A stretch of DNA of 63,573 nucleotides, counting the filler, from Reclinomonas americana ATCC 50394 (lineage: Eukaryota), in the NCBI GenBank assembly GCA_048213135.1. It is 17 parts of 17 records of this genome, joined end to end, with 100 filler letters (N's around TTAATTAATTAA, not from the genome) between each part and the next. Parts side by side here need not be neighbours in the genome. Positions count along the whole stretch, not along the records: positions 1 to 10,032 come from AFZH01019846.1; 16 more parts are not named here. One strand, given 5' to 3'. Within the stretch, counting starts at the first letter, position 1. Each line of letters starts with the position of its first letter. The notes under the pieces were generated by a model, which did not search any database, was not told the origin of the DNA, and worked only from the letters and a program-made list of their open reading frames with translations. A program made the translations under genes and the position numbers. Of this stretch, positions 1-63,573 are shown piece by piece.

Positions 1-349
1 CGTGTTTCGTCTCCATTCGATCGACAGGCAGACTGCCTTTCGTCTTGCACACGAGATCAAGGGCGCGGGTTCGCCATGCCCGCGTGCTGGTGTCCAGCAG
101 TTTGAACTCCGAGCTCGCATAGTACTTCTGGCAAAGTTCGCGAAAGCTGCCTTTCTCGACCTTGCCAGGCGCGGAGGACTCGGCCGTCGGCTTACCCGCC
201 AAGGCGTCGCGATACGCGCTCCAAAAGGCATCCGAGCCGTATTCCTGTGTGAGACGGACCTTCGGCTTACCTGGCACGCGAACATACCACCGCACATTTC
301 CGTGCCGGTCGACGTCCTTACTGAGCCGGGGCGGGTTTGGGCGTGGCAT
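1..349 (-). CDS. Tyrosine recombinase/phage integrase, N-terminal part (runs off window start)
   Basis: Manual translation from ATG at 349 (TGATG overlap with the upstream stop): MPRPNPPRLSKDVDRHGNVRWYVRVPGKPKVRLTQEYGSDAFWSAYRDALAG...GSFRELCQKYYASSEFKLLDTSTRAWR, the typical arm-binding/core-binding start of alphaproteobacterial integrases. Catalytic domain not visible. Confidence 0.8.
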   Translation of the reverse strand, partial: MPRPNPPRLSKDVDRHGNVRWYVRVPGKPKVRLTQEYGSDAFWSAYRDALAGKPTAESSAPGKVEKGSFRELCQKYYASSEFKLLDTSTRAWRTRALDLVCKTKGSLPVDRMETKH

Positions 350-600
350 CAGGCGGCGTCATCCCACGGGTTCGCGTCAGACACAGTGTTCCGATACGGC
401 AGGCTGTCAAACGCCGCATCGAGATCCCGAACGTCCCAAATCGTGCGGGTGTTGATGGTGCGCGGGGAGGGGGCCCGGCCCTCCCTCACAAGGTCATCGA
501 ACAGTGAAGGCGAGATGCCGAAATAGAATGCGGCCTGCACCCGCGAAAGCCCGCGCGGCATGAAGCCGTGAGAATGTCGATTGTCATTGGCTGGCTGCAT
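349..600 (-). CDS. AlpA/excisionase-like HTH protein
   Basis: PRGLSRVQAAFYFGISPSLFDDLVREGRAPSPR...WDVRDLDAAFD pattern; coupled directly upstream of the integrase. Confidence 0.8.
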   Translation of the reverse strand: MQPANDNRHSHGFMPRGLSRVQAAFYFGISPSLFDDLVREGRAPSPRTINTRTIWDVRDLDAAFDSLPYRNTVSDANPWDDAA

Positions 601-734
601 TCGGGCTCCACAGAGCGACTCGGAATGCTAAACAATATTCCGAATCCTAATTTGAAAAGTCAAGAGAAATCGACCGGTGCTCCGGTGTCCGCCTCGATTT
701 CCATTACTACTCACCCGGATCACACAATTGATTG

Positions 735-1031
735 TCAAGCAGCGGCTAGCGCCCCGGAGGCAATGCGAAACGCTTTGAAATGCAGTTCGGAGCTGTCTTC
801 CGGATTCAGGACGCCGGTCGCTCTACGCAGGGCTGCGAAAGAGCGCTGGCCGTGTTCCTGAACGTGCTTATCCGCGTGCTCGAGTATGAAATCGAGATGG
901 GCCAGCCTGCCTTCGAACGCCCCGCCCACCTCCTGTGTAAGGCAGCGCAACTGCATCCCCTTGCCGCAGGGCGTGGGCCCATACGTGCTCTCGACGATCT
1001 CAAGAGTCTTGTTAACTGCGTTGGTCGACAT
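735..1031 (-). CDS. Hypothetical protein
   Basis: ORF MSTNAVNKTLE...GALAAA with GGGAG RBS-like motif upstream; divergent from the XRE gene. Confidence 0.55.
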   Translation of the reverse strand: MSTNAVNKTLEIVESTYGPTPCGKGMQLRCLTQEVGGAFEGRLAHLDFILEHADKHVQEHGQRSFAALRRATGVLNPEDSSELHFKAFRIASGALAAA

Positions 1032-1062
1032 GGTTGGCTCCCGTGTTGCGCGTCGGTATGGA

Positions 1063-1118
1063 ATCAACAATAATTATTGATACCACGCCCGCACCGGGCG
1101 TCAACAATAATTGTTGAT
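1063..1118. promoter_or_regulatory. Two palindromic operator-like sites between divergent genes
   Basis: ATCAACAA-TAA-TTATTGAT (1063-1081, one mismatch) and TCAACAA-TAA-TTGTTGA (1101-1117, perfect), immediately upstream of the XRE ATG. Confidence 0.7.
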
Positions 1119-1122
1119 AGAG

Positions 1123-1362
1123 ATGACGCCAGCGCAAACGAAAGCCGCCCGAGCCCTTTTGGATTGGTCGCAGGGAGACCTGGCTGCTGCAGCGGGGTTA
1201 GGGCTCTCTACAATCGTCGATTTCGAAAGGGAGCGTCGCGTCGTGTCGGCGGACGCCGTACGTGCGATCAAATCAGCTTTCCAGGCAGCCGATGTTGAGT
1301 TCATTGACGACGCCCGCGGTGAGGGCGTTGTGAAGTTGAAGCAACAAGCATTTGACAAATAA
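1123..1362 (+). CDS. XRE/HTH_3-family transcriptional regulator
   Basis: MTPAQTKAARALLDWSQGDLAAAAGLGLSTIVDFER...AFQAADVEFI, the classic small alphaproteobacterial XRE. Confidence 0.9.
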   Translation: MTPAQTKAARALLDWSQGDLAAAAGLGLSTIVDFERERRVVSADAVRAIKSAFQAADVEFIDDARGEGVVKLKQQAFDK

Positions 1363-1365
1363 TTG

Positions 1366-1428
1366 TTGCGCCATAGCGATTCCTAATTATAATTGTGAAT
1401 CTGTGGTCGCGATATATACTAAAGTATA
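1366..1428 (+). promoter_or_regulatory. Putative sigma70 promoter plus downstream palindrome
   Basis: TTGCGC (1366-1371)-16 nt-TATAAT (1388-1393); TATACT-AA-AGTATA palindrome at 1415-1428; upstream of the 1495 operon. Confidence 0.45.
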
Positions 1429-1494
1429 GTATAGACGCGTTATGGACTCGGATCTCCGATAGTGACATGACTCTGCCTCCTTCGAGGCGCGTCC

Positions 1495-1854
1495 ATGTCT
1501 GATGATCAAGTCTATCGCCCCATCTTCGTAAGCCGAAAGACCGCAGCGGCGTTGATGGAAATCAGCGTCGACACGTTCGATCAATGGGTTCGCACTGGAT
1601 TCGTGCCTCGGGCGCAGGTCAATCGTGGCCAAATTATCCGATGGCACTGGCCAACTGTTGAGGCGCGGCTGGCCAGCCCTGCCGAGCAACAAGCCCACGA
1701 TCCCAGCATCGTCGGACCGATCACAGATCCCAAGGAATTGGCCCGCATCGCGCGTCACGTCGAACGCCGAGAGGCGAAACGGCTCGCGCGCTCCAAGCTC
1801 TATGAGACCTCTGGCTCGCCCCGGTCACCGCCAGAGGGTGGGGCCAAGCCATGA
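1495..1854 (+). CDS. Excisionase/AlpA-like HTH DNA-binding protein
   Basis: FVSRKTAAALMEISVDTFDQWVRTGFVP...IRWHWPTVEARL winged-HTH pattern; ATGA-coupled to the next gene. Confidence 0.7.
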   Translation: MSDDQVYRPIFVSRKTAAALMEISVDTFDQWVRTGFVPRAQVNRGQIIRWHWPTVEARLASPAEQQAHDPSIVGPITDPKELARIARHVERREAKRLARSKLYETSGSPRSPPEGGAKP

Positions 1855-2156
1855 CCGACGGGCCGCTGGGAAAGATCTACGACCTCGACGAAGCCGCCGC
1901 GTACCTGCGGGTCAGCAAGAGCGCTGTGGCGCGCGCCGCGAGGCGCCATGGCATAGGCGCCAGGTTCGGCCGGGATATCCGCTTCAGCGAAGACGACGTC
2001 CGGCAAATGTGGGACGCCCAGCGAGCGCACCCCGAAACCAGCCTGCAGAATTCCATACCGCTACGAGGGTCAGAGAAGGCATTCGAAAGCCTGATGAAAC
2101 GAGCGCGTGAGCAGCGCGCCGCCAAGCTGCTGGCAAGAGGGAAAAAGCGATCATGA
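1851..2156 (+). CDS. HTH_17 (excisionase-family) protein
   Basis: IYDLDEAAAYLRVSKSAV...ARFGRDIRFSEDDV motif. Confidence 0.8.
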   Translation: MTDGPLGKIYDLDEAAAYLRVSKSAVARAARRHGIGARFGRDIRFSEDDVRQMWDAQRAHPETSLQNSIPLRGSEKAFESLMKRAREQRAAKLLARGKKRS

Positions 2157-2554
2157 ACAAGCCGATTGAGGAACCTGTCGTGGATCACTCTGTCCGCGTC
2201 CGGCTGGTCACCGCTCATCATGGCGGGGTCGTCACGGGTGCCGATGTGTTCAGCCTAGAACACTTCGGCGGCGTCCTGCCAAACGTTGGTGACGTCTTGC
2301 TTTGGATTCGCAACGAAGACGACTACGACGCAAAAGTGGTCCAGCGGCGTTACCGCGTAACCCATCCCGATCTTCGCATGCATTGGACTCTGCCGATGCG
2401 CGATGCGCCGCCAGCGCCCGAGCTCACGGGGATCGTCAGGAACGCTCTGGCCGTATCCGATTACCTCCAAGCGGTAGCAGAAGGGCAGCCGATGGAGGAG
2501 GTGATAATCCTCCTGCGGAAATGCAACGAGGGGTGGGAACGAGCCAGCGCTTGA
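2153..2554 (+). CDS. Hypothetical protein
   Basis: 133-aa ORF, ATGA-coupled to the preceding gene. Confidence 0.55.
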   Translation: MNKPIEEPVVDHSVRVRLVTAHHGGVVTGADVFSLEHFGGVLPNVGDVLLWIRNEDDYDAKVVQRRYRVTHPDLRMHWTLPMRDAPPAPELTGIVRNALAVSDYLQAVAEGQPMEEVIILLRKCNEGWERASA

Positions 2555-2601
2555 CTGCTCGTCTTGGTTGCATGACGCTACGGTAAAGACGGGGGGCTGT
2601 T

Positions 2602-2895
2602 ATGAGATTATTATGCGCCGCCGCGTCAGCTCTCGCGCTCAACGCAACAGCCGCCCGATCCCAGGCTGTGCCACCCTGCATATTGACCCACGAGAAGGTC
2701 GCAAACGTATACCAAGGCTCGGCGCCCGAGAGCATCGAGTATGCGCTTGGCTGCAAATTGCAGAAGAGAAGCAGCTCTGGCTTCGGAACTTACGCATCTA
2801 CAACATATGAGGCGACCGACGCGCGCGGATCCACCTTTACAGCGATTATGAACAGCACCGGCAGGCTACGCGACTATCATTTCTATATGCGCTAA
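2602..2895 (+). CDS. Small secreted hypothetical protein
   Basis: N-terminal signal-peptide-like MRLLCAAASALALNATAARSQA. Confidence 0.5.
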   Translation: MRLLCAAASALALNATAARSQAVPPCILTHEKVANVYQGSAPESIEYALGCKLQKRSSSGFGTYASTTYEATDARGSTFTAIMNSTGRLRDYHFYMR

Positions 2896-2927
2896 CCCCT
2901 ACTCAATACCGGCCACGGCGAGGGTGC

Positions 2928-3440
2928 ATGAAGAAGCTTGCGGTTTGGCTGCTCTGCGGCTTGATGATCATCATGGCGGCGAACGGCTTCTATGTGACCG
3001 GACCGGCGCTTCTCGCCGCACGGGAGGACGCCCGCAACGACCACGTCGTGATGGTCCCACATCTACGCTACGGCGTGGATCCTTCCGTCATCGTCATGGA
3101 CCTTATCAAGATCGATCGTGAGGCGAGCATGGCGGACGTCACCCGCGTCATGCTGCAGATGGCGCACAAGCTGCGTGACCGCACGTTTTCGAGCGCACAT
3201 CTGGCGTACCGAGGCCGGACGCGGTTCGTCCTGTCCGGCGCCGATTTCAAGGTGCTTGGTGAGGAATACGGCCCGCAGAATCCTGTCTACACCATGCGGA
3301 CGCTGCCCGAGAAATTAACGCGGCCCGACGGATCCCGAGCGTTCGATACGTGGACGGGCGGCGTGATTGGCGTGCTTTCCCAGCAGATGGATGATTTCCA
3401 GGCGTTCCATCGCGAGTGGTATTTGAACGAGGGGATTTAG
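2928..3440 (+). CDS. Membrane-anchored/exported hypothetical protein
   Basis: MKK + hydrophobic segment; 170-aa ORF with GAGGG RBS-like motif. Confidence 0.65.
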   Translation: MKKLAVWLLCGLMIIMAANGFYVTGPALLAAREDARNDHVVMVPHLRYGVDPSVIVMDLIKIDREASMADVTRVMLQMAHKLRDRTFSSAHLAYRGRTRFVLSGADFKVLGEEYGPQNPVYTMRTLPEKLTRPDGSRAFDTWTGGVIGVLSQQMDDFQAFHREWYLNEGI

Positions 3441-3601
3441 GGGCGTCGAAGAACTCGCCAAGGCGATCGCGCGGTGGCTGACCTCAAGCCAAGCCCCACC
3501 GTGAACAAAAGGTGTCAATAACTCATCCCATGCGCGCTGTCTGGCTAGACAACACAACCCCTGCGTGATCCGTTTACGCAGCGGTAACAAGGATGGTTTA
3601 A

Positions 3602-3868
3602 ATGGCTGATGTCCATGTAACGTGCATCAACAAGATGCCAAGGAACAACCCCTACGAGGGAATTACGCATCTCGGAAATTCCACCGGAAAGTGGACAAGG
3701 CAGTCAGTAATCGACTGGATCGAGCGGAAAGATCACTCCTTCTACACCTTGGTGCAGGGGAACCGGGGGAACATCGGCGTCGTAGACGGGCCGAATGGGA
3801 AGTATCTACGGACCTATGCCGATGGGAAATGGAATGACAATCTACTTTCGCTCCCAGAGTGTCCGTAG
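3602..3868 (+). CDS. DUF3892-family protein
   Basis: VTCINK..R.NPYEGITHLG...WTRQSVIDWIE....FY...KYLRTYADGKWNDNLLSLPEC matches the family pattern as I recall it. Confidence 0.8.
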   Translation: MADVHVTCINKMPRNNPYEGITHLGNSTGKWTRQSVIDWIERKDHSFYTLVQGNRGNIGVVDGPNGKYLRTYADGKWNDNLLSLPECP

Positions 3869-3913
3869 GATTCAACTACCCGCGAAAGCTGCGCTTCAAT
3901 AGGACACCGAATT

Positions 3914-4621
3914 ATGGCTCAATGCACAGCACCACGAGAAGGCCATCGCTCATCTAGCGCGGCTGCTAGATGCCCAGCCTGCCGTGGCGGTTGGGGTCGC
4001 TCGCGCGGTTACGGGTCGTATTCTCCTCCGTCGTATTCGTATTCATCCTTCTCGTCGTCAGGGAGTAGCGGGTTCGGCAGGGGCAGTAGCGGCGGTTCCA
4101 GCCGAAGTGTGAAGCCGAAATGGTCGCGGGCCGGATCGACGATCCTGTACACACCCGCTGAGGTTCGGGCGCTCACGCCGATCCGGGAGAACGTAGAAAA
4201 GCAAGCTACTCTCGATCTTCGCGACGTCTTCCTCTGTCATGCCTGGGACGATCGCCAAGGCGCAGCCAAACAGCTGCACGATCTACTCGAGGCCGCGGGC
4301 GTGAAGGTCTGGTTCAGCGAGAAAGATGTCGGTCTCGGCGTGCCGTTGATGCGAGCGATTGATAAGGGACTGGCCAATTCGCGGGTGGGGATTGTGCTCG
4401 TTACCCCGGCGCTGTTGCGCCGTCTCCCGGCGGAAGGTATCGCTGACAAGGAGCTGTCGGCGTTACTTGCACGCGATCGGCTCGTACCCATCGTGCACGA
4501 AACCACGTACGAGGCTCTGCGCGATGTGAGCCCGTTGCTAGGTTCTCGAAGCGGATTGAGCACTGCTGAAGAGTCAATGACTGCGATAGCTGCCAAGCTC
4601 GCCGAGCTAGTTGCCGTATAG
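3914..4621 (+). CDS. TIR (TIR_2) domain protein with N-terminal Cys/His motif and Ser/Gly linker
   Basis: DVFLCHAWDD...GVKVWFSE...IDKGLANSRVGIVLVTP...KELSAL (catalytic-position Glu present); N-terminal C-x6-H-x8-C-x2-C. Confidence 0.9.
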   Translation: MAQCTAPREGHRSSSAAARCPACRGGWGRSRGYGSYSPPSYSYSSFSSSGSSGFGRGSSGGSSRSVKPKWSRAGSTILYTPAEVRALTPIRENVEKQATLDLRDVFLCHAWDDRQGAAKQLHDLLEAAGVKVWFSEKDVGLGVPLMRAIDKGLANSRVGIVLVTPALLRRLPAEGIADKELSALLARDRLVPIVHETTYEALRDVSPLLGSRSGLSTAEESMTAIAAKLAELVAV

Positions 4622-4854
4622 CCGCCGCAAGGAAGCCTATTCTGATGGGCCATTGGGAACAGATCGGCGTCGAGAACAAGCGAGCCCGCGAGCTGCTTGC
4701 TGCGCTACCGCCTTGGCGTCGACGCCTCAATAGGTGGGGCGTACCGGTTGCCTTCTGGCTGTTGGTGATCGCCGGGATTGCGTGGTGGGTGACGAGCCGC
4801 CGGTAACCGGGACGTCGAACCCGTAAACCGGCGGCAATCCATGGAGGATAGCGC

Positions 4855-5892
4855 TTAGCGGCGCGCTGCCGTTTCCGGTAGCCGCATGCGCCCTTCGGCA
4901 TAGAACCGGTGAAGGTCGTCCCCGCGACGATAAATTGCCATGGCAATCTTCGCGTATGTGACCATGTGACCCGCGCAAGCGTCTCGTATCGCCGTGGAAT
5001 CGGTGGTGATCATGCGGCTCATCAACTTGTCCGCACGCTCCCTAGCCATGTCAGCGAGGGCTGGAACAGAAAAGTCTCTGTCATCCGATCCGAGTACGCC
5101 GTCCCTGTCTAAAATGCCACGGAGTTCGCGGTAACTATCCTGCATTTCTTGCTTATCGCCTTGGAATATTTCCACAAGTTCGTCGATCTGCTTCAGAGGC
5201 TCGGCCACGCCTTTCACCTCGATCTCGCCGGGGGAGGCATATTTTATTTTAGAAACCTGTAAAGGATAGTCGTCGCTAGAATCGGAAGATATATCCCTGA
5301 AGAAGCCCAGATAGCTTCCTCCGCCCTGCCAAGGGTATTTGGCTATACGATCACCAAGCGCATGTCCCAGAGGCCGCACGTATGATTTTAGGTCTGATAG
5401 ATATGAAAATAAAGCATAAAGATCTGCTAGCTTCGCGTAGAATCGCGAAAAATCTGAGGCTGACCACTTTCCATCGATCTTGTATTCGTGGCGAGTGAGG
5501 GATGTGAGAATTTCTCCACTGAAGGTTTCTGTGTGGTTCCTTGCGAAAAAGCCCTTCCCGGGCAATAAACTGGAATAGTCATCAGTTACAGCTTCAATTG
5601 GCTGCATAAGTACTTCGTCTTCAAGGTCATCCCAATCAAAAATGTATGGCGCCCCAACGCGTGGGTGCGTCATGACGAAATTGAGATCGACTTTTTGATC
5701 AAGGTAATCCTTGAAAATTTTGTCGGTAACTGCTTTTGCAATGTAGGGTTGCACAAAACCATTGACTTCACCTGGAACGGCGTAAGCGAGCAGGTGAGTG
5801 CCCTTCCGGTTCTGGAGGAGCGCCAAGATCGGCTCATCAAAGTGCACGAGAGTTTGAACGTACGCGGCACGGAGTCGGTTGCGGATTTTCAT
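4855..5892 (-). CDS. Hypothetical protein, DUF6575-like N-terminal domain
   Basis: Start MKIRNR at the ATGA overlap with the upstream gene; TLVHFDEPILAL...YL...VDL...LLPGKGFF resembles DUF6575 (from memory); C-terminal IKYASPG motif; AT-richer than host. Confidence 0.6.
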   Translation of the reverse strand: MKIRNRLRAAYVQTLVHFDEPILALLQNRKGTHLLAYAVPGEVNGFVQPYIAKAVTDKIFKDYLDQKVDLNFVMTHPRVGAPYIFDWDDLEDEVLMQPIEAVTDDYSSLLPGKGFFARNHTETFSGEILTSLTRHEYKIDGKWSASDFSRFYAKLADLYALFSYLSDLKSYVRPLGHALGDRIAKYPWQGGGSYLGFFRDISSDSSDDYPLQVSKIKYASPGEIEVKGVAEPLKQIDELVEIFQGDKQEMQDSYRELRGILDRDGVLGSDDRDFSVPALADMARERADKLMSRMITTDSTAIRDACAGHMVTYAKIAMAIYRRGDDLHRFYAEGRMRLPETAARR

Positions 5893-6293
5893 AGTATGCT
5901 CACGACATCTGTCACGGCCATGCCAGGGTCGAACCCGGCGGCCATCCAAAAACTGATGTGAGGCGAGTCAGGTCTGCCCTTGAAGCCAACCCCAGCTGCT
6001 GGATTGATTGTCATGATAGCACCATAAGGCTTATGCCGCAGAAGCCCGAGTGGCTCCGCGAAATCTCGCACGCGAGCTATCGCCCCGCTACCCCATGTCT
6101 CGTCATACTCGATAAGCGAGCACGCGGCCCAGATGCAGGGGTCAACCTTCTTTTTGGGGGTCTTCCCGAGCGCGTTGAAAGAGTGACAAAAAATTTCATC
6201 CACTTCAGGGCCGGCTATTAGCCTTACAAATATCCCTGATAAAGGAGTAGCTGATATCGGCGGGCATTGCTCAGGAAGAGGCTCTTTCGGCAA
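5889..6293 (-). CDS. Small hypothetical protein, possible ADP-ribosyltransferase-like fold
   Basis: LPEQCPP...IFVRLI...WAACSL...HISFW; TTG start; coupled to the downstream gene. Confidence 0.55.
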   Translation of the reverse strand: MPKEPLPEQCPPISATPLSGIFVRLIAGPEVDEIFCHSFNALGKTPKKKVDPCIWAACSLIEYDETWGSGAIARVRDFAEPLGLLRHKPYGAIMTINPAAGVGFKGRPDSPHISFWMAAGFDPGMAVTDVVSIL

Positions 6294-6467
6294 AAAACAC
6301 TAAGGCGTTCCCCCAAACGCTATTTGAACGGAATAACAGCTCGCCTCAAGGTTGCGATTTTTACAAGTGTGCTGCCAGCATCAGCCTGCTTTTTCTGTTC
6401 AACGTGACATGAACACGTCACACACCCTCGCCATTGGCGTGGAGCGCCACACGCAAGAATGGTGTCC

Positions 6468-7130
6468 CTAAGCCGCTTCCCCAAGCACCTCACCAATCCG
6501 GTCGTCCCAACGCCGCACGACCGCCGTTTGGATGCTCTCGCGGGTGATCTTGATCCACTGACAGTGTCCGCCCACGCCAGCCATACCGGGCCCGTGGCCG
6601 GCATTCTGGCCTCGGATGCGGCGTTGAGCCTCCATCGTCTCTACGCCCGCCGACAGTATGTCAGTGGCCGGTTCCATGGCCTCCAGCAGGACGGCAAGCT
6701 CGGAGTTGTATGGCGCAATTGCGACCGGGCCGAGCCGGTGCAAAATCCAGGGTTCAACGTTTGTGTCGTGACTCGCAACAACATATGCCTCGGGCCGGTT
6801 CCGCGCGATGGAGAACCCCGCGACAAAGAGGTCAAAGTCGGCGCCGATCTGGCAGAATTGGAGCGTATCGACCTCGCGCTCGGAAACCTCTCGCGCAAGA
6901 TCCACAATGCCTTCGACAAGTTCGTCGAACGTCTCGAATTTGCGCCCGATCTCCGGGCCGAGCATATCCATCAGCAGTGTTGGGCCGCGAGAACACGCAA
7001 CCGCGTTGAGATGAGGATAGAGCTGCCCCTTGCTTGAGATTGCACCTAGCGTACCGTCGCCGAGGTAATGGGCGCCGTCACAAAAGACATGAATGGCATC
7101 GGTCTCAGTGATGATGTTCACGGCGGTCAT
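6468..7130 (-). CDS. Proteasome-beta/HslV-like Ntn-hydrolase-fold protein
   Basis: After Met removal: Thr1, Asp17, Lys33, Gly48; C-terminal GVGGHCQWIKIT strand; ATGA overlap with the tape-measure stop. Confidence 0.6.
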   Translation of the reverse strand: MTAVNIITETDAIHVFCDGAHYLGDGTLGAISSKGQLYPHLNAVACSRGPTLLMDMLGPEIGRKFETFDELVEGIVDLAREVSEREVDTLQFCQIGADFDLFVAGFSIARNRPEAYVVASHDTNVEPWILHRLGPVAIAPYNSELAVLLEAMEPATDILSAGVETMEAQRRIRGQNAGHGPGMAGVGGHCQWIKITRESIQTAVVRRWDDRIGEVLGEAA

Positions 7131-9460
7131 GTGTGAATTACTCCGTAAATGGCCTCTATTGGCCCTGTTCCAATCAACGCCGCCTGCAGCGCAGCCTTTG
7201 CTAATTGCTTGACGAGATTCTTGAGGACATCTTCGGCCTTGCCGCCCTCAATGATGATGTCGCTAAGTGCGTCTACGGCTGAATCTCCGAAGAACTTTGA
7301 AGCATCGTTCGCAGCCTTTTGGGCGTCCTCGAGCTCCTTCTTTTTAGTACGGAGCTGCTCGGAAAGCTGGATCTCTTTATTGAGCTTGCCCAGGATCTCT
7401 TCGCGGGTTTGTGCATCGAGGCGGTTGAGGTCGACTCCGGCTCGCGCGAGCTCCATCGCAGCGCGCTTCTCGGCATTAGATTTGCCGAAATTATCAATCT
7501 CTGCCTGCAGTACGAGGTTCTGACGGGCCACGCTGTCGGTGTAGCGGTTCAGGCGGTCTTCGGCGGTTTCGGACTCGCTTTTCCCGCCGCCTCCCTTGCC
7601 GCCGCCCTTCTGGGCTGCTTCAGCCGCCAGAATGGCCTTGGCGGCATTTTCAGCGGCAGCCCGCGATACCGGCGAGCCGCCTTCCATTGCGGCTTTCCAC
7701 AGTTCGGTGGTCTTCTCCTCGAGCTTCCTCTTGTCCTCATCCATCTGGGCAAGGCGCACCTTCCCCTGCAACTTCAGGGCCGCCACTACGGGATCGCGCG
7801 CCACTTCAGCGGCTGGATCCGGCAGCTTCCCCGTGTCCACGACGAAGCCGGAGCGGTTGAGCGCTGATTGCTCGTCCTGAAGCTTGCTGCTCGTAGCAAA
7901 TCCCTCAGCCGCCGCCCGCGTACTGATGAGAGCCCCCCGCACCGCCGCTAGCTGCGTGAGCATGTTGGCGATGGAGCCAAAGGCCCGGGCGAAACTGATA
8001 TCGGTTTCGCCCAGCCGCTTGAGCTCGTCCGCGGCAGCAAGGGCCGCCTTTTCGTTTCCCTCAAGCCCCTTGGTAACAAGGTCGATAGCGCGCCGTTTGT
8101 CGTCAGCGCTTACGCCAGCAGAACTGATCGTGCCGGCTGCCGCGGTCAGAGCGCTGCGCAGGGCGCGCTCCAACCCCTCGGCAGCTGCCTTATCCTCCTG
8201 AAGCTTCTTATTATAGCCGTCGGTGACGGCCTTGTTCATGCGATCGGACGTTTCAGCGACCTGATCGCCAACGCCCTTGATTGCGTCTTTGGCGTCATTC
8301 GCCGGAGGCCGTAGTGCCTGCAGCGCAGCCGCATAGCGATCAGTGGTTTCCTTGCCCTTGCCGGCCTCAGTCGCGAGATATGCAACCACCGCGGCCGTAC
8401 CAAGGATCGCCGCGCCGATAGGGCCGCCAACGAGCGCCAGAGCGCCGCGCAGGGCCGCCACGCTTGTCGCTGCCAGCTGAGCCCGCACGCCGAGTGCAGC
8501 CAGCCCTGCGGACGCCGCCGTAGACGCCGTGACGGCCGCGCCAATCTGCGCCACCATGGGCGCAAGGCCCTGCGCTACCAGCCGGCTCGCAATTACGGCA
8601 CCTACAGCCGCAGCGGCCGTGGCTACGCCATCAATATTCTTGGCTAGAAACTGAATTGAAGACGACGCTGCCGATGCGGCAATGCCCATCTGTTGGCTAT
8701 TTCCAACAAACTTCAGCGCCGCGTTCTGCAGCATGGTGAAGCTGTCGGCGATCGACGCGTTTGTCTTGGCAAAGGCCGCGCCAACTTCAGGCGCAGCATT
8801 GACGATCGCGCGAAATACGCGATCAGAGACCAGTTTGCCTTCGGCGCCCAGATCCTTCAGCTGCCCAACAGCAACACCGAACTCCTTGGCGATGGCCTGA
8901 GCCACGACCGGGGCGTTCTCAAGCAGCGACCGAAGCTCGTCGCCCTGCAACCGACCAGACCCAAGCGCCTGGCCCAACTGCACAAGCGTGGACTGTGTTT
9001 CTGCCGCAGACGCACCGGACACCTTCAGCGCCTTCGACACAGTTTCGGTCGCGAGGGCAATCTCGCCCTGCGTCGCGCCGAAATCCTTGCCGGTGCGGGT
9101 CAGACGTGCGTAAAGGTCAGCGACCTCAGCAAATCCCGTCCGCGACCGTGTAGCAATATCGGCGATCTCATTCGAGACTGCACCGGCCATCGCTTCACCG
9201 ACGCCGGCCGATTTAATCTTGTTCGTGGCCTCCTGCCAGGTATCAGCGAGCTTCTTCAGCTCATTCAGTACCGCGGCACCACCAACAATCTTAGCTAGTT
9301 TGTCGAAGGAGCCCGAGACATTGGACTCCATTTCGCTGGCGCGGGACTCAATGCTTTTAGAGATGCGATCAAATTGGTTGGACTGTCGTTTTAACGCGCG
9401 TTCAAAGCGATTTGCGGTCACGTCTAAGACGAGACTGAGTTTTTCTGCATCTACTGCCAT
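7127..9460 (-). CDS. Phage tail tape measure protein
   Basis: DLYARL...KALKVSGASAAETQSTLVQLGQALGSGRLQGDELRSLLENAP.VAQAIA tape-measure N-terminal domain; Ala-rich helical body with hydrophobic stretches; 777 aa. Confidence 0.92.
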   Translation of the reverse strand: MAVDAEKLSLVLDVTANRFERALKRQSNQFDRISKSIESRASEMESNVSGSFDKLAKIVGGAAVLNELKKLADTWQEATNKIKSAGVGEAMAGAVSNEIADIATRSRTGFAEVADLYARLTRTGKDFGATQGEIALATETVSKALKVSGASAAETQSTLVQLGQALGSGRLQGDELRSLLENAPVVAQAIAKEFGVAVGQLKDLGAEGKLVSDRVFRAIVNAAPEVGAAFAKTNASIADSFTMLQNAALKFVGNSQQMGIAASAASSSIQFLAKNIDGVATAAAAVGAVIASRLVAQGLAPMVAQIGAAVTASTAASAGLAALGVRAQLAATSVAALRGALALVGGPIGAAILGTAAVVAYLATEAGKGKETTDRYAAALQALRPPANDAKDAIKGVGDQVAETSDRMNKAVTDGYNKKLQEDKAAAEGLERALRSALTAAAGTISSAGVSADDKRRAIDLVTKGLEGNEKAALAAADELKRLGETDISFARAFGSIANMLTQLAAVRGALISTRAAAEGFATSSKLQDEQSALNRSGFVVDTGKLPDPAAEVARDPVVAALKLQGKVRLAQMDEDKRKLEEKTTELWKAAMEGGSPVSRAAAENAAKAILAAEAAQKGGGKGGGGKSESETAEDRLNRYTDSVARQNLVLQAEIDNFGKSNAEKRAAMELARAGVDLNRLDAQTREEILGKLNKEIQLSEQLRTKKKELEDAQKAANDASKFFGDSAVDALSDIIIEGGKAEDVLKNLVKQLAKAALQAALIGTGPIEAIYGVIHT

Positions 9461-9534
9461 AAAAATACCTTGCAGCGATGAGCAGAATCAACGAGCTGAT
9501 TAAGATCGATCGCTTTGTCAAAGTGGAAAAGAAA

Positions 9535-9972
9535 ATGTCGGAGAACGCGCAGGACGTCGTCGAGCTCGCGGCTCACATCGTGTCGGCCTACGTTGCAAAC
9601 AATAGCGTGCCGCAAAACGAGTTGGCCGCTTTGATCGCAAGTACGCATGCCGCGCTAGCCGGCCTCGGGTTGGCACCCGCACCTGCTCCTGAGGAAAAAG
9701 CCGTGCCTGCGGTCTCGATTAAAAAGTCGATTTCGCCAGACTATTTGATCTGCTTGGAGGACGGCAAAAAGTTCAAATCGCTTAAGCGGCATCTTCGCAC
9801 GGCGTATGACATGTCGCCCGATCAGTACCGCACCAAATGGGGCCTGCCGCCCGACTATCCGATGGTGGCGCCTGCTTACGCTGAGGCGCGCTCGCAGCTC
9901 GCTAAGCAGATGGGTTTAGGCCAGCAGCGTCGTAAACGGTGTTCCGACCGCACCTTCTTCGCCGCGGATTGA
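9535..9972 (+). CDS. mucR: MucR/Ros-family zinc-finger transcriptional regulator
   Basis: LAAHIVSAYVANNSV...PAVSIKKSISPDYLICLEDGKKFKSLKRHL...KWGLPPDYPMVAPAYA..RS.LAK.MGLG. Confidence 0.95.
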   Translation: MSENAQDVVELAAHIVSAYVANNSVPQNELAALIASTHAALAGLGLAPAPAPEEKAVPAVSIKKSISPDYLICLEDGKKFKSLKRHLRTAYDMSPDQYRTKWGLPPDYPMVAPAYAEARSQLAKQMGLGQQRRKRCSDRTFFAAD

Positions 9973-9983
9973 GCGCCCACTCT

Positions 9984-10012
9984 AACGATCCTGATTTGGA
10001 GGGATCGTTTTG
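9984..10012 (+). terminator. Putative intrinsic terminator after mucR
   Basis: AACGATCC (9984-9991) / GGATCGTT (10002-10009) stem followed by T residues. Confidence 0.4.
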
Positions 10013-10032
10013 TGTCTAGGCTTGACCATAGA

Positions 10033-10132
10033 NNNNNNNNNNNNNNNNNNNNNNNNNNNNNNNNNNNNNNNNNNNNTTAATTAATTAANNNNNNNNNNNN
10101 NNNNNNNNNNNNNNNNNNNNNNNNNNNNNNNN
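10033..10132. other. Assembly spacer (first of 16: 10033, 15325, 18429, 20827, 25048, 28304, 30832, 32611, 35463, 39017, 42785, 45833, 49557, 53153, 60861, 62426; each 100 nt)
   Basis: 44 N + TTAATTAATTAA (stops in all six frames) + 44 N, identical each time. Confidence 0.99.
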
Positions 10133-11095
10133 ATACAGATCTTTAACTCGTTTGACCTCGTCGGATCCGGGGATAATTTCTACCAGTTGAATTAGGATTT
10201 TGCCTTCTTTGAATACTTTTGGCGGCTCAGATTCAAAATGCTTTATTAGGTTTAGCGCGAATTCCTCAGCAAACGACGGTCCAATCGGCGGAGGATTTGC
10301 TATCAACAATAACTCCTTGGCAATCTGACTTAAAGCTTGGCAGGGAAAATCGAATGTCAGTTTTGCTTCGCCATTATTTACGACGCGAACCCCAAATTCA
10401 CGACCGTCGAAGACGATATAACTGTTTGGTTCGAGTTCGACATTCCAGTACAAGCCACCCGCTGAGCTTGGGGAGCTTGCCAACCCCAGCTCCTCCATAA
10501 ACATCCTGTGCTCAAATTCGGGTGTCTGGCTCTCCTCATAATTAGGAACAACTTCTCCACTAAATGCAAAAGAAAAGTATTTTGAAATAGAATCCGCTTC
10601 CTTTCTCGATATCGCCGATATAAATTGCAATGTTCTTAATGAAAAAGATCCGGGCTGTCGAATTTCTCCAGCAAGTATTCTTGAATAAAGCCTTCTGAGA
10701 TCGTCAGATGTTTTATCTTCTGCGCTTCGTGAGAATGTATTTAGCCAATCGTCCTCAATTTCGCTCAATGCATCTGAAGGGCCGGGGTTGGTAGCGATTT
10801 CTTCCAGTGCCAATCGGCCAATTTCGGTGCGATTTTCAACCTTGCGGCTATCTTCTGTATTCTGAGTAATCGCGCGTTGCGAAACCTCAGCGACTGCGGT
10901 CACCTTGCCCGTATTGGCGTCGACCCGAGCTGTAAGGTTTTGGCCCACGGATAGTACAACTGCACTCACCGCCTTATCCAAATTCTTCAGCGTCTGCGGC
11001 ATGGGAGGCAGGCCAGGGAGCCGAACACCGAGCCACTCTGACAGCGCTTCGCGGATGGACGGAAGCGGTGGCTTGTCGTCGTCGCTCTTCGGCAT
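10133..11095 (-). CDS. DUF2806-family protein (3' end at the gap)
   Basis: ENRTEIGRLALEE...IEDDWLNTFSRSAEDKTSDDLRRLYSRILAGEIRQPGSFSLRTL; AT-rich. Confidence 0.85.
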
Positions 11096-11157
11096 ATTGT
11101 CCCCCGCAACCTCAGATGAGCAGAGGATAAGCTTGCAACCTCCACCGGCACAACAGA

Positions 11158-11267
11158 CGGAACAACGGAACACATCTAAAGATGTGTTCCGTTCCGTTCC
11201 GCCTGTCCCGGATGCCCAGAAATGCCGGAACGCCGGAACAAGACGGAACATGTTCCGCTATGTTCCG
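11158..11267. repeat. Iteron-like repeat cluster, putative replication origin
   Basis: Five CGGAAC and five GTTCCG copies; perfect 13-bp inverted repeat AACGGAACACATC-TAAA-GATGTGTTCCGTT (11164-11193); palindrome CGGAACATGTTCCG (11244-11257); abuts the helicase stop. Confidence 0.7.
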
Positions 11268-12493
11268 TCATCGCAGGCGCTAAATACGCCCGCCTCCTCA
11301 GTTGTCAGGCCGCCATCTAGAAGCGCTCGCCGAACTCGCTGAAAGCGAACCTTCAGGATATCAGGCTTGTCAGTGGGGTACTCGGCATAAAAGGCCGTGC
11401 GCCATTCTTCGACGGTCGCAGCACCAATCTTGCGTAAGCAGTGCATGGCGACGGCGTTGTGTCCCCTGAGTGTCGCCCCGAACGCCTTTGCCGCCTCCTT
11501 CGCGTCGTCCTGCACGATTATGGGCGCAGTCGTCGGGTTGCCCTCCTCGTCCTCGCCGACCGTTACCGACTCCATGCGGAAGGTAGTGACAACGCCGTCT
11601 TCGGCATCGTTGGCGCCATCGCATTCGAGGACAAAACAGCCGCCACCCTTCTTCTTCACCATGAAGCTGGCGTCGACCGCGCCGTCTAGGTCGATGGCGC
11701 CCTTACCACGCTCGCCGGACCATGCTGTGTGATGGATCACGGTGACATGTGTGCCGGTCTCTTTGAGCATCAGGTCGCAGTTCGCGACGAAGCGGCCCAT
11801 GTCCTTCGAAGCGTTCTGGTCCCCTGGCCCGAAGACACGCGTCAGAGTGTCGATGATGATCCAAACGCAGGCTTGTCCGCACTGGCGCTCGGCCTCGCGG
11901 ATAGCCGCAACGAGGGCTCTGGTGTCCACGTTCGCGCTGGTCATGTCGATGAAGCCGCCGAGCACTAACAGCGGTATCTTTCCGATGCCGTAACGCTTTC
12001 GGAATGCCGCCATCCGGCGCTCTGTGAGCTTCTTGCGCTCGGCCGCGATGTAGACAACGAAGCCCTGCCTGACCTTCCTGCCGTGCCAGTCCATGCCCGC
12101 CGCGACGTGGCAGGCTATGTCGGTCATGATGGCTGACTTGCCAGTACCGGGCAGGCCGCTGGCCATCGTGAACTCACCATCGCCGAGTACGCCCTTCACG
12201 AACGTCTTCTTGACCTGCGTCGTATCGATGTCGGCGAACCACGTCAGGTCGAAGCGGCCGGTACCGGCGGGGCGGTTGTCGTTGGCTGGAGTAGGTTGCC
12301 GCCGGGCAGCTCGGGCGGCCTTATCTTCGGCGTCCTTCGCCTCGAGCAGACGGGCGTTGGTCTTGCGCCAGACGGCGAGCCAAGGGTGCTTGGCAGGATC
12401 CGCGTCATCGGCGCAGACAATCAGTGGACCCGGGCGGTAAGGCGTGTCTGTGCGACGGTCGTCGTCCGTAAGCTCAGGCGCAGCTTCGGTCAT
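11258..12493 (-). CDS. AAA_25/RepA-like (SF4) replicative helicase
   Basis: Walker A GLPGTGKS, VVYIAAE, Walker B IIIDTL, VIHHTA..G..KGA. Confidence 0.9.
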   Translation of the reverse strand: MTEAAPELTDDDRRTDTPYRPGPLIVCADDADPAKHPWLAVWRKTNARLLEAKDAEDKAARAARRQPTPANDNRPAGTGRFDLTWFADIDTTQVKKTFVKGVLGDGEFTMASGLPGTGKSAIMTDIACHVAAGMDWHGRKVRQGFVVYIAAERKKLTERRMAAFRKRYGIGKIPLLVLGGFIDMTSANVDTRALVAAIREAERQCGQACVWIIIDTLTRVFGPGDQNASKDMGRFVANCDLMLKETGTHVTVIHHTAWSGERGKGAIDLDGAVDASFMVKKKGGGCFVLECDGANDAEDGVVTTFRMESVTVGEDEEGNPTTAPIIVQDDAKEAAKAFGATLRGHNAVAMHCLRKIGAATVEEWRTAFYAEYPTDKPDILKVRFQRVRRALLDGGLTTEEAGVFSACDDGT

Positions 12494-12728
12494 TCAGGGT
12501 GTTCCCGTTCATGTGCGCCACAGCGGCGCGGGTAATTTTTGAGGCAACGGCGGGGGTGAAGGTCGCCGCTCGTCGAGTGCCGACCTTGGGAGCGCTGACG
12601 CGGTACTGACCGTCCGGCTGCCGTACTAGCCGCATGCCGCAAAGGCGAAGCCCATCGCTAATCTGAACGTCGAAGTGCGCGAGTGTCGGCCCGTCTGGTG
12701 AGGCGGGCCAGAATGCAGTGATATTCAA
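12474..12728 (-). CDS. Small SpoVG-like nucleic-acid-binding protein
   Basis: TTG start after GGAGG; TLAHFDVQISDGLRLCGMRLVRQPDGQYRVSAP beta-strand pattern. Confidence 0.5.
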   Translation of the reverse strand: MNITAFWPASPDGPTLAHFDVQISDGLRLCGMRLVRQPDGQYRVSAPKVGTRRAATFTPAVASKITRAAVAHMNGNTLNDRSCA

Positions 12729-12857
12729 GTGTGTCCTCCATGGACGTATACCCAAATGGGCGCGAGCCCGCTCGCGGAATTGCGGGCGGATAAGCATGGT
12801 TGACGGCCTAAAAATCCTTACGTATGGCTTATGTCATCGCAACAGAGGTCTTACGAT

Positions 12858-13094
12858 ATGCCTAAGTCAGTGGATTTCATTGTCGACGATTTGAATGAGC
12901 GGTTACGCCTTGCGCCTGGCGACTCCGGAACAATCCTCTGGAAGGATTTTTATGCGGACTACGGTATCCAGCGCTTCAAGGCTCCGCGCCCGGACCAAAT
13001 TAAGGAGCAGGCCCGGGCCAAATTCGGCTTGATTGTCTCGTTCGGCGATAACGTTGTTAACGTAGCTTACGACCGGAACTTCAACCCGATTTAA
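12858..13094 (+). CDS. Hypothetical protein
   Basis: 78-aa ORF MPKSVDFIV...RNFNPI with GAGG upstream; last gene before att. Confidence 0.55.
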   Translation: MPKSVDFIVDDLNERLRLAPGDSGTILWKDFYADYGIQRFKAPRPDQIKEQARAKFGLIVSFGDNVVNVAYDRNFNPI

Positions 13095-13208
13095 CACGCA
13101 GCGTCATTGGTCGCGGTGGGACAGGTGAGATAGAAAGCATAAGGATTTCATGGGACGAGAATTCGTCCCACTTTCCGCTAACTACTTGTCTTCACTTGGC
13201 TCTTTGGC

Positions 13209-13225
13209 TCCCCATGGGAGCGCCA
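13209..13225 (+). other. Putative att site: duplicated tRNA 3' end (probably tRNA-Glu)
   Basis: TCCCCA-TGGGAGC-G-CCA reads as T-stem 3' arm, acceptor strand, discriminator and CCA, with no tRNA body upstream; lies at the transition to host-like genes. Confidence 0.6.
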
Positions 13226-13445
13226 TCAAAGTCAAGCGCTCAGGCTTGATCCCGGCGCCAAACCACACAAGCTGCCACACAGCGGTGCCGATCGTCGGCT
13301 GTTCAAGCGGCTTTCTGCGTGCGGATTTGCACGGCTGGGATGGGCCTGCCGGACCACCGCCGAATTCGAAGCCGAGCGCGACGCAGGGTTCCAGACGCTC
13401 GTCGGCGGGGCGATGGCCGATTTCATGCGGCGCACCAGCCTGACG

Positions 13446-14312
13446 TCAGTGACTGTTGACGGGCAGTCTCGCCGCCAGAAGCTGCCCCGCCAGAACCTCG
13501 TGCTTCAGCTTCTCGGTGCCGAGAAAACGCCGCTGCGACGTGATGAACAGGGTCCGCCCATCGCGCCCGCCCAGCATGGGCATGGTCGGGCGCGAGACCG
13601 GCAGCCTGACCACGACATCGAGCGTTCCGTCCGGCCGCCGTCGCTCGACCCGCGAGCCGTTCACCACTGCGATCCAGACGCCGCCATCGGCGTCGGTGCA
13701 AGCGCCGTCGGGATGCTCGTCCCCCGTAAACCGCACGAATGGCCGGCCATTGGAGAAGGCGCCGCTAGCGACGTCATAGTCGAAGGCCTCGACCAGCTGG
13801 CTGCGGCTGTCGGAAAAGTAGAATGTCTTGCCGCAGGGCGAGAATGCGATCGCGTTCGGGACCCGGATCTCGCTCCGGTGCCGCTGCAGCGAACCCTCCG
13901 AGGTCAGCGAATAGAGCGCTCCGACCGGCGCGCCATTGCCGGTCTTGTCCATGCTGCCGAACCACAGCCGGCCGGTCGGGTCGGTCTTGCCGTCATTGAG
14001 CCGGTTGCCGGGCAGGTCTTCCTCGACCGCGAACAATCTGTCACCGACGCCTGTGGCGGGATCGAAGGCATAGATTCCGTCCTCCAGGCCGAGAACCAGG
14101 CCGTGGCTGCCGAAGGCCACCACGAAGCCTGGCATGAGCGGCAGTCGATACATCGACCTGCGGCCGCTGCCCGGCTCGAAGCCGAGCAGCCTTTGCCCCT
14201 GGATGTCGATCCACCAGAGCGTGCCGCGCGCCGCGTCCCAGAACGGCGCCTCGCCGGTGAGGGCGTCGGCCATGTGCACCGGCAGGATGTCGTCGGTCGC
14301 GATCGTCAGCAT
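13446..14312 (-). CDS. SMP-30/gluconolactonase/LRE-family protein
   Basis: GEAPFWD...LWWIDI, RLNDGKTDPTGRLWFGSM, PNAIAFSP, PDGACTDADGGVWIA. Confidence 0.95.
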   Translation of the reverse strand: MLTIATDDILPVHMADALTGEAPFWDAARGTLWWIDIQGQRLLGFEPGSGRRSMYRLPLMPGFVVAFGSHGLVLGLEDGIYAFDPATGVGDRLFAVEEDLPGNRLNDGKTDPTGRLWFGSMDKTGNGAPVGALYSLTSEGSLQRHRSEIRVPNAIAFSPCGKTFYFSDSRSQLVEAFDYDVASGAFSNGRPFVRFTGDEHPDGACTDADGGVWIAVVNGSRVERRRPDGTLDVVVRLPVSRPTMPMLGGRDGRTLFITSQRRFLGTEKLKHEVLAGQLLAARLPVNSH

Positions 14313-14322
14313 GAGGAGACCT

Positions 14323-15324
14323 CTACCAGCAGCGCAGCACGGCGTTCCCCGTCGCGCGGGTTTCGATGGAGAGCAATTGCCCCGCGGCCGGAGCCTCGGC
14401 AGTCAGGCCGGGCGGCATGCGGATATAGGTGTTGGTGACATAGAGCGTATGGCTGCCGGCGCCGCCGAAAGCGCAGCCGGTCGGCATCGGCACCGGCAGC
14501 GAGACCTCTTCGACAAGGCGTCCGTCCGGATCATAGCGGCGCACGCTCCAGCCGCCGACCCAGGCGATCCAGAGATGCCCTTCCGAATCGATGGTCATGC
14601 CGTTCGGCCGGCCGGCTCCCGCCTCTGCCTCGATCAGCAGGCGCGGATTGCTGCAGAGCCCTGCCTCGACGTCGAAATCGTAGACCTGGACCCCCGCCAG
14701 GTCGGCATCGGCGACATACATGCACGAGCCGTCGAGCGAGAACACCGGATTGCGCGGTGCCCCCGCCGGCGCCGGGTGCCGGCGCGACAGCAGGCTGTGG
14801 TCGATCGAATAGAGACGGCCCCGCCTTGGCGTCTGGTCGAGCGCCATCGTGCCGGCCCAGATGCGTCCGCGTGGGTCGACACCGGCCGTGTTGAAACGGT
14901 TGTCGGGCCGATCCGTCTCCGGGTTGAACAATGCCGAGACCCGGCCGCTGTCGGGATCGATCAGGCTGAAGCCCCCCTGTCCGCAGCCGATGAGCTGGCC
15001 TTGCCGGTCCAGCGCCAGGCCGGCGGTGATCGCCGGCAGGGCGATCCGCCCGGATTGCTGATCGGCCGGATCGAACCAGCGCAAGGCCGGCGCCAGCACA
15101 TCGACCCAGAACAGCTTCTTGCGCCGGTCGTCCCAGATCGGGCTCTCGCCGACGAAATCCCGGCCGGTCGGCAAGGCGGTCACGGAGCTGGCGGCAGGCT
15201 GAGCCGGCTGGCGCATGACATAGGGAGCCGAGAGGTCGACGCCGATCTGGCTCGAGGCCCGACGGGCCGCCTCGACCAGCATCCGCCCGAGATCGTGCAG
15301 CTCCTCGACACCGGCGGCGGCGTA
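14323..15324 (-). CDS. SMP-30-family protein, 5'-truncated, probably fused to an N-terminal IclR-type domain
   Basis: GESPIWD, NRFN, PNGMTIDSEGHLWIA; frame open to the gap, reading ...EELHDLGRMLVEAARRASSQIG, like the IclR C-terminal helix. Confidence 0.85.
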   Translation of the reverse strand, partial: YAAAGVEELHDLGRMLVEAARRASSQIGVDLSAPYVMRQPAQPAASSVTALPTGRDFVGESPIWDDRRKKLFWVDVLAPALRWFDPADQQSGRIALPAITAGLALDRQGQLIGCGQGGFSLIDPDSGRVSALFNPETDRPDNRFNTAGVDPRGRIWAGTMALDQTPRRGRLYSIDHSLLSRRHPAPAGAPRNPVFSLDGSCMYVADADLAGVQVYDFDVEAGLCSNPRLLIEAEAGAGRPNGMTIDSEGHLWIAWVGGWSVRRYDPDGRLVEEVSLPVPMPTGCAFGGAGSHTLYVTNTYIRMPPGLTAEAPAAGQLLSIETRATGNAVLRCW

Positions 15325-15424
15325 NNNNNNNNNNNNNNNNNNNNNNNNNNNNNNNNNNNNNNNNNNNNTTAATTAATTAANNNNNNNNNNNNNNNNNNNN
15401 NNNNNNNNNNNNNNNNNNNNNNNN

Positions 15425-15752
15425 GCTCGAAAACCTCGTCCGCAACCTCGCGGTCGAGAATGCGCCCTACGGCATCACCGCCAACAACATCGCGCCGGGG
15501 CTGATCCAGACCGATCGCAACGCCTTCCGACGCGCCGACATGGCCGTCTGGAACCGGCTGGCGCGCAATGCCAATCCGATGGGCCGGGCCGGCCAGCCGG
15601 AGAACGTCGTCGGCGCGGCACTGTTCCTCGCCTCCGACGCGGCTTCCTTCGTCACGGGTACGACGATCCACGTCACCGGCGGCAGCCATATCGCCCGCAA
15701 CATGAACGACCTGATCAACACCGAGACCGCAAACGCACGGCAAGCCGGCTGA
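15425..15752 (+). CDS. SDR-family oxidoreductase, C-terminal part
   Basis: LVRNLAVENAPYGITANNIAPGLIQT...PMGRAGQPENVVGAALFLASDAASFVTG. Confidence 0.9.
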
Positions 15753-15790
15753 AGAACCGGGCCCGCAAGGCAACAGAGAGGAGACGACCC

Positions 15791-17536
15791 ATGGCTAGCC
15801 GCAGGCTGCTCCCAAGCCTCATGATCGGCGCAGCATTCGCCCTGACCTCGGCCGTGGCATCGGCCCAGAACGTGCCGCGCAACCGCACGCTCATCGTCGC
15901 GGCGCAGGTGGAGGCGCCGGTCTTCCGCAATGTCGGGCTGGCCAACCCGTTCTCGATCAACAACGAGGACTATCGCGTCTCGATCATCAACATGTTCGAG
16001 CCGCTGTTCTACTACAATGTAACCGACAATTCGGTGATCCCCTGGCTGGCGACGGGGTACGCGTACAATGCCGATTTCACCTCGCTGACCGTGACGCTGC
16101 GCGACGGCGTGACCTGGAGCGACGGCAAGCCCTTCGGCGTCAACGACGTGCTGTTCACGCTCAACATGCTGATCGAGAACGGCCGCGGCAAGAAGGACCT
16201 GCTCAACGCCGCCGCGCTGGCCGCTTCCGTGAAGGCGGTGGCGAAAGTCGATGATCGCACTGTCCGCATCGACCTCAGCGAGCCCGATCCGCGCTTCGCC
16301 TTCAAATACCTGATCAATTATTTCGACATCGGCCTGCAATGGGTGCCCGAGCACATCTGGAAGGATGCCGGGGACCCGGCCGCCTTCCGCTTCTTCGACG
16401 TCGCCAAGGGCTGGCCGGTCACCACGAGCCCCTGGACCGTCTCCCGCTTCACGGATGCGCAGGTCTTCATCGACCGGCGCGACGACTGGTGGGCGGCCAA
16501 GGCCAAGCTCGCCCCGATGCCGGAGGTGCGGCGCATCATCACCGTTCCCGGCGGCACCCGCGACCGCATGGTGCAATTGATCTCGAGCAACCAGGCCGAC
16601 ATCGTCAACGACATCCAGGTCGCCGAGGTGGTGCGCCAGGTCGTGACGCAGAACCCGAAGATCACCACCTGGACCGGCAAGGACGCGCCCTATGGCGCCC
16701 GCGACTGGTGGCCGACCTCGCTCTACTTCAATCATAAATCCGGCAAATGGGCGGATATCCGCCTGCGCCGCGCGATCGGCCACTATATCGACCGCAAGCA
16801 GATCGTCGATGTCGCCTATTCCGGCGCGGCCGAGCCGAAGGTCGATCCCTTCCCCGGCTTCGGCGCGCTCAAGCCCTATATCGACGCCATCGCCCCGGTC
16901 GCGGCCAAGCACGGCGTCGGCGTCTACGACAAGGCGAAGGGCGACGCTTTGATGGGCGAGGCCGGCTACAAGAAGAACGCCTCCGGCATCTGGGAGAAGG
17001 ACGGCCAGCCATTGACGGTGGTGATCGAGGCGATCCCCGTGCTCAACGCGGTCGGCCCGATCGTCGCCCAGCAGCTCAAGAACGCCGGCGTCGACGCCTC
17101 CTTCCGCTCGACCCCGGAAAGCCGCGCGGTCCTGCGCGACGGCCGCTTCGACCTGACGCTGTTCGGCCATCGCGGCTCGATCGCCGACCCCTATGCGACG
17201 CTCGAGATGTACCATTCCAGGAACGCGTTCGAGGTCGGCCGGCCGACGCTGTTCCCCGCCCGCTGGTCGAATGCCGATTACGACAAGATCGTCGACGAGA
17301 TCGGCCGGCTCGCTCCCGATAATCCTGGGATCAAGGACCTCGTCGTCGCCGCCATGGATATCTGGATGCGCGAGGCCGTCGAGGTGCCGATCTCCGAATG
17401 GTACCATCGCGTGCCGATGAACCAGACGTACTGGACGGGCTGGCCGACCAAGGACAACCCCTATATGCAGCCGAGTTTCTGGTACACCTCCGGGAGCTTC
17501 GGCTATGTGCTGCCGCGCCTGAAGCCGGTGCAGTGA
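15791..17536 (+). CDS. ABC transporter substrate-binding protein, family 5 (peptide/oligosaccharide)
   Basis: Signal peptide; PWLATGY...TLRDGVTWSDGKPF...DVLFT. Confidence 0.93.
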   Translation: MASRRLLPSLMIGAAFALTSAVASAQNVPRNRTLIVAAQVEAPVFRNVGLANPFSINNEDYRVSIINMFEPLFYYNVTDNSVIPWLATGYAYNADFTSLTVTLRDGVTWSDGKPFGVNDVLFTLNMLIENGRGKKDLLNAAALAASVKAVAKVDDRTVRIDLSEPDPRFAFKYLINYFDIGLQWVPEHIWKDAGDPAAFRFFDVAKGWPVTTSPWTVSRFTDAQVFIDRRDDWWAAKAKLAPMPEVRRIITVPGGTRDRMVQLISSNQADIVNDIQVAEVVRQVVTQNPKITTWTGKDAPYGARDWWPTSLYFNHKSGKWADIRLRRAIGHYIDRKQIVDVAYSGAAEPKVDPFPGFGALKPYIDAIAPVAAKHGVGVYDKAKGDALMGEAGYKKNASGIWEKDGQPLTVVIEAIPVLNAVGPIVAQQLKNAGVDASFRSTPESRAVLRDGRFDLTLFGHRGSIADPYATLEMYHSRNAFEVGRPTLFPARWSNADYDKIVDEIGRLAPDNPGIKDLVVAAMDIWMREAVEVPISEWYHRVPMNQTYWTGWPTKDNPYMQPSFWYTSGSFGYVLPRLKPVQ

Positions 17537-17537
17537 C

Positions 17538-18428
17538 ATGCTCGTCCTGATCGGACGGCGGATCGTCATGGTGGTCGCCGTCGTCTGGGCGGCCGCCACG
17601 CTCAACTTCTTCATCCCGCGCATCGCCCCCAAGAACCCGATCGCGGAGAAGCTGACGCAACTGGCTGGCACGTCCGGCGTCGATCCGACCAAGATCCAGG
17701 AGATGTCGCAGGCCTTCGGCGCCCGGTTCGGGCTCGATCAGCCGCTGCTCACGCAGTACCTGCGCTATATCGGCGACATGGCCCGCTTCGACTTCGGCCA
17801 GTCGATCACCAAGTACCCGGCGCGCGTGTCCGACCTGATCGGCGAGGCCTTGCCATGGACGCTCGGCCTGATGATCACCACCACGCTGCTCGCCTTCCTG
17901 ATCGGCACGCTGCTGGGGGCCGCCGCCGGCTGGTACCGCAATTCGAAGCTGCTGAGCGTGGTCTCGCCGATCATCATGGTGTTCTCGGCGATCCCGTTCT
18001 ACCTGCTCGGGCTGGTGCTGATCTACATCTTCGCCTCGCGGCTGGGCTGGTTCCCGGTCTCGGGCGGGTACGGCCTGACATCCGTGCCCGAATGGTCCTG
18101 GGACTTCGCCGTCGAGGTCCTGCAACACGCGACGCTGCCGGCGCTGTCGATCCTGATCGCCTCGGTCGGAACCTGGGCGATCGGCATGCGCGGCATGATG
18201 GTGACCGTCCAGGGCGAGGACTACATGACCTTCGCCGAAGCGAAGGGGCTGAAGCCCTCGCGGCTGTTCTATCGCTACGGCATGCGCAACGCCCTGCTGC
18301 CGCAGGTCACCGCGCTCGCTCTCTATTTCGGCCAGATCGTCACCGGCGCCGTGCTGGTCGAGATCGTCTTCGCCTATCCGGGGCTCGGCTCGCTGCTGCT
18401 CGATTCGATCAAGCTCTTCGACTTCCCG
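17538..18428 (+). CDS. ABC transporter permease (DppB/OppB-like), 3'-truncated
   Basis: FGLDQPLLTQYLRY, EDYMTFAEAKGL, RNALLPQVT. Confidence 0.93.
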
Positions 18429-18745
18429 NNNNNNNNNNNNNNNNNNNNNNNNNNNNNNNNNNNNNNNNNNNNTTAATTAATTAANNNNNNNNNNNNNNNN
18501 NNNNNNNNNNNNNNNNNNNNNNNNNNNNGGCCGATCGGGAATTGCCGAGACAAGCGCGTTGCCGGTGAATTGCTTCGGCAGACAACGCATGTCGGATCTA
18601 AGCCGAGCCTTCGACGCAAAGAGTCGTCGCCTCCGGTCGCACCGGCGGCACTTCCGCCGGCACGGCTTCCGCCCGCCAATCACCTTGCAGGTCATGCAGC
18701 CGTCATCCGCGGCCGATAGCTGGGCGCCACTCCGAGAGGCCAAGC

Positions 18746-20350
18746 ATGACTCGCAAGAACGTCCTTCTGATCGTCGTCGACCAATGGCGCGCCGATTTCG
18801 TCCCGCATCTGCTGCGCGCGCGCGGCCAGGAGCCCTTCCTCAAGACGCCGAATCTCGACCGGCTGTGCGCCGAGGGGGTGACCTTCGCCAACCACGTCAC
18901 GGCCTGCGTGCCGTGCGGCCCGGCTCGCGCCAGCCTGCTGACCGGCCTCTACCTGATGAACCATCGCGCGGTCCAGAACACGGTCCCGCTCGACCAACGC
19001 CATTTCAACCTCGGCAAGGCGCTGCGCGCCATCGGCTACGACCCGGCGCTGATCGGCTACACCACGACGACGCCCGATCCGCGCTCGACCGCGAAACAGG
19101 ACCCGCGCTTCCTCGTGCTCGGCGACCTGATGGACGGCTTCCGTTCGGTCGGCGCCTTCGAGCCGAACATGGACGGCTATTTCGGCTGGGTCGCCCAGAA
19201 CGGCTTCGCGCTGCCGTCCAATCGCGAGGACATCTGGCTGCCCGAGGGCGAGGATGCCGTGCCTGGAGCGACCGAGCGCCCGGCCCGCATCCCCAAGGAA
19301 CTCTCCGACTCCTCCTTCTTCACCGAGCGCGCGCTGACCTATCTCAAGGGCCGCGCCGGCAGGCCCTTCTTCCTGCATCTCGGCTACTACCGGCCGCACC
19401 CTCCCTTCGTCGCGCCGGCGCCCTATCACGCGATGTATCGGCCGCAGGACATGCCGGCGCCGATCCGGGCTGACTCGCCCGAAGCCGAAGGCGCCCAGCA
19501 CCCGCTGATCAAATATTATGTCGACGCGATCTCGCGCGGCTCGTTCTTCCACGGGGCCGAAGGTTCGGGCGCGACGCTGGACGAAGCCGAGATCCGCCAG
19601 ATGCGCGCGACCTATTGCGGGCTGATCAGCGAGATCGACGACTGCCTCGGCCAGGTCTTCGCCTATCTCGACGAGACCGGGCAGTGGGACGACACGCTGG
19701 TCGTCTTCACCAGCGACCATGGCGAGCAGCTCGGCGACCATCACCTGCTCGGCAAGATCGGCTTCCACGACGAGAGCTTCCGCATTCCGCTCGTCATCAA
19801 GGATCCGCAGGGCGCCGCCGGCCGCCGCGGCGCGATCGAGGAAGCCTTCACCGAAAGCGTCGACGTGATGCCGACGATCCTCGACTGGCTCGGCGGCGAG
19901 GCGCCGCGCGCCTGCGACGGGCACTCGGTGATGCCGTTCACGCAAGGCATCCGCCCGACGGATTGGCGGACCGAGCTGCACTACGAATACGATTTCCGCG
20001 ACGTGCACTATTCCGAGCCGGAAAAGGTGCTCGGGCTCGGCATGGATGAATCCAGCCTCTGCGTCGTGCAGGACGAGAACTACAAATACGTCCATTTCGC
20101 CGCCTTGCCGCCGCTGTTCTTCGACCTGCGCAGCGACCCCAACCAGTTCGTCAACCTGGCGGAAGACGAAAGCTATGCGGCGCTGGTGCGCGACTACGCC
20201 CAGAAGGCGCTGTCCTGGCGGCTGACCCATGCCGACCGGACGCTGACCCATTTCCGCTCCAGCCCGCGCGGGCTGGAGGAGCGCAATCCCAACGCAACCG
20301 AAACAGGAGACCAGTCATGGTCGGCTCCTTCACGCGTCGCAGCGCAATAG
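18746..20350 (+). CDS. pehA: Phosphonate monoester hydrolase/phosphodiesterase (sulfatase superfamily)
   Basis: MTRKNVLLIVVDQWRADF, formylglycine motif CGPARASLLTG, YYRPHPPF, TSDHGEQLGDH; closely follows the characterised PehA/PMH sequences as I recall them. Confidence 0.92.
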   Translation: MTRKNVLLIVVDQWRADFVPHLLRARGQEPFLKTPNLDRLCAEGVTFANHVTACVPCGPARASLLTGLYLMNHRAVQNTVPLDQRHFNLGKALRAIGYDPALIGYTTTTPDPRSTAKQDPRFLVLGDLMDGFRSVGAFEPNMDGYFGWVAQNGFALPSNREDIWLPEGEDAVPGATERPARIPKELSDSSFFTERALTYLKGRAGRPFFLHLGYYRPHPPFVAPAPYHAMYRPQDMPAPIRADSPEAEGAQHPLIKYYVDAISRGSFFHGAEGSGATLDEAEIRQMRATYCGLISEIDDCLGQVFAYLDETGQWDDTLVVFTSDHGEQLGDHHLLGKIGFHDESFRIPLVIKDPQGAAGRRGAIEEAFTESVDVMPTILDWLGGEAPRACDGHSVMPFTQGIRPTDWRTELHYEYDFRDVHYSEPEKVLGLGMDESSLCVVQDENYKYVHFAALPPLFFDLRSDPNQFVNLAEDESYAALVRDYAQKALSWRLTHADRTLTHFRSSPRGLEERNPNATETGDQSWSAPSRVAAQ

Positions 20351-20826
20351 CGCTCGGCGGCTCCGCGCTCATCCTGCCCTCGCGCTTCGCGATCGCGCAG
20401 GCCGACAACCGCCCCTCGATCACCATCGCGGTGCAGAAGATCGCCAATTCGAACCTGCTCGACGTGCTGCGGGAGCAGTCCAATGTCGGCGAGCGCGTCT
20501 TCTTCTCCTCGCTGTGGGAAGGGCTGATCGGACGCAACTGGACCGGCAATCTGGAAAGCGTGCCGGGCCTCGCGACCGAGTGGAAGCGCATCGACGACAA
20601 GACGGTCGAGCTCAAGCTGCGCCAGGGCGTGAAGTTCCACAATGGCGACGAGCTGACCGCCGACGACGTCGCCTTCACCTTCGGCAAGGAGCGGATGTTC
20701 GGCGACACGCAGCCCGCCGCCGGCAAGACCATCTCCGTCGACTTCGTCGTCGGCGGCGGCCGCGCCAGCAAGGAGCTGCCGGCCGAGGTCCCGGCTGTCG
20801 CACGCCGCTCCTGGCCGGCCCTGCTC
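20317..20826 (+). CDS. ABC substrate-binding protein family 5, N-terminal part
   Basis: Tat-like TRRS signal; PGLATEW...LRQGVKFHNGDELTADDVAFT. Confidence 0.9.
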
Positions 20827-20926
20827 NNNNNNNNNNNNNNNNNNNNNNNNNNNNNNNNNNNNNNNNNNNNTTAATTAATTAANNNNNNNNNNNNNNNNNN
20901 NNNNNNNNNNNNNNNNNNNNNNNNNN

Positions 20927-21587
20927 GAAGATGTCGGCGCATCGCGTCGGCCGCCCCCGCGGGTTCCCGGTGGGCGATGGCGTCGACCATCCTGTCATGA
21001 TCTTCGAAACTATGGTGGTCGCTCGGTGGGCTGCCATGGCTCGGCCGCGGTCGCCCCCAGGTGACGGCCCGGCGCACGGCGTTCAGCGTGTCGAACAGCG
21101 CGAGCAGGATCGGGTTGTGCGCAGCCTCTGCGATCTGGTGGTGAAAGCGCGCGTCGTAAGCCTCGTACTCGCGCCAGGTCGTCGAGCTGCGGCAAGCCTC
21201 GTTCAACTCGGCGAGCGTCGCGATTTCTGCCGCCGTGGCATTGATCGTCGCGAGGCGGGCGAGTTCCGGCTCGAGCGCTATGCGCGCCTTCATCACCTGG
21301 ATCGGGTTGCTGCGTTGCGCCAGATCCGAGATGTCCACCAATTGCGGCGGCCGGGCTCCGACGAAGGTACCCTTGCCGACATGGCGCCAGAGCTGCCCCT
21401 CGCGCTCGAGTACGGCCAGGCCCCTGCGCAATTCGGCACGCTTGACGCCGAGCATCTCGGCAAGTTCCCGCTCGGGCGGCAGCCGCCCGTCATCCGGGAG
21501 CCGCGCGGAGGCGAGGAAACCGTAAAGCTGCGTCAGCACCCCCGAATGGGCGGTATCGGCCGGAGGGGTGACTTTCTGATCCATCAT
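20927..21587 (-). CDS. FadR/GntR-family regulator (3'-truncated)
   Basis: RLPPERELAEMLGV.R..LR...GKGTFV; FCD domain DARFH..IAEAAHNPIL. Confidence 0.92.
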
Positions 21588-21814
21588 GACGTGACCGGCG
21601 ACAGGTATGTCCTCTTGATTCCACGGATCACCAGTGATTGCAACCATTATGAGATTGGTTGGAGCAATGGCGCCCAGAGGACCGCTGTTGCCGAATTATT
21701 TCGAATGATTACGGCCTTGACACGATCAATTCGTCACATGACACTGCCCAAATAAAAATTGGTTGCGACCACATCGCGCAAAAGGCCAATGAAAATCATG
21801 GGAGGAGGCAGGTC

Positions 21815-22828
21815 ATGAAGCCCTTGGGAGGAAGACTGTCGGCCATGTTCGGTGCCGTTGCCGTTGCCGTTGCCGTTGCCGTCGCGGCCGGCCTGATATT
21901 CGGGAGCATCGAGGCGCAGGCGCAGAGCAAGGTCCGCATCGCACTGGGAGACGTGCTGTCGACCGAGACACTCGCCATGGTGATCGCGCTCGATCGCGCC
22001 AAGGAGAAGGGTGTCGACTACCAGGTGACGCATTTCTCGAAGGAGGATCTCGCCATCCAGGCCGTGATCAATGGACAGGCGGATCTGGGCATCGGCACGC
22101 CCTATGCCGTCGTCCAGAAGAGCAAGGCGCCGTTGCGCGTGCTCTTCCAGGGCACGCGGCTCGTCTTCTTTCCGGTCGCCGACAAGGCCTACAAGTCGTG
22201 GAAGGACATGAACGGCCAGCCGATCACCTTCCACGCCCGCGCGACGGGGACCGAGGCCATCGGCAACATCATCGCCAAGCGCGAAGGCATCCAGTTCGGC
22301 GAGCGCAGCTATGTGCCCGGATCCGAGAACCGGATCATCGGCATGATGAAGGGCCAGATCAAGGCCACCGTCGTCGACTTCGCCAACAAGAACCTGCTGC
22401 TGGAGAAGGCGGGCGACCGCTTCCACGTCCTTCCCGGCGTCAGCGAGCCCGCCTCCGACGAGACCCTGTTCGGGCAGATCGAGTGGATCAAGAAGAACGA
22501 GAAGCAGGTGGACATCATCGTCACCGAATTCCTGCGGCTCTGGCAGGAAATGGCGGCCAATCCGGGAATAGTCGAGCAGGAGCGCAGCAAGCGCAAGCTG
22601 ATGGCCGACCAGCCGAAGGAGGTGCTGGAGGGCATCACCAAGTTCTACACGATGGCGACCAAGGAGGGCGTCTATGCGCCGACCGGCGGCAGCGCCGAAA
22701 TCGCGAAGGCCGATTTCGAGTTCTACACCGAGGCCGGACAGATGCAGGGGCCGGCGGGCGAGCTGAAGGTCGACGACTTCTGGTATCTCGCGCCGCTCGA
22801 ACGGGCACGCAAGGCGCTGGGCAGCTAG
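21815..22828 (+). CDS. NitT/TauT-type ABC substrate-binding protein
   Basis: Signal peptide; first gene of an SBP-permease-ATPase-permease operon. Confidence 0.85.
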   Translation: MKPLGGRLSAMFGAVAVAVAVAVAAGLIFGSIEAQAQSKVRIALGDVLSTETLAMVIALDRAKEKGVDYQVTHFSKEDLAIQAVINGQADLGIGTPYAVVQKSKAPLRVLFQGTRLVFFPVADKAYKSWKDMNGQPITFHARATGTEAIGNIIAKREGIQFGERSYVPGSENRIIGMMKGQIKATVVDFANKNLLLEKAGDRFHVLPGVSEPASDETLFGQIEWIKKNEKQVDIIVTEFLRLWQEMAANPGIVEQERSKRKLMADQPKEVLEGITKFYTMATKEGVYAPTGGSAEIAKADFEFYTEAGQMQGPAGELKVDDFWYLAPLERARKALGS

Positions 22829-22920
22829 GCCGAGCTCGCGCCCTGTCCAGCCAACCGGCATGCCGGGCGCTGACGGTCCGGCCTGCCCCTTGCTGTGCCT
22901 CCCGAGTGGAGTGACCTCCC

Positions 22921-23739
22921 TTGCAGATATCCAACCTTTCGACCGCTCTCCCGACCCGCCCTGCGCCTGCGACCAGCGACTGGCGCGATGTGCTTATCCA
23001 CCCGCTCGTGCTGCGTCTTCTTTCCTTCGCGGCCGTGCTTGCGCTCTGGGAATATGCCGGGCGCATTCCGTTGAGCCCGGCCTTCCCGACCTTCCTCGAA
23101 ACCATGGGCGGGCTCGGCGCGATCATCGCCGATGGAACGCTCTCCAAGGCCTTCCTGATCACGCTCTACCCGCTCGTGATCGGCCTTGCCGTGTCCGTCC
23201 TGCTCGGTGTCGGGCTCGGCGTGCTGATGGGCCTGCACGAGCCATCGGAATGGCTGATCGCGCCACTCTTCATCATCGCGCAGGCCGCGCCGCTGGCGGC
23301 GCTCATCCCGATCCTGACCTTCGCCTATGGCATCGGCCTCACCGCCAAGATCATGACGGTCTGCATCATGGCGATGCCGGTCATCGTGCTGAACACGCTG
23401 GGCGCAGTGCGCAACACGCCAAAATCGCTTCTGGAAATGAGCCGGTCCTTCCTTGCCAGCCGCAGCCAGGGCATCCGCCTCGTCATCCTGCCCGCGGCGA
23501 GCCCGATGATCTTCGCGGGTCTCCGGCTCGGCTGCGCGGCTGCCTTCATCGGCGTGATCCTCGCCGAGCTGCTGATCACGCCGACCGGGATCGGCGACGT
23601 AATCTCCTACAACCAGTCGGTCGCCGACTATCCCAAGATGTACGCCGCCATTCTCGCCATCATCGTGTTCGCGGTCCTGTTCATCGAGCTGCTCGAACGG
23701 ATCGAGGTCACTCTGTTCCGACCGGAGAGCCGCGCATGA
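22921..23739 (+). CDS. NitT/TauT-type ABC permease
   Basis: Multiple TM segments; LLEMSRSF.AS...ILPAASPMIFAGLRLG. Confidence 0.9.
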   Translation: MQISNLSTALPTRPAPATSDWRDVLIHPLVLRLLSFAAVLALWEYAGRIPLSPAFPTFLETMGGLGAIIADGTLSKAFLITLYPLVIGLAVSVLLGVGLGVLMGLHEPSEWLIAPLFIIAQAAPLAALIPILTFAYGIGLTAKIMTVCIMAMPVIVLNTLGAVRNTPKSLLEMSRSFLASRSQGIRLVILPAASPMIFAGLRLGCAAAFIGVILAELLITPTGIGDVISYNQSVADYPKMYAAILAIIVFAVLFIELLERIEVTLFRPESRA

Positions 23740-24563
23740 CCCTCGATATGGAAGCTCTGACGCCGCGGGCGATGACCGATCCGGCAGCGATCCCGGCGCT
23801 CGCCACCCGGCCGATCGTCGAGGTCAAGAGCGTCTCGAAGACTTATGCGGGCGGCATCGAGGCGCTCAGCGGCATATCGCTGGACTTTCCGGAGGGGCGG
23901 CTGACGACCCTGCTGGGCCCGTCCGGCTGCGGCAAGACCACGCTCCTCAAGATCATCGCGGGCCTGATCCCGGCCAGCGGCGGCCAGGTCTTCGTCGATG
24001 GCCGCGAGGTGAAGGGGCCGGGCCCCGAGCGCGCCTTCGTCTTCCAGGATTTCGCGCTGATGCCCTGGGCGAGCGTCATCCGCAATGTCGCCTTCGGGCT
24101 CGAACTGCGCGGGGTCGCTCATGGCGAGCGCGAGGCGATCGCCGAACGCCAGATCGCGCGTGTCGGCCTCAAAGGCTTCGAGCGCAAATATCCGCACGAG
24201 CTCTCGGGCGGCATGCGCCAGCGCGTCGGCCTTGCCCGCGCGCTCGCGGTCGACGCGAAGGTCGTGCTGATGGACGAGCCGTTCTCGGCCGTCGACGAGC
24301 AGACGCGCCGCAAATTCCAGGAGGAGTTGCTCGAGCTCGTCGCCAACGAAGGCAAGTCCTTCATCTTCGTGACGCACAGCATCGAGGAGGCGGTCTACGT
24401 CTCCGACCGGATCGCGCTGCTCTCGCGCCGACCGAGCCGCGTCTCGGCGATCATCGAGCCGAAAATCGTGCGCGGCGGCGACCCGGAGAAGATCAGGCGC
24501 AACAGCGCCTATCTCGATGTCGTCGAGGACATCTGGCAGCAGCTCAAGCATTATCTGGATTAG
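23736..24563 (+). CDS. ABC ATP-binding protein
   Basis: [27 protein letters not shown]; true start at ATG 23736 (ATGA overlap). Confidence 0.95.
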   Translation: MTLDMEALTPRAMTDPAAIPALATRPIVEVKSVSKTYAGGIEALSGISLDFPEGRLTTLLGPSGCGKTTLLKIIAGLIPASGGQVFVDGREVKGPGPERAFVFQDFALMPWASVIRNVAFGLELRGVAHGEREAIAERQIARVGLKGFERKYPHELSGGMRQRVGLARALAVDAKVVLMDEPFSAVDEQTRRKFQEELLELVANEGKSFIFVTHSIEEAVYVSDRIALLSRRPSRVSAIIEPKIVRGGDPEKIRRNSAYLDVVEDIWQQLKHYLD

Positions 24564-24572
24564 GAGGCGGCC

Positions 24573-25502
24573 ATGGTCATTTCCGGCGTCCGCCTTCCCA
24601 TGATGACGTCACTCATCGTCTGGGCCGTGATCTGGGAGATCGCCGGCCATACCGAGGCCGGGTTCATCTTGCCGCCGCTGTCGCGCATCATCTGGCGCGT
24701 CTTCGAGATCGTCCCGACCGCTTCGTTCCTCGACGCGCTACTGATCACCGGCCGTGCCTTCCTCTTCGGCAACGCCATCGCGATCGGCATCGGCGTCCCG
24801 CTCGGGATCCTGATGGGCCGCTCGGTCATCGCCGACCGGCTTCTCCTGCCCTGGGTGAACCTCTTCCTCTCGGCGCCGCTCAGCGCTCTGGTCCCGGTGA
24901 TCATGGTGCTGTTCGGCCTCGGCGAGACGACGATTATCCTCACCGTCGTGCTGTTCTCGATGTGGATCATCGTGCTCAACACGCGCGCTGGCATCCGTGC
25001 CATCTCGCCCTCGCTGGTCGAGATGGCCCGCAGCTTCGGCGCCAATGNNNNNNNNNNNNNNNNNNNNNNNNNNNNNNNNNNNNNNNNNNNNTTAATTAAT
25101 TAANNNNNNNNNNNNNNNNNNNNNNNNNNNNNNNNNNNNNNNNNNNNCAACACGCGCGCTGGCATCCCGTGCCCATCCTCGCCCTCGCCTGGTCCGAGAT
25201 GGCCCGCAGCTTCGGCGCCAATGCCTGGCCAGGCCTTCAGCCGGATCTATCTCTGGGCGGCGCTGCCCGAGATCCTCGCCGGGATCCGGCTCGGCATGAT
25301 CCGCGCGGTGAAGGGCGTGATCATCGGACAACTGCTCGTCTCCGTCGTCGGCTTCGGCACGCTGTTCGAGATCTATCAGTCGCACTTCCTGATGGAGCAC
25401 TTCTGGGCGCTGCTGCTGGTGCTTTTCAGCTTCGCCTTCACCCTCAACGAGTTGCTGGCCGGGCTCGAACGTCGGTTCGCCTATTACGCCGCCTCGCGCT
25501 GA
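24573..25502 (+). CDS. Second NitT/TauT ABC permease, split by a spacer across overlapping contig ends
   Basis: N-part 24573-25047, C-part 25148-25502 ([13 protein letters not shown]); ~70 nt present on both sides of the spacer. Confidence 0.85.
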
Positions 25503-25534
25503 CCCATCCTCTTGCCAACGAAGGACCCAGCAAG

Positions 25535-26240
25535 ATGAATATCGCCACGCCTCAGAACCACGTCGTCCAGGCCCCGGCGCCGGTTTCGCTCCCGGTGCGC
25601 GGGACGCAGAGCCGCTTCCCGGTCCACCGCATCTATTGCGTCGGCCGCAACTACGCCGCCCACACGATCGAGATGGGCGGAGACCCGAACCGCGAGGCGC
25701 CCCTTCTTCTTCCAGAAGAACCCCGACAACATCGTCCTCGATGGCGCCGATTTTCCCTATCCGCCGCGCAGCAGCAATGTTCACCACGAGATCGAGATGA
25801 TCGTCGCGCTCGCCAAGGGCGGCAAGGACATTCCCCTCGAAAGCGCGCTCGACCACGTCTACGGCTATGCAGTCGGCCTCGACATGACCCGGCGCGACCT
25901 GCAGGACGAGTGCAAGAAGGCGGCAAGGCCCTGGGAGATCGGCAAGGCCTTCGAGCATTCGGCGCCGATGGGCGAGATCGTTCCGGCGAGCGCGATCGGG
26001 CACCCTGAGAACGGGGCGATCTGGCTCAAGGTCAACGGCGAGATCCGCCAGCAGGGCGACCTCAACCACATGATCTGGAAGGTGCCGGAGATGATCTCCT
26101 ACCTTTCCGGCCTGTTCGAGCTGCAGCCGGGCGACCTGATCATGTCGGGCACCCCTTCCGGCGTCGGTGCGATCGTGCGCGGCGACGTGATGGAAGGTCA
26201 TATCGAGGGCATCGGCACCCTGCACACCAAGGTGGTCTGA
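25535..26240 (+). CDS. Fumarylacetoacetate-hydrolase family (fumarylpyruvate hydrolase-like), apparent +1 frameshift at ~25700
   Basis: [12 protein letters not shown] then FFFQK...HHEIE...[10 protein letters not shown]...[16 protein letters not shown]; removing one C from CCCC at 25700-25703 restores the frame. Confidence 0.9.
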
Positions 26241-26852
26241 CCGGCAGCGACTGCGGCCCGTGGAAGGCGGGCCGCAGTCGCTGATATTGCCGCGGAAGGG
26301 GAGGCTCGGACCAAGTCGTCGGCGGATGGCTTGCCGCGACAGCTCCGCCGGCGCCGTCCTCGAGGGCGGGGCCGGAGATAGGCGAGGGCACTGCGTATCG
26401 GCCATTCGAGCAACTTCAAGAAGGCCCGGAGGTTCGATCACCTGGCGCAATGTCCGTCATCAGTTTGGGGGGCGCGAGGCGAAACCTTGAGGCCTGATCG
26501 CTCCGCCGGGTCCAGGGGCCGTGGCCGCGAATGCCGCTTCGCCACCGCCATCTCCAGAGGAGATTGGGTGGCATATCAAGCTCATGACGTCACCGACCAG
26601 CAGAAAGATCGCGAAGCCGAAATCGTGGCTGCTCGCGCAGGACATCGTGCGAGCGGCCTTGGCAGCGTGATCCCTTGGCCGGCATTGGGGTCGCTTGCAG
26701 TCGCCCTCCGCATCAGGGATGCGCTCGCGCGCCACGGTGAACGCGCCCGCCGCGTGGCGCTGCCGCAGCGCGACCGCCCGTGTCCTGTCAGATAGGAGTA
26801 GCCAAGCCGCCGCGCTTCAGCAGGTATCCCCGTTTGACCTTGGGCCGAGCCT

Positions 26853-27755
26853 CTAGCTCCAGCTCGTCCGCGCGATATCGTCGCAAAGTTGGCGCGCGAA
26901 CTGTTTGGCCGGCGCGCTCAATGTGCGCTCCGAGGCTGTGAGCAGGCCGATGCGGCCGCGATTGATCGCCTGTGAGGCAAAGGGACGCCAGACCAGCTCG
27001 CCCAGTTCCAGCTCCTCCAGGAAGCCGAGCCGGGTGAAGAAGGCGATGCCCATGCCCAGGCGGATCGAGCGCTTCAGCATCTGGATCGAGTTTGAGGTCA
27101 GGCGCGGCACGAGCCCGGCGCGGAACGCCGCGAAATCCGGATCGATATCGGCGGAGCGCGGCAGCGGCCCGGCCTGGGCCAGGAACGGGTAGGCCTTGGC
27201 TTCGTCGAAGCTGATGCTGGCCTTGGCGGCGAGCGGATGGTCGAACGGCATGATCACGCCGAGCGGCGCCTTGATCTCGGCCAGAAGCTCGGTGCCCTTG
27301 TCGATCTGGCCGACGAAGGTGAAGCCGATATCGGCGCGTCCATCGATCAGCTGGTCCGGCACCTCCTGAGGCGCCACAGCCAAGACGGTGAAGACGACGG
27401 CGGGGAAGGCCGTCCGGAAACGGTCGATGGCACGGGGCACGAAGTCGATCAGCAGCGAGTCCACTGCCGAAATCGTCACATGCCCCGATCGCGCTTCGCG
27501 CAGATCGTCGATCGCGATGCGAACGCGGTCGAAATCATGGAAGGTCGCCGTGACATGGCGCAGCAACAATTCGCCGGCTGCGGTCAGTTTCATGCCCGAC
27601 GCCTGCCGCTCGAACAGCGGCGTGCCGAACTCGGCTTCGAGCTTGAGGATCTGCCGGTTCAGGGCGCTGGCGGCGACGTTCAGCTGGCTCGCCGCCTTGC
27701 GGACCGAGCCGCGCCGGGCCGTCTCGCGAAAATAGGCGAGGGCAGCCGCATGCAT
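26853..27755 (-). CDS. LysR-family transcriptional regulator
   Basis: YFRETARRGSVRKAASQLNVAASALNRQILKLEAEFGTPLFER. Confidence 0.93.
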   Translation of the reverse strand: MHAAALAYFRETARRGSVRKAASQLNVAASALNRQILKLEAEFGTPLFERQASGMKLTAAGELLLRHVTATFHDFDRVRIAIDDLREARSGHVTISAVDSLLIDFVPRAIDRFRTAFPAVVFTVLAVAPQEVPDQLIDGRADIGFTFVGQIDKGTELLAEIKAPLGVIMPFDHPLAAKASISFDEAKAYPFLAQAGPLPRSADIDPDFAAFRAGLVPRLTSNSIQMLKRSIRLGMGIAFFTRLGFLEELELGELVWRPFASQAINRGRIGLLTASERTLSAPAKQFARQLCDDIARTSWS

Positions 27756-27762
27756 CGCGGAT

Positions 27763-28095
27763 TCAGCCGTGCTTGGCGGGCCAGGCCGCGACGACGGGAT
27801 GATCGACCTGGCGTGTCGTCTTGGCATCGGCGCCACGCGGCGAACCGAGGCCGCTGATCTCCGGGCCGAAATAGGCGCTGTTCACCGCGATCCACCTCGT
27901 CAGCTCGTCCGGAATCCGGTCATCGGCATAGATCGCCGCGACCGGGCAGACGGTTTCGCACAGGCCGCAATCGATGCATTCGTCGGGGTGGATGTAAAGC
28001 GTGCGCCCGCCCTCATAGATGCAGTCGACCGGGCAGGCGTCGAGACAGCCGCGATCCTTCACGTCGATGCAGGCGTCGGTGATGACGTAGGGCAT
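27763..28095 (-). CDS. fdxA: Dicluster (7Fe-type) ferredoxin
   Basis: CIDVKDRGCLDACPVDCIY...HPDECIDCGLCETVCP. Confidence 0.88.
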   Translation of the reverse strand: MPYVITDACIDVKDRGCLDACPVDCIYEGGRTLYIHPDECIDCGLCETVCPVAAIYADDRIPDELTRWIAVNSAYFGPEISGLGSPRGADAKTTRQVDHPVVAAWPAKHG

Positions 28096-28099
28096 GGCG

Positions 28100-28303
28100 T
28101 CAGCGCCCCGTCCAGACCGGCTTGCGCTTCTCGACGAAGGCGCGCACGCCCTCCTGCGAATCCGCGGAGTTCAAGGCTTCGACCAGCGCCGGCAGGCGCA
28201 GGCTCTGCGCCTCGGCGGCGGTCAGATGCGCACTGCGCCGCACGACCTGCTTGGTGGCGCGCAGCGAGAGCGGGGCGCAGGCCAGAATGTCGGCGAGCCA
28301 GCG
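28100..28303 (-). CDS. Enoyl-CoA hydratase/crotonase family, C-terminal part
   Basis: Manual translation RWLADILACAPLSLRATKQ...SADSQEGVRAFVEKRKPVWTGR*. Confidence 0.85.
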   Translation of the reverse strand, partial: RWLADILACAPLSLRATKQVVRRSAHLTAAEAQSLRLPALVEALNSADSQEGVRAFVEKRKPVWTGR

Positions 28304-28403
28304 NNNNNNNNNNNNNNNNNNNNNNNNNNNNNNNNNNNNNNNNNNNNTTAATTAATTAANNNNNNNNNNNNNNNNNNNNNNNNNNNNNNNNNNNNNNNNN
28401 NNN

Positions 28404-28522
28404 GCAATGCCGGCGACCGGCAGAAGGCGGCGGCGCCAGAGCTGGCGTCGATGCGATTGGCGATAGGCTTCTTCGGCCGCGGCGAGCCCGGGATCGGCGC
28501 CGGCGAGATCGAGCGTGGTCAA
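28404..28522 (-). CDS. Probable ABC permease, N-terminal fragment
   Basis: TTG start overlapping the ATPase stop; follows SBP and ATPase; runs into the gap. Confidence 0.5.
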
Positions 28523-29297
28523 TGGCTCCTCCCCAGCGTGTCGCGCAAACCGGCGGCCATGGCGACGAATTGCGGCGTCTCGCGAATGGCGAGGTCTCGG
28601 CCACGTGGCAGATCGACGGTGGTCAAGGAGGCGACGCGGCCGGGGTTCGCCGCGAGCACGAGCACCTGCTCGCCGAGATAGAGCGCTTCGTAGACCGAAT
28701 GGGTGACGAACAGGATCGTGGTGCCCGTCTCCTGCCAGATCCGGCGCAGCTCCTCGTTCAACCGGTCGCGGGTGATCTCGTCGAGCGCGCCGAAAGGCTC
28801 GTCCATCAGGAGCAGCTTCGGCCCGCCCAACAAGGCGCGCGCGATGGAGACACGCTGGCGCATGCCGCCGGACAATTCATGCGGCAGACTGTTCTCCCAG
28901 CCTTCGAGGCCGACGAGCTTGAGCAGTTCGCGCGGCGTCGGCGCATTGGGCGGCAGCGCGCGCTTGCCGCCGACCTCGAGCGGCAATTCGACGTTCTCCA
29001 GCGCCGTCCGCCAAGGCAGCAGCGCAGCGTCCTGGAAGACGAAGCCGAAGCTGCGCGCCTGGCGTGCTTCCTCCGGACGCATGCCGAAAACCGAGACATG
29101 CCCATGCTGGCCGCAATCAGGTCGGCGACCACGCGCAGCAAGGTCGACTTGCCGCAGCCGGAGGGGCCGAGCAGGCTCAAAAAGCCGCCGGAGGCGACGT
29201 CGAAGGAGACGCTGCTCAAGGCGGTGACGGTCCGCCGATCGGTGACGAAGCGGACACTGACATTCTGGCAGGCGACGGCGGATGCTGGCACGGGCAT
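28519..29297 (-). CDS. ABC ATP-binding protein with apparent frameshift near 29100
   Basis: GPSGCGKST in one frame; [24 protein letters not shown] in another. Confidence 0.88.
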
Positions 29298-29337
29298 GAA
29301 CTGGCCTCTGCATTGGACCGTGGATGACCGGGGCGCC

Positions 29338-30339
29338 TCAGCCGATTTTCGCGCGCGCGGCCGCGGTCGCCTTGAGCACGTCGAGCGTGATCACCTCGTC
29401 GAGCTTCGGCGGCGCCTTGGAGAACTGCCCGAGCTGGGCATAGAGATCGATCTGCTCCTGCCAGATCTTCGGATCCATCGTGCCCCAGCCCTCGGTCCTG
29501 GTGTTGCCGGTGAAGGCGTAGTCGAGCATCACATCGATGGCGACGCGCTCGTCCGCCTTGTTGAGATTGGGCATCTCCTTCAGCAGCAGATCGACCGCCG
29601 CGTCGCGGTTGGCATGGGCGTAAGCCCAGCCCTTCGCGGTGGCGCGCATGAATTTGGCGAGCAGGTCGCCCTTTTTCTGCAGCGTATCGACCGTCGCGTA
29701 ATAGGGCAGCGCGTAGAGTTTCACGCCGGCGTCCCAGAGACGAAGGTCGACCCGGTCGGCGCCGAGCGGCTTCATCGCGGTGGTATTGGTCAGCCAGCCG
29801 GTGACGACGTCGACCTGCCCCGTCAGCAGCGGGGTCATGTCGGCCCCGATGGGGATAATGGTGACATCCTTGTCGGCAATGTTGTTCTTCGCGAGCAGCG
29901 CGCGCAGCAGAATGACGCCAGTCGACTGGATGCCGACCTTCTTGCCGACAAAATCGGCCGGCTTGGCGACCGGGTTCTTCTTCAGCGAGAAGAAGGCGTA
30001 AGGGTGAATCTGCGCGCCCGTGGCGAAACAGCGGATCGGCAGCCCCTGCGATGCCGCCAGCATCAGCGACGGGCTCGACGAGACCTGCCCTGACTCGTAG
30101 CGGCCGGAAGCGACGACGGCGACGCCGTCGATGCTCGGCCCGCCGGGCTGGATCTTCATCTCGATGCCTTCGGCGTCATAGTAGCCGAGCTGCTTGGCGC
30201 AGATCTCGCCGACCTGGTTGCCGCCTGCGATCCAGCCGAGCTGGAGATTGACGACCGGCTTGCCCTGCGCGCCCGCCTCGAATGAGAGGAAAGCGCCCGC
30301 GCCGGCCATTCCCTGCAAGACACTCCGCCGATTGATCAT
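29338..30339 (-). CDS. NMT1/THI5-like ABC substrate-binding protein
   Basis: Tat signal NRRSVL; LQLGW...[17 protein letters not shown]. Confidence 0.88.
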
Positions 30340-30537
30340 CGTCTTGTCCCTCTGAATGCCGCGATCGTTGTCGCCACGGTTAAGACCGAGCTAATCACAG
30401 CAGGTGTGCTCCAAGAAGCACAAAGAATCGCCTGGGGTGCCCTCAAAACGGCAACGCCCAATGCGGCGTTGACAGCCTCCGCAGGTGATGCAGTCTCGGG
30501 AAAGGCGCCTCTGCCGCGCCCTCCGCGTGAGCCCACC

Positions 30538-30831
30538 ATGGCCCTTGTCCTGTCCCATGCCGTGATCGTGACGGTCGATGCCCGTGATCGCGTGTTGCGT
30601 GATCACGACCTGCGGATCGACGGAACGACGATTTCAGCGATTGGTCCGGGCGGCAGCCTGGCCCGGCCCGGCGACAGGGTGATCGACTGCGCGAACGGGC
30701 TCGTCATGCCCGGATTCGTCAACACCCACACCCATGCGACGCTTGGCCTGTTTCGCGGCCTTGCCGACGACAAGACGCGCGCCTTCTGGCCGGAAGGCGG
30801 CTACCGCGTGCCGGGGCAGGAACGCTTCGGC
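30538..30831 (+). CDS. Amidohydrolase (MtaD/SsnA-like deaminase), N-terminal part
   Basis: VMPGFVNTHTH...FRGLADD metal-binding motif. Confidence 0.88.
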
Positions 30832-31057
30832 NNNNNNNNNNNNNNNNNNNNNNNNNNNNNNNNNNNNNNNNNNNNTTAATTAATTAANNNNNNNNNNNNN
30901 NNNNNNNNNNNNNNNNNNNNNNNNNNNNNNNGTGCGCGGCGGAAAGCTGCTCGTGCCGCCCGAAGCTTGGACGAGCGAGCTGCCGTCTCCCGCAGGAAGC
31001 AGCGGAGCGCGGCCTGAACAGGCCGGGCGTGCATGCGGCCTTTCCAACCGATGAGCG

Positions 31058-31648
31058 TCAAATATCGCCGTAGTCGCCGGCGCTGATCATGCTCTTGAAG
31101 CGCAGGACGGCATGCGGGCTTTTCTCCGAATAGCCGACGACGTCGCAGCCCTTCCTGATCGGACCCGCGCCGCGGAGCGTGATCGTCGCATTGTCGCGCG
31201 AATAGCCGCCGGTCACGGGATAGGGAGCCGGCGGGCAGCCCTTCTTGAACGCGAACGCAGTCCCTTCGATCCTGCCGCCCTCGGTAAATGTCAGGCCACG
31301 GAACAGGACGGTCCCGGAGCGCACGACATCGCGGACCGCAGGCTTGGGCTCGTCATAGGCGATCACGCCGTCATGGGGATAGACGCGCATGACGCTGCGG
31401 TTGTGATCGAACGCCGTGCCGTCATGCATGGCGTGATGGTCGATGACCTCGCCCTGGAGTGATGCAGCCGCTTGCACGACGCTCTGCGGTTTCGGCCCTC
31501 CGCGGCCCTGATCCCGGCCATGGGGATCGCCGCCGGCCACGGGGGCTGCGCGCGCCGCCGTGAAGAAGAAGATGCTCAATGCGAACAGGAAGAAAATGCT
31601 GACATATCGGATCAAGATAGGCCCCCAGCCAATCCAAGCTGGTCCCAT
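31058..31648 (-). CDS. Exported hypothetical protein (start uncertain)
   Basis: Hydrophobic signal region; HNRSVM...GTVLFRG...GTAFAFKKGC with two Cys. Confidence 0.6.
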   Translation of the reverse strand: MGPAWIGWGPILIRYVSIFFLFALSIFFFTAARAAPVAGGDPHGRDQGRGGPKPQSVVQAAASLQGEVIDHHAMHDGTAFDHNRSVMRVYPHDGVIAYDEPKPAVRDVVRSGTVLFRGLTFTEGGRIEGTAFAFKKGCPPAPYPVTGGYSRDNATITLRGAGPIRKGCDVVGYSEKSPHAVLRFKSMISAGDYGDI

Positions 31649-31828
31649 CCTAGGAATGATCTCTCAAATCCGACCCAATCCGATCCGTAAAATTGTGCCG
31701 ATTGCGGCTGTTTTGCGGCCAGAATCGGGCAAGCCGCACCGTTCCCGACCGTCGCTTACGCGCCAGGCGGCGCTGTCTGGCGCGCCGGCGCCGGTGAGGC
31801 CTTCCAGATGGGCGGCGCCGAGCCTTCG

Positions 31829-32610
31829 CTACTTGCCCTGCGGCGTCAGCGCGACGGCTGCCTCGGAGGTCAGCATCCGGAAGGTGAAGCTTTCCTGCAG
31901 ATAGAGCTCGACCGTCGTCGCGCTGTGGCTGAGATAGCCGATCGAGATGTCCTGGCCGATGTCGAGCTCGAAATCGCCGCCGCGGGTGGTGAGCACGAAG
32001 CCGCCCTCGATGGCCGGTGCCCAGATCACCCCGCCATCGACGATGCGCTCGATGTGGTGGAAGATCGGATAGCCCTCCTCATTGCCGCCGCTCGCCGCCA
32101 GATAGGCGTCGCCGCCCAGCACCAGCGCATAGGGGCCGTTGCAGCCGGCGAGCCTGAGATCGTTCAGCGCCTTGGCGATCGCCTCCGGATAATCGTCGAG
32201 ATTCTCTGGCAGCGGCACCGCGGCGTTGCTGCTGCCGGCCCGGACGCCACCGATCCCGGCCGCCGCATAGCCCTCGAAGATCGCGCGGTCCTCGGCGAAG
32301 GCGAGCGTTTTGGCGGCATCCTTCAGCGGCTGCCAGTCGGAATCGTCTGAGCCGCGCTCGACATCGTCGATCGCCTGCCGCGTCAGCGTGAAGGGAACGC
32401 GCAGTTCGACCAGGGGCTGCACCTCGCGCAGCAGGGAGCGGACGCCATCGGCCGGTGCCGTGATCGGGCGCGTATGGCCGGTGCCGACAGCGGCGTAGCC
32501 CACTCCCTTCGGCCCGTCGACATCGACGACCCGGCGCGCCGCCAAATAGCGCTTCAGGGTACGCGACGCCTCGTCCTCGATCTGCGCCCAGGCGGCGTCG
32601 GAGATCGGAG
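31829..32610 (-). CDS. Family 1 encapsulin shell protein (Linocin M18), 5'-truncated
   Basis: PISDAAWAQIEDEASRTLKRYLAARRVVDVDGP...ELRVPF...AFAEDRAIFEG...GGDFELDIGQDISIGYLSH...LYLQESFTF. Confidence 0.93.
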
Positions 32611-32710
32611 NNNNNNNNNNNNNNNNNNNNNNNNNNNNNNNNNNNNNNNNNNNNTTAATTAATTAANNNNNNNNNNNNNNNNNNNNNNNNNNNNNNNNNN
32701 NNNNNNNNNN

Positions 32711-33114
32711 ACCGCCAGATGGTAGTGTAGATCCTGCCCGCGCCGGTTCGCCCGGGCCCTCTGGCTGCGCCGCAGGTATTCGGCGAGGGCATCGTCCTCG
32801 TCCATAAAGTCGGCGAAGCCGGACGCGTCGGCGTAAGGGTTGCCTTGATCCGACGAGGCGAAGTCCCGGTAGTAATGGTGCTGCGGCCGCTCGGCGCCGG
32901 AGGCATCGATCTCGCCGGCATCGAAGCGCTTGCGCTTGTCGGCATCGCTGAGCAGGTCGTAGGCGCCGGCTACCTCCTTGAACTTCTCCTCCGCCGCCTT
33001 GTCGCCGGGATTGAGGTCGGGATGCAGCTTCTTCGCCAGCTTGCGATAGGCGCTCTGGATCTCGGCGGCGGAGGCCGCCGCGGCTACGCCGAGAACCTCG
33101 TAAGGACTTCTCAC
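32711..33114 (-). CDS. DnaJ/CbpA-like J-domain protein, N-terminal part
   Basis: PYEVLGV...[16 protein letters not shown]...KFKEV..AYDLLSD; GTG start after GGAG. Confidence 0.9.
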
Positions 33115-33296
33115 GGGCCACTCCGAAAACATGTCGTCGATCGCGCCTGGCGCGGAAGGCAATTCGTGCACGGACAGGCGCCCGAGCGCAAACCCCCATG
33201 GGCGCGGCGCATCGACCTCGGCCGCGACGGCGCCCAGATCCGGGGGGTAGGGAGGTCGGCGGCGAAGGCGCTCAGCCCAGGACGCAGCTGCCCGTC

Positions 33297-34700
33297 TCAG
33301 GCGTACTGGCTGATGTCGCGCTTGAGATAGGTGCCATGGCCCATGCGGGTTTCGATCCGGCCGTCACGCGCGACAATCTGCCCGCGCACCAGGGTCGTCA
33401 CCGGCCAGCCGGTGATCCTCATGCCTTCATAGGGCGTGTAGTCGGAGCCGTCCTTCACCATCGCATGGGTCAGCGTCTGCTCGATCTGTGGGTCCCAGAT
33501 CGCGATGTCGGCGTCGGCTCCGACCGCTATCGTGCCCTTGCGCGGAGCGAGCCCGTACATCTTGGCATGGTTGGTCGCGGTCAGCGCGACGAAGCGGTTG
33601 ATGTCGATCCGGCCCTTGATCACCCCTTCCGAGAACAGGATCGGCAGGCGCGCCCCGACGCCCGGAATGCCGTTGGGCACCCAGCGGAAGCTGGTCCGGC
33701 CCTTCGGCACGAGCTTGCCCTGCGGGTCGTCATAGCGGAACGGGCAATGATCCGACGAGAAGACCGAGAACACGCCCTGCTGCAGGCCTTCCCAGCAGGC
33801 CAGCTGGCTGGCGGCGTCGCGCGGCGGGGGCGAGCAGACATATTTGGCGCCCTCCATGTTGAGGCCGTCGAGATCATCAGCGGTCAGCGTCAGATATTGC
33901 GGGCAGGTCTCGGCGAAGATCTTGAGGCCCTTCTGCTGGGCGCGCCTGATCTCCTCCATGGCCTCGCGATTGGAGACGTGCACCACCATCAACGGCACAT
34001 CCGACAATTCGGCCAGTGAGATCGCCCGATAGGTCGCCTCCCGCTCGGCGATGATCGGGCGCGAGGTGGCATGGAAGCGCGGCGCCGTGCTGCCGGCGCG
34101 TTCGAGCTGGTCGGTCAGATAGCGGATGACGTCGTAGTTCTCGGCGTGGACCATCACGAGCGCACGCGTATCGCGCGCCACCGCCATCACCTCGAGCATC
34201 TGGAAGTCGCTCAGTGCCAGGCCCTCATAGGTCATGAAGACCTTGAAGGAGGTGTAGCCGTCGCGCACGAGCGCGGGCAGCTCCTGGCCCAGCACGCTCT
34301 CGGTCGGCTCTGAAATGATCAGGTGGAAGGCGACATCCGTGTAGCAGGCGCCCTCGGCCTTGGCGTGATAGGCCTTGACGCTCTCGCGCAGGGGAACGCC
34401 GCTCTCCTGCGTGCAGAAGGGCAGGATGGTGGTGTTGCCGCCGAGCGCCGCCGAGCGGGTCGCGCTCTCGAAATCGTCGGCCATGACGATACCCTCGCCG
34501 GAGGGCTGCGAGACGTGGACATGGCTGTCGATCCCGCCGGGCAGCACCCATTTGCCGGCGGCATCGATGACATTGGCGGCGCTGCCGAGCTGCTCGCCGA
34601 GGGCGACGATGCGGCCGTCCCTGATGCCGATGTCGCAATGGAAGGTGTCCGACGCGGTCGAAATGCGCCCGCCGCTGATGATCGTGTCGAACTGGGTCAT
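33297..34700 (-). CDS. hydA: Dihydropyrimidinase/D-hydantoinase
   Basis: [42 protein letters not shown]. Confidence 0.93.
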
Positions 34701-35401
34701 GCCGACCGGCTCCGTCTGCGGCTCTTTTTCTGGGAGGGGCCGAACCGGCCGCTGGTGGCGAGCGCCTGGGCCATCGCCTCGCCGGTCAGGCGGTTGTGCT
34801 CTTCCAGGCGTTCGGCGAGATCGAGCCGGGTCCGGGCGCGCAGGGCGACCATGATGCCCTCATGTTCGGCATAGGAAGCGGTCAGCCGCTCGGAGAGCTC
34901 GTTGATGGTGAAGCGGTAACGCCAGATCTTCTGCTGCACCGCCTCGTAGTTCTGCACGAGCACCGGGTTTCGCGTCGCCTGGGCCAGGCGCTGGTGGAAG
35001 GCGTAGTTGAGGCGGGTATAGGCGGCATGGTCCTGCCGGATCAGGGCCTCGCCGAGATCCCGGTGCAGCCCTTCGAGCTCGGCGATGTCCGCATTGCTGG
35101 CGCGAGCCGGAACGAGCAGGCCGATCAGGCGCTCCAGCGCGCCCTTGAACTCGACAAGAGGCCCGATCTCGGTCGGATCGATCGGCGCGACAACCGCGCC
35201 CCGATTCGGACGCAGGATCACGAAGCCCTCGGCGGCCATGACCTTGAGCGCCTCGCGCAACGGAGTCCGGGACACGCCGAACCGCTCGCTGAGCGCGACT
35301 TCGGGGATACGGCTGCCTTCCGGAAGCTCGCCGTTGAGGAAGATCGCCCGCAACCGCACGATCAGGCGGTTGTGCAAGGTCGGAGGCGCCATGGTCGGCA
35401 C
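34697..35401 (-). CDS. GntR-family regulator (FCD)
   Basis: GSRIPEVALSERFGVSRTPLREAL...PNRGAVV. Confidence 0.92.
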   Translation of the reverse strand: MPTMAPPTLHNRLIVRLRAIFLNGELPEGSRIPEVALSERFGVSRTPLREALKVMAAEGFVILRPNRGAVVAPIDPTEIGPLVEFKGALERLIGLLVPARASNADIAELEGLHRDLGEALIRQDHAAYTRLNYAFHQRLAQATRNPVLVQNYEAVQQKIWRYRFTINELSERLTASYAEHEGIMVALRARTRLDLAERLEEHNRLTGEAMAQALATSGRFGPSQKKSRRRSRSA

Positions 35402-35725
35402 CTCGTCGTCCTCCGGAAAATGCCGAGAATGCCTGCACGGCCTGCCTCACGCGGACGCGGACNNNNNNNNNNNNNNNNNNNNNNNNNNNNNNNNNNNNNN
35501 NNNNNNTTAATTAATTAANNNNNNNNNNNNNNNNNNNNNNNNNNNNNNNNNNNNNNNNNNNNCCTGATCTCGTTGAGAGAGAGAGAGAGAGAGAGTTCTC
35601 TTCTCGTTCTTCCGAGGTGTTGCTTGTCAGCCAATCGGGGTTCTCTTGGTCTTGCATCGCTTGTTTACCTGCTTTTTCCTTTGTCGTGCCGTCATCCTCA
35701 CTTTCCCCACTCCTCCCCCTTGCAG

Positions 35726-38700
35726 ATGCCATTCACGATTTGCATCGCGCGCTCCGTCGCGACGACCCAATGCAGCGCAAGACATTTCTGCATCTGGCGG
35801 CACTGCGAGTGGTGGAGGACGATCTGGTGCCGCTGTTCATCCAGCACGCGGATCAGCCGTCCATGGTGTACAATGTTGGTGAGTTGCACGAGCGAACAAG
35901 GAAAGGACTGCAACAGAGCAAGTCAGGCTGCCAGAATCGGAGAAGAGAAAGAGAAAAAGACAAAGAGAGTGAGAGACACGCTGACACAGCGACAGACAGA
36001 CACAGCCACAGAGGTACAGACGCAGACGCTGACACAGACACAGATCCAGACACAGACACAGACACAGGTACAGGCACAGGCACAGGCACAGGCACTGGCA
36101 CAGGCACAGGCACAGACACAGACATTGACACACAGACACAGACACAGACACAGACAAAGACAGACACAGACACAGACACAGACACAGGCACAGGCACAGA
36201 CACAGACACAGACAACGCAGATACAGATACAGACACAGACAGACACAGACACAGACACAGACACAGACACGGACACAGACGCAAACGCAGATACAGACAC
36301 AGACGCAAACGCAGATACAGACACAGACACAGACACAGACACAGACACAGGTACAGACACAGACAGACACAGATGCCGGCAAAGACACAGACATAGACAC
36401 AGACAAAGACACAGACACAGACACAGCGACCGACACAGACACAGATGCCGGCAAAGACACAGACACAGACACAGACACAAACACAGACATAGAGAGCCCG
36501 GTCTTGAAAGCCAGAGAGACAGAGGCGAACAAGTTGCCTGTTTGTTGTGCCGAAAGAACGCTTGAGAATTTGTGTTCCGTGAGCCAAACTTGCCATTGAG
36601 AGTCGAATAGATTGACAAAATATGACTGCATGTGATGCCATTCTGCGTCCCCACTCATTTCTCGCACATGGCATACTTGGCTTCTTCTTTCCCTCTCTCT
36701 CTCTCTCTCTTTGCGCCGATCACATCGTCTGTCTCCTCCTGTCTGTTCTCTTTCTCCCGTCCGTCCATATCTTCTACTCATTTTCTCCCTGCTCACCCTC
36801 ACCACTTCTCTCAGTCCCTTCCCTTCGCCCTTTCCCTCATATCCCGTCCCCTCATATACTTCCCCTCACATCCCTTCCCCTCACACCCCTTCTCCTCATA
36901 TCCCTTCCCCTCACACCCCTTCCCTTCATATCCCTTCCCCTTTGTCCCTTCCCCTCACATCCCTTCCCCTCATACCCCTTCCCCTTTCTCACACCCCTTC
37001 CCCTCCCTCTGCAGCCAAACTCCTCGTGGTCCTCACGATGGCCCCACCCGCCGAGTGCACCAACAAGCGCGAACAATGGGCCGTCATGCGCACCTTTCGC
37101 AAATCCATCCTCGACGCCGACATGCTGGCCGCCATTATGATCTCCCTCGTGCAGCCGTTCAACACGCTGCAAATGTTTGCATTTTCCCCCTCCTCTCCTC
37201 TCACTCTTGCCATCTCTCTTACACACTCACCGCACCCAGTGTGGCCGACGAGGACGACCCCGACGAAGACATTCTCGGCTCGGAAGACATTCGGTACCTG
37301 GAGCTGGTGGTCACGCTCTTTGTCAACCTGCTGCGCATCCCGCCCCTCGACGAGACCTCGACGCGCGACGACATTGTGGATTGCTTTGTGCGTGAGCACG
37401 TGCTCGACGCCATCACCCTGCTGTGCGAGCACGCCGAGACACTGCGCAAGACGCGCACGCTCAACTTTCTCATGCTGGAAATGGTGGCACTGCTGCTGTG
37501 GGACGAGGATCCGGCGGCCGTCGTCGAGGCCGGTCTCACCAAGGCGCCCGCCAATGTTGCGGCGCGCGCACACCCTTCTCTCGAATTATTGTGTCTCACT
37601 GTTCATCACCGTCAGTCGGCCGACCCCTTCCTGAAAAAGAACCTGGCGGCGGCGGTGGCGGCGGAGCAGCAGCAGCGGCGCGCCTTCCAGCGCTCGCTGT
37701 CGGTGCGGCACTCGCGTTTCGGCGGTGTCGTGCAGCGCCAGATGGCCGAGTCGGAGCACAAGTATGTGGCACCGGTGACGCACATCACCAGCGGTGGCAC
37801 GACGCGTCTCGCAGTGCTGGAGACGCGGGCGGGCAAACCGAAGCCGTTCCGGTCGCGACAGCTGCCGCCGTCCGAGCAGCGGTTTGGTGGGTGGCGAATG
37901 TTGGGAGAGGTGGTGGGGGAAGAGATTAGGAGAGGGGGCAGTTGAGAAACGAAGAGCCGAGAGAGAGAGAGAAAGAGGAAGAAGAGGATTTGAGTTTAGT
38001 TTTGTAATGGTTTTGCTTGCCCATGTGACGAACGAGAAGAGTGTGGTCGCCATCATTCTCTTATCTCTTCTCATCTCTTCTTTTCCCATCTCTTCTCTTT
38101 GCTCACCTCTTCCTACATCATTTCTTCCCCGTTCTCTATTCTTCTCTTCTCCTGCTCCCTCTGCCTTCCCCACTCTCTTCCCTGTCTCTACGTCTTCCAA
38201 TTTCTCGTATTTCCGCCTCTCTTCCCTTTCCCACCCGTTTCCCTTACTTTTCTTCTCATCTGTCATTTCGTCTAATCTCTTCTCTTCTCTCCTATCTTCT
38301 CTTGTCTTCTCTCCTCTTGTGTTGTCTTCTCTCTTGTGCTATCTTCATTCCGTCGTCTTCAATTCGTTATCTTCTTTCCCTTGCATTCTCTTCTCTTCTC
38401 GCTCCTCTGTTCTCTTCTCGTCTCTGTCTAATCTCTTCTTCTCTTCTCTTTCTTTTCTTCTCTTCATCTCTCCTCTTCTCTTCTCTTGTCTTCACTTCTC
38501 TTCTCTTCGTCTCTTTTCTTCTCTGCTCCTCTGCTCTCTTGTTCTCTTCACTTGTCTCCTCTTCTCTACTCTCCTCATTACTTCTTCTCTTCTTCTCGTC
38601 TCTTCTCTCCTCTTGCCTTTGTTACTGTCGCATTCTCTTTTTTCTTCTCTGTTCTCCTCTTCTCTTCTATTCTCGTTTTTCTCCTCTTCGCTTCTTTCCT

Positions 38701-41108
38701 CCTCTCTTCTTCTCTTCACTTGTCTCCTCTTTTCTTCACTTCTCATCTCATCTCTTTCTTCTCTCTTCTTTGTTTTCGCTTTCTCTTCTCTTGTCCTCTC
38801 TCCTGTCCTCTGCTATTCGTATCTCTTCTCTTCTTTTCTCTTCTGTTCTCTTTCTTTCTGTTCTCTTCTCTCATCTCATCTTCGCCACCTCCCATCCCCT
38901 CTCATTTCCCTCCCCCCCCCCCCCCCCTTCCCCCTCGTCCCTCACCCTCTTTTCCCTTCTCCTAATCTCCCCCTTCCCCCTTCTCCTTCCGCGCAGGCTC
39001 CTCGGCCAGCGGCTCCNNNNNNNNNNNNNNNNNNNNNNNNNNNNNNNNNNNNNNNNNNNNTTAATTAATTAANNNNNNNNNNNNNNNNNNNNNNNNNNNN
39101 NNNNNNNNNNNNNNNNTCTCCTCCCCTCCCCCCCCCCCCTTCCCCCTCGTCCCTCACCCTCTTTTCCCTTCTCCTAATCTCCCCCTTCCCCCTTCTCCTT
39201 CCGCGCAGGCTCCTCGGCCAGCGGCTCCGCCAAACGCCTACTCTACGACTTCAGCAGCAAGTTCATCAGCAGCGGCTGCTTCGTGTCGCTCATCACATCG
39301 GTGCGTCGCGAAATCGAGTCCTTCAAGGAGGGCGCGGCGGCGCAACAGACGCTGGTGGTCGACTCGGATCTGCGCAACTACATGAGCCTCGTGGGCTACT
39401 TTGTCGGCATCTACCGTGCGCAGTGTGCGCACAAGGTGGCCAGTGGTGAGTTGATATAGTGTCAAGATGTGAGTGCGTGCTCGTGCTGATGTATGTGTGT
39501 GGTGGCGCGCAGTCGACGAGTGCCCGCTGGGCATTGTGTTCACGGTCGAGATCTTCCGCTTCGGCCTCACCGATCTCATGACGCAGCGCGACAACAAGCG
39601 ATGGAGTCGCATGCATTCGCCGGTATTGATGTTGAAGGAACTGGTGCGTGTGAGGGGAAAGAGAGAGATGATGGGAAGAGAGGTTGGCGAGAGAAAGAGA
39701 GAGGATAAGGAGAGAGTGAGAGAGAAGGAGAGACTGAGGGACGAGGAGACTGAGAGAAATGGAGAGATGATTGGAAGAGATATTGCGAGAAAGAGAAAGG
39801 AGAAGGAGATATTGAGAGAACGAGAGAATAAGCAAAAATAGAGATAGAGAGAGTAATTGGGAGAGAGAGACAGAGAGCAAGGGAGAGTGTAGTCATAATG
39901 TGAGACGGGAGCAGCAGAGGCAGAAGACACAATCAGAAGAAATCACGAGAGTGAAAGAAAGTATGTTCTTACTTTGTACTTCCTGAATCTCTTCTCTCGC
40001 CTCTGTCCCGTCATGTGCTTTCCGTTGTGCTCTCCTTTTCCGTTTGCCTGTTGACACTTTCCACCTCCATTTCTTGGCTTCCATCATGCGCTTTCCCCAT
40101 CTCACTTCCCCCTGTTACCCCTTCCTTTCCCCCTCAATTCCCCTCTTTCCTTCCCCTATTATTCCCTGAAACCATTTTCCATCCCTCCAAATATCTTTCT
40201 CCTCTTTCATTCCCCTGTCTTCCCCTTTTCTTCCCCTTCCCTTCCCCAATACTTTCCCTTCTTGCCTTTCCTTTATTTATCCCTTCCCCTCCCGTGCAGT
40301 TCCGCCTCATGGAACTCCTCGACACCTCCAAATCCGTGGAGGTGGCCAAGGTCGTCCTCAACGTCCAAATGAACGTGTTCTTCGAGCGCGCCCACTTGGA
40401 GATCGTGCCGCACGTGCTCGACGACTACTCGCCCGTGCGCCATCCGCGATCGTTTCGTCTTGCTTGTTTCTGTTCCACCACTGCTTCGCTGATCTCTTAC
40501 CGTGCACCCGCAGCTTCCTGCGCAACATTATCGAGCTGACGCACGTGCTGCTGAAGGTGCTGGAAAAGTACACGGAGAAGCGGCCGCGCACCCTCGTGCA
40601 CTCGATGCGCAAGAAGCGCAAGTCGAAGAAGAAGAAGAGTGGCGATGGCGATGGCGACGACGACGACGAGGTGCAAGTGCTGGATGGTGACGGTGACGGT
40701 GACGATGATGGGAAGAAGAAGAAGAAAGGCGGTGAGGAGGAGGAGGACGACGATGCGGTGGTCGTGGTCGGCGATGACGACGAAGAAATGGTGCGTTTTT
40801 TTGTTGATGACGTTTGCTGTCCATCGTCTTCTTATTGCTCGAGCAGGCGATGAAGCGACAAGCCTACGAGGAGGAGGAGGAGGAGGAGGAAGAGGAACGA
40901 GATGTGCACAAGAAGGCGAATCGGCGGAAAGCGGCAGAGGATGAGGATGAAGAGGAAGAGGAAGAGGATCAAGTGGATCGGCTGGCCAACTTGCCGCCCA
41001 TCCCCGAGGATCTCGTCGAGTCAGAGTTGGTGGAGCCAGACCTTGCGCGGTTGCCACCGCTGCCACCGTTGCGTGCGCAAGTCAGCAGTCGAGCTCTGTC
41101 CCTTTCCT

Positions 41109-41147
<39 letters not shown>

Positions 41148-42712
41148 CCGACTCCGTTCCTTGTCTCCATCTCCCTCCCTCACTTGCTGTCGCAGTTTGC
41201 GTGAAATCTCTCTCTTTCTCTCTCTGTTTTTCTCTCTCCTCCTTCCTCTCTCCGTCCCTCCTTCTTTCTCTCTCCCTCCCTTTCTTCCCTTCTCTCCCTC
41301 CCTACCCTCCCTTCTCTCTCGGGGAAAGGAGGAGAGGGAAGGAAGAGCGAAGAGCCCTCTCTGTTGTTCGTCGGCTCCTCATCAGACGCGTTCTCTCACG
41401 CGCACACGCTCTTCCTTCTCCTCTCTTCGTCTCTCTCTCTCTCTCTCCGTCTCCCTTTCCCCTTCCCTCCCTCTCCCTCTCCCTTCTCCTCCTTCCCTCT
41501 CCCTTCTCCTTCCCCCTCTTTCTCCCTCCTTCCCCTCCTTCTCCCTCCCTCTCCCTTCTCCCTCCCTTCCCTTCTCTCTCTCCGTACTTCTTGTCTGTTG
41601 CTGATCATCGCCTCACAGCGACATGGAGACCGATGATCACGTGCTGGAAGTGAGCAGCGACCGCGGCGATGAGGAGCAGACGGAGGAGAAGAATGGGTTT
41701 GTCGATTGTGCAAGAAGGAGAGATGGTTCCATGCTGCTGAAAGCATGGGTGTCTGTGCGCAGTGCGGAGCCGACTGCGTCGACTGATGAAGTTGCTGGCG
41801 CATCGTTACGTGATTCTCTCCTTGCATGGCGTGCAAATTGGTACTCTCACACTCATCATGTGCTTTGCAGGTTGCCGAAAGTCAAGGCCAGTCAGTTTGT
41901 CACCGAGGACGACGACGAAGACGACGACGGCATGCAAGACACGTTTGCAGTGTTCGAGTTTGGCTCGTATCTCGCCAAGTTTGCCATCTCCGATGTGCTG
42001 CACACGTATTATGGTTTGTCGAAGCACTATGTTCTGCAATATCTGGGCGGTGTTGTTAATCGTTTGGTGCAGTGGCACTGACATCGTACAAGCAAAACGG
42101 CGTCACTTACAACCATTTCATCGGTCACCTCATGTCGCGGCTGGAGAAGCACGGATATCAGGACGCGTTCTTCCATGTCACGTGGCTCTCGCTGTTCACG
42201 CAGCTGTTGAACGATGTGGATTTTGCGGTGCGTTGGGCGAACGCGATTTGTGCTCGTTTCGTGTTTTCTATTTCGTCTCACTCGCCTCTTACTACAGCGC
42301 ACTCCACACGCCGCGCCGCTGCTGGGTCTGTGCAAGCGCTTCACTCGGGCGTATTTTGACCGTGCGGCGCGCAACCCATTGGTAATTGATGCAGGGCGTG
42401 GTTTTCATGAATACCACCGTGGTCTGACTCTCTGTCGCAGATCTTCCTGCAATCCTTGTTCTACAAGCGTCGCAATCAGCCATTCATCGGCGATGACTCG
42501 GTTTTGTCGGCGGCTGCGCAGGCGGGGTGCGTGCGCTGATGTCAGTGTTCCTCTCTCATTTTTCTCTCTCCTCAAGTGTGTGTTCATCTCGCAGCGCCAT
42601 GGACGACGAGCAAGAGATGCAGTTCGAGAATCTCACCGCCGAGCAGCTCTTCGACAAGCTGGCCAACGACTTGGCTGCCAAGGGAGTCGTGGGGGTACGT
42701 GCCATGCTTGCC

Positions 42713-42784
<72 letters not shown>

Positions 42785-44797
42785 NNNNNNNNNNNNNNNN
42801 NNNNNNNNNNNNNNNNNNNNNNNNNNNNTTAATTAATTAANNNNNNNNNNNNNNNNNNNNNNNNNNNNNNNNNNNNNNNNNNNNCCCCTTCTCTTCCCCT
42901 TCCCTTCGCCCTTCTCTTCGCCCTTCTCTTCGCCCTTCTCTTCGCCCTTCTCTTCGCCCTTCTCTTCGCCCACTCTTCCTCGACTCCTCCCCCACTCTTC
43001 CTCCACTCCTCCCCCACTCACTCCCCACTCTTCCCCACTCATCCCCAACTTCCCCACTTCTCCCCACTCACTCCCTCACTCTTCCCCCACTTCTCCCCCT
43101 TTTCTTCCCCCCTCCCTCCCCCTGCTCCTTCGCCCCACTCACATCACCTCCACAGCCTGTCAAGGCACCTCGCGGCAAGAACGCACATGCGAAGGCCGAA
43201 GAGGAAGGCAGCGAGCAGGAGGAGGAGGAAGAAGAAGAAGAGGAGGAGGCTGACTCTGGCTCTGACTCCGATGACGACTACGGGAGCAAGCGGAGAAAGC
43301 AGAAAAAGGCAAAGAAGCAAAAGAGCAAGTCCCGTCGCGACCATCCGGCTGACATGCCCGTGGAGATGGCGATGGACCCGGCGCCGACGTCGCAGCAGAA
43401 GACAGCGGCTCCTCGGCGTGCGCTGAGTTGCGTTTTCTTCTTGTCTTGCCAACCGCCACATTCTTATCTCATGGTGGTGGTGGTGGTGGCGGGTGCAGCA
43501 TTCGCTGGGTACGAGACCTTTGAAAAGTGCACCGACAAGCTCCTGCCGCGGCTCTCCAGTGTGCAGTCAGACGGCTTTGAGTGGCTACACGGCGAAATGT
43601 GGAAGGCGCTGGAGCGGCGCATGGAGAGCAAGACTGTTCGTGGTCAATGACGTGCTCTCTTCTTTTTGTCGCGCTGACCACGATGTGGGTGACACAGGCG
43701 GCGGAGCACACCATGGTGCCGTGTGCCAAGGTGGCGTGGGACGCCATTGCCGATAAGCAGTTTTCAGCCATGCTGGTGCAAATCGGCTTTTCGAACGAGG
43801 TTGGGAGTGTGCAGTCGCTTCTGCCCATGCGATTCTCGATGCTCACCACACACACACACACACATAGTCGGTCCCGTTCCCCAAGATTCCCGCCACCATG
43901 TCGCTGCAAGACCTGTATCTGTGCTTGCTGCATCTGGAGGACAAGATCACCACGCTCGACCTCAAAGGCACGCTGCTGGACGCGAATGCTGTGAAGGCGG
44001 CCGAGTTGCGTCATGCTGGGCTGTTGTTACACTGCACGCACTATTCTCTCACTTTGTAGCAGTGAGGTCATGGTGGTGGAGGCACCGGCAGCGGAGGAGA
44101 AGGCGCCGTTGCGTGTGACTGTCGCCTTTTGTTGCTTAACAACGCTGAGCTGACTTGTGCTGTGCGACAGTGCTCCATCTCCACCGACCACAACGGCGAC
44201 CACTAAGAAGCAGGCTCGTTCGGCAGCACCGCGTCGCACGCTGCTGGTGCAAGAGGACAAGTCGAGCGATGACGAGGACGACGACGAGGACGACGACGAC
44301 AAGCCGGCGGCGAGAAAGGAGAAGCGGTGTGTGTCCACGGGTGAATCTTGGGTCTCCGCCGCGATTCCTAATATTGTTGTTGTGCAGACGCCCAAGAAAG
44401 CCAAGCGAGTCACCTGTGCGCCGCCAGTTGCCGTCCCTGGAGGGTGCCAGTGACGAGGAGGTCGAAGAGAGGCCGCGTGTGTCGCAGACGCCAGCCAAGT
44501 CCTCCTCCACTGGTCGTCGTCTGCTGAAGAAGCGACGATTGGTACGTCAAAGAGCACCAGCACATGCACATGAACCCGTTGAAAGACTGACTAGTTCGCC
44601 GGTAGGAGAGCGATGATGACGAAGACAAGGACAATGCCGATCGTCTTGGCAAGGACAGCGACCATGAATTTGACAAGCTGTCGCTGGCGAGTGGTACGGC
44701 AGCCGATGTGGGTGAGGAGCAGCTGCCACCCCCATCGCCTCCGAGGAAGCGACACAGACTCATTCTCGACGACGACGACGAGGACGACGACATGTGA
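35726..44797 (+). CDS. TIMELESS: Eukaryotic Timeless/Tof1/Swi1 homolog, multi-exon, spanning three contigs, 5' end missing
   Basis: Exon peptides in family order: DLHRALRRDD..DLVPL; KLLVVLTM; TLFVNLLRIP; RHSRFGG; RSFLRNIIELTHVLLKVLEKY; FEFGSYLAKFA; SYKQN..YNH; MVPC...FSAMLVQIGF; acidic tail ending 44797. GT-AG introns where checked (35879, 37887-38996). Confidence 0.88.
35975..36490 (+). repeat. Intronic (ACACAG)n/(GCACAG)n hexamer satellite
   Basis: Long degenerate ACACAG array with internal higher-order duplications. Confidence 0.95.
38050..38990 (+). repeat. ~0.95-kb polypyrimidine low-complexity tract in a Timeless intron
   Basis: Almost exclusively C/T with TTCTC-like units. Confidence 0.9.
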
Positions 44798-44904
44798 TTG
44801 AATAATGAACAAAACGCATGTGATATGTTACAACATGGTCAATGGCTGCATTGGAGAAAGAGGTGACCGGCAACTCGCGTGCAGCCATTGTTGGGTGATT
44901 ATCG

Positions 44905-49556
<4,652 letters not shown>

Positions 49557-50748
49557 NNNNNNNNNNNNNNNNNNNNNNNNNNNNNNNNNNNNNNNNNNNN
49601 TTAATTAATTAANNNNNNNNNNNNNNNNNNNNNNNNNNNNNNNNNNNNNNNNNNNNTTCTCTCTCTCCTCTCTCTCTCTCTCCTCCTCCTCTTCTTCTCT
49701 CCTCCCCTCCCTCCTCCTCTCTCTCTCCTCCTCCCTCCTCTCTCTCTCTCTCTCTGTGAAGATGTGGCGGCATTTGGTGGTGAATCCCAGTGCGTCTTCT
49801 GTCAGTGAGGACGAAGAGGCGGTGGATGTGCGTGGAGGGAATGAGTGGGCGCGCGTGATGGGTGCGTTGGCGGGTGCGTTGCAGGCGTCGGCGGTGCAAG
49901 AGCAGGCGGGTGTGGTGGAGAGTGTGGTGAGTGTGTGAGAAGGGGGGCGGGAGAAGGGAAGGTGATCTTCTTCTTCCTCTCCCTCCGCCGTGTCACGCAC
50001 AGAGAAAGAGACGAAGAGAGAGAACACAGCAGTGGCGTATGTGTGTGTGTGTGTGTGCGTGAGCGAGAGAGAAGGGAAGCTGAGCTGTGCTTGATCTTCT
50101 TCCTCTCCCTCTGTCGCCTCACGCACATACACACACTTTGCATGCTCACACACACACACAGACTGGTTGCCGATGCAAACATCACTCCAGTGTTCTGCCG
50201 TGGCAAGTTTTCCCGAGGCCTTGTCTCCTTCCTGCGACTCTCTGCAAACTGATGGCCATCTTGCATCAAGCTCTTTACCGTTTCCTCCTGCTCTCTCAAT
50301 GTGTGTGTTTGAGAGGTCATGAGACGAGGGAAGAGAGCTCGCAGCAGGATTGCATCAGAAGAGAGCTTGAACTTGAGAGATTGAGAGATTGAGACTGTTT
50401 CCCACAGAAGAACGACGTTTGCAACTGCAACTGAAGCTATTGCAGTCTTGCATCTGACTTGAGCGCGCGTGTAGGTGAGAAGGGAGGTTCGAGCTGAGAT
50501 GCAGATCATTCGCCGGCTGCTGCGCATTGGTGACGAGCCGCAGTGAACTCTTTACTGTCCCTTTTTCACTGGCGGAACAGCACTCAAGGCGGCACTGCTG
50601 CCTGACTCATCCACTCACGTCGGGATTGGCGAATTATCCAAGACCTCCACGATCCACAGGACAGAGATGATATTCACCTATCTCGGCCGCTCCGTGGTTC
50701 GTGAAGCTTCTTTCCGTCTTGACACGGTTTATTCTTCTTCTTCTTCTT

Positions 50749-53252
50749 CTACTTCTTCTTTTTGTTGTTGTTGTTGTTCTTGTTCTTGCTCTTGTTCTCC
50801 TTCTTCTTCCTCTTCTCCTGCTCGTCCTCCTCCTCCTCCTCCTCCTCCTCCTCCTCCTCCTCCTCTTCCTCCTCCTCGTCCTCCTCCTCCTCCTCGTCCT
50901 CAATCTTCTCCTCCTCCTCTTTCTTCACCACCTCCATCATCGCCGGCTTCTCGTCACTCACCACTGCATTTCTGCTCGTCAGTGCTGATGCTCGCACGAC
51001 ATGCAACACCACAAGGTGCTCCCAGATTGTTGCATTTGGGAGCACTCACCAGCACGCTCGATCACCGCCTTTGAAAGACAACCGTCTTGAAGCAGAGTGG
51101 CCAGCAGGCCAGGGCAGTTGTGGAGCAGATACGTGGCTTGTGTGACAAAAGGCAGAAGAGCATTTGGAGTGCCTCCCTTCCGCATGTGCTCGGCATATTC
51201 CTACAATCCGAGAAAAGCAAAGTAAGTCAGCATCGGCAAGTCACAACGGAACACACAACCAGGGTCCACATGCCTCAGAGTAACCGCGCTCGTCAATCAC
51301 AATCAGTGGTCTCTCAACAGCACCCACCAGTGCAGCGTCGCGAAGTCCGCTCTTCTATTGATTCCACATGCACGCGACGCAAGGCAGGTCAGTTGCCATA
51401 CACACTACAAGCGACTGTGACACAGAAATAACAAACTGACACTCACCTCGACATAGTTGCTAACGCTCTCGAGCACACCCTCAACTGACTTGGGCGTCGT
51501 GCCGCGCGCTGTGCTGGCACTGCCGGCAAGACTCTTGCTAAATGCAGCCATGACTGCGGATGATGGACAGCCCGGTCCCCTCGATGGTATTCCGCAGTCG
51601 TCACAGGCAAGCTGGAGGAGAACTCGCTGATGATGGACGACTGTAGACTCCATCACCACGGGTGCCATGAGACCGAATGCCTTCACCAAGATCCTCTTCC
51701 TGTTGCCGCCCTGCTCTCAGGTGTGACGGATGGGTGGGAGCGAGTGAGTAGCTTATGACAGAAATGTCGGCGATACAATGAACACGCAACAAGCAATCTC
51801 GCCAGCATCAATTGCTCGTTGATGCTCAACTTCGCAGGATCAATCTTGCGGCGCTGTGAAACACAGGCCACGCAGTGTTGAGACGTACCTCACGCACGAC
51901 ACAGAGCGCAGCGTTGGGCGTACCTTCTTTCTCTTCGCGTCATCGTCCACATTCTCGCTGTCGTCATCATCTTCCCGCTCACCCTCCCTCTCCTCCTCTT
52001 TCTTCACCATCTCCATTTCCCTCAGGGCTGTTCACTCATTTCTCAGCACACGTAAGCAACAAAGCCACGAGCACAAGCAGCCAAACCTCTTTTACTGCAC
52101 CATGCGGCGGCACGTGCAATCTCCGCCTGCGAAAGGCAGCCGTCCCGAAGCAGAGTGGCCAGCAGGTCTGGACAGCTGTGGAGAGCTTGTATGGCCTGGG
52201 TAACGAATGGCGAAAGAACATTGGAAGCGCCTCGCTTCTGCGACTTTGCTGCCGATTCCTGTCATCCGAGCCTCAGCAATGTAAGTCAGCTTTCAACGAC
52301 GCGCATCAGCACACACACAATTTCACACGCGCCTCAGAGTAGCCGCGGTCATCAAGCACAATCAGTGGCTTCTCGACGGCATCCACCAGCTCAGCTCCCC
52401 GAAGACCACTCTTCTGATGGTGACATCCACGTCAAAGTCGAGTCAGGAACCACACACATAACAATCGGAATGTTACTGAAAAAACACATCGACACTCACC
52501 TCTATGAGGTTGCTCATGCTCTCGAGCACACCCTCCACCGACTTGGGCGTCACGCCACGTGCGTGGCTGGCACTATCGGCAAGACTCTTGCTGAATGCAG
52601 ACAAGACTGCGGCTGATGGACGGCCAGGTCCCTCAAACGGTATTCCGCAATCGTCACAGGCAAGTCGGAGGAGAACGCGCTGATGATGGAGGACTGTGGA
52701 TGACATCACCACGGGTGCCATCAAACCGAATGCCTTCACCAGCATCCTCTTCTTGTTGCAACCCTGCTCCAAGACGAGGTGAGCAGATGGGAGTAACAGC
52801 ATTGTCTGTGACATGCAGAGATAACAGCAACACGCAACAAGCAGTCTCGCCAGAATCAGTTGCTCGTTGATGCTCAGCTTCCCATGACCACTCTTGCGGC
52901 GCTGTGAAGCGCAAACCACACAGAATTAGGACACGCACTCCACTCGCATCTAATGGAAACGAGCGACGGGCGTACCTTGCCATCGTCCTCGTCCTCCTGC
53001 TCTTCCTCCCTCTTCTCCTCTTTCTTCACCATACTCATCTCCCTCAGTGCTGTTCAATCGTTGGTGAGCATATGCGCACACTATGCAGCTATGCTAGTCA
53101 CGCAGCCCAACCTCGTTCACCGCACCACTCGGTGGCGCGTGTGATCTCTGTCNNNNNNNNNNNNNNNNNNNNNNNNNNNNNNNNNNNNNNNNNNNNTTAA
53201 TTAATTAANNNNNNNNNNNNNNNNNNNNNNNNNNNNNNNNNNNNNNNNNNNN

Positions 53253-53293
<41 letters not shown>

Positions 53294-53298
53294 GCGCG

Positions 53299-53339
<41 letters not shown>

Positions 53340-53697
53340 CTTTCTTGGCAGTGACACTGGTCGTGGTAACAGACGTGGAAGAAGAAGAAAAAGAGGAGGA
53401 GGCAGGCACTCGTCGCCTCGCCATCGCAGGCACACCACGATGAGCAAACGACCCCAATGCGCTGTTCATCTTCTTCTTCATCTCATCATCATCGTAATCG
53501 TTGATGTTGAGGGAGAGAGAGGAGGAATGCATCATCGGCATCGTCGTCACATGCTGCTTGCTGTCGACGAGCATCATGTCTGCTTTCTCGTCGTCGCACG
53601 GAGAAGAGGCAGACATTGGCAGCGAAGGAGTTGTTGTTGTTGTTGTTGTTGTTGAGCGAGAGCGCGGTGGTGGAGTAGGAGGGCGTCGAGCGGCCAT
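50749..53697 (-). CDS. Repeat-module gene, copy 1 (two full modules visible; poly-Glu/Lys tail; middle in a gap; putative start MAARRPP at 53697)
   Basis: Exon peptides LSINEQL..ARLL / KR.LVKAFGLMAP..HHQRVLL.LACDDCGIP..TPKSVEGVL / ERPLIVIDERGYSE / PFVTQA..LLATLL.DGCLS join in frame across splice sites; linking the start across the gap is inference. Confidence 0.65.
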
Positions 53698-54931
53698 TTG
53701 TGTGTGTCTCGGTTGTTGTTTCACACACACACGCGCGCTGCGTGATGCAAGAAACGAAGAGAGAGAGAGAGAGAGAGAGAGAGTGAGAAAGCAATGAAGA
53801 TTCGTTGATCCGAACAGCAAGATGAAAATGGTGACAAGTCGTGATGTGAAGGGAGGAGGAGAAGAAGGTGAGGAGGGTGAGAAGGGGGAGAGAGGAGGCG
53901 TCAGAGAACTGGGCAATCTTGGGTGCATCGTCGACTACGATTGTACTCCACGACCAGCAATGCATATCTCCTTGCAATTGGTTTGATCATGGAGAGAACA
54001 TGGATCAGGGGAAGCTGCAGCTGAGATGCTGATGGACAACAACTCCATAGAGAGTACAACAGGGCACATGAGCAGCATCAACCTGGATGGACACCGAGGA
54101 AGAGCCACGGACCGACACACAGAGAAAGTCACGATATTAATATTGCGATTCAGCCGAAACCACAAACCTGATCGCCATCAAGACTGCATTCCAACTGCAC
54201 CCGCAGAGATGGTGTCGAGTGCAGGTGCCGGAGTATCAACAGACACAACAAAGCAGCATTGCGTGCTGCTCAATCCACATCGATCCACATGAAATACGAG
54301 TCACTTGCACAATCCCGCAGCTGCTTGTGGACCATCATGCACCAGCGGTGTACTGCTCCACCGCTGTCATGAACACAGAAGAAGCAAGTGTCGTTGATGT
54401 CGAATATGGCTGGCCTTGGTCAACAAGACAGCCATTCTCGTGCAATATCACGACAGCAAATGCATGCCTCCGTGGCGGCTACATGCACAGCAGCATTCAT
54501 TCGCCCACCAAGTCAAATGATGGCCCCGGTTCCAACCTTCACTCATCTTGCTCTTCCTCCTGCGATAACAACAACATTCAGCTGCAAGAAGAGAAAACAC
54601 ACATGCAGAGTCCATCCCTCACAACACAGGACAGCGGTTTAACATTCTGATGCACTGGGTTTCTGCTTCCTTCTTCTTCAACAGGCTCCATCGACCTCAC
54701 AACACCATACATGCGCTCGACCAAAACACCTTCACCCCTCTCCCATCCCTCCCGATGCCACTCACCCCACTCTCTCGCCACGCACCAATGCAGGCATATA
54801 TCATCGTCCATCCATGGCAGCGCTTTAAGCTTCACATCCAGCCTCTCCTCCACCACCACCTTGAATTGCTTGCCCTACATGTATTCCTCCTCCTCCTCCT
54901 CCTCCTCCTCCTCCTCCTCCTCCTCCTCCTC

Positions 54932-63573: not shown

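Follow-up and report, generated by a model that had tools for sequence, protein, structure and literature searches.

A satellite-like island with a tape measure gene coupled to a predicted Ntn-hydrolase-fold gene in the 3' end of tRNA-Glu(CTC)

Gene content of the island

The window, that is, the whole stretch of 63,573 nucleotides that was analysed, consists of contigs of assembly GCA_048213135.1 joined end to end with filler. The following features were found in its first part.

1..349 (2-349), minus strand: tyrosine integrase, 5' part (116 codons); the gene extends about 793 nt beyond the window's left end
349..600, minus strand: 83-aa regulator adjoining int, at the AlpA position (phrog_25900, E 5e-13)
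735..1070, minus strand: o111, backbone gene conserved in the family (phrog_2300, E 1.3e-6; 74% identical to the homolog in related element L021)
1111..1362, plus strand: XRE-type HTH regulator, divergent from o111 (HTH_3, E 9.8e-7)
1495..2156, plus strand: two HTH genes, for a 119-aa protein and then a 101-aa protein of the HTH_17/excisionase family (PF12728, TIGR01764, phrog_66)
2153..2554, plus strand: o133, conserved backbone gene (45% identical to the L021 homolog; homologs in L044 and L046)
2602..6293: variable cargo (o97, a 170-aa membrane protein, DUF3892, TIR protein, o364, o134)
3914-4621: TIR protein (full-length match to PADLOC ThsB1, E 2.7e-123)
4855-5949, minus strand: o364 (PD-T4-10_B match, E 8.6e-20)
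6468..7130, minus strand: o220, candidate Ntn hydrolase of proteasome-beta fold, its start overlapping the stop of the tape measure gene (ATGA)
7127..9460, minus strand: tape measure protein (TMP), 777 aa, intact (PF20155, E 3.4e-56; TIGR02675; phrog_339, E 1.5e-80)
9478..9972, plus strand: MucR/Ros regulator, divergent from TMP (PF05443, E 2.8e-51)
9932..10032, plus strand: left end of an IS66-family insertion sequence, inside which contig A ends
10033..10132: artificial contig linker, N44-TTAATTAATTAA-N44, non-genomic (16 identical linkers in the window)
10133..11251, minus strand: DUF2806/TIGR03899-like gene, low GC, 3' end cut by the contig end (PF10987, E 1.6e-17; TIGR03899, E 8.2e-16)
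11158..11267: iteron cluster GTTCCG / CGGAAC, 10 copies in both orientations, putative origin of replication
11258..12797, minus strand: AAA_25 replicative helicase-type gene (411 aa) and the preceding o107 (12474-12797)
12831..13094, plus strand: o87, small gene at the island edge (ORF only; no family match)
13209..13225, plus strand: attR, 17-nt copy of the tRNA-Glu(CTC) 3' end (19 nt match attL with two further bases)

The backbone agrees with the one named in the original prediction. The 116-codon integrase fragment showed no Pfam or PHROG match; the full gene, read on metagenome contig L063, encodes a tyrosine integrase of 381 aa (PF00589, E 2.1e-13; phrog_1, E 3.1e-39) and terminates inside tRNA-Glu. 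The predicted AlpA/Xis function corresponds to two genes, the 83-aa regulator, which has no Pfam or NCBIfam AlpA match, and the HTH_17/excisionase-family gene at 1851-2156 (PF12728, E 2.2e-10; TIGR01764, E 1.1e-7). The predicted XRE regulator is present too, with homologs in L021, L044, L046-L049, L051, L052 and L064, as is the AAA_25 helicase at 11258-12493 (PF13481, E 1.1e-32; phrog_906, E 7e-53), which is 71% identical to a homolog in L053 that adjoins a portal-protease-capsid-TerL block. The predicted iterons, 10 of the 32 GTTCCG hexamers of the window, sit at the 3' terminus of the AAA_25 gene. The total of 32 is not above chance (37.9 expected), so the non-random feature is their clustering. 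The DUF2806-like ORF, as listed, overlaps the iterons with its 5' end.

Among the cargo, the DUF3892 gene was identified with E 1.1e-15, and o97 encodes a small, secreted-looking protein, a similar small gene being found in prophages of the L020/L067 type. GC drops to 0.50 in 5001-6000. The TIR protein is ThsB1-like; no model of ThsA, the Thoeris effector, matched any of the 12 island proteins scanned.

Of virion genes, TMP is confirmed as predicted, and it is the sole visible tail gene. No capsid, portal, terminase or tube emerged when 23 ORFs were scanned with Pfam and 21 with PHROG. When 44 proteins, drawn from one related prophage and one related element, were run by tblastn against the whole window, only TMP and backbone genes matched. 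No lysin or holin match, TAC or baseplate hub was found in the visible island, and this copy shows neither TerS nor a pac/cos function. The prediction that TMP is the only virion gene therefore holds for the visible part; for the island as a whole it cannot be claimed and is unproven, because the middle is missing exactly where relatives have head and packaging genes.

Integration site and missing middle

The predicted gap of unknown size at 10033-10132 does not stem from sequencing but is a joiner placed artificially between two contigs, A (1-10032) and B (10133-15324). The predicted tRNA-derived att site was verified at the far end of contig B. The 17-mer at 13209-13225 occurs once in the window. 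In the nearest genome (G001), it is the 3' end of tRNA-Glu(CTC), and 100% identity to contig B begins exactly at window position 13209. This genome has the empty site, where tRNA-Glu is followed directly by the chromosomal genes of contig B, and the contigs downstream of B keep its chromosome order. The matching att copy that was expected left of the integrase was found on L063, a contig from another source that is 99.99% identical to contig A: this attL is part of an intact tRNA-Glu gene adjoining the integrase, some 760 nt beyond the window's left end.

An assembly artefact, with unrelated contigs set side by side, was considered since the join is artificial, and the original prediction had named a mapping to unrelated loci as its possible refutation. 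We regard it as practically negligible: attL matches attR, and both the empty site and the order of the downstream contigs fit contig B. On these same grounds the unrelated-loci reading was ruled out, and contigs A and B are, by sequence, the two arms of one att-bounded island in the 3' end of tRNA-Glu(CTC). The visible island is about 13.9 kb (about 10.8 kb from attL to the end of contig A and 3.1 kb from contig B to attR), a length that excludes the missing middle of at least 1.84 kb.

Contig A stops within an IS66 copy. The segment 9932..10032 is the only one common to several unrelated contigs; it was present in 17 of 111 genus genomes, and the repeat runs on for at least 1.4 kb at seven of ten loci. 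Its continuation in L072 is 71-79% identical to plasmid records over 92-100% of 1.6 kb, and the plasmid features in the matched region are annotated as IS66 family transposase and TnpB (tnpA/tnpB/transposase units). The end of contig A is thus assigned to the IS66 family by DNA similarity to annotated units. The last 13 or so MucR codons probably derive from the IS end, and the insertion lies by the TMP promoter region, so this copy may be impaired. The stretch 8800-10032, which holds the TMP end, was present in sequencing runs of 14 studies.

Tape measure protein and its partner o220

The closest relatives of the TMP, at 76-78% identity, are prophage TMPs of 933-948 aa that lie within complete head-tail operons in L020 and L067. 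In the tree, four TMPs of elements (776-790 aa) cluster with support of 93/95 beside phage TMPs of 889-948 aa, and the TMPs of Bosea siphoprophages exceed that of the window by 110-162 residues. These comparisons indicate that the TMP is derived from a known prophage lineage. Rough NG86 dN/dS was 0.05-0.10 for TMP and 0.11-0.51 for o220, with dS saturated in most pairs. Every long-type element retains both reading frames intact, and dN/dS stays well under 1; the TMP gene is under purifying selection.

Both the window and L021 retain the ATGA overlap of TMP and o220, and from this overlap o220 is judged to be translationally coupled to TMP. Although o220 had no sequence-level match to proteasome-beta or HslV-type families, its AF2 model (pLDDT 91.5) matched such structures by Foldseek with probability 1.0 and E about 1e-9. 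The best structural alignment was with VIA (Z 17.7, rmsd 2.9 A, 178 residues aligned), followed by Anbu (Z 15.9), HslV (Z 13.0) and BPH (Z 12.5), and the Atlas structure rows carry PF00227. The model thus has the alpha-beta-beta-alpha Ntn fold.

The catalytic set of proteasome-beta and HslV-type proteins is an N-terminal Thr/Ser nucleophile with Asp17 and Lys33 (archaeal proteasome numbering). Of the 24 o220 sequences, 10 have Thr and 14 have Ser at residue 2, and D18 and K34 are each kept in 24 of 24; in several rows residue 2 of the model aligns with residue 1 of mature chains. It means that o220 carries a predicted Thr/Ser-Asp-Lys catalytic set.

Family of related elements

Homologs of o220 were detected in 11 of 111 genus genomes and 8 of 401 genomes of the order sample. 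Of ten o220 loci retrieved, nine have a TMP-like gene directly upstream, as do L021, L064 and the window. Outside the genus, tblastn placed TMP beside o220 in two of six loci, with flanks limited to 1.5 kb, a count that speaks against the satellite reading. The related elements measure about 15-20 kb and carry int, regulator genes and a gene for replication. PHROG gave no tube, Dit or hub match in them, save for a gene annotated as TAC/tube in L049 (TAC_11-like, after o220) and a weak TAC match in L047. The arrangement of MucR and TMP is also found in L049 and L064, and the fibre N-termini of L021 and L044 match phage fibres of the L020/L067 type.

At the position of the window's gap, full-type relatives (L043, L047, L050, L053) have a complete head/packaging module with capsid, protease, adaptor, HNH and TerL, and with portal and TerS each in three of four; the TMP/o220 pair closes the head/neck/terminase operon. 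Reduced relatives (L021, L046, L049, L064) have only pieces there (MCP, S78 protease or HNH), and the pieces differ, L021 having MCP without protease, L046 and L064 protease without MCP. In the contiguous L021 and L064, only about 6 kb separates AAA_25 from TMP. G001 has an o220-like pseudogene (one TAG) after a TMP remnant. No close L020-type tube gene or helper prophage was found in the ten element-bearing genomes, which also counts against the satellite reading.

By gene content the island is a member of a mosaic family whose elements are small, integrase-bounded and self-replicating and resemble phage satellites; so far they come mainly from Bosea-like Hyphomicrobiales. The TMP/Ntn-hydrolase pairing and the reduced element forms appear to be new. 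Of the predicted alphaproteobacterial satellite type with its own TMP, the att-bounded island, the replication module and the TMP-bearing family stand, while TMP as sole virion gene is unproven and the idea is not unprecedented. Satellite-encoded TMPs have precedents in PLEs and some cf-PICIs (putative tmp genes, Extended Data Fig. 10b), as described in PMC12987554, and in EPIPs, for which the preprint PMC12822802 reports tmp genes and altered tail length.

Proposed mechanism and alternatives

We consider it rather probable that the two arms form a satellite-like island with its own TMP, which spreads by means of helper siphophage tails; for a satellite that carries a TMP of its own, support comes by analogy. 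We infer that the island excises, replicates, depends on a helper and is packaged. A siphophage of the L020/L067 type would induce the island, which would excise, replicate from the iteron origin with the AAA_25 protein and exit in virions whose helper tube, chaperones and tip are assembled around the TMP that the island encodes. Since the TMPs of the phages exceed it by 110-162 residues, such tails are expected to be shorter than the helper's, by about 15-25 nm with the ratio quoted in PMC12987554. The o220 hydrolase might either process the island TMP or disable that of the helper. Capsids might be the island's own, as cf-PICI-like relatives could make, or the helper's, depending on the unseen middle.

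The island might instead be what decay has left of a cf-PICI-like element or small prophage that no longer moves, with TMP and o220 surviving because the decay is recent or because they were exapted. We think this doubtful, though it deserves serious weight. The IS66 copy inserted on the MucR/TMP side, which separates these genes from the island remainder, fits decay and counts against the satellite reading, and so do the non-matching head-module fragments of the reduced relatives, which decay would also produce; the G001 pseudogene and the absence of a resident helper-type tube gene in all ten element-bearing genomes point the same way. However, the integrase is intact, both att copies are perfect, and the AAA_25 gene, iterons and regulators are intact as well. 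The constrained, intact TMP and o220 ORFs, the kept ATGA coupling, and the near-identical contig A from another source together with the 14 studies also argue against decay. That TMP and o220 are anti-phage cargo, a decoy TMP and a protease that spoil siphophage tail assembly and are unused for the element's own spread, seems improbable, although there are other defence-type genes on the island (ThsB-like TIR, PD-T4-10_B-like), the TMP closely mimics those of a real phage lineage, and interference with tail assembly is described for Rta in the satellite PLE11 (PMC12987554) and for Tai systems (PMC11364771). Against it, full-type relatives place the pair at the end of the head/neck/terminase operon like a structural gene, and the PLE precedent described in PMC12987554 is a satellite TMP in structural use. 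Such a defence role is compatible with the satellite-like island and does not exclude it.

An ordinary prophage with its head-tail operon hidden in the gap is very improbable. The gap is only bounded below, and 2.5-5 kb is missing between neighbouring contigs elsewhere in the assembly. But upstream of TMP are a divergent MucR and an IS and not chaperones and tube, and downstream are an Ntn-hydrolase-fold gene and defence cargo and not Dit, hub or fibres; with these flanks a complete temperate siphophage was rejected. The 6-kb interval in L021 and L064 and the replication and regulation modules of small-island type speak against it likewise.

Comparison with known systems

The cf-PICIs (10.1101/2022.09.08.507074, 10.1101/2025.02.11.637232) are alike in being small and integrase-bounded, with regulation and replication modules and without lysis genes or a complete tail module, and full-type relatives of the island have cf-PICI-like head/packaging genes. 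[quoted passage not shown] The cf-PICI size range is about 10-18 kb; the island has 13.9 kb visible and at least 1.84 kb more in its missing middle. Neither the visible 13.9 kb nor the rest of the window yielded the packaging module, whose place in relatives falls in that middle, and reduced relatives are without most head genes. The family differs further in its tail terminator or tail completion genes, in its TMP coupled to an Ntn-hydrolase-fold gene, in its alphaproteobacterial host and in an AAA_25 replication protein with GTTCCG iterons.

As described in PMC12987554, PLEs of Vibrio cholerae have a TMP shorter than the helper's and build chimeric, 10-nm-shorter tails from helper parts with their own TMP, TAC and hub. 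The island TMP has 777 aa compared with 889-948 aa in the related prophages, its putative helpers. Compared by gene content, the chaperone (TAC) and baseplate hub of PLEs are not seen in the island, whose TMP partner is an Ntn-hydrolase-fold protein; the PLE helper is a myovirus, whereas the putative helpers here are siphoviruses. EPIPs of Mycolicibacterium are also small satellites carrying a TMP, and according to PMC12822802 they have a serine integrase, an actinobacterial host and longer tails and are free particles that induce a prophage.

The Bosea siphoprophages of the L020/L067 type (L020, L067-L069) have TMPs 57-78% identical over the whole length of the window protein. They differ in their full TerL-to-lysozyme operon and longer TMPs, and tblastn found no o220 homolog in them. 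The phage-linked proteasome homologs PPH, AAH and RPC (PMC8665760) resemble o220 by their proteasome-beta fold and their setting in mobile, phage-related proteobacterial DNA; the passages on them in PMC8665760 make no mention of pairing with a TMP gene.

Boundaries and gene content of the island

The two contigs at window 1-10032 (contig A) and 10133-15324 (contig B) form a real att-bounded, satellite-like island. Profile annotation of both contigs confirmed the gene set listed in the original prediction.

Features of the island region (window coordinates, strand where assigned, description)
2-349, minus strand, integrase, 5' part only
349-600, minus strand, small regulator beside the integrase
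735-1070, minus strand, o111
1111-1362, plus strand, XRE regulator
1495-2156, plus strand, two HTH genes, the second HTH_17/excisionase-like
2153-2554, plus strand, o133
2602-6293, cargo block
6468-7130, minus strand, o220
7127-9460, minus strand, tape measure protein (TMP), 777 aa (PF20155, E 3.4e-56)
9478-9972, plus strand, MucR, divergent from TMP
10133-11251, minus strand, DUF2806 gene, truncated by the contig end
11258-12493, minus strand, AAA_25
12474-12797, minus strand, o107
12831-13094, plus strand, o87
13209-13225, 17-nt att
13446-15282, two gluconolactonase-type chromosomal genes

The nearest genome, G001, which is without the island, matches contig B with 100% identity beginning exactly at window 13209; there tRNA-Glu(CTC) has the 17 bases as its 3' end and is directly followed by the same chromosomal genes. 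On the other side, the metagenome contig L063 matched contig A over its entire 10,032 bases with 99.99% identity and carried 2.9 kb more leftward. The integrase is complete on L063 (381 aa), its end lies within an intact tRNA-Glu(CTC), and the last 17 bases of this tRNA are the same att motif, so that the matching att predicted to the left of the integrase was found. On the window scale these copies occupy -772 to -756 (attL) and 13209-13225 (attR), and with two further bases the identity is 19 nt. Because attL and attR match and the identity with G001 starts at attR, contigs A and B are the arms of one island; the possibility that they map to unrelated loci is ruled out by the matching att copies in tRNA-Glu(CTC). 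Ten of the 32 GTTCCG hexamers in the window are packed into a 110-nt segment at the AAA_25 3' end, and this cluster is a credible iteron origin.

Assembly of the window and the gap in the island

The window (63.6 kb) is not one molecule; it is composed of 17 short contigs and 16 identical artificial linkers (44 N, TTAATTAATTAA, 44 N). The contigs at 15425-35400 are colinear with G001, along its contig C25 and then C4, and about 2.5-5 kb of G001 sequence is missing between adjacent C25-matching contigs. The contigs thus keep their chromosomal order, in a patchy assembly. The contigs at 35563-63573 look like contaminant or artefact contigs added to the pseudo-molecule, and those at 35563-53152 had no match to G001 at all. 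The eight short contigs of 35563-63573 have few long ORFs, very strong strand skews and a GC content of about 0.47-0.59, and this tail of the window has dense CT/GA/TCTCT microsatellite-like arrays. No island piece was detected on the other contigs by tblastn over the whole window, and Rfam and ARAGORN scans of the window gave no match.

The ends of L063 and contig A are at most 26 nt apart, and in the metagenome scan no contig but L063 matched TMP at 100%. Viral contigs gave no exact match to the pattern of the gap junction. When contigs of four public sequencing runs were placed on 9000-10032, several otherwise unrelated ones had only 9932-10032 in common, and a 4.3-kb contig of run X1 extended 1,840 nt past the end of contig A. 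The terminal 101 nt of contig A were present in 17 of 111 genomes of the genus, and of 10 loci examined 7 continued the repeat by 1.4 kb or more; the continuation matches plasmid records annotated as IS66-family tnpA, tnpB and transposase. Because the terminal segment recurs and continues as IS66 sequence, we conclude that an IS66 copy is inserted at the extreme 3' end of MucR and accounts for assemblies repeatedly breaking there. The stretch missing between the two contigs is at least 1.84 kb, with sequence data extending past the end of contig A only and none from the contig B side.

Profile scans of the window ORFs revealed no visible capsid, portal, terminase or tube genes, and neither did a tblastn search of the whole window with 44 proteins taken from a related prophage and a related element. 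The premise that the island has no other virion gene nevertheless rests on this hole in the assembly. The island is not assignable to the cf-PICI satellites, since their defining packaging module is unseen in the assembled part, and it may still belong to them, since that module would fall in the missing stretch.

A predicted proteasome-type hydrolase coupled to the tape measure gene

The window o220 had no named match in the sequence libraries searched. Its AlphaFold2 model, built with a 24-sequence alignment, reached pLDDT 91.5 and pTM 0.89, and the top solved matches of this model with Foldseek were all 20S proteasome beta subunits (E ~1e-9). An independent structure aligner gave Z 17.7 and rmsd 2.9 Å over 178 residues against proteasome beta, and Z 12.5-15.9 against bacterial Anbu, HslV and BPH; an ESM Atlas look-up agrees with the proteasome-beta fold. 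Proteasome-type Ntn hydrolases are numbered by Thr1, Asp17 and Lys33. In the o220 family residue 2 is Thr or Ser in 24/24 sequences and D18 and K34 are invariant, and in several structural rows residue 2 of the model aligned to residue 1 of the mature chain. As judged from the sequences, residue 2, D18 and K34 would thus reproduce the Thr1/Asp17/Lys33 spacing after Met removal. The start codon of o220 overlaps the TMP stop codon (ATGA). On the model, o220 is predicted to be an active Ntn hydrolase that is co-translated with TMP. Complex prediction of o220 with TMP residues 600-777 scored 0.01 against a mark of 0.34, which speaks neither for nor against an interaction.

Two other assignments were considered. 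A distal tail protein is ruled out by the proteasome-type fold. The o220 homolog of the related element L021 matched phrog_13702, 'terminase large subunit' (E 3.5e-8), which we judged to be a mislabelled family because of the proteasome-like fold.

Phage-linked proteasome homologs have been catalogued with function unknown (PMC8665760), and the available portion of that paper does not mention a link with the tape measure gene. The pairing of TMP and Ntn hydrolase was not described among the listed titles and abstracts of papers on tape measure, proteasome/Ntn and phage. If true, the coupling with TMP would give these homologs a testable role.

Phylogeny and constraint of the tape measure protein

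The maximum likelihood tree of TMP showed two deep groups. One holds short proteins of 572-586 aa from elements only. In the other, the element TMPs of 776-790 aa (the window, L021, L044 and L064) cluster beside phage TMPs, with support of 93/95 for the four-element cluster, which is under the star threshold of the tool. Over its full length the window TMP aligns with residues 1 to ~780 of phage TMPs, which extend 110-162 residues past its aligned end. For TMP pairs, including element-element pairs, dN/dS was 0.05-0.10, rough Nei-Gojobori estimates with dS saturated for most pairs. Such low values mean that the TMP gene is maintained and not drifting.

A MucR/Ros gene lies directly upstream of TMP and divergent from it in three elements (window 9478-9972, L049:7158-7601, L064:9470-9991). 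These regulators share 61-68% identity. MucR/Ros may control the TMP-o220 operon.

Related prophages and elements

In a 301-genome family sample the best TMP match was only 34% identical. A one-genome-per-species scan gave two close relatives, L020 and L021, both recorded as Bosea. L020 is a siphoprophage whose TMP homolog (948 aa, 76% identity) lies within a complete HK97-type head-tail operon, from TerL to lysozyme, and three contigs of viral collections (L067-L069) are prophages like it, whose TMPs measure 889-933 aa and have 57-78% identity. L021 is a contiguous relative of the whole island with matching gene order: o107, AAA_25, about 6 kb, TMP (790 aa), o220 homolog, collagen-like fibre, o133, HTH_17, HTH, XRE, o111, small regulator and integrase. 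Its TMP and o220 homolog have the same 4-nt overlap as in the window, and its integrase was unmatched to the window integrase by tblastn. The 6 kb at the position of the gap encode an HK97-fold major capsid protein (MCP; PF05065, E 2e-55), a cold-shock-domain gene and an HNH endonuclease.

Homologs of o220 were found in 11 of 111 genomes of the genus, with a TMP-like gene directly upstream in 9 of 10 loci fetched; the exception, L052, is a 7.9-kb contig without profile scan. Four full-type loci (L043, L047, L050, L053) have capsid, S78-type protease, head-tail adaptor, HNH and TerL. Three of these loci also show a portal, and TerS is present in L043, L047 and L050. After this head block come tail terminator or tail completion genes, then TMP and o220; in L047 such a gene is named only after o220 and none before TMP. 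The o220 of L043 has 78% identity to that of the window, the L050 integrase 84% to the N-terminal part in the window, and the L053 AAA_25 71% to the window AAA_25. Other loci are reduced, and L049 and L064, with the divergent MucR/TMP layout of the window, are both of this kind.

Virion-related genes of the reduced loci
L021, MCP, HNH
L046, S78 protease, HNH, fibre
L064, S78 protease
L049, HNH, weak ClpP-like match, weak TerS match, TAC_11-like gene
L044, fibre only
L045, weak TerS match, fibre

Tube, Dit and hub had no match in any element, save a TAC/tube-annotated gene in L049 and a weak TAC match in L047. A close L020-type tube gene was present in 0 of 10 element-bearing genomes, which bears on resident, not infecting, helpers.

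In several reduced elements a fibre gene follows o220 (L021:13061-14326, L044:5895-6755, L046:8652-9935). The N-terminal part of the L021 and L044 fibres matches the fibre/tailspike of L020-type prophages (L021, 47% identity over 142 residues), and this similarity suggests that they may attach to the same tail tip as L020-type fibres.

A family of ~350 aa is located at the head of the late operon (L021:5663-6736, with homologs in L043, L044, L046, L049 and L064). This 358-aa family is kept in all reduced loci but L045, and also in L043. It had no Pfam, PHROG, NCBIfam or PDB-sequence match, and its AF2 model was poor (pLDDT 48.4), only the C-terminal residues ~282-356 being confident, as helices. 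It may be a regulator.

In G001 an o220-like pseudogene with one TAG (L082, G001:C16:129134-129817) lies directly after a TMP C-terminal remnant. It is a decayed member of the TMP-o220 family, in a genome without the island.

Cargo genes

The TIR protein at 3914-4621 matched the PADLOC ThsB model (ThsB1) end to end (E 2.7e-123), and o364 (4855-5949) matched PD-T4-10_B (E 8.6e-20). A scan of 12 island proteins with the ThsA model gave no match. Immediately before the TIR gene come a DUF3892 gene and one for a membrane protein of 170 aa. Relatives have other genes at the cargo position; one in L064 weakly resembles AbiU2 (E 4.9e-4, which is below the Pfam cut-off). This position behaves like the defence hotspot of known satellites.

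The small protein o97 (window 2602-2895) has a signal-peptide-like start. Its homologs, with 35-38% identity, occur in the related prophages (L020:9730-9930, L067:9717-9929, L068:9639-9854), where they lie between the chaperone gene and TMP and are encoded on the opposite strand. o97 is a moron-like gene common to island and prophages.

Possible role of the island and comparison with known satellites

Gene content, selection and analogy are most in favour of a phage-satellite-like island that would substitute its own TMP for that of the helper. The island TMP would take the place of an L020/L067-type helper TMP during tail assembly, and o220 would act on one of the two TMPs. Tails built around the island TMP would be some 15-25 nm shorter than helper tails. 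The main rival is that the island is a decaying remnant, which would agree with the IS66 insertion and with the uneven assortment of head genes that reduced relatives keep; against this, integrase, att sites, origin and regulators are intact, and TMP and o220 are under constraint.

A further proposal, which we consider rather unlikely, is that TMP and Ntn hydrolase form a portable tail-takeover module and that the reduced elements are a minimal satellite class hijacking tails, not heads. The protease would remove or trim the helper TMP, or mature the island TMP, and the helper tube and tip proteins would then assemble around the island TMP. The reduced elements, possibly including the window island, would keep only the TMP/hydrolase module, a few head-interference genes and sometimes a fibre.

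Two features stand out: the TMP/Ntn-hydrolase module is conserved, and the relatives form a graded series; precedent for satellite TMPs is published. In this lineage the stolen part is traceable to a concrete phage lineage and is always coupled to a predicted protease, and the full-type and reduced-type relatives make a natural series of which virion genes satellites can afford to lose.

We found no published account of Bosea phage satellites. Tail manipulation by satellites was demonstrated recently in a single system (PLE/ICP1). If a second lineage, unrelated to it, does the same in alphaproteobacteria of soil and water, this would point to tail takeover as a strategy general among satellites. 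Compared with the criteria passage for cf-PICIs, the full-type loci have the cf-PICI gene set plus neck genes and the TMP pair. The original idea of a satellite with its own TMP is sound, although it is not unprecedented. PLEs encode a TMP, a chaperone and a hub of their own, and their chimeric tails are 10 nm shorter than those of ICP1 (PMC12987554), putative tmp genes occur in some cf-PICIs (PMC12987554, Extended Data Fig. 10 legend), and EPIPs of Mycolicibacterium carry TMP (PMC12822802). The island is satellite-like and has its own TMP, and its analogy with these TMP-carrying satellites is now strong.

Follow-up and report, generated by a model that had tools for sequence, protein, structure and literature searches.

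A predicted proteasome-like hydrolase encoded behind a phage tape measure gene, and its possible role in tail assembly

Tape measure cleavage in phage lambda has been known since 1974. According to a 2025 paper on the Ur-lambda structure (PMC12617516), the lambda tape measure protein gpH undergoes cleavage close to its C-terminal, glycine-rich region by a catalyst that is unknown, and a further protein, gpK, is needed to assemble tails yet has not been located. Two papers (PMC12617516, PMC1779556) have gpK not seen in the virion though needed for assembly.

Proteasome homologs spread by phages and prophages are on record as well. The groups PPH, AAH, CPH and RPC occur mainly in Proteobacteria, have no propeptide and are of unknown function according to the survey by Fuchs, Alva and Lupas (2021, PMC8665760). 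That survey describes 22 groups, and its text contains neither 'tape' nor 'terminase'. Among satellites, the EPIPs of Mycolicibacterium carry a tape measure gene of their own, which a preprint calls unusual for such elements (PMC12822802); 'protease' and 'peptidase' each have 0 occurrences in its text. We found no paper on a tape measure paired with a proteasome-like protein in the literature searched. A preliminary description of the locus studied here had held that no module of this kind was described, which, in the literature searched, stands for the pairing itself but not for phage proteasome homologs as such, since these were already described (PMC8665760).

The gene pair and its products

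The window is the whole stretch of DNA analysed, 63,573 nucleotides taken from the Reclinomonas americana ATCC 50394 assembly GCA_048213135.1, and all positions count along it. The gene pair and its junction consist of the following features:

7127..9460, minus strand: tail tape measure protein (TMP) gene, 777 aa (TMP_3, PHROG and TIGR02675 matches)
6468..7130, minus strand: Ntn hydrolase gene, predicted proteasome-beta/HslV fold, 220 aa (sequence, AF2 model, Foldseek, homolog conservation)
7127..7130, minus strand: ATGA overlap of the hydrolase start and the TMP stop (window sequence)
7141..7144, minus strand: GGAG, a putative Shine-Dalgarno-like site judged from the sequence, within the end of the TMP gene and 10 nt 5' of the hydrolase ATG

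The product of 7127..9460 is a tape measure protein by its TMP N-terminal domain, its great length and its position in a tail module. It matches Pfam TMP_3 (PF20155, 3.4e-56), NCBIfam TIGR02675 (2.9e-20) and 22 PHROG families of the tape measure or tail kind (best 1.5e-80), and it is laid out with the TMP_3 domain at the N-terminus, hydrophobic segments in mid-protein and a coiled C-terminal part. It stops 10 residues past a conserved G-x-G-P and has no glycine-rich C-terminal module. Among 64 TMP relatives, 15 (the window TMP and 14 further ones) stop 9-26 residues past G-x-G-P and 49 run on for 111-177 residues, which make up such a module. The 15 short proteins thus have no lambda-like C-terminal piece to be removed.

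Translation of 6468..7130 gives MTAVNIITETDAIHVFCDGAHYLGDGTLGAISSKG..., with a Met-Thr start. The protein has no propeptide, and one residue only, the Met, lies ahead of the nucleophile. Met-Thr and Met-Ser starts lose their Met to methionine aminopeptidase as an established rule, and its removal here would expose Thr1. The candidate catalytic residues are Thr2 (codon 7127-7125), Asp18 (7079-7077) and Lys34 (7031-7029), and the candidate oxyanion-hole glycine is Gly49, which lies in Arg48-Gly49-Pro50 (6989-6981). A GVGG motif covers residues 185-188 and is followed in the AF2 model by a strand at 189-195. The hydrolase ATG (7130-7128) overlaps the TMP TGA (7129-7127). The preliminary description had named Thr1, Asp17, Lys33 and Gly48 after Met removal, a C-terminal GVGG-strand motif and the overlap of start and stop; direct reading of the ORF, the model strand and the ATGA at 7130-7127 bear all of these out.

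Fold and sequence family of the hydrolase

The AF2 model of the hydrolase has a pLDDT of 90.9. Its top Foldseek matches in the PDB are solely 20S beta chains (E 1e-9, probability 1.0), and VIA-align gives Z 18.1 with an rmsd of 2.7 A over 176 aligned residues for 20S beta and Z 16.9 for Anbu. Residue 2 of the model superposes on chain residue 1 (Thr1) of active proteasome subunits. Structural neighbours in the ESM Atlas that bear PF00227 reach TM 0.71 and 0.68. Two helix pairs are modelled, H1/H2 at residues 51-90 (with first-pair helices at 51-64 and 68-85/87-90) and H3/H4 at residues 143-169. By its predicted fold, a four-layer alpha-beta-beta-alpha sandwich, and its active site only, the hydrolase is a member of the proteasome-like Ntn superfamily. 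This assignment relies on the predicted structure and on residue conservation because the sequence matches are not significant.

Searches of Pfam, NCBIfam, PADLOC and PDB sequences with the hydrolase and/or its homologs matched no named family. The Pfam Proteasome family (PF00227) matches 0 of 126 homologs, phmmer and the family profile found no proteasome among PDB sequences, and the hydrolase has no Pfam match to a JAB/MPN or NlpC/P60 domain. When the family was aligned by hhalign with ten HslV of related genomes, the match was not significant (probability 3.5%, E 0.012), and this same alignment places T2/D18/K34 onto T1/D17/K33 of HslV. A weak full-length match (E 0.021) to phrog_13702, labelled 'terminase large subunit', was rejected, and we take the label to be mistaken because in loci L009 and L060 a terminase gene precedes the hydrolase gene at a short distance.

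The family has at least 861 clusters, and the ten that were looked up by name are all called 'hypothetical protein'. We aligned full-length diverse homologs in 126 rows with a mean column identity of 23%, leaving out 25 of the 150 listed representatives as partial or N-terminally extended. At position 2, 79 rows have Thr, 46 have Ser and one has Pro. Asp18 is invariant (126/126), Lys34 (125/126) and Gly49 (124/126) are nearly so, and exactly one residue precedes the nucleophile in all 126. These positions are likewise conserved in 32-33 of the 33 genomic copies, with one Lys-to-Ile change at the aligned column. The active-site pattern is therefore more than chance, being kept in the homologs and placed on the proteasome catalytic positions by the fold search. 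Two further claims of the preliminary description, an Ntn fold of the proteasome-beta type and conservation of the active site, were upheld by these searches (20S beta and Anbu matches at Z 17-18; 125-126 of 126 homologs, with Thr or Ser as nucleophile). A search that is itself weak evidence found no fused or longer forms of the hydrolase. The family is sporadic, with members found in 6 of 401 genomes for the class and 13 of 401 for the order, and the deposited phage genome records (50,697) gave no tblastn match to four divergent members.

Gene neighbourhoods and carrier elements

A scan of genome contigs yielded 2 loci only; loci were gathered with sub-alignments closer than the diverse 126-row alignment. 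The sample consists of 33 gene copies, or 30 lineages at 50% identity, after a 46-residue fragment (L002), a C-terminal fragment at a contig end (L069) and partial matches in G691 and G571 were dropped. The gene immediately 5' of the hydrolase gene is of the tape measure type in 19 of the 33 copies, or in 20 if the probable case L066 is counted, whose upstream protein matches a tape measure C-terminal profile with its C-terminus (2.1e-5). By lineage this is 17-18 of 30, and the upstream genes are of the TMP_3, TMP_2, PhageMin_Tail and Tape_meas_lam_C types. The survey thus agrees with the TMP linkage in mobile, satellite-like elements that the preliminary description had claimed. Start and stop overlap by 4 nt in 13 of the 19 loci having a TMP gene upstream, as judged from ORF coordinates. 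Translational coupling is widespread in phage late operons and alone says little.

In the other 13-14 copies the TMP gene is not directly upstream. In L009, L060, L064 and L072 the hydrolase gene has neighbours like lambda I or J: a Lambda_tail_I-like protein (2.5e-5) with a homolog in L064 adjoins it in L009, a gpJ-like protein is encoded directly 5' of it in L072, and in L064 the order is hydrolase, minor tail protein, NlpC/P60 and I-like protein. Since L064 has both genes, the hydrolase does not simply stand in for the NlpC/P60 peptidase. When the genes downstream of the hydrolase were compared all against all, the only links were between L009 and L064 and between L060 and L063. No AAA+ unfoldase, HslU-type or other, was found beside the hydrolase in the window or in the annotated loci, and all informative neighbourhoods are phage-like.

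The carriers are mostly integrase-bearing islands of 12-20 kb with head and connector genes. A tail-tube gene was matched in only one annotated locus (L068), and L064 and L072 are contigs resembling whole prophages. Judged by gene content only, the smaller carriers may be satellites. The window has no head, terminase or integrase genes, and the element around its copy may therefore be reduced or decayed. Around the gene pair this island carries:

3914..4621, plus strand: ThsB-like TIR-domain protein, defence-type cargo (PDLC00424 ThsB1 2.7e-123, full length; TIR_2 4.7e-16)
4855..5949, minus strand: PD-T4-10_B-like protein, defence-type cargo downstream of the module (PDLC04024, 8.6e-20)
9478..9972, plus strand: Ros/MucR-type transcriptional regulator, divergent from the TMP gene (PF05443, 2.8e-51)
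11258..12493, minus strand: AAA_25 / primase-helicase-like replication protein of the island (PF13481 1.1e-32; phrog_906 DNA polymerase/primase 7e-53)

The true start of the PD-T4-10_B-like gene probably lies within the listed ORF.

Proposed role and comparison with known systems

We tentatively propose that the hydrolase is a late-expressed tail-assembly peptidase cutting the TMP or another tail-initiator protein, a reading that we consider plausible though somewhat short of probable. In this proposal the hydrolase, with an intact active site and no propeptide, would act as a Thr1 enzyme whose Thr1 is exposed by the methionine aminopeptidase of the host. The family is borne by integrated phage-like elements, and the gene lies at the late operon's tail-tip end, its usual slot being straight after the TMP gene, translationally coupled to it, or else beside tail-tip genes like lambda I/J. 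Cleavage would take place during assembly of the tail, or of a tail hijacked by a satellite, and the enzyme would resemble the lambda gpK peptidase in position and kind of role. The hydrolase would then be a concrete candidate for the catalyst of TMP cleavage, an open point of tail assembly. In keeping with this, seven of the linked TMPs retain a glycine-rich C-terminal module of the sort near which gpH is cut. It is doubtful, in our estimate, that the family is a Thr-protease dedicated to TMP or tail-tip processing, which would be the first enzyme identified that cuts TMPs; TMP and protease would in that case form a movable unit with which satellites that have no tail re-program helper tails. 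The preliminary description had suggested that the hydrolase might mature the TMP, degrade helper or host defence proteins, or be delivered together with the DNA.

For the window pair, lambda-style C-terminal trimming is weakened because the TMP stops where the glycine-rich module of its relatives starts. The early stop could fit a hydrolase that is mainly structural, an adaptor at the tail tip replacing the missing TMP C-terminal module, possibly as a ring, with catalysis secondary. HslV-type proteins assemble six-fold rings. In addition to the 15 short relatives among the 64 TMPs of this lineage, the hydrolase gene comes next in all three short TMPs with visible context (window, L001, L029), no hydrolase gene occurs within 16-18 kb in the three long ones (L078-L080), and the slot after the TMP gene is the site of the lambda gpM/distal tail protein genes, as in the order of L064. 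We nevertheless consider the adaptor reading improbable. The near-invariance of Thr/Ser1, Asp17, Lys33 and the Gly47 equivalent in so divergent a family is a signature of selection for catalysis, the glycine-rich C-terminal module is retained by seven linked TMPs (L010, L036, L063, L065, L066, L067 and L071), and the three-versus-three comparison is small and among related loci. Against the peptidase that we propose stand the copies that have no TMP gene directly upstream and a motif search that found no common C-terminal motif among the hydrolase-linked TMPs. Complex prediction for the hydrolase with TMP residues 560-777, by a predictor that did not use the family alignments, gave a score of 0.00 and a mark of 0.34, which speaks neither for nor against a complex.

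The hydrolase might instead be a weapon, a protease of satellites or prophages directed at host defence proteins or at proteins of the helper phage, such as its tape measure or tail proteins, whose loss would favour the element's own version. The carriers look like helper-exploiting satellites, being small islands in which head and connector genes are present but a tail-tube gene turned up in one locus only, the divergent members are unmatched in the phage genomes, and defence-type genes adjoin the module in the window. Such a use is unlikely in our view, considering that the gene lies inside the late structural operon and is coupled to it rather than standing among early or accessory genes, that it is also present in the whole-prophage-like contigs, that no PADLOC model matches and that no target is known. 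Still less probable is that the hydrolase works like connectase, as a transpeptidase or ligase, or that it is an amidase whose substrate is a non-protein amide. Connectase, of the proteasome-like family, is a monomeric sequence-specific protein ligase (PMC8665760), and the lack of both a propeptide and a neighbouring unfoldase ATPase fits in with a specific enzyme more readily than with a machine for bulk degradation. However, both helix pairs are present in the model whereas connectase is described as having no first pair (PMC8665760), in structure the model is closest to catalytic 20S beta subunits and to Anbu, and a candidate ligation partner is absent. We give very little credence to the gene being unrelated cargo, a cellular proteasome-like gene that came to lie after a TMP gene by chance. 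The ATGA overlap alone is weak evidence, the copies with no adjacent TMP gene are many, and other cargo is present in the window island; but adjacency recurs in 17-18 of 30 lineages with several tape measure families, the spread is sporadic like that of mobile genes, and the informative neighbourhoods are phage-like throughout.

The tail-assembly peptidase that we favour can be set beside four kinds of known systems. With HslV, 20S beta, Anbu and BPH the hydrolase has in common the alpha-beta-beta-alpha sandwich (Z 17-18) and the spacing of Thr/Ser1, Asp17 and Lys33, and its glycine 48 is one off Gly47. E. coli HslV has no long propeptide. In related genomes HslV (ClpQ) is a separate gene of 173-177 aa, about 45 residues shorter than the hydrolase; the G-S-G-G loop before helix 3 of HslV is replaced in the hydrolase, where Pro140 is conserved, and HslV has an HslU partner and a heat-shock operon while the hydrolase has no unfoldase beside it and lies in phage tail modules. 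Its length, the replaced loop and the absent HslU neighbour set it apart from HslV. It is set apart from PPH by description, since PMC8665760 gives PPH about 140 residues and no helix H2; a length of 220 residues and helix H2 in the model do not fit this assignment. What the locus adds to the proteasome-like homologs, whose phage-borne members lack a known role, is the context of a tail module.

EPIPs and capsid-forming PICIs are integrated elements of small size that have genes for head, connector and packaging and depend on borrowed tails, and the hydrolase carriers are similar to them in gene content. EPIP hosts are Mycobacteriaceae, whereas the hydrolase carriers occur in Alphaproteobacteria and others. 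The islands in Alphaproteobacteria combine head genes with a TMP and the hydrolase, and they may be satellites of a type whose description has only just begun. Lambda gpK consists of JAB and NlpC/P60, a metallo- and a cysteine peptidase, in contrast to the Thr Ntn type predicted for the hydrolase; fold and catalytic type are unrelated, and the two are alike in gene position and presumed role only. In lambda and T1 the peptidase gene lies between the TMP gene and the genes for gpI (ubiquitin-like) and gpJ, and the position of the hydrolase gene is alike.

Overlapping genes and the predicted fold of the hydrolase

The hydrolase gene and the gene upstream of it are encoded on the same strand of the window:

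7127..9460, minus strand: tail tape measure gene, 777 aa (ORF call, family matches)
6468..7130, minus strand: hydrolase gene, 220 aa (ORF call, sequence)

The 777-aa upstream protein is assigned by its family matches as a tail tape measure protein, as it matches Pfam TMP_3 (3.4e-56), 22 PHROG tape measure/tail families (best E 1.5e-80) and also TIGR02675 of NCBIfam. The hydrolase ATG (7130-7128) overlaps the tape measure TGA (7129-7127), as the preliminary description had stated, and a GGAG is located 10 nt 5' of this ATG. The N-terminus of the hydrolase is MTAVNIITETDAIHVFCDGAHYLGDGTLGAISSKG, and the translated ORF has the Thr, Asp, Lys and Gly residues reported in that description (Thr2, Asp18, Lys34 and Arg48-Gly49-Pro50), along with its GVGG motif at 185-188.

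The predicted structure of the hydrolase has a fold like that of the 20S beta subunits and Anbu. The AlphaFold2 model, with an input alignment of 22 close homologs, has a mean pLDDT of 90.9 and a pTM of 0.89. Foldseek gave at least 500 PDB matches at E <= 0.001 (best E 1e-9, probability 1.0), and every one among the matches listed is a 20S proteasome subunit. Using VIA-align, the model aligns to 20S beta subunits with Z 18.1 and rmsd 2.7 A over 176 residues and to Anbu with Z 16.9, its residue 2 being superposed on residue 1 of the mature catalytic subunits and of Anbu; the structural search supports the Ntn-type fold proposed from the residue spacing. The ESM Atlas's own model of the protein has structural neighbours with PF00227 at TM 0.71 and 0.68. 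Our model also has 16 matches at E <= 0.001 in the viral library BFVD; a few of these carry proteasome or HslV-like annotations, so the fold does exist among viruses.

The sequence comparisons are the weak side of the case for a proteasome fold. The hydrolase has no match in Pfam, NCBIfam or PADLOC, only chance matches to PDB sequences by phmmer, and a single weak full-length PHROG match (E 0.021) labelled 'terminase large subunit'. None of its 126 aligned homologs matches Pfam Proteasome, and the family profile found no proteasomes among the PDB sequences. A profile-profile comparison with ten HslV from related genomes gave a probability of 3.5% (E 0.012), with T2/D18/K34 in register with T1/D17/K33.

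In an exhaustive HMMER search with the hydrolase, 861 clusters at the 50% identity level reached E <= 0.001, and 289 of these reached E <= 1e-10. The conservation alignment holds 126 of the 150 listed representatives, the 25 that were dropped being partial or having N-terminal extensions. Its mean column identity is just 23%. Position 2 is Thr in 79 homologs, Ser in 46 and Pro in one; Asp18 is kept in 126/126, Lys34 in 125/126 and Gly49 in 124/126, while Gly105, Ser107, Pro140, Gln169-Arg170 and Gly187 are also near-invariant. The conservation of the catalytic triad that the preliminary description asked about therefore holds in 125-126 of the 126 homologs, with Thr or Ser as what would be the first residue of the processed protein. 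Exactly one residue precedes the nucleophile in all 126. This residue conservation and the single preceding residue point to an Ntn-hydrolase whose nucleophile would be freed by methionine aminopeptidase, given the known specificity of that enzyme, and not by propeptide autoprocessing. In the aligned columns of the 33 genomic copies that we annotated, Thr/Ser, Asp and Gly are present throughout, and Lys is missing from a single copy.

Gene neighbourhoods and carrier elements

The family is sporadic, being found in 6/401 genomes sampled from the class and 13/401 from the order of the nearest genome available. Two or three copies are present in some genomes, and stops interrupt several of the copies. 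We annotated the neighbourhoods of 33 copies, i.e. the window, 20 from genomes and the first IMG/VR match, and 12 from further IMG/VR contigs found by searching with three sub-alignments; these represent 30 lineages at 50% identity in a family of hundreds of clusters, and the gene calls are our own longest-ORF calls.

A tape measure-type gene lies directly 5' of the hydrolase gene in 19/33 copies (11/21 in the first set and 8/12 in the second), or 17-18/30 by lineage, in agreement with the linkage suggested beforehand. The count becomes 20/33 if an unnamed 813-aa protein at L066 is included, whose C-terminus matches a tape measure C-terminal profile (2.1e-5). The adjoining tape measure genes belong to differing families (TMP_3, TMP_2, PhageMin_Tail with VanY, and Tape_meas_lam_C), and the two ORFs overlap by 4 nt at 13 of the 19 linked loci. 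About 40% of the copies have no adjacent tape measure gene. Other tail-tip genes adjoin several of these: the order is terminase, hydrolase and a Lambda_tail_I-like protein (2.5e-5) at L009, and hydrolase, minor tail protein, NlpC/P60 protein and I-like protein at L064. A protein resembling the gpJ N-terminus is encoded just 5' of the hydrolase at L060. On the 40.6-kb phage contig L072, which also encodes an endolysin, the gene directly 5' of the hydrolase codes for a 1178-aa gpJ-like protein. The other unlinked copies lie at contig ends or are surrounded by unnamed genes.

Two islands, L031 (genome G442) and L033 (G470), each encode two hydrolase copies 3.7-4.4 kb apart, one after a tape measure gene and the other after head-type or unnamed genes, which may reflect elements in tandem or nested within each other. 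In G442, a third copy is located at a distance of 65 kb. Several copies (L010 of G001, L035 of G796, L036 of G650, L037 of G729, and L068) are flagged as interrupted by a stop or consist of two overlapping ORFs, so some members of the family are decaying where they stand; the catalytic residues in their aligned parts are still present.

The carriers are mostly small, 10 of the 14 IMG/VR contigs found being 12-20 kb. The genomic islands encode an integrase, a replication gene (Prim-Pol/VapE, AAA_25 or DnaB type), portal, prohead protease, capsid, head-tail adaptor, head closure, tail completion, small and large terminase, tape measure and hydrolase. A tail-tube family match was found at a single locus, L068, and the annotated parts of the loci, where many ORFs are unnamed, gave no match to sheath or baseplate families. 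A tblastn search with four divergent family members gave no match in 50,697 deposited phage genomes. Judged by their gene content, the carriers appear to resemble capsid-forming satellites. A satellite-borne tape measure gene is termed unusual in a 2025 preprint on mycobacterial satellites (PMC12822802).

A D-Ala-D-Ala carboxypeptidase domain of the VanY type is found midway along the tape measure proteins of L010, L033 and L036, so these elements supply a cell-wall enzyme of their own as part of the tape measure protein. At L001 (1535-3142) and L012 (2985-5270), a single ORF combines the prohead protease (S78) with the major capsid domain; the L012 fusion, 761 aa, has a Mu F-like domain ahead of them.

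The setting of the window copy is poorer than that of the other carriers, as no capsid, portal, terminase or integrase relatives were found anywhere in the window. One flank of the module encodes a Ros/MucR regulator, a DUF2806 protein and an AAA_25 primase-helicase-like protein, and the other a PD-T4-10_B-like protein and a ThsB-like TIR protein:

3914-4621, plus strand: ThsB-like TIR-domain protein (PADLOC ThsB1 model, full length, 2.7e-123)
4855-5949, minus strand: PD-T4-10_B-like protein (PADLOC, 8.6e-20)
5889-6293, minus strand: unnamed 134-aa ORF preceding the PD-T4-10_B-like gene
9478-9972, plus strand: Ros/MucR-type regulator (2.8e-51), divergent from the tape measure gene

The 134-aa ORF could be the partner gene of the PD-T4-10_B-like protein; together with the TIR gene the two form a defence-type cargo block directly behind the tail module. 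Siphophage tail chaperone genes are expected at the place held here by the Ros/MucR gene, and none was found there. The island may extend past the window start, as the lower G+C runs up to that edge.

Paired 44-base N runs, 12 bases apart, occur at 10033-10132 and at 15 further places every few kb throughout, one pair truncating the DUF2806 ORF (10085-11251) at its end; their appearance is that of masking rather than biology. Compared with the first 35 kb, the region 35000-47000 has very strong, shifting strand asymmetries (GC skew is -0.30 at 37-39 kb and reaches +0.60 at 45-47 kb, with AT skew in parallel), and from this region onward G+C falls to about 0.5 for the remainder of the window.

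Tape measure C-termini and the possible role of the hydrolase

A set of 64 proteins has in common the C-terminal region that spans residues 560-777 in the tape measure protein of the window; they diverge into two forms after a conserved G-x-G-P. The short form, including the window and L001 proteins, stops within 9-26 residues (15/64), and the long form has another 111-177 residues, which comprise a glycine-rich stretch followed by a C-terminal domain (49/64). The hydrolase gene comes next after the short form in all three cases with visible context (window, L001 and L029), whereas no hydrolase gene was found within the 16-18 kb around the long form in the three such loci examined (L078-L080). 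Small and made of related loci as this sample is, it suggests that the hydrolase gene occupies the place of the tape measure C-terminal module in this lineage. The exchange is not general, since such a module is retained in other lineages by seven of the linked tape measure proteins.

We tentatively suggest that the hydrolase is a late-expressed tail-assembly peptidase, because its active site is intact, its gene is fixed between the tape measure and I/J-like genes, and the two genes appear translationally coupled. It would be made late, coupled to tape measure translation, and would then trim an initiator protein, either the tape measure protein or a different one, during tail assembly. In lambda, cleavage of gpH close to the glycine-rich C-terminal region gives gpH* and gpHC, with the catalysis described as unknown in a 2025 structural paper (PMC12617516). 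Iyer and colleagues noted that lambda/T1-like tail clusters combine K (JAB and NlpC/P60), ubiquitin-like I, and J, and predicted that I is processed by K (PMC1779556). Three observations speak against a tail-assembly peptidase: the window's short tape measure lacks a lambda-like piece to remove, no C-terminal motif is common to the linked tape measure proteins, and the unlinked copies make up about 40%.

With carriers resembling satellites, the hydrolase could instead be a weapon against helper or host proteins, which we consider unlikely. A mainly structural stand-in for the absent tape measure C-terminus, which the short-form loci may bring to mind, is rather improbable in our estimate, and a connectase-like ligase or other amidase is more doubtful still. 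Unrelated cargo is the least credible reading.

Relation to known proteasome homologs

Fuchs, Alva and Lupas (2021) reported 22 new groups of proteasome-like proteins, phage ones included; among them are PPH, from Caudovirales and prophages, and AAH, from Alphaproteobacteria, Actinobacteria and many phage genomes (PMC8665760). The hydrolase was considered as a PPH and rejected, as that group is described with about 140 residues and without helix 2, in contrast to the 220 aa here; it may belong to AAH or to another of their groups. Their text mentions neither tape measure nor terminase. A full-text literature search for proteasome with tape measure gave no paper, with thin coverage of subscription journals, and none of the papers listed by related searches, judged by titles and abstracts, describes such a pairing; within this coverage the preliminary statement that no such module had been described stands. 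The enzyme type and its phage-borne members are already known. New, as far as could be seen, are the carrier type, the constant position of the hydrolase gene right after the tape measure gene, and its exchange with the C-terminal module of the tape measure protein. Since phage-borne proteasome homologs are known and the tape measure pairing was not found in the literature, we regard the hydrolase as a known enzyme type in a new setting.
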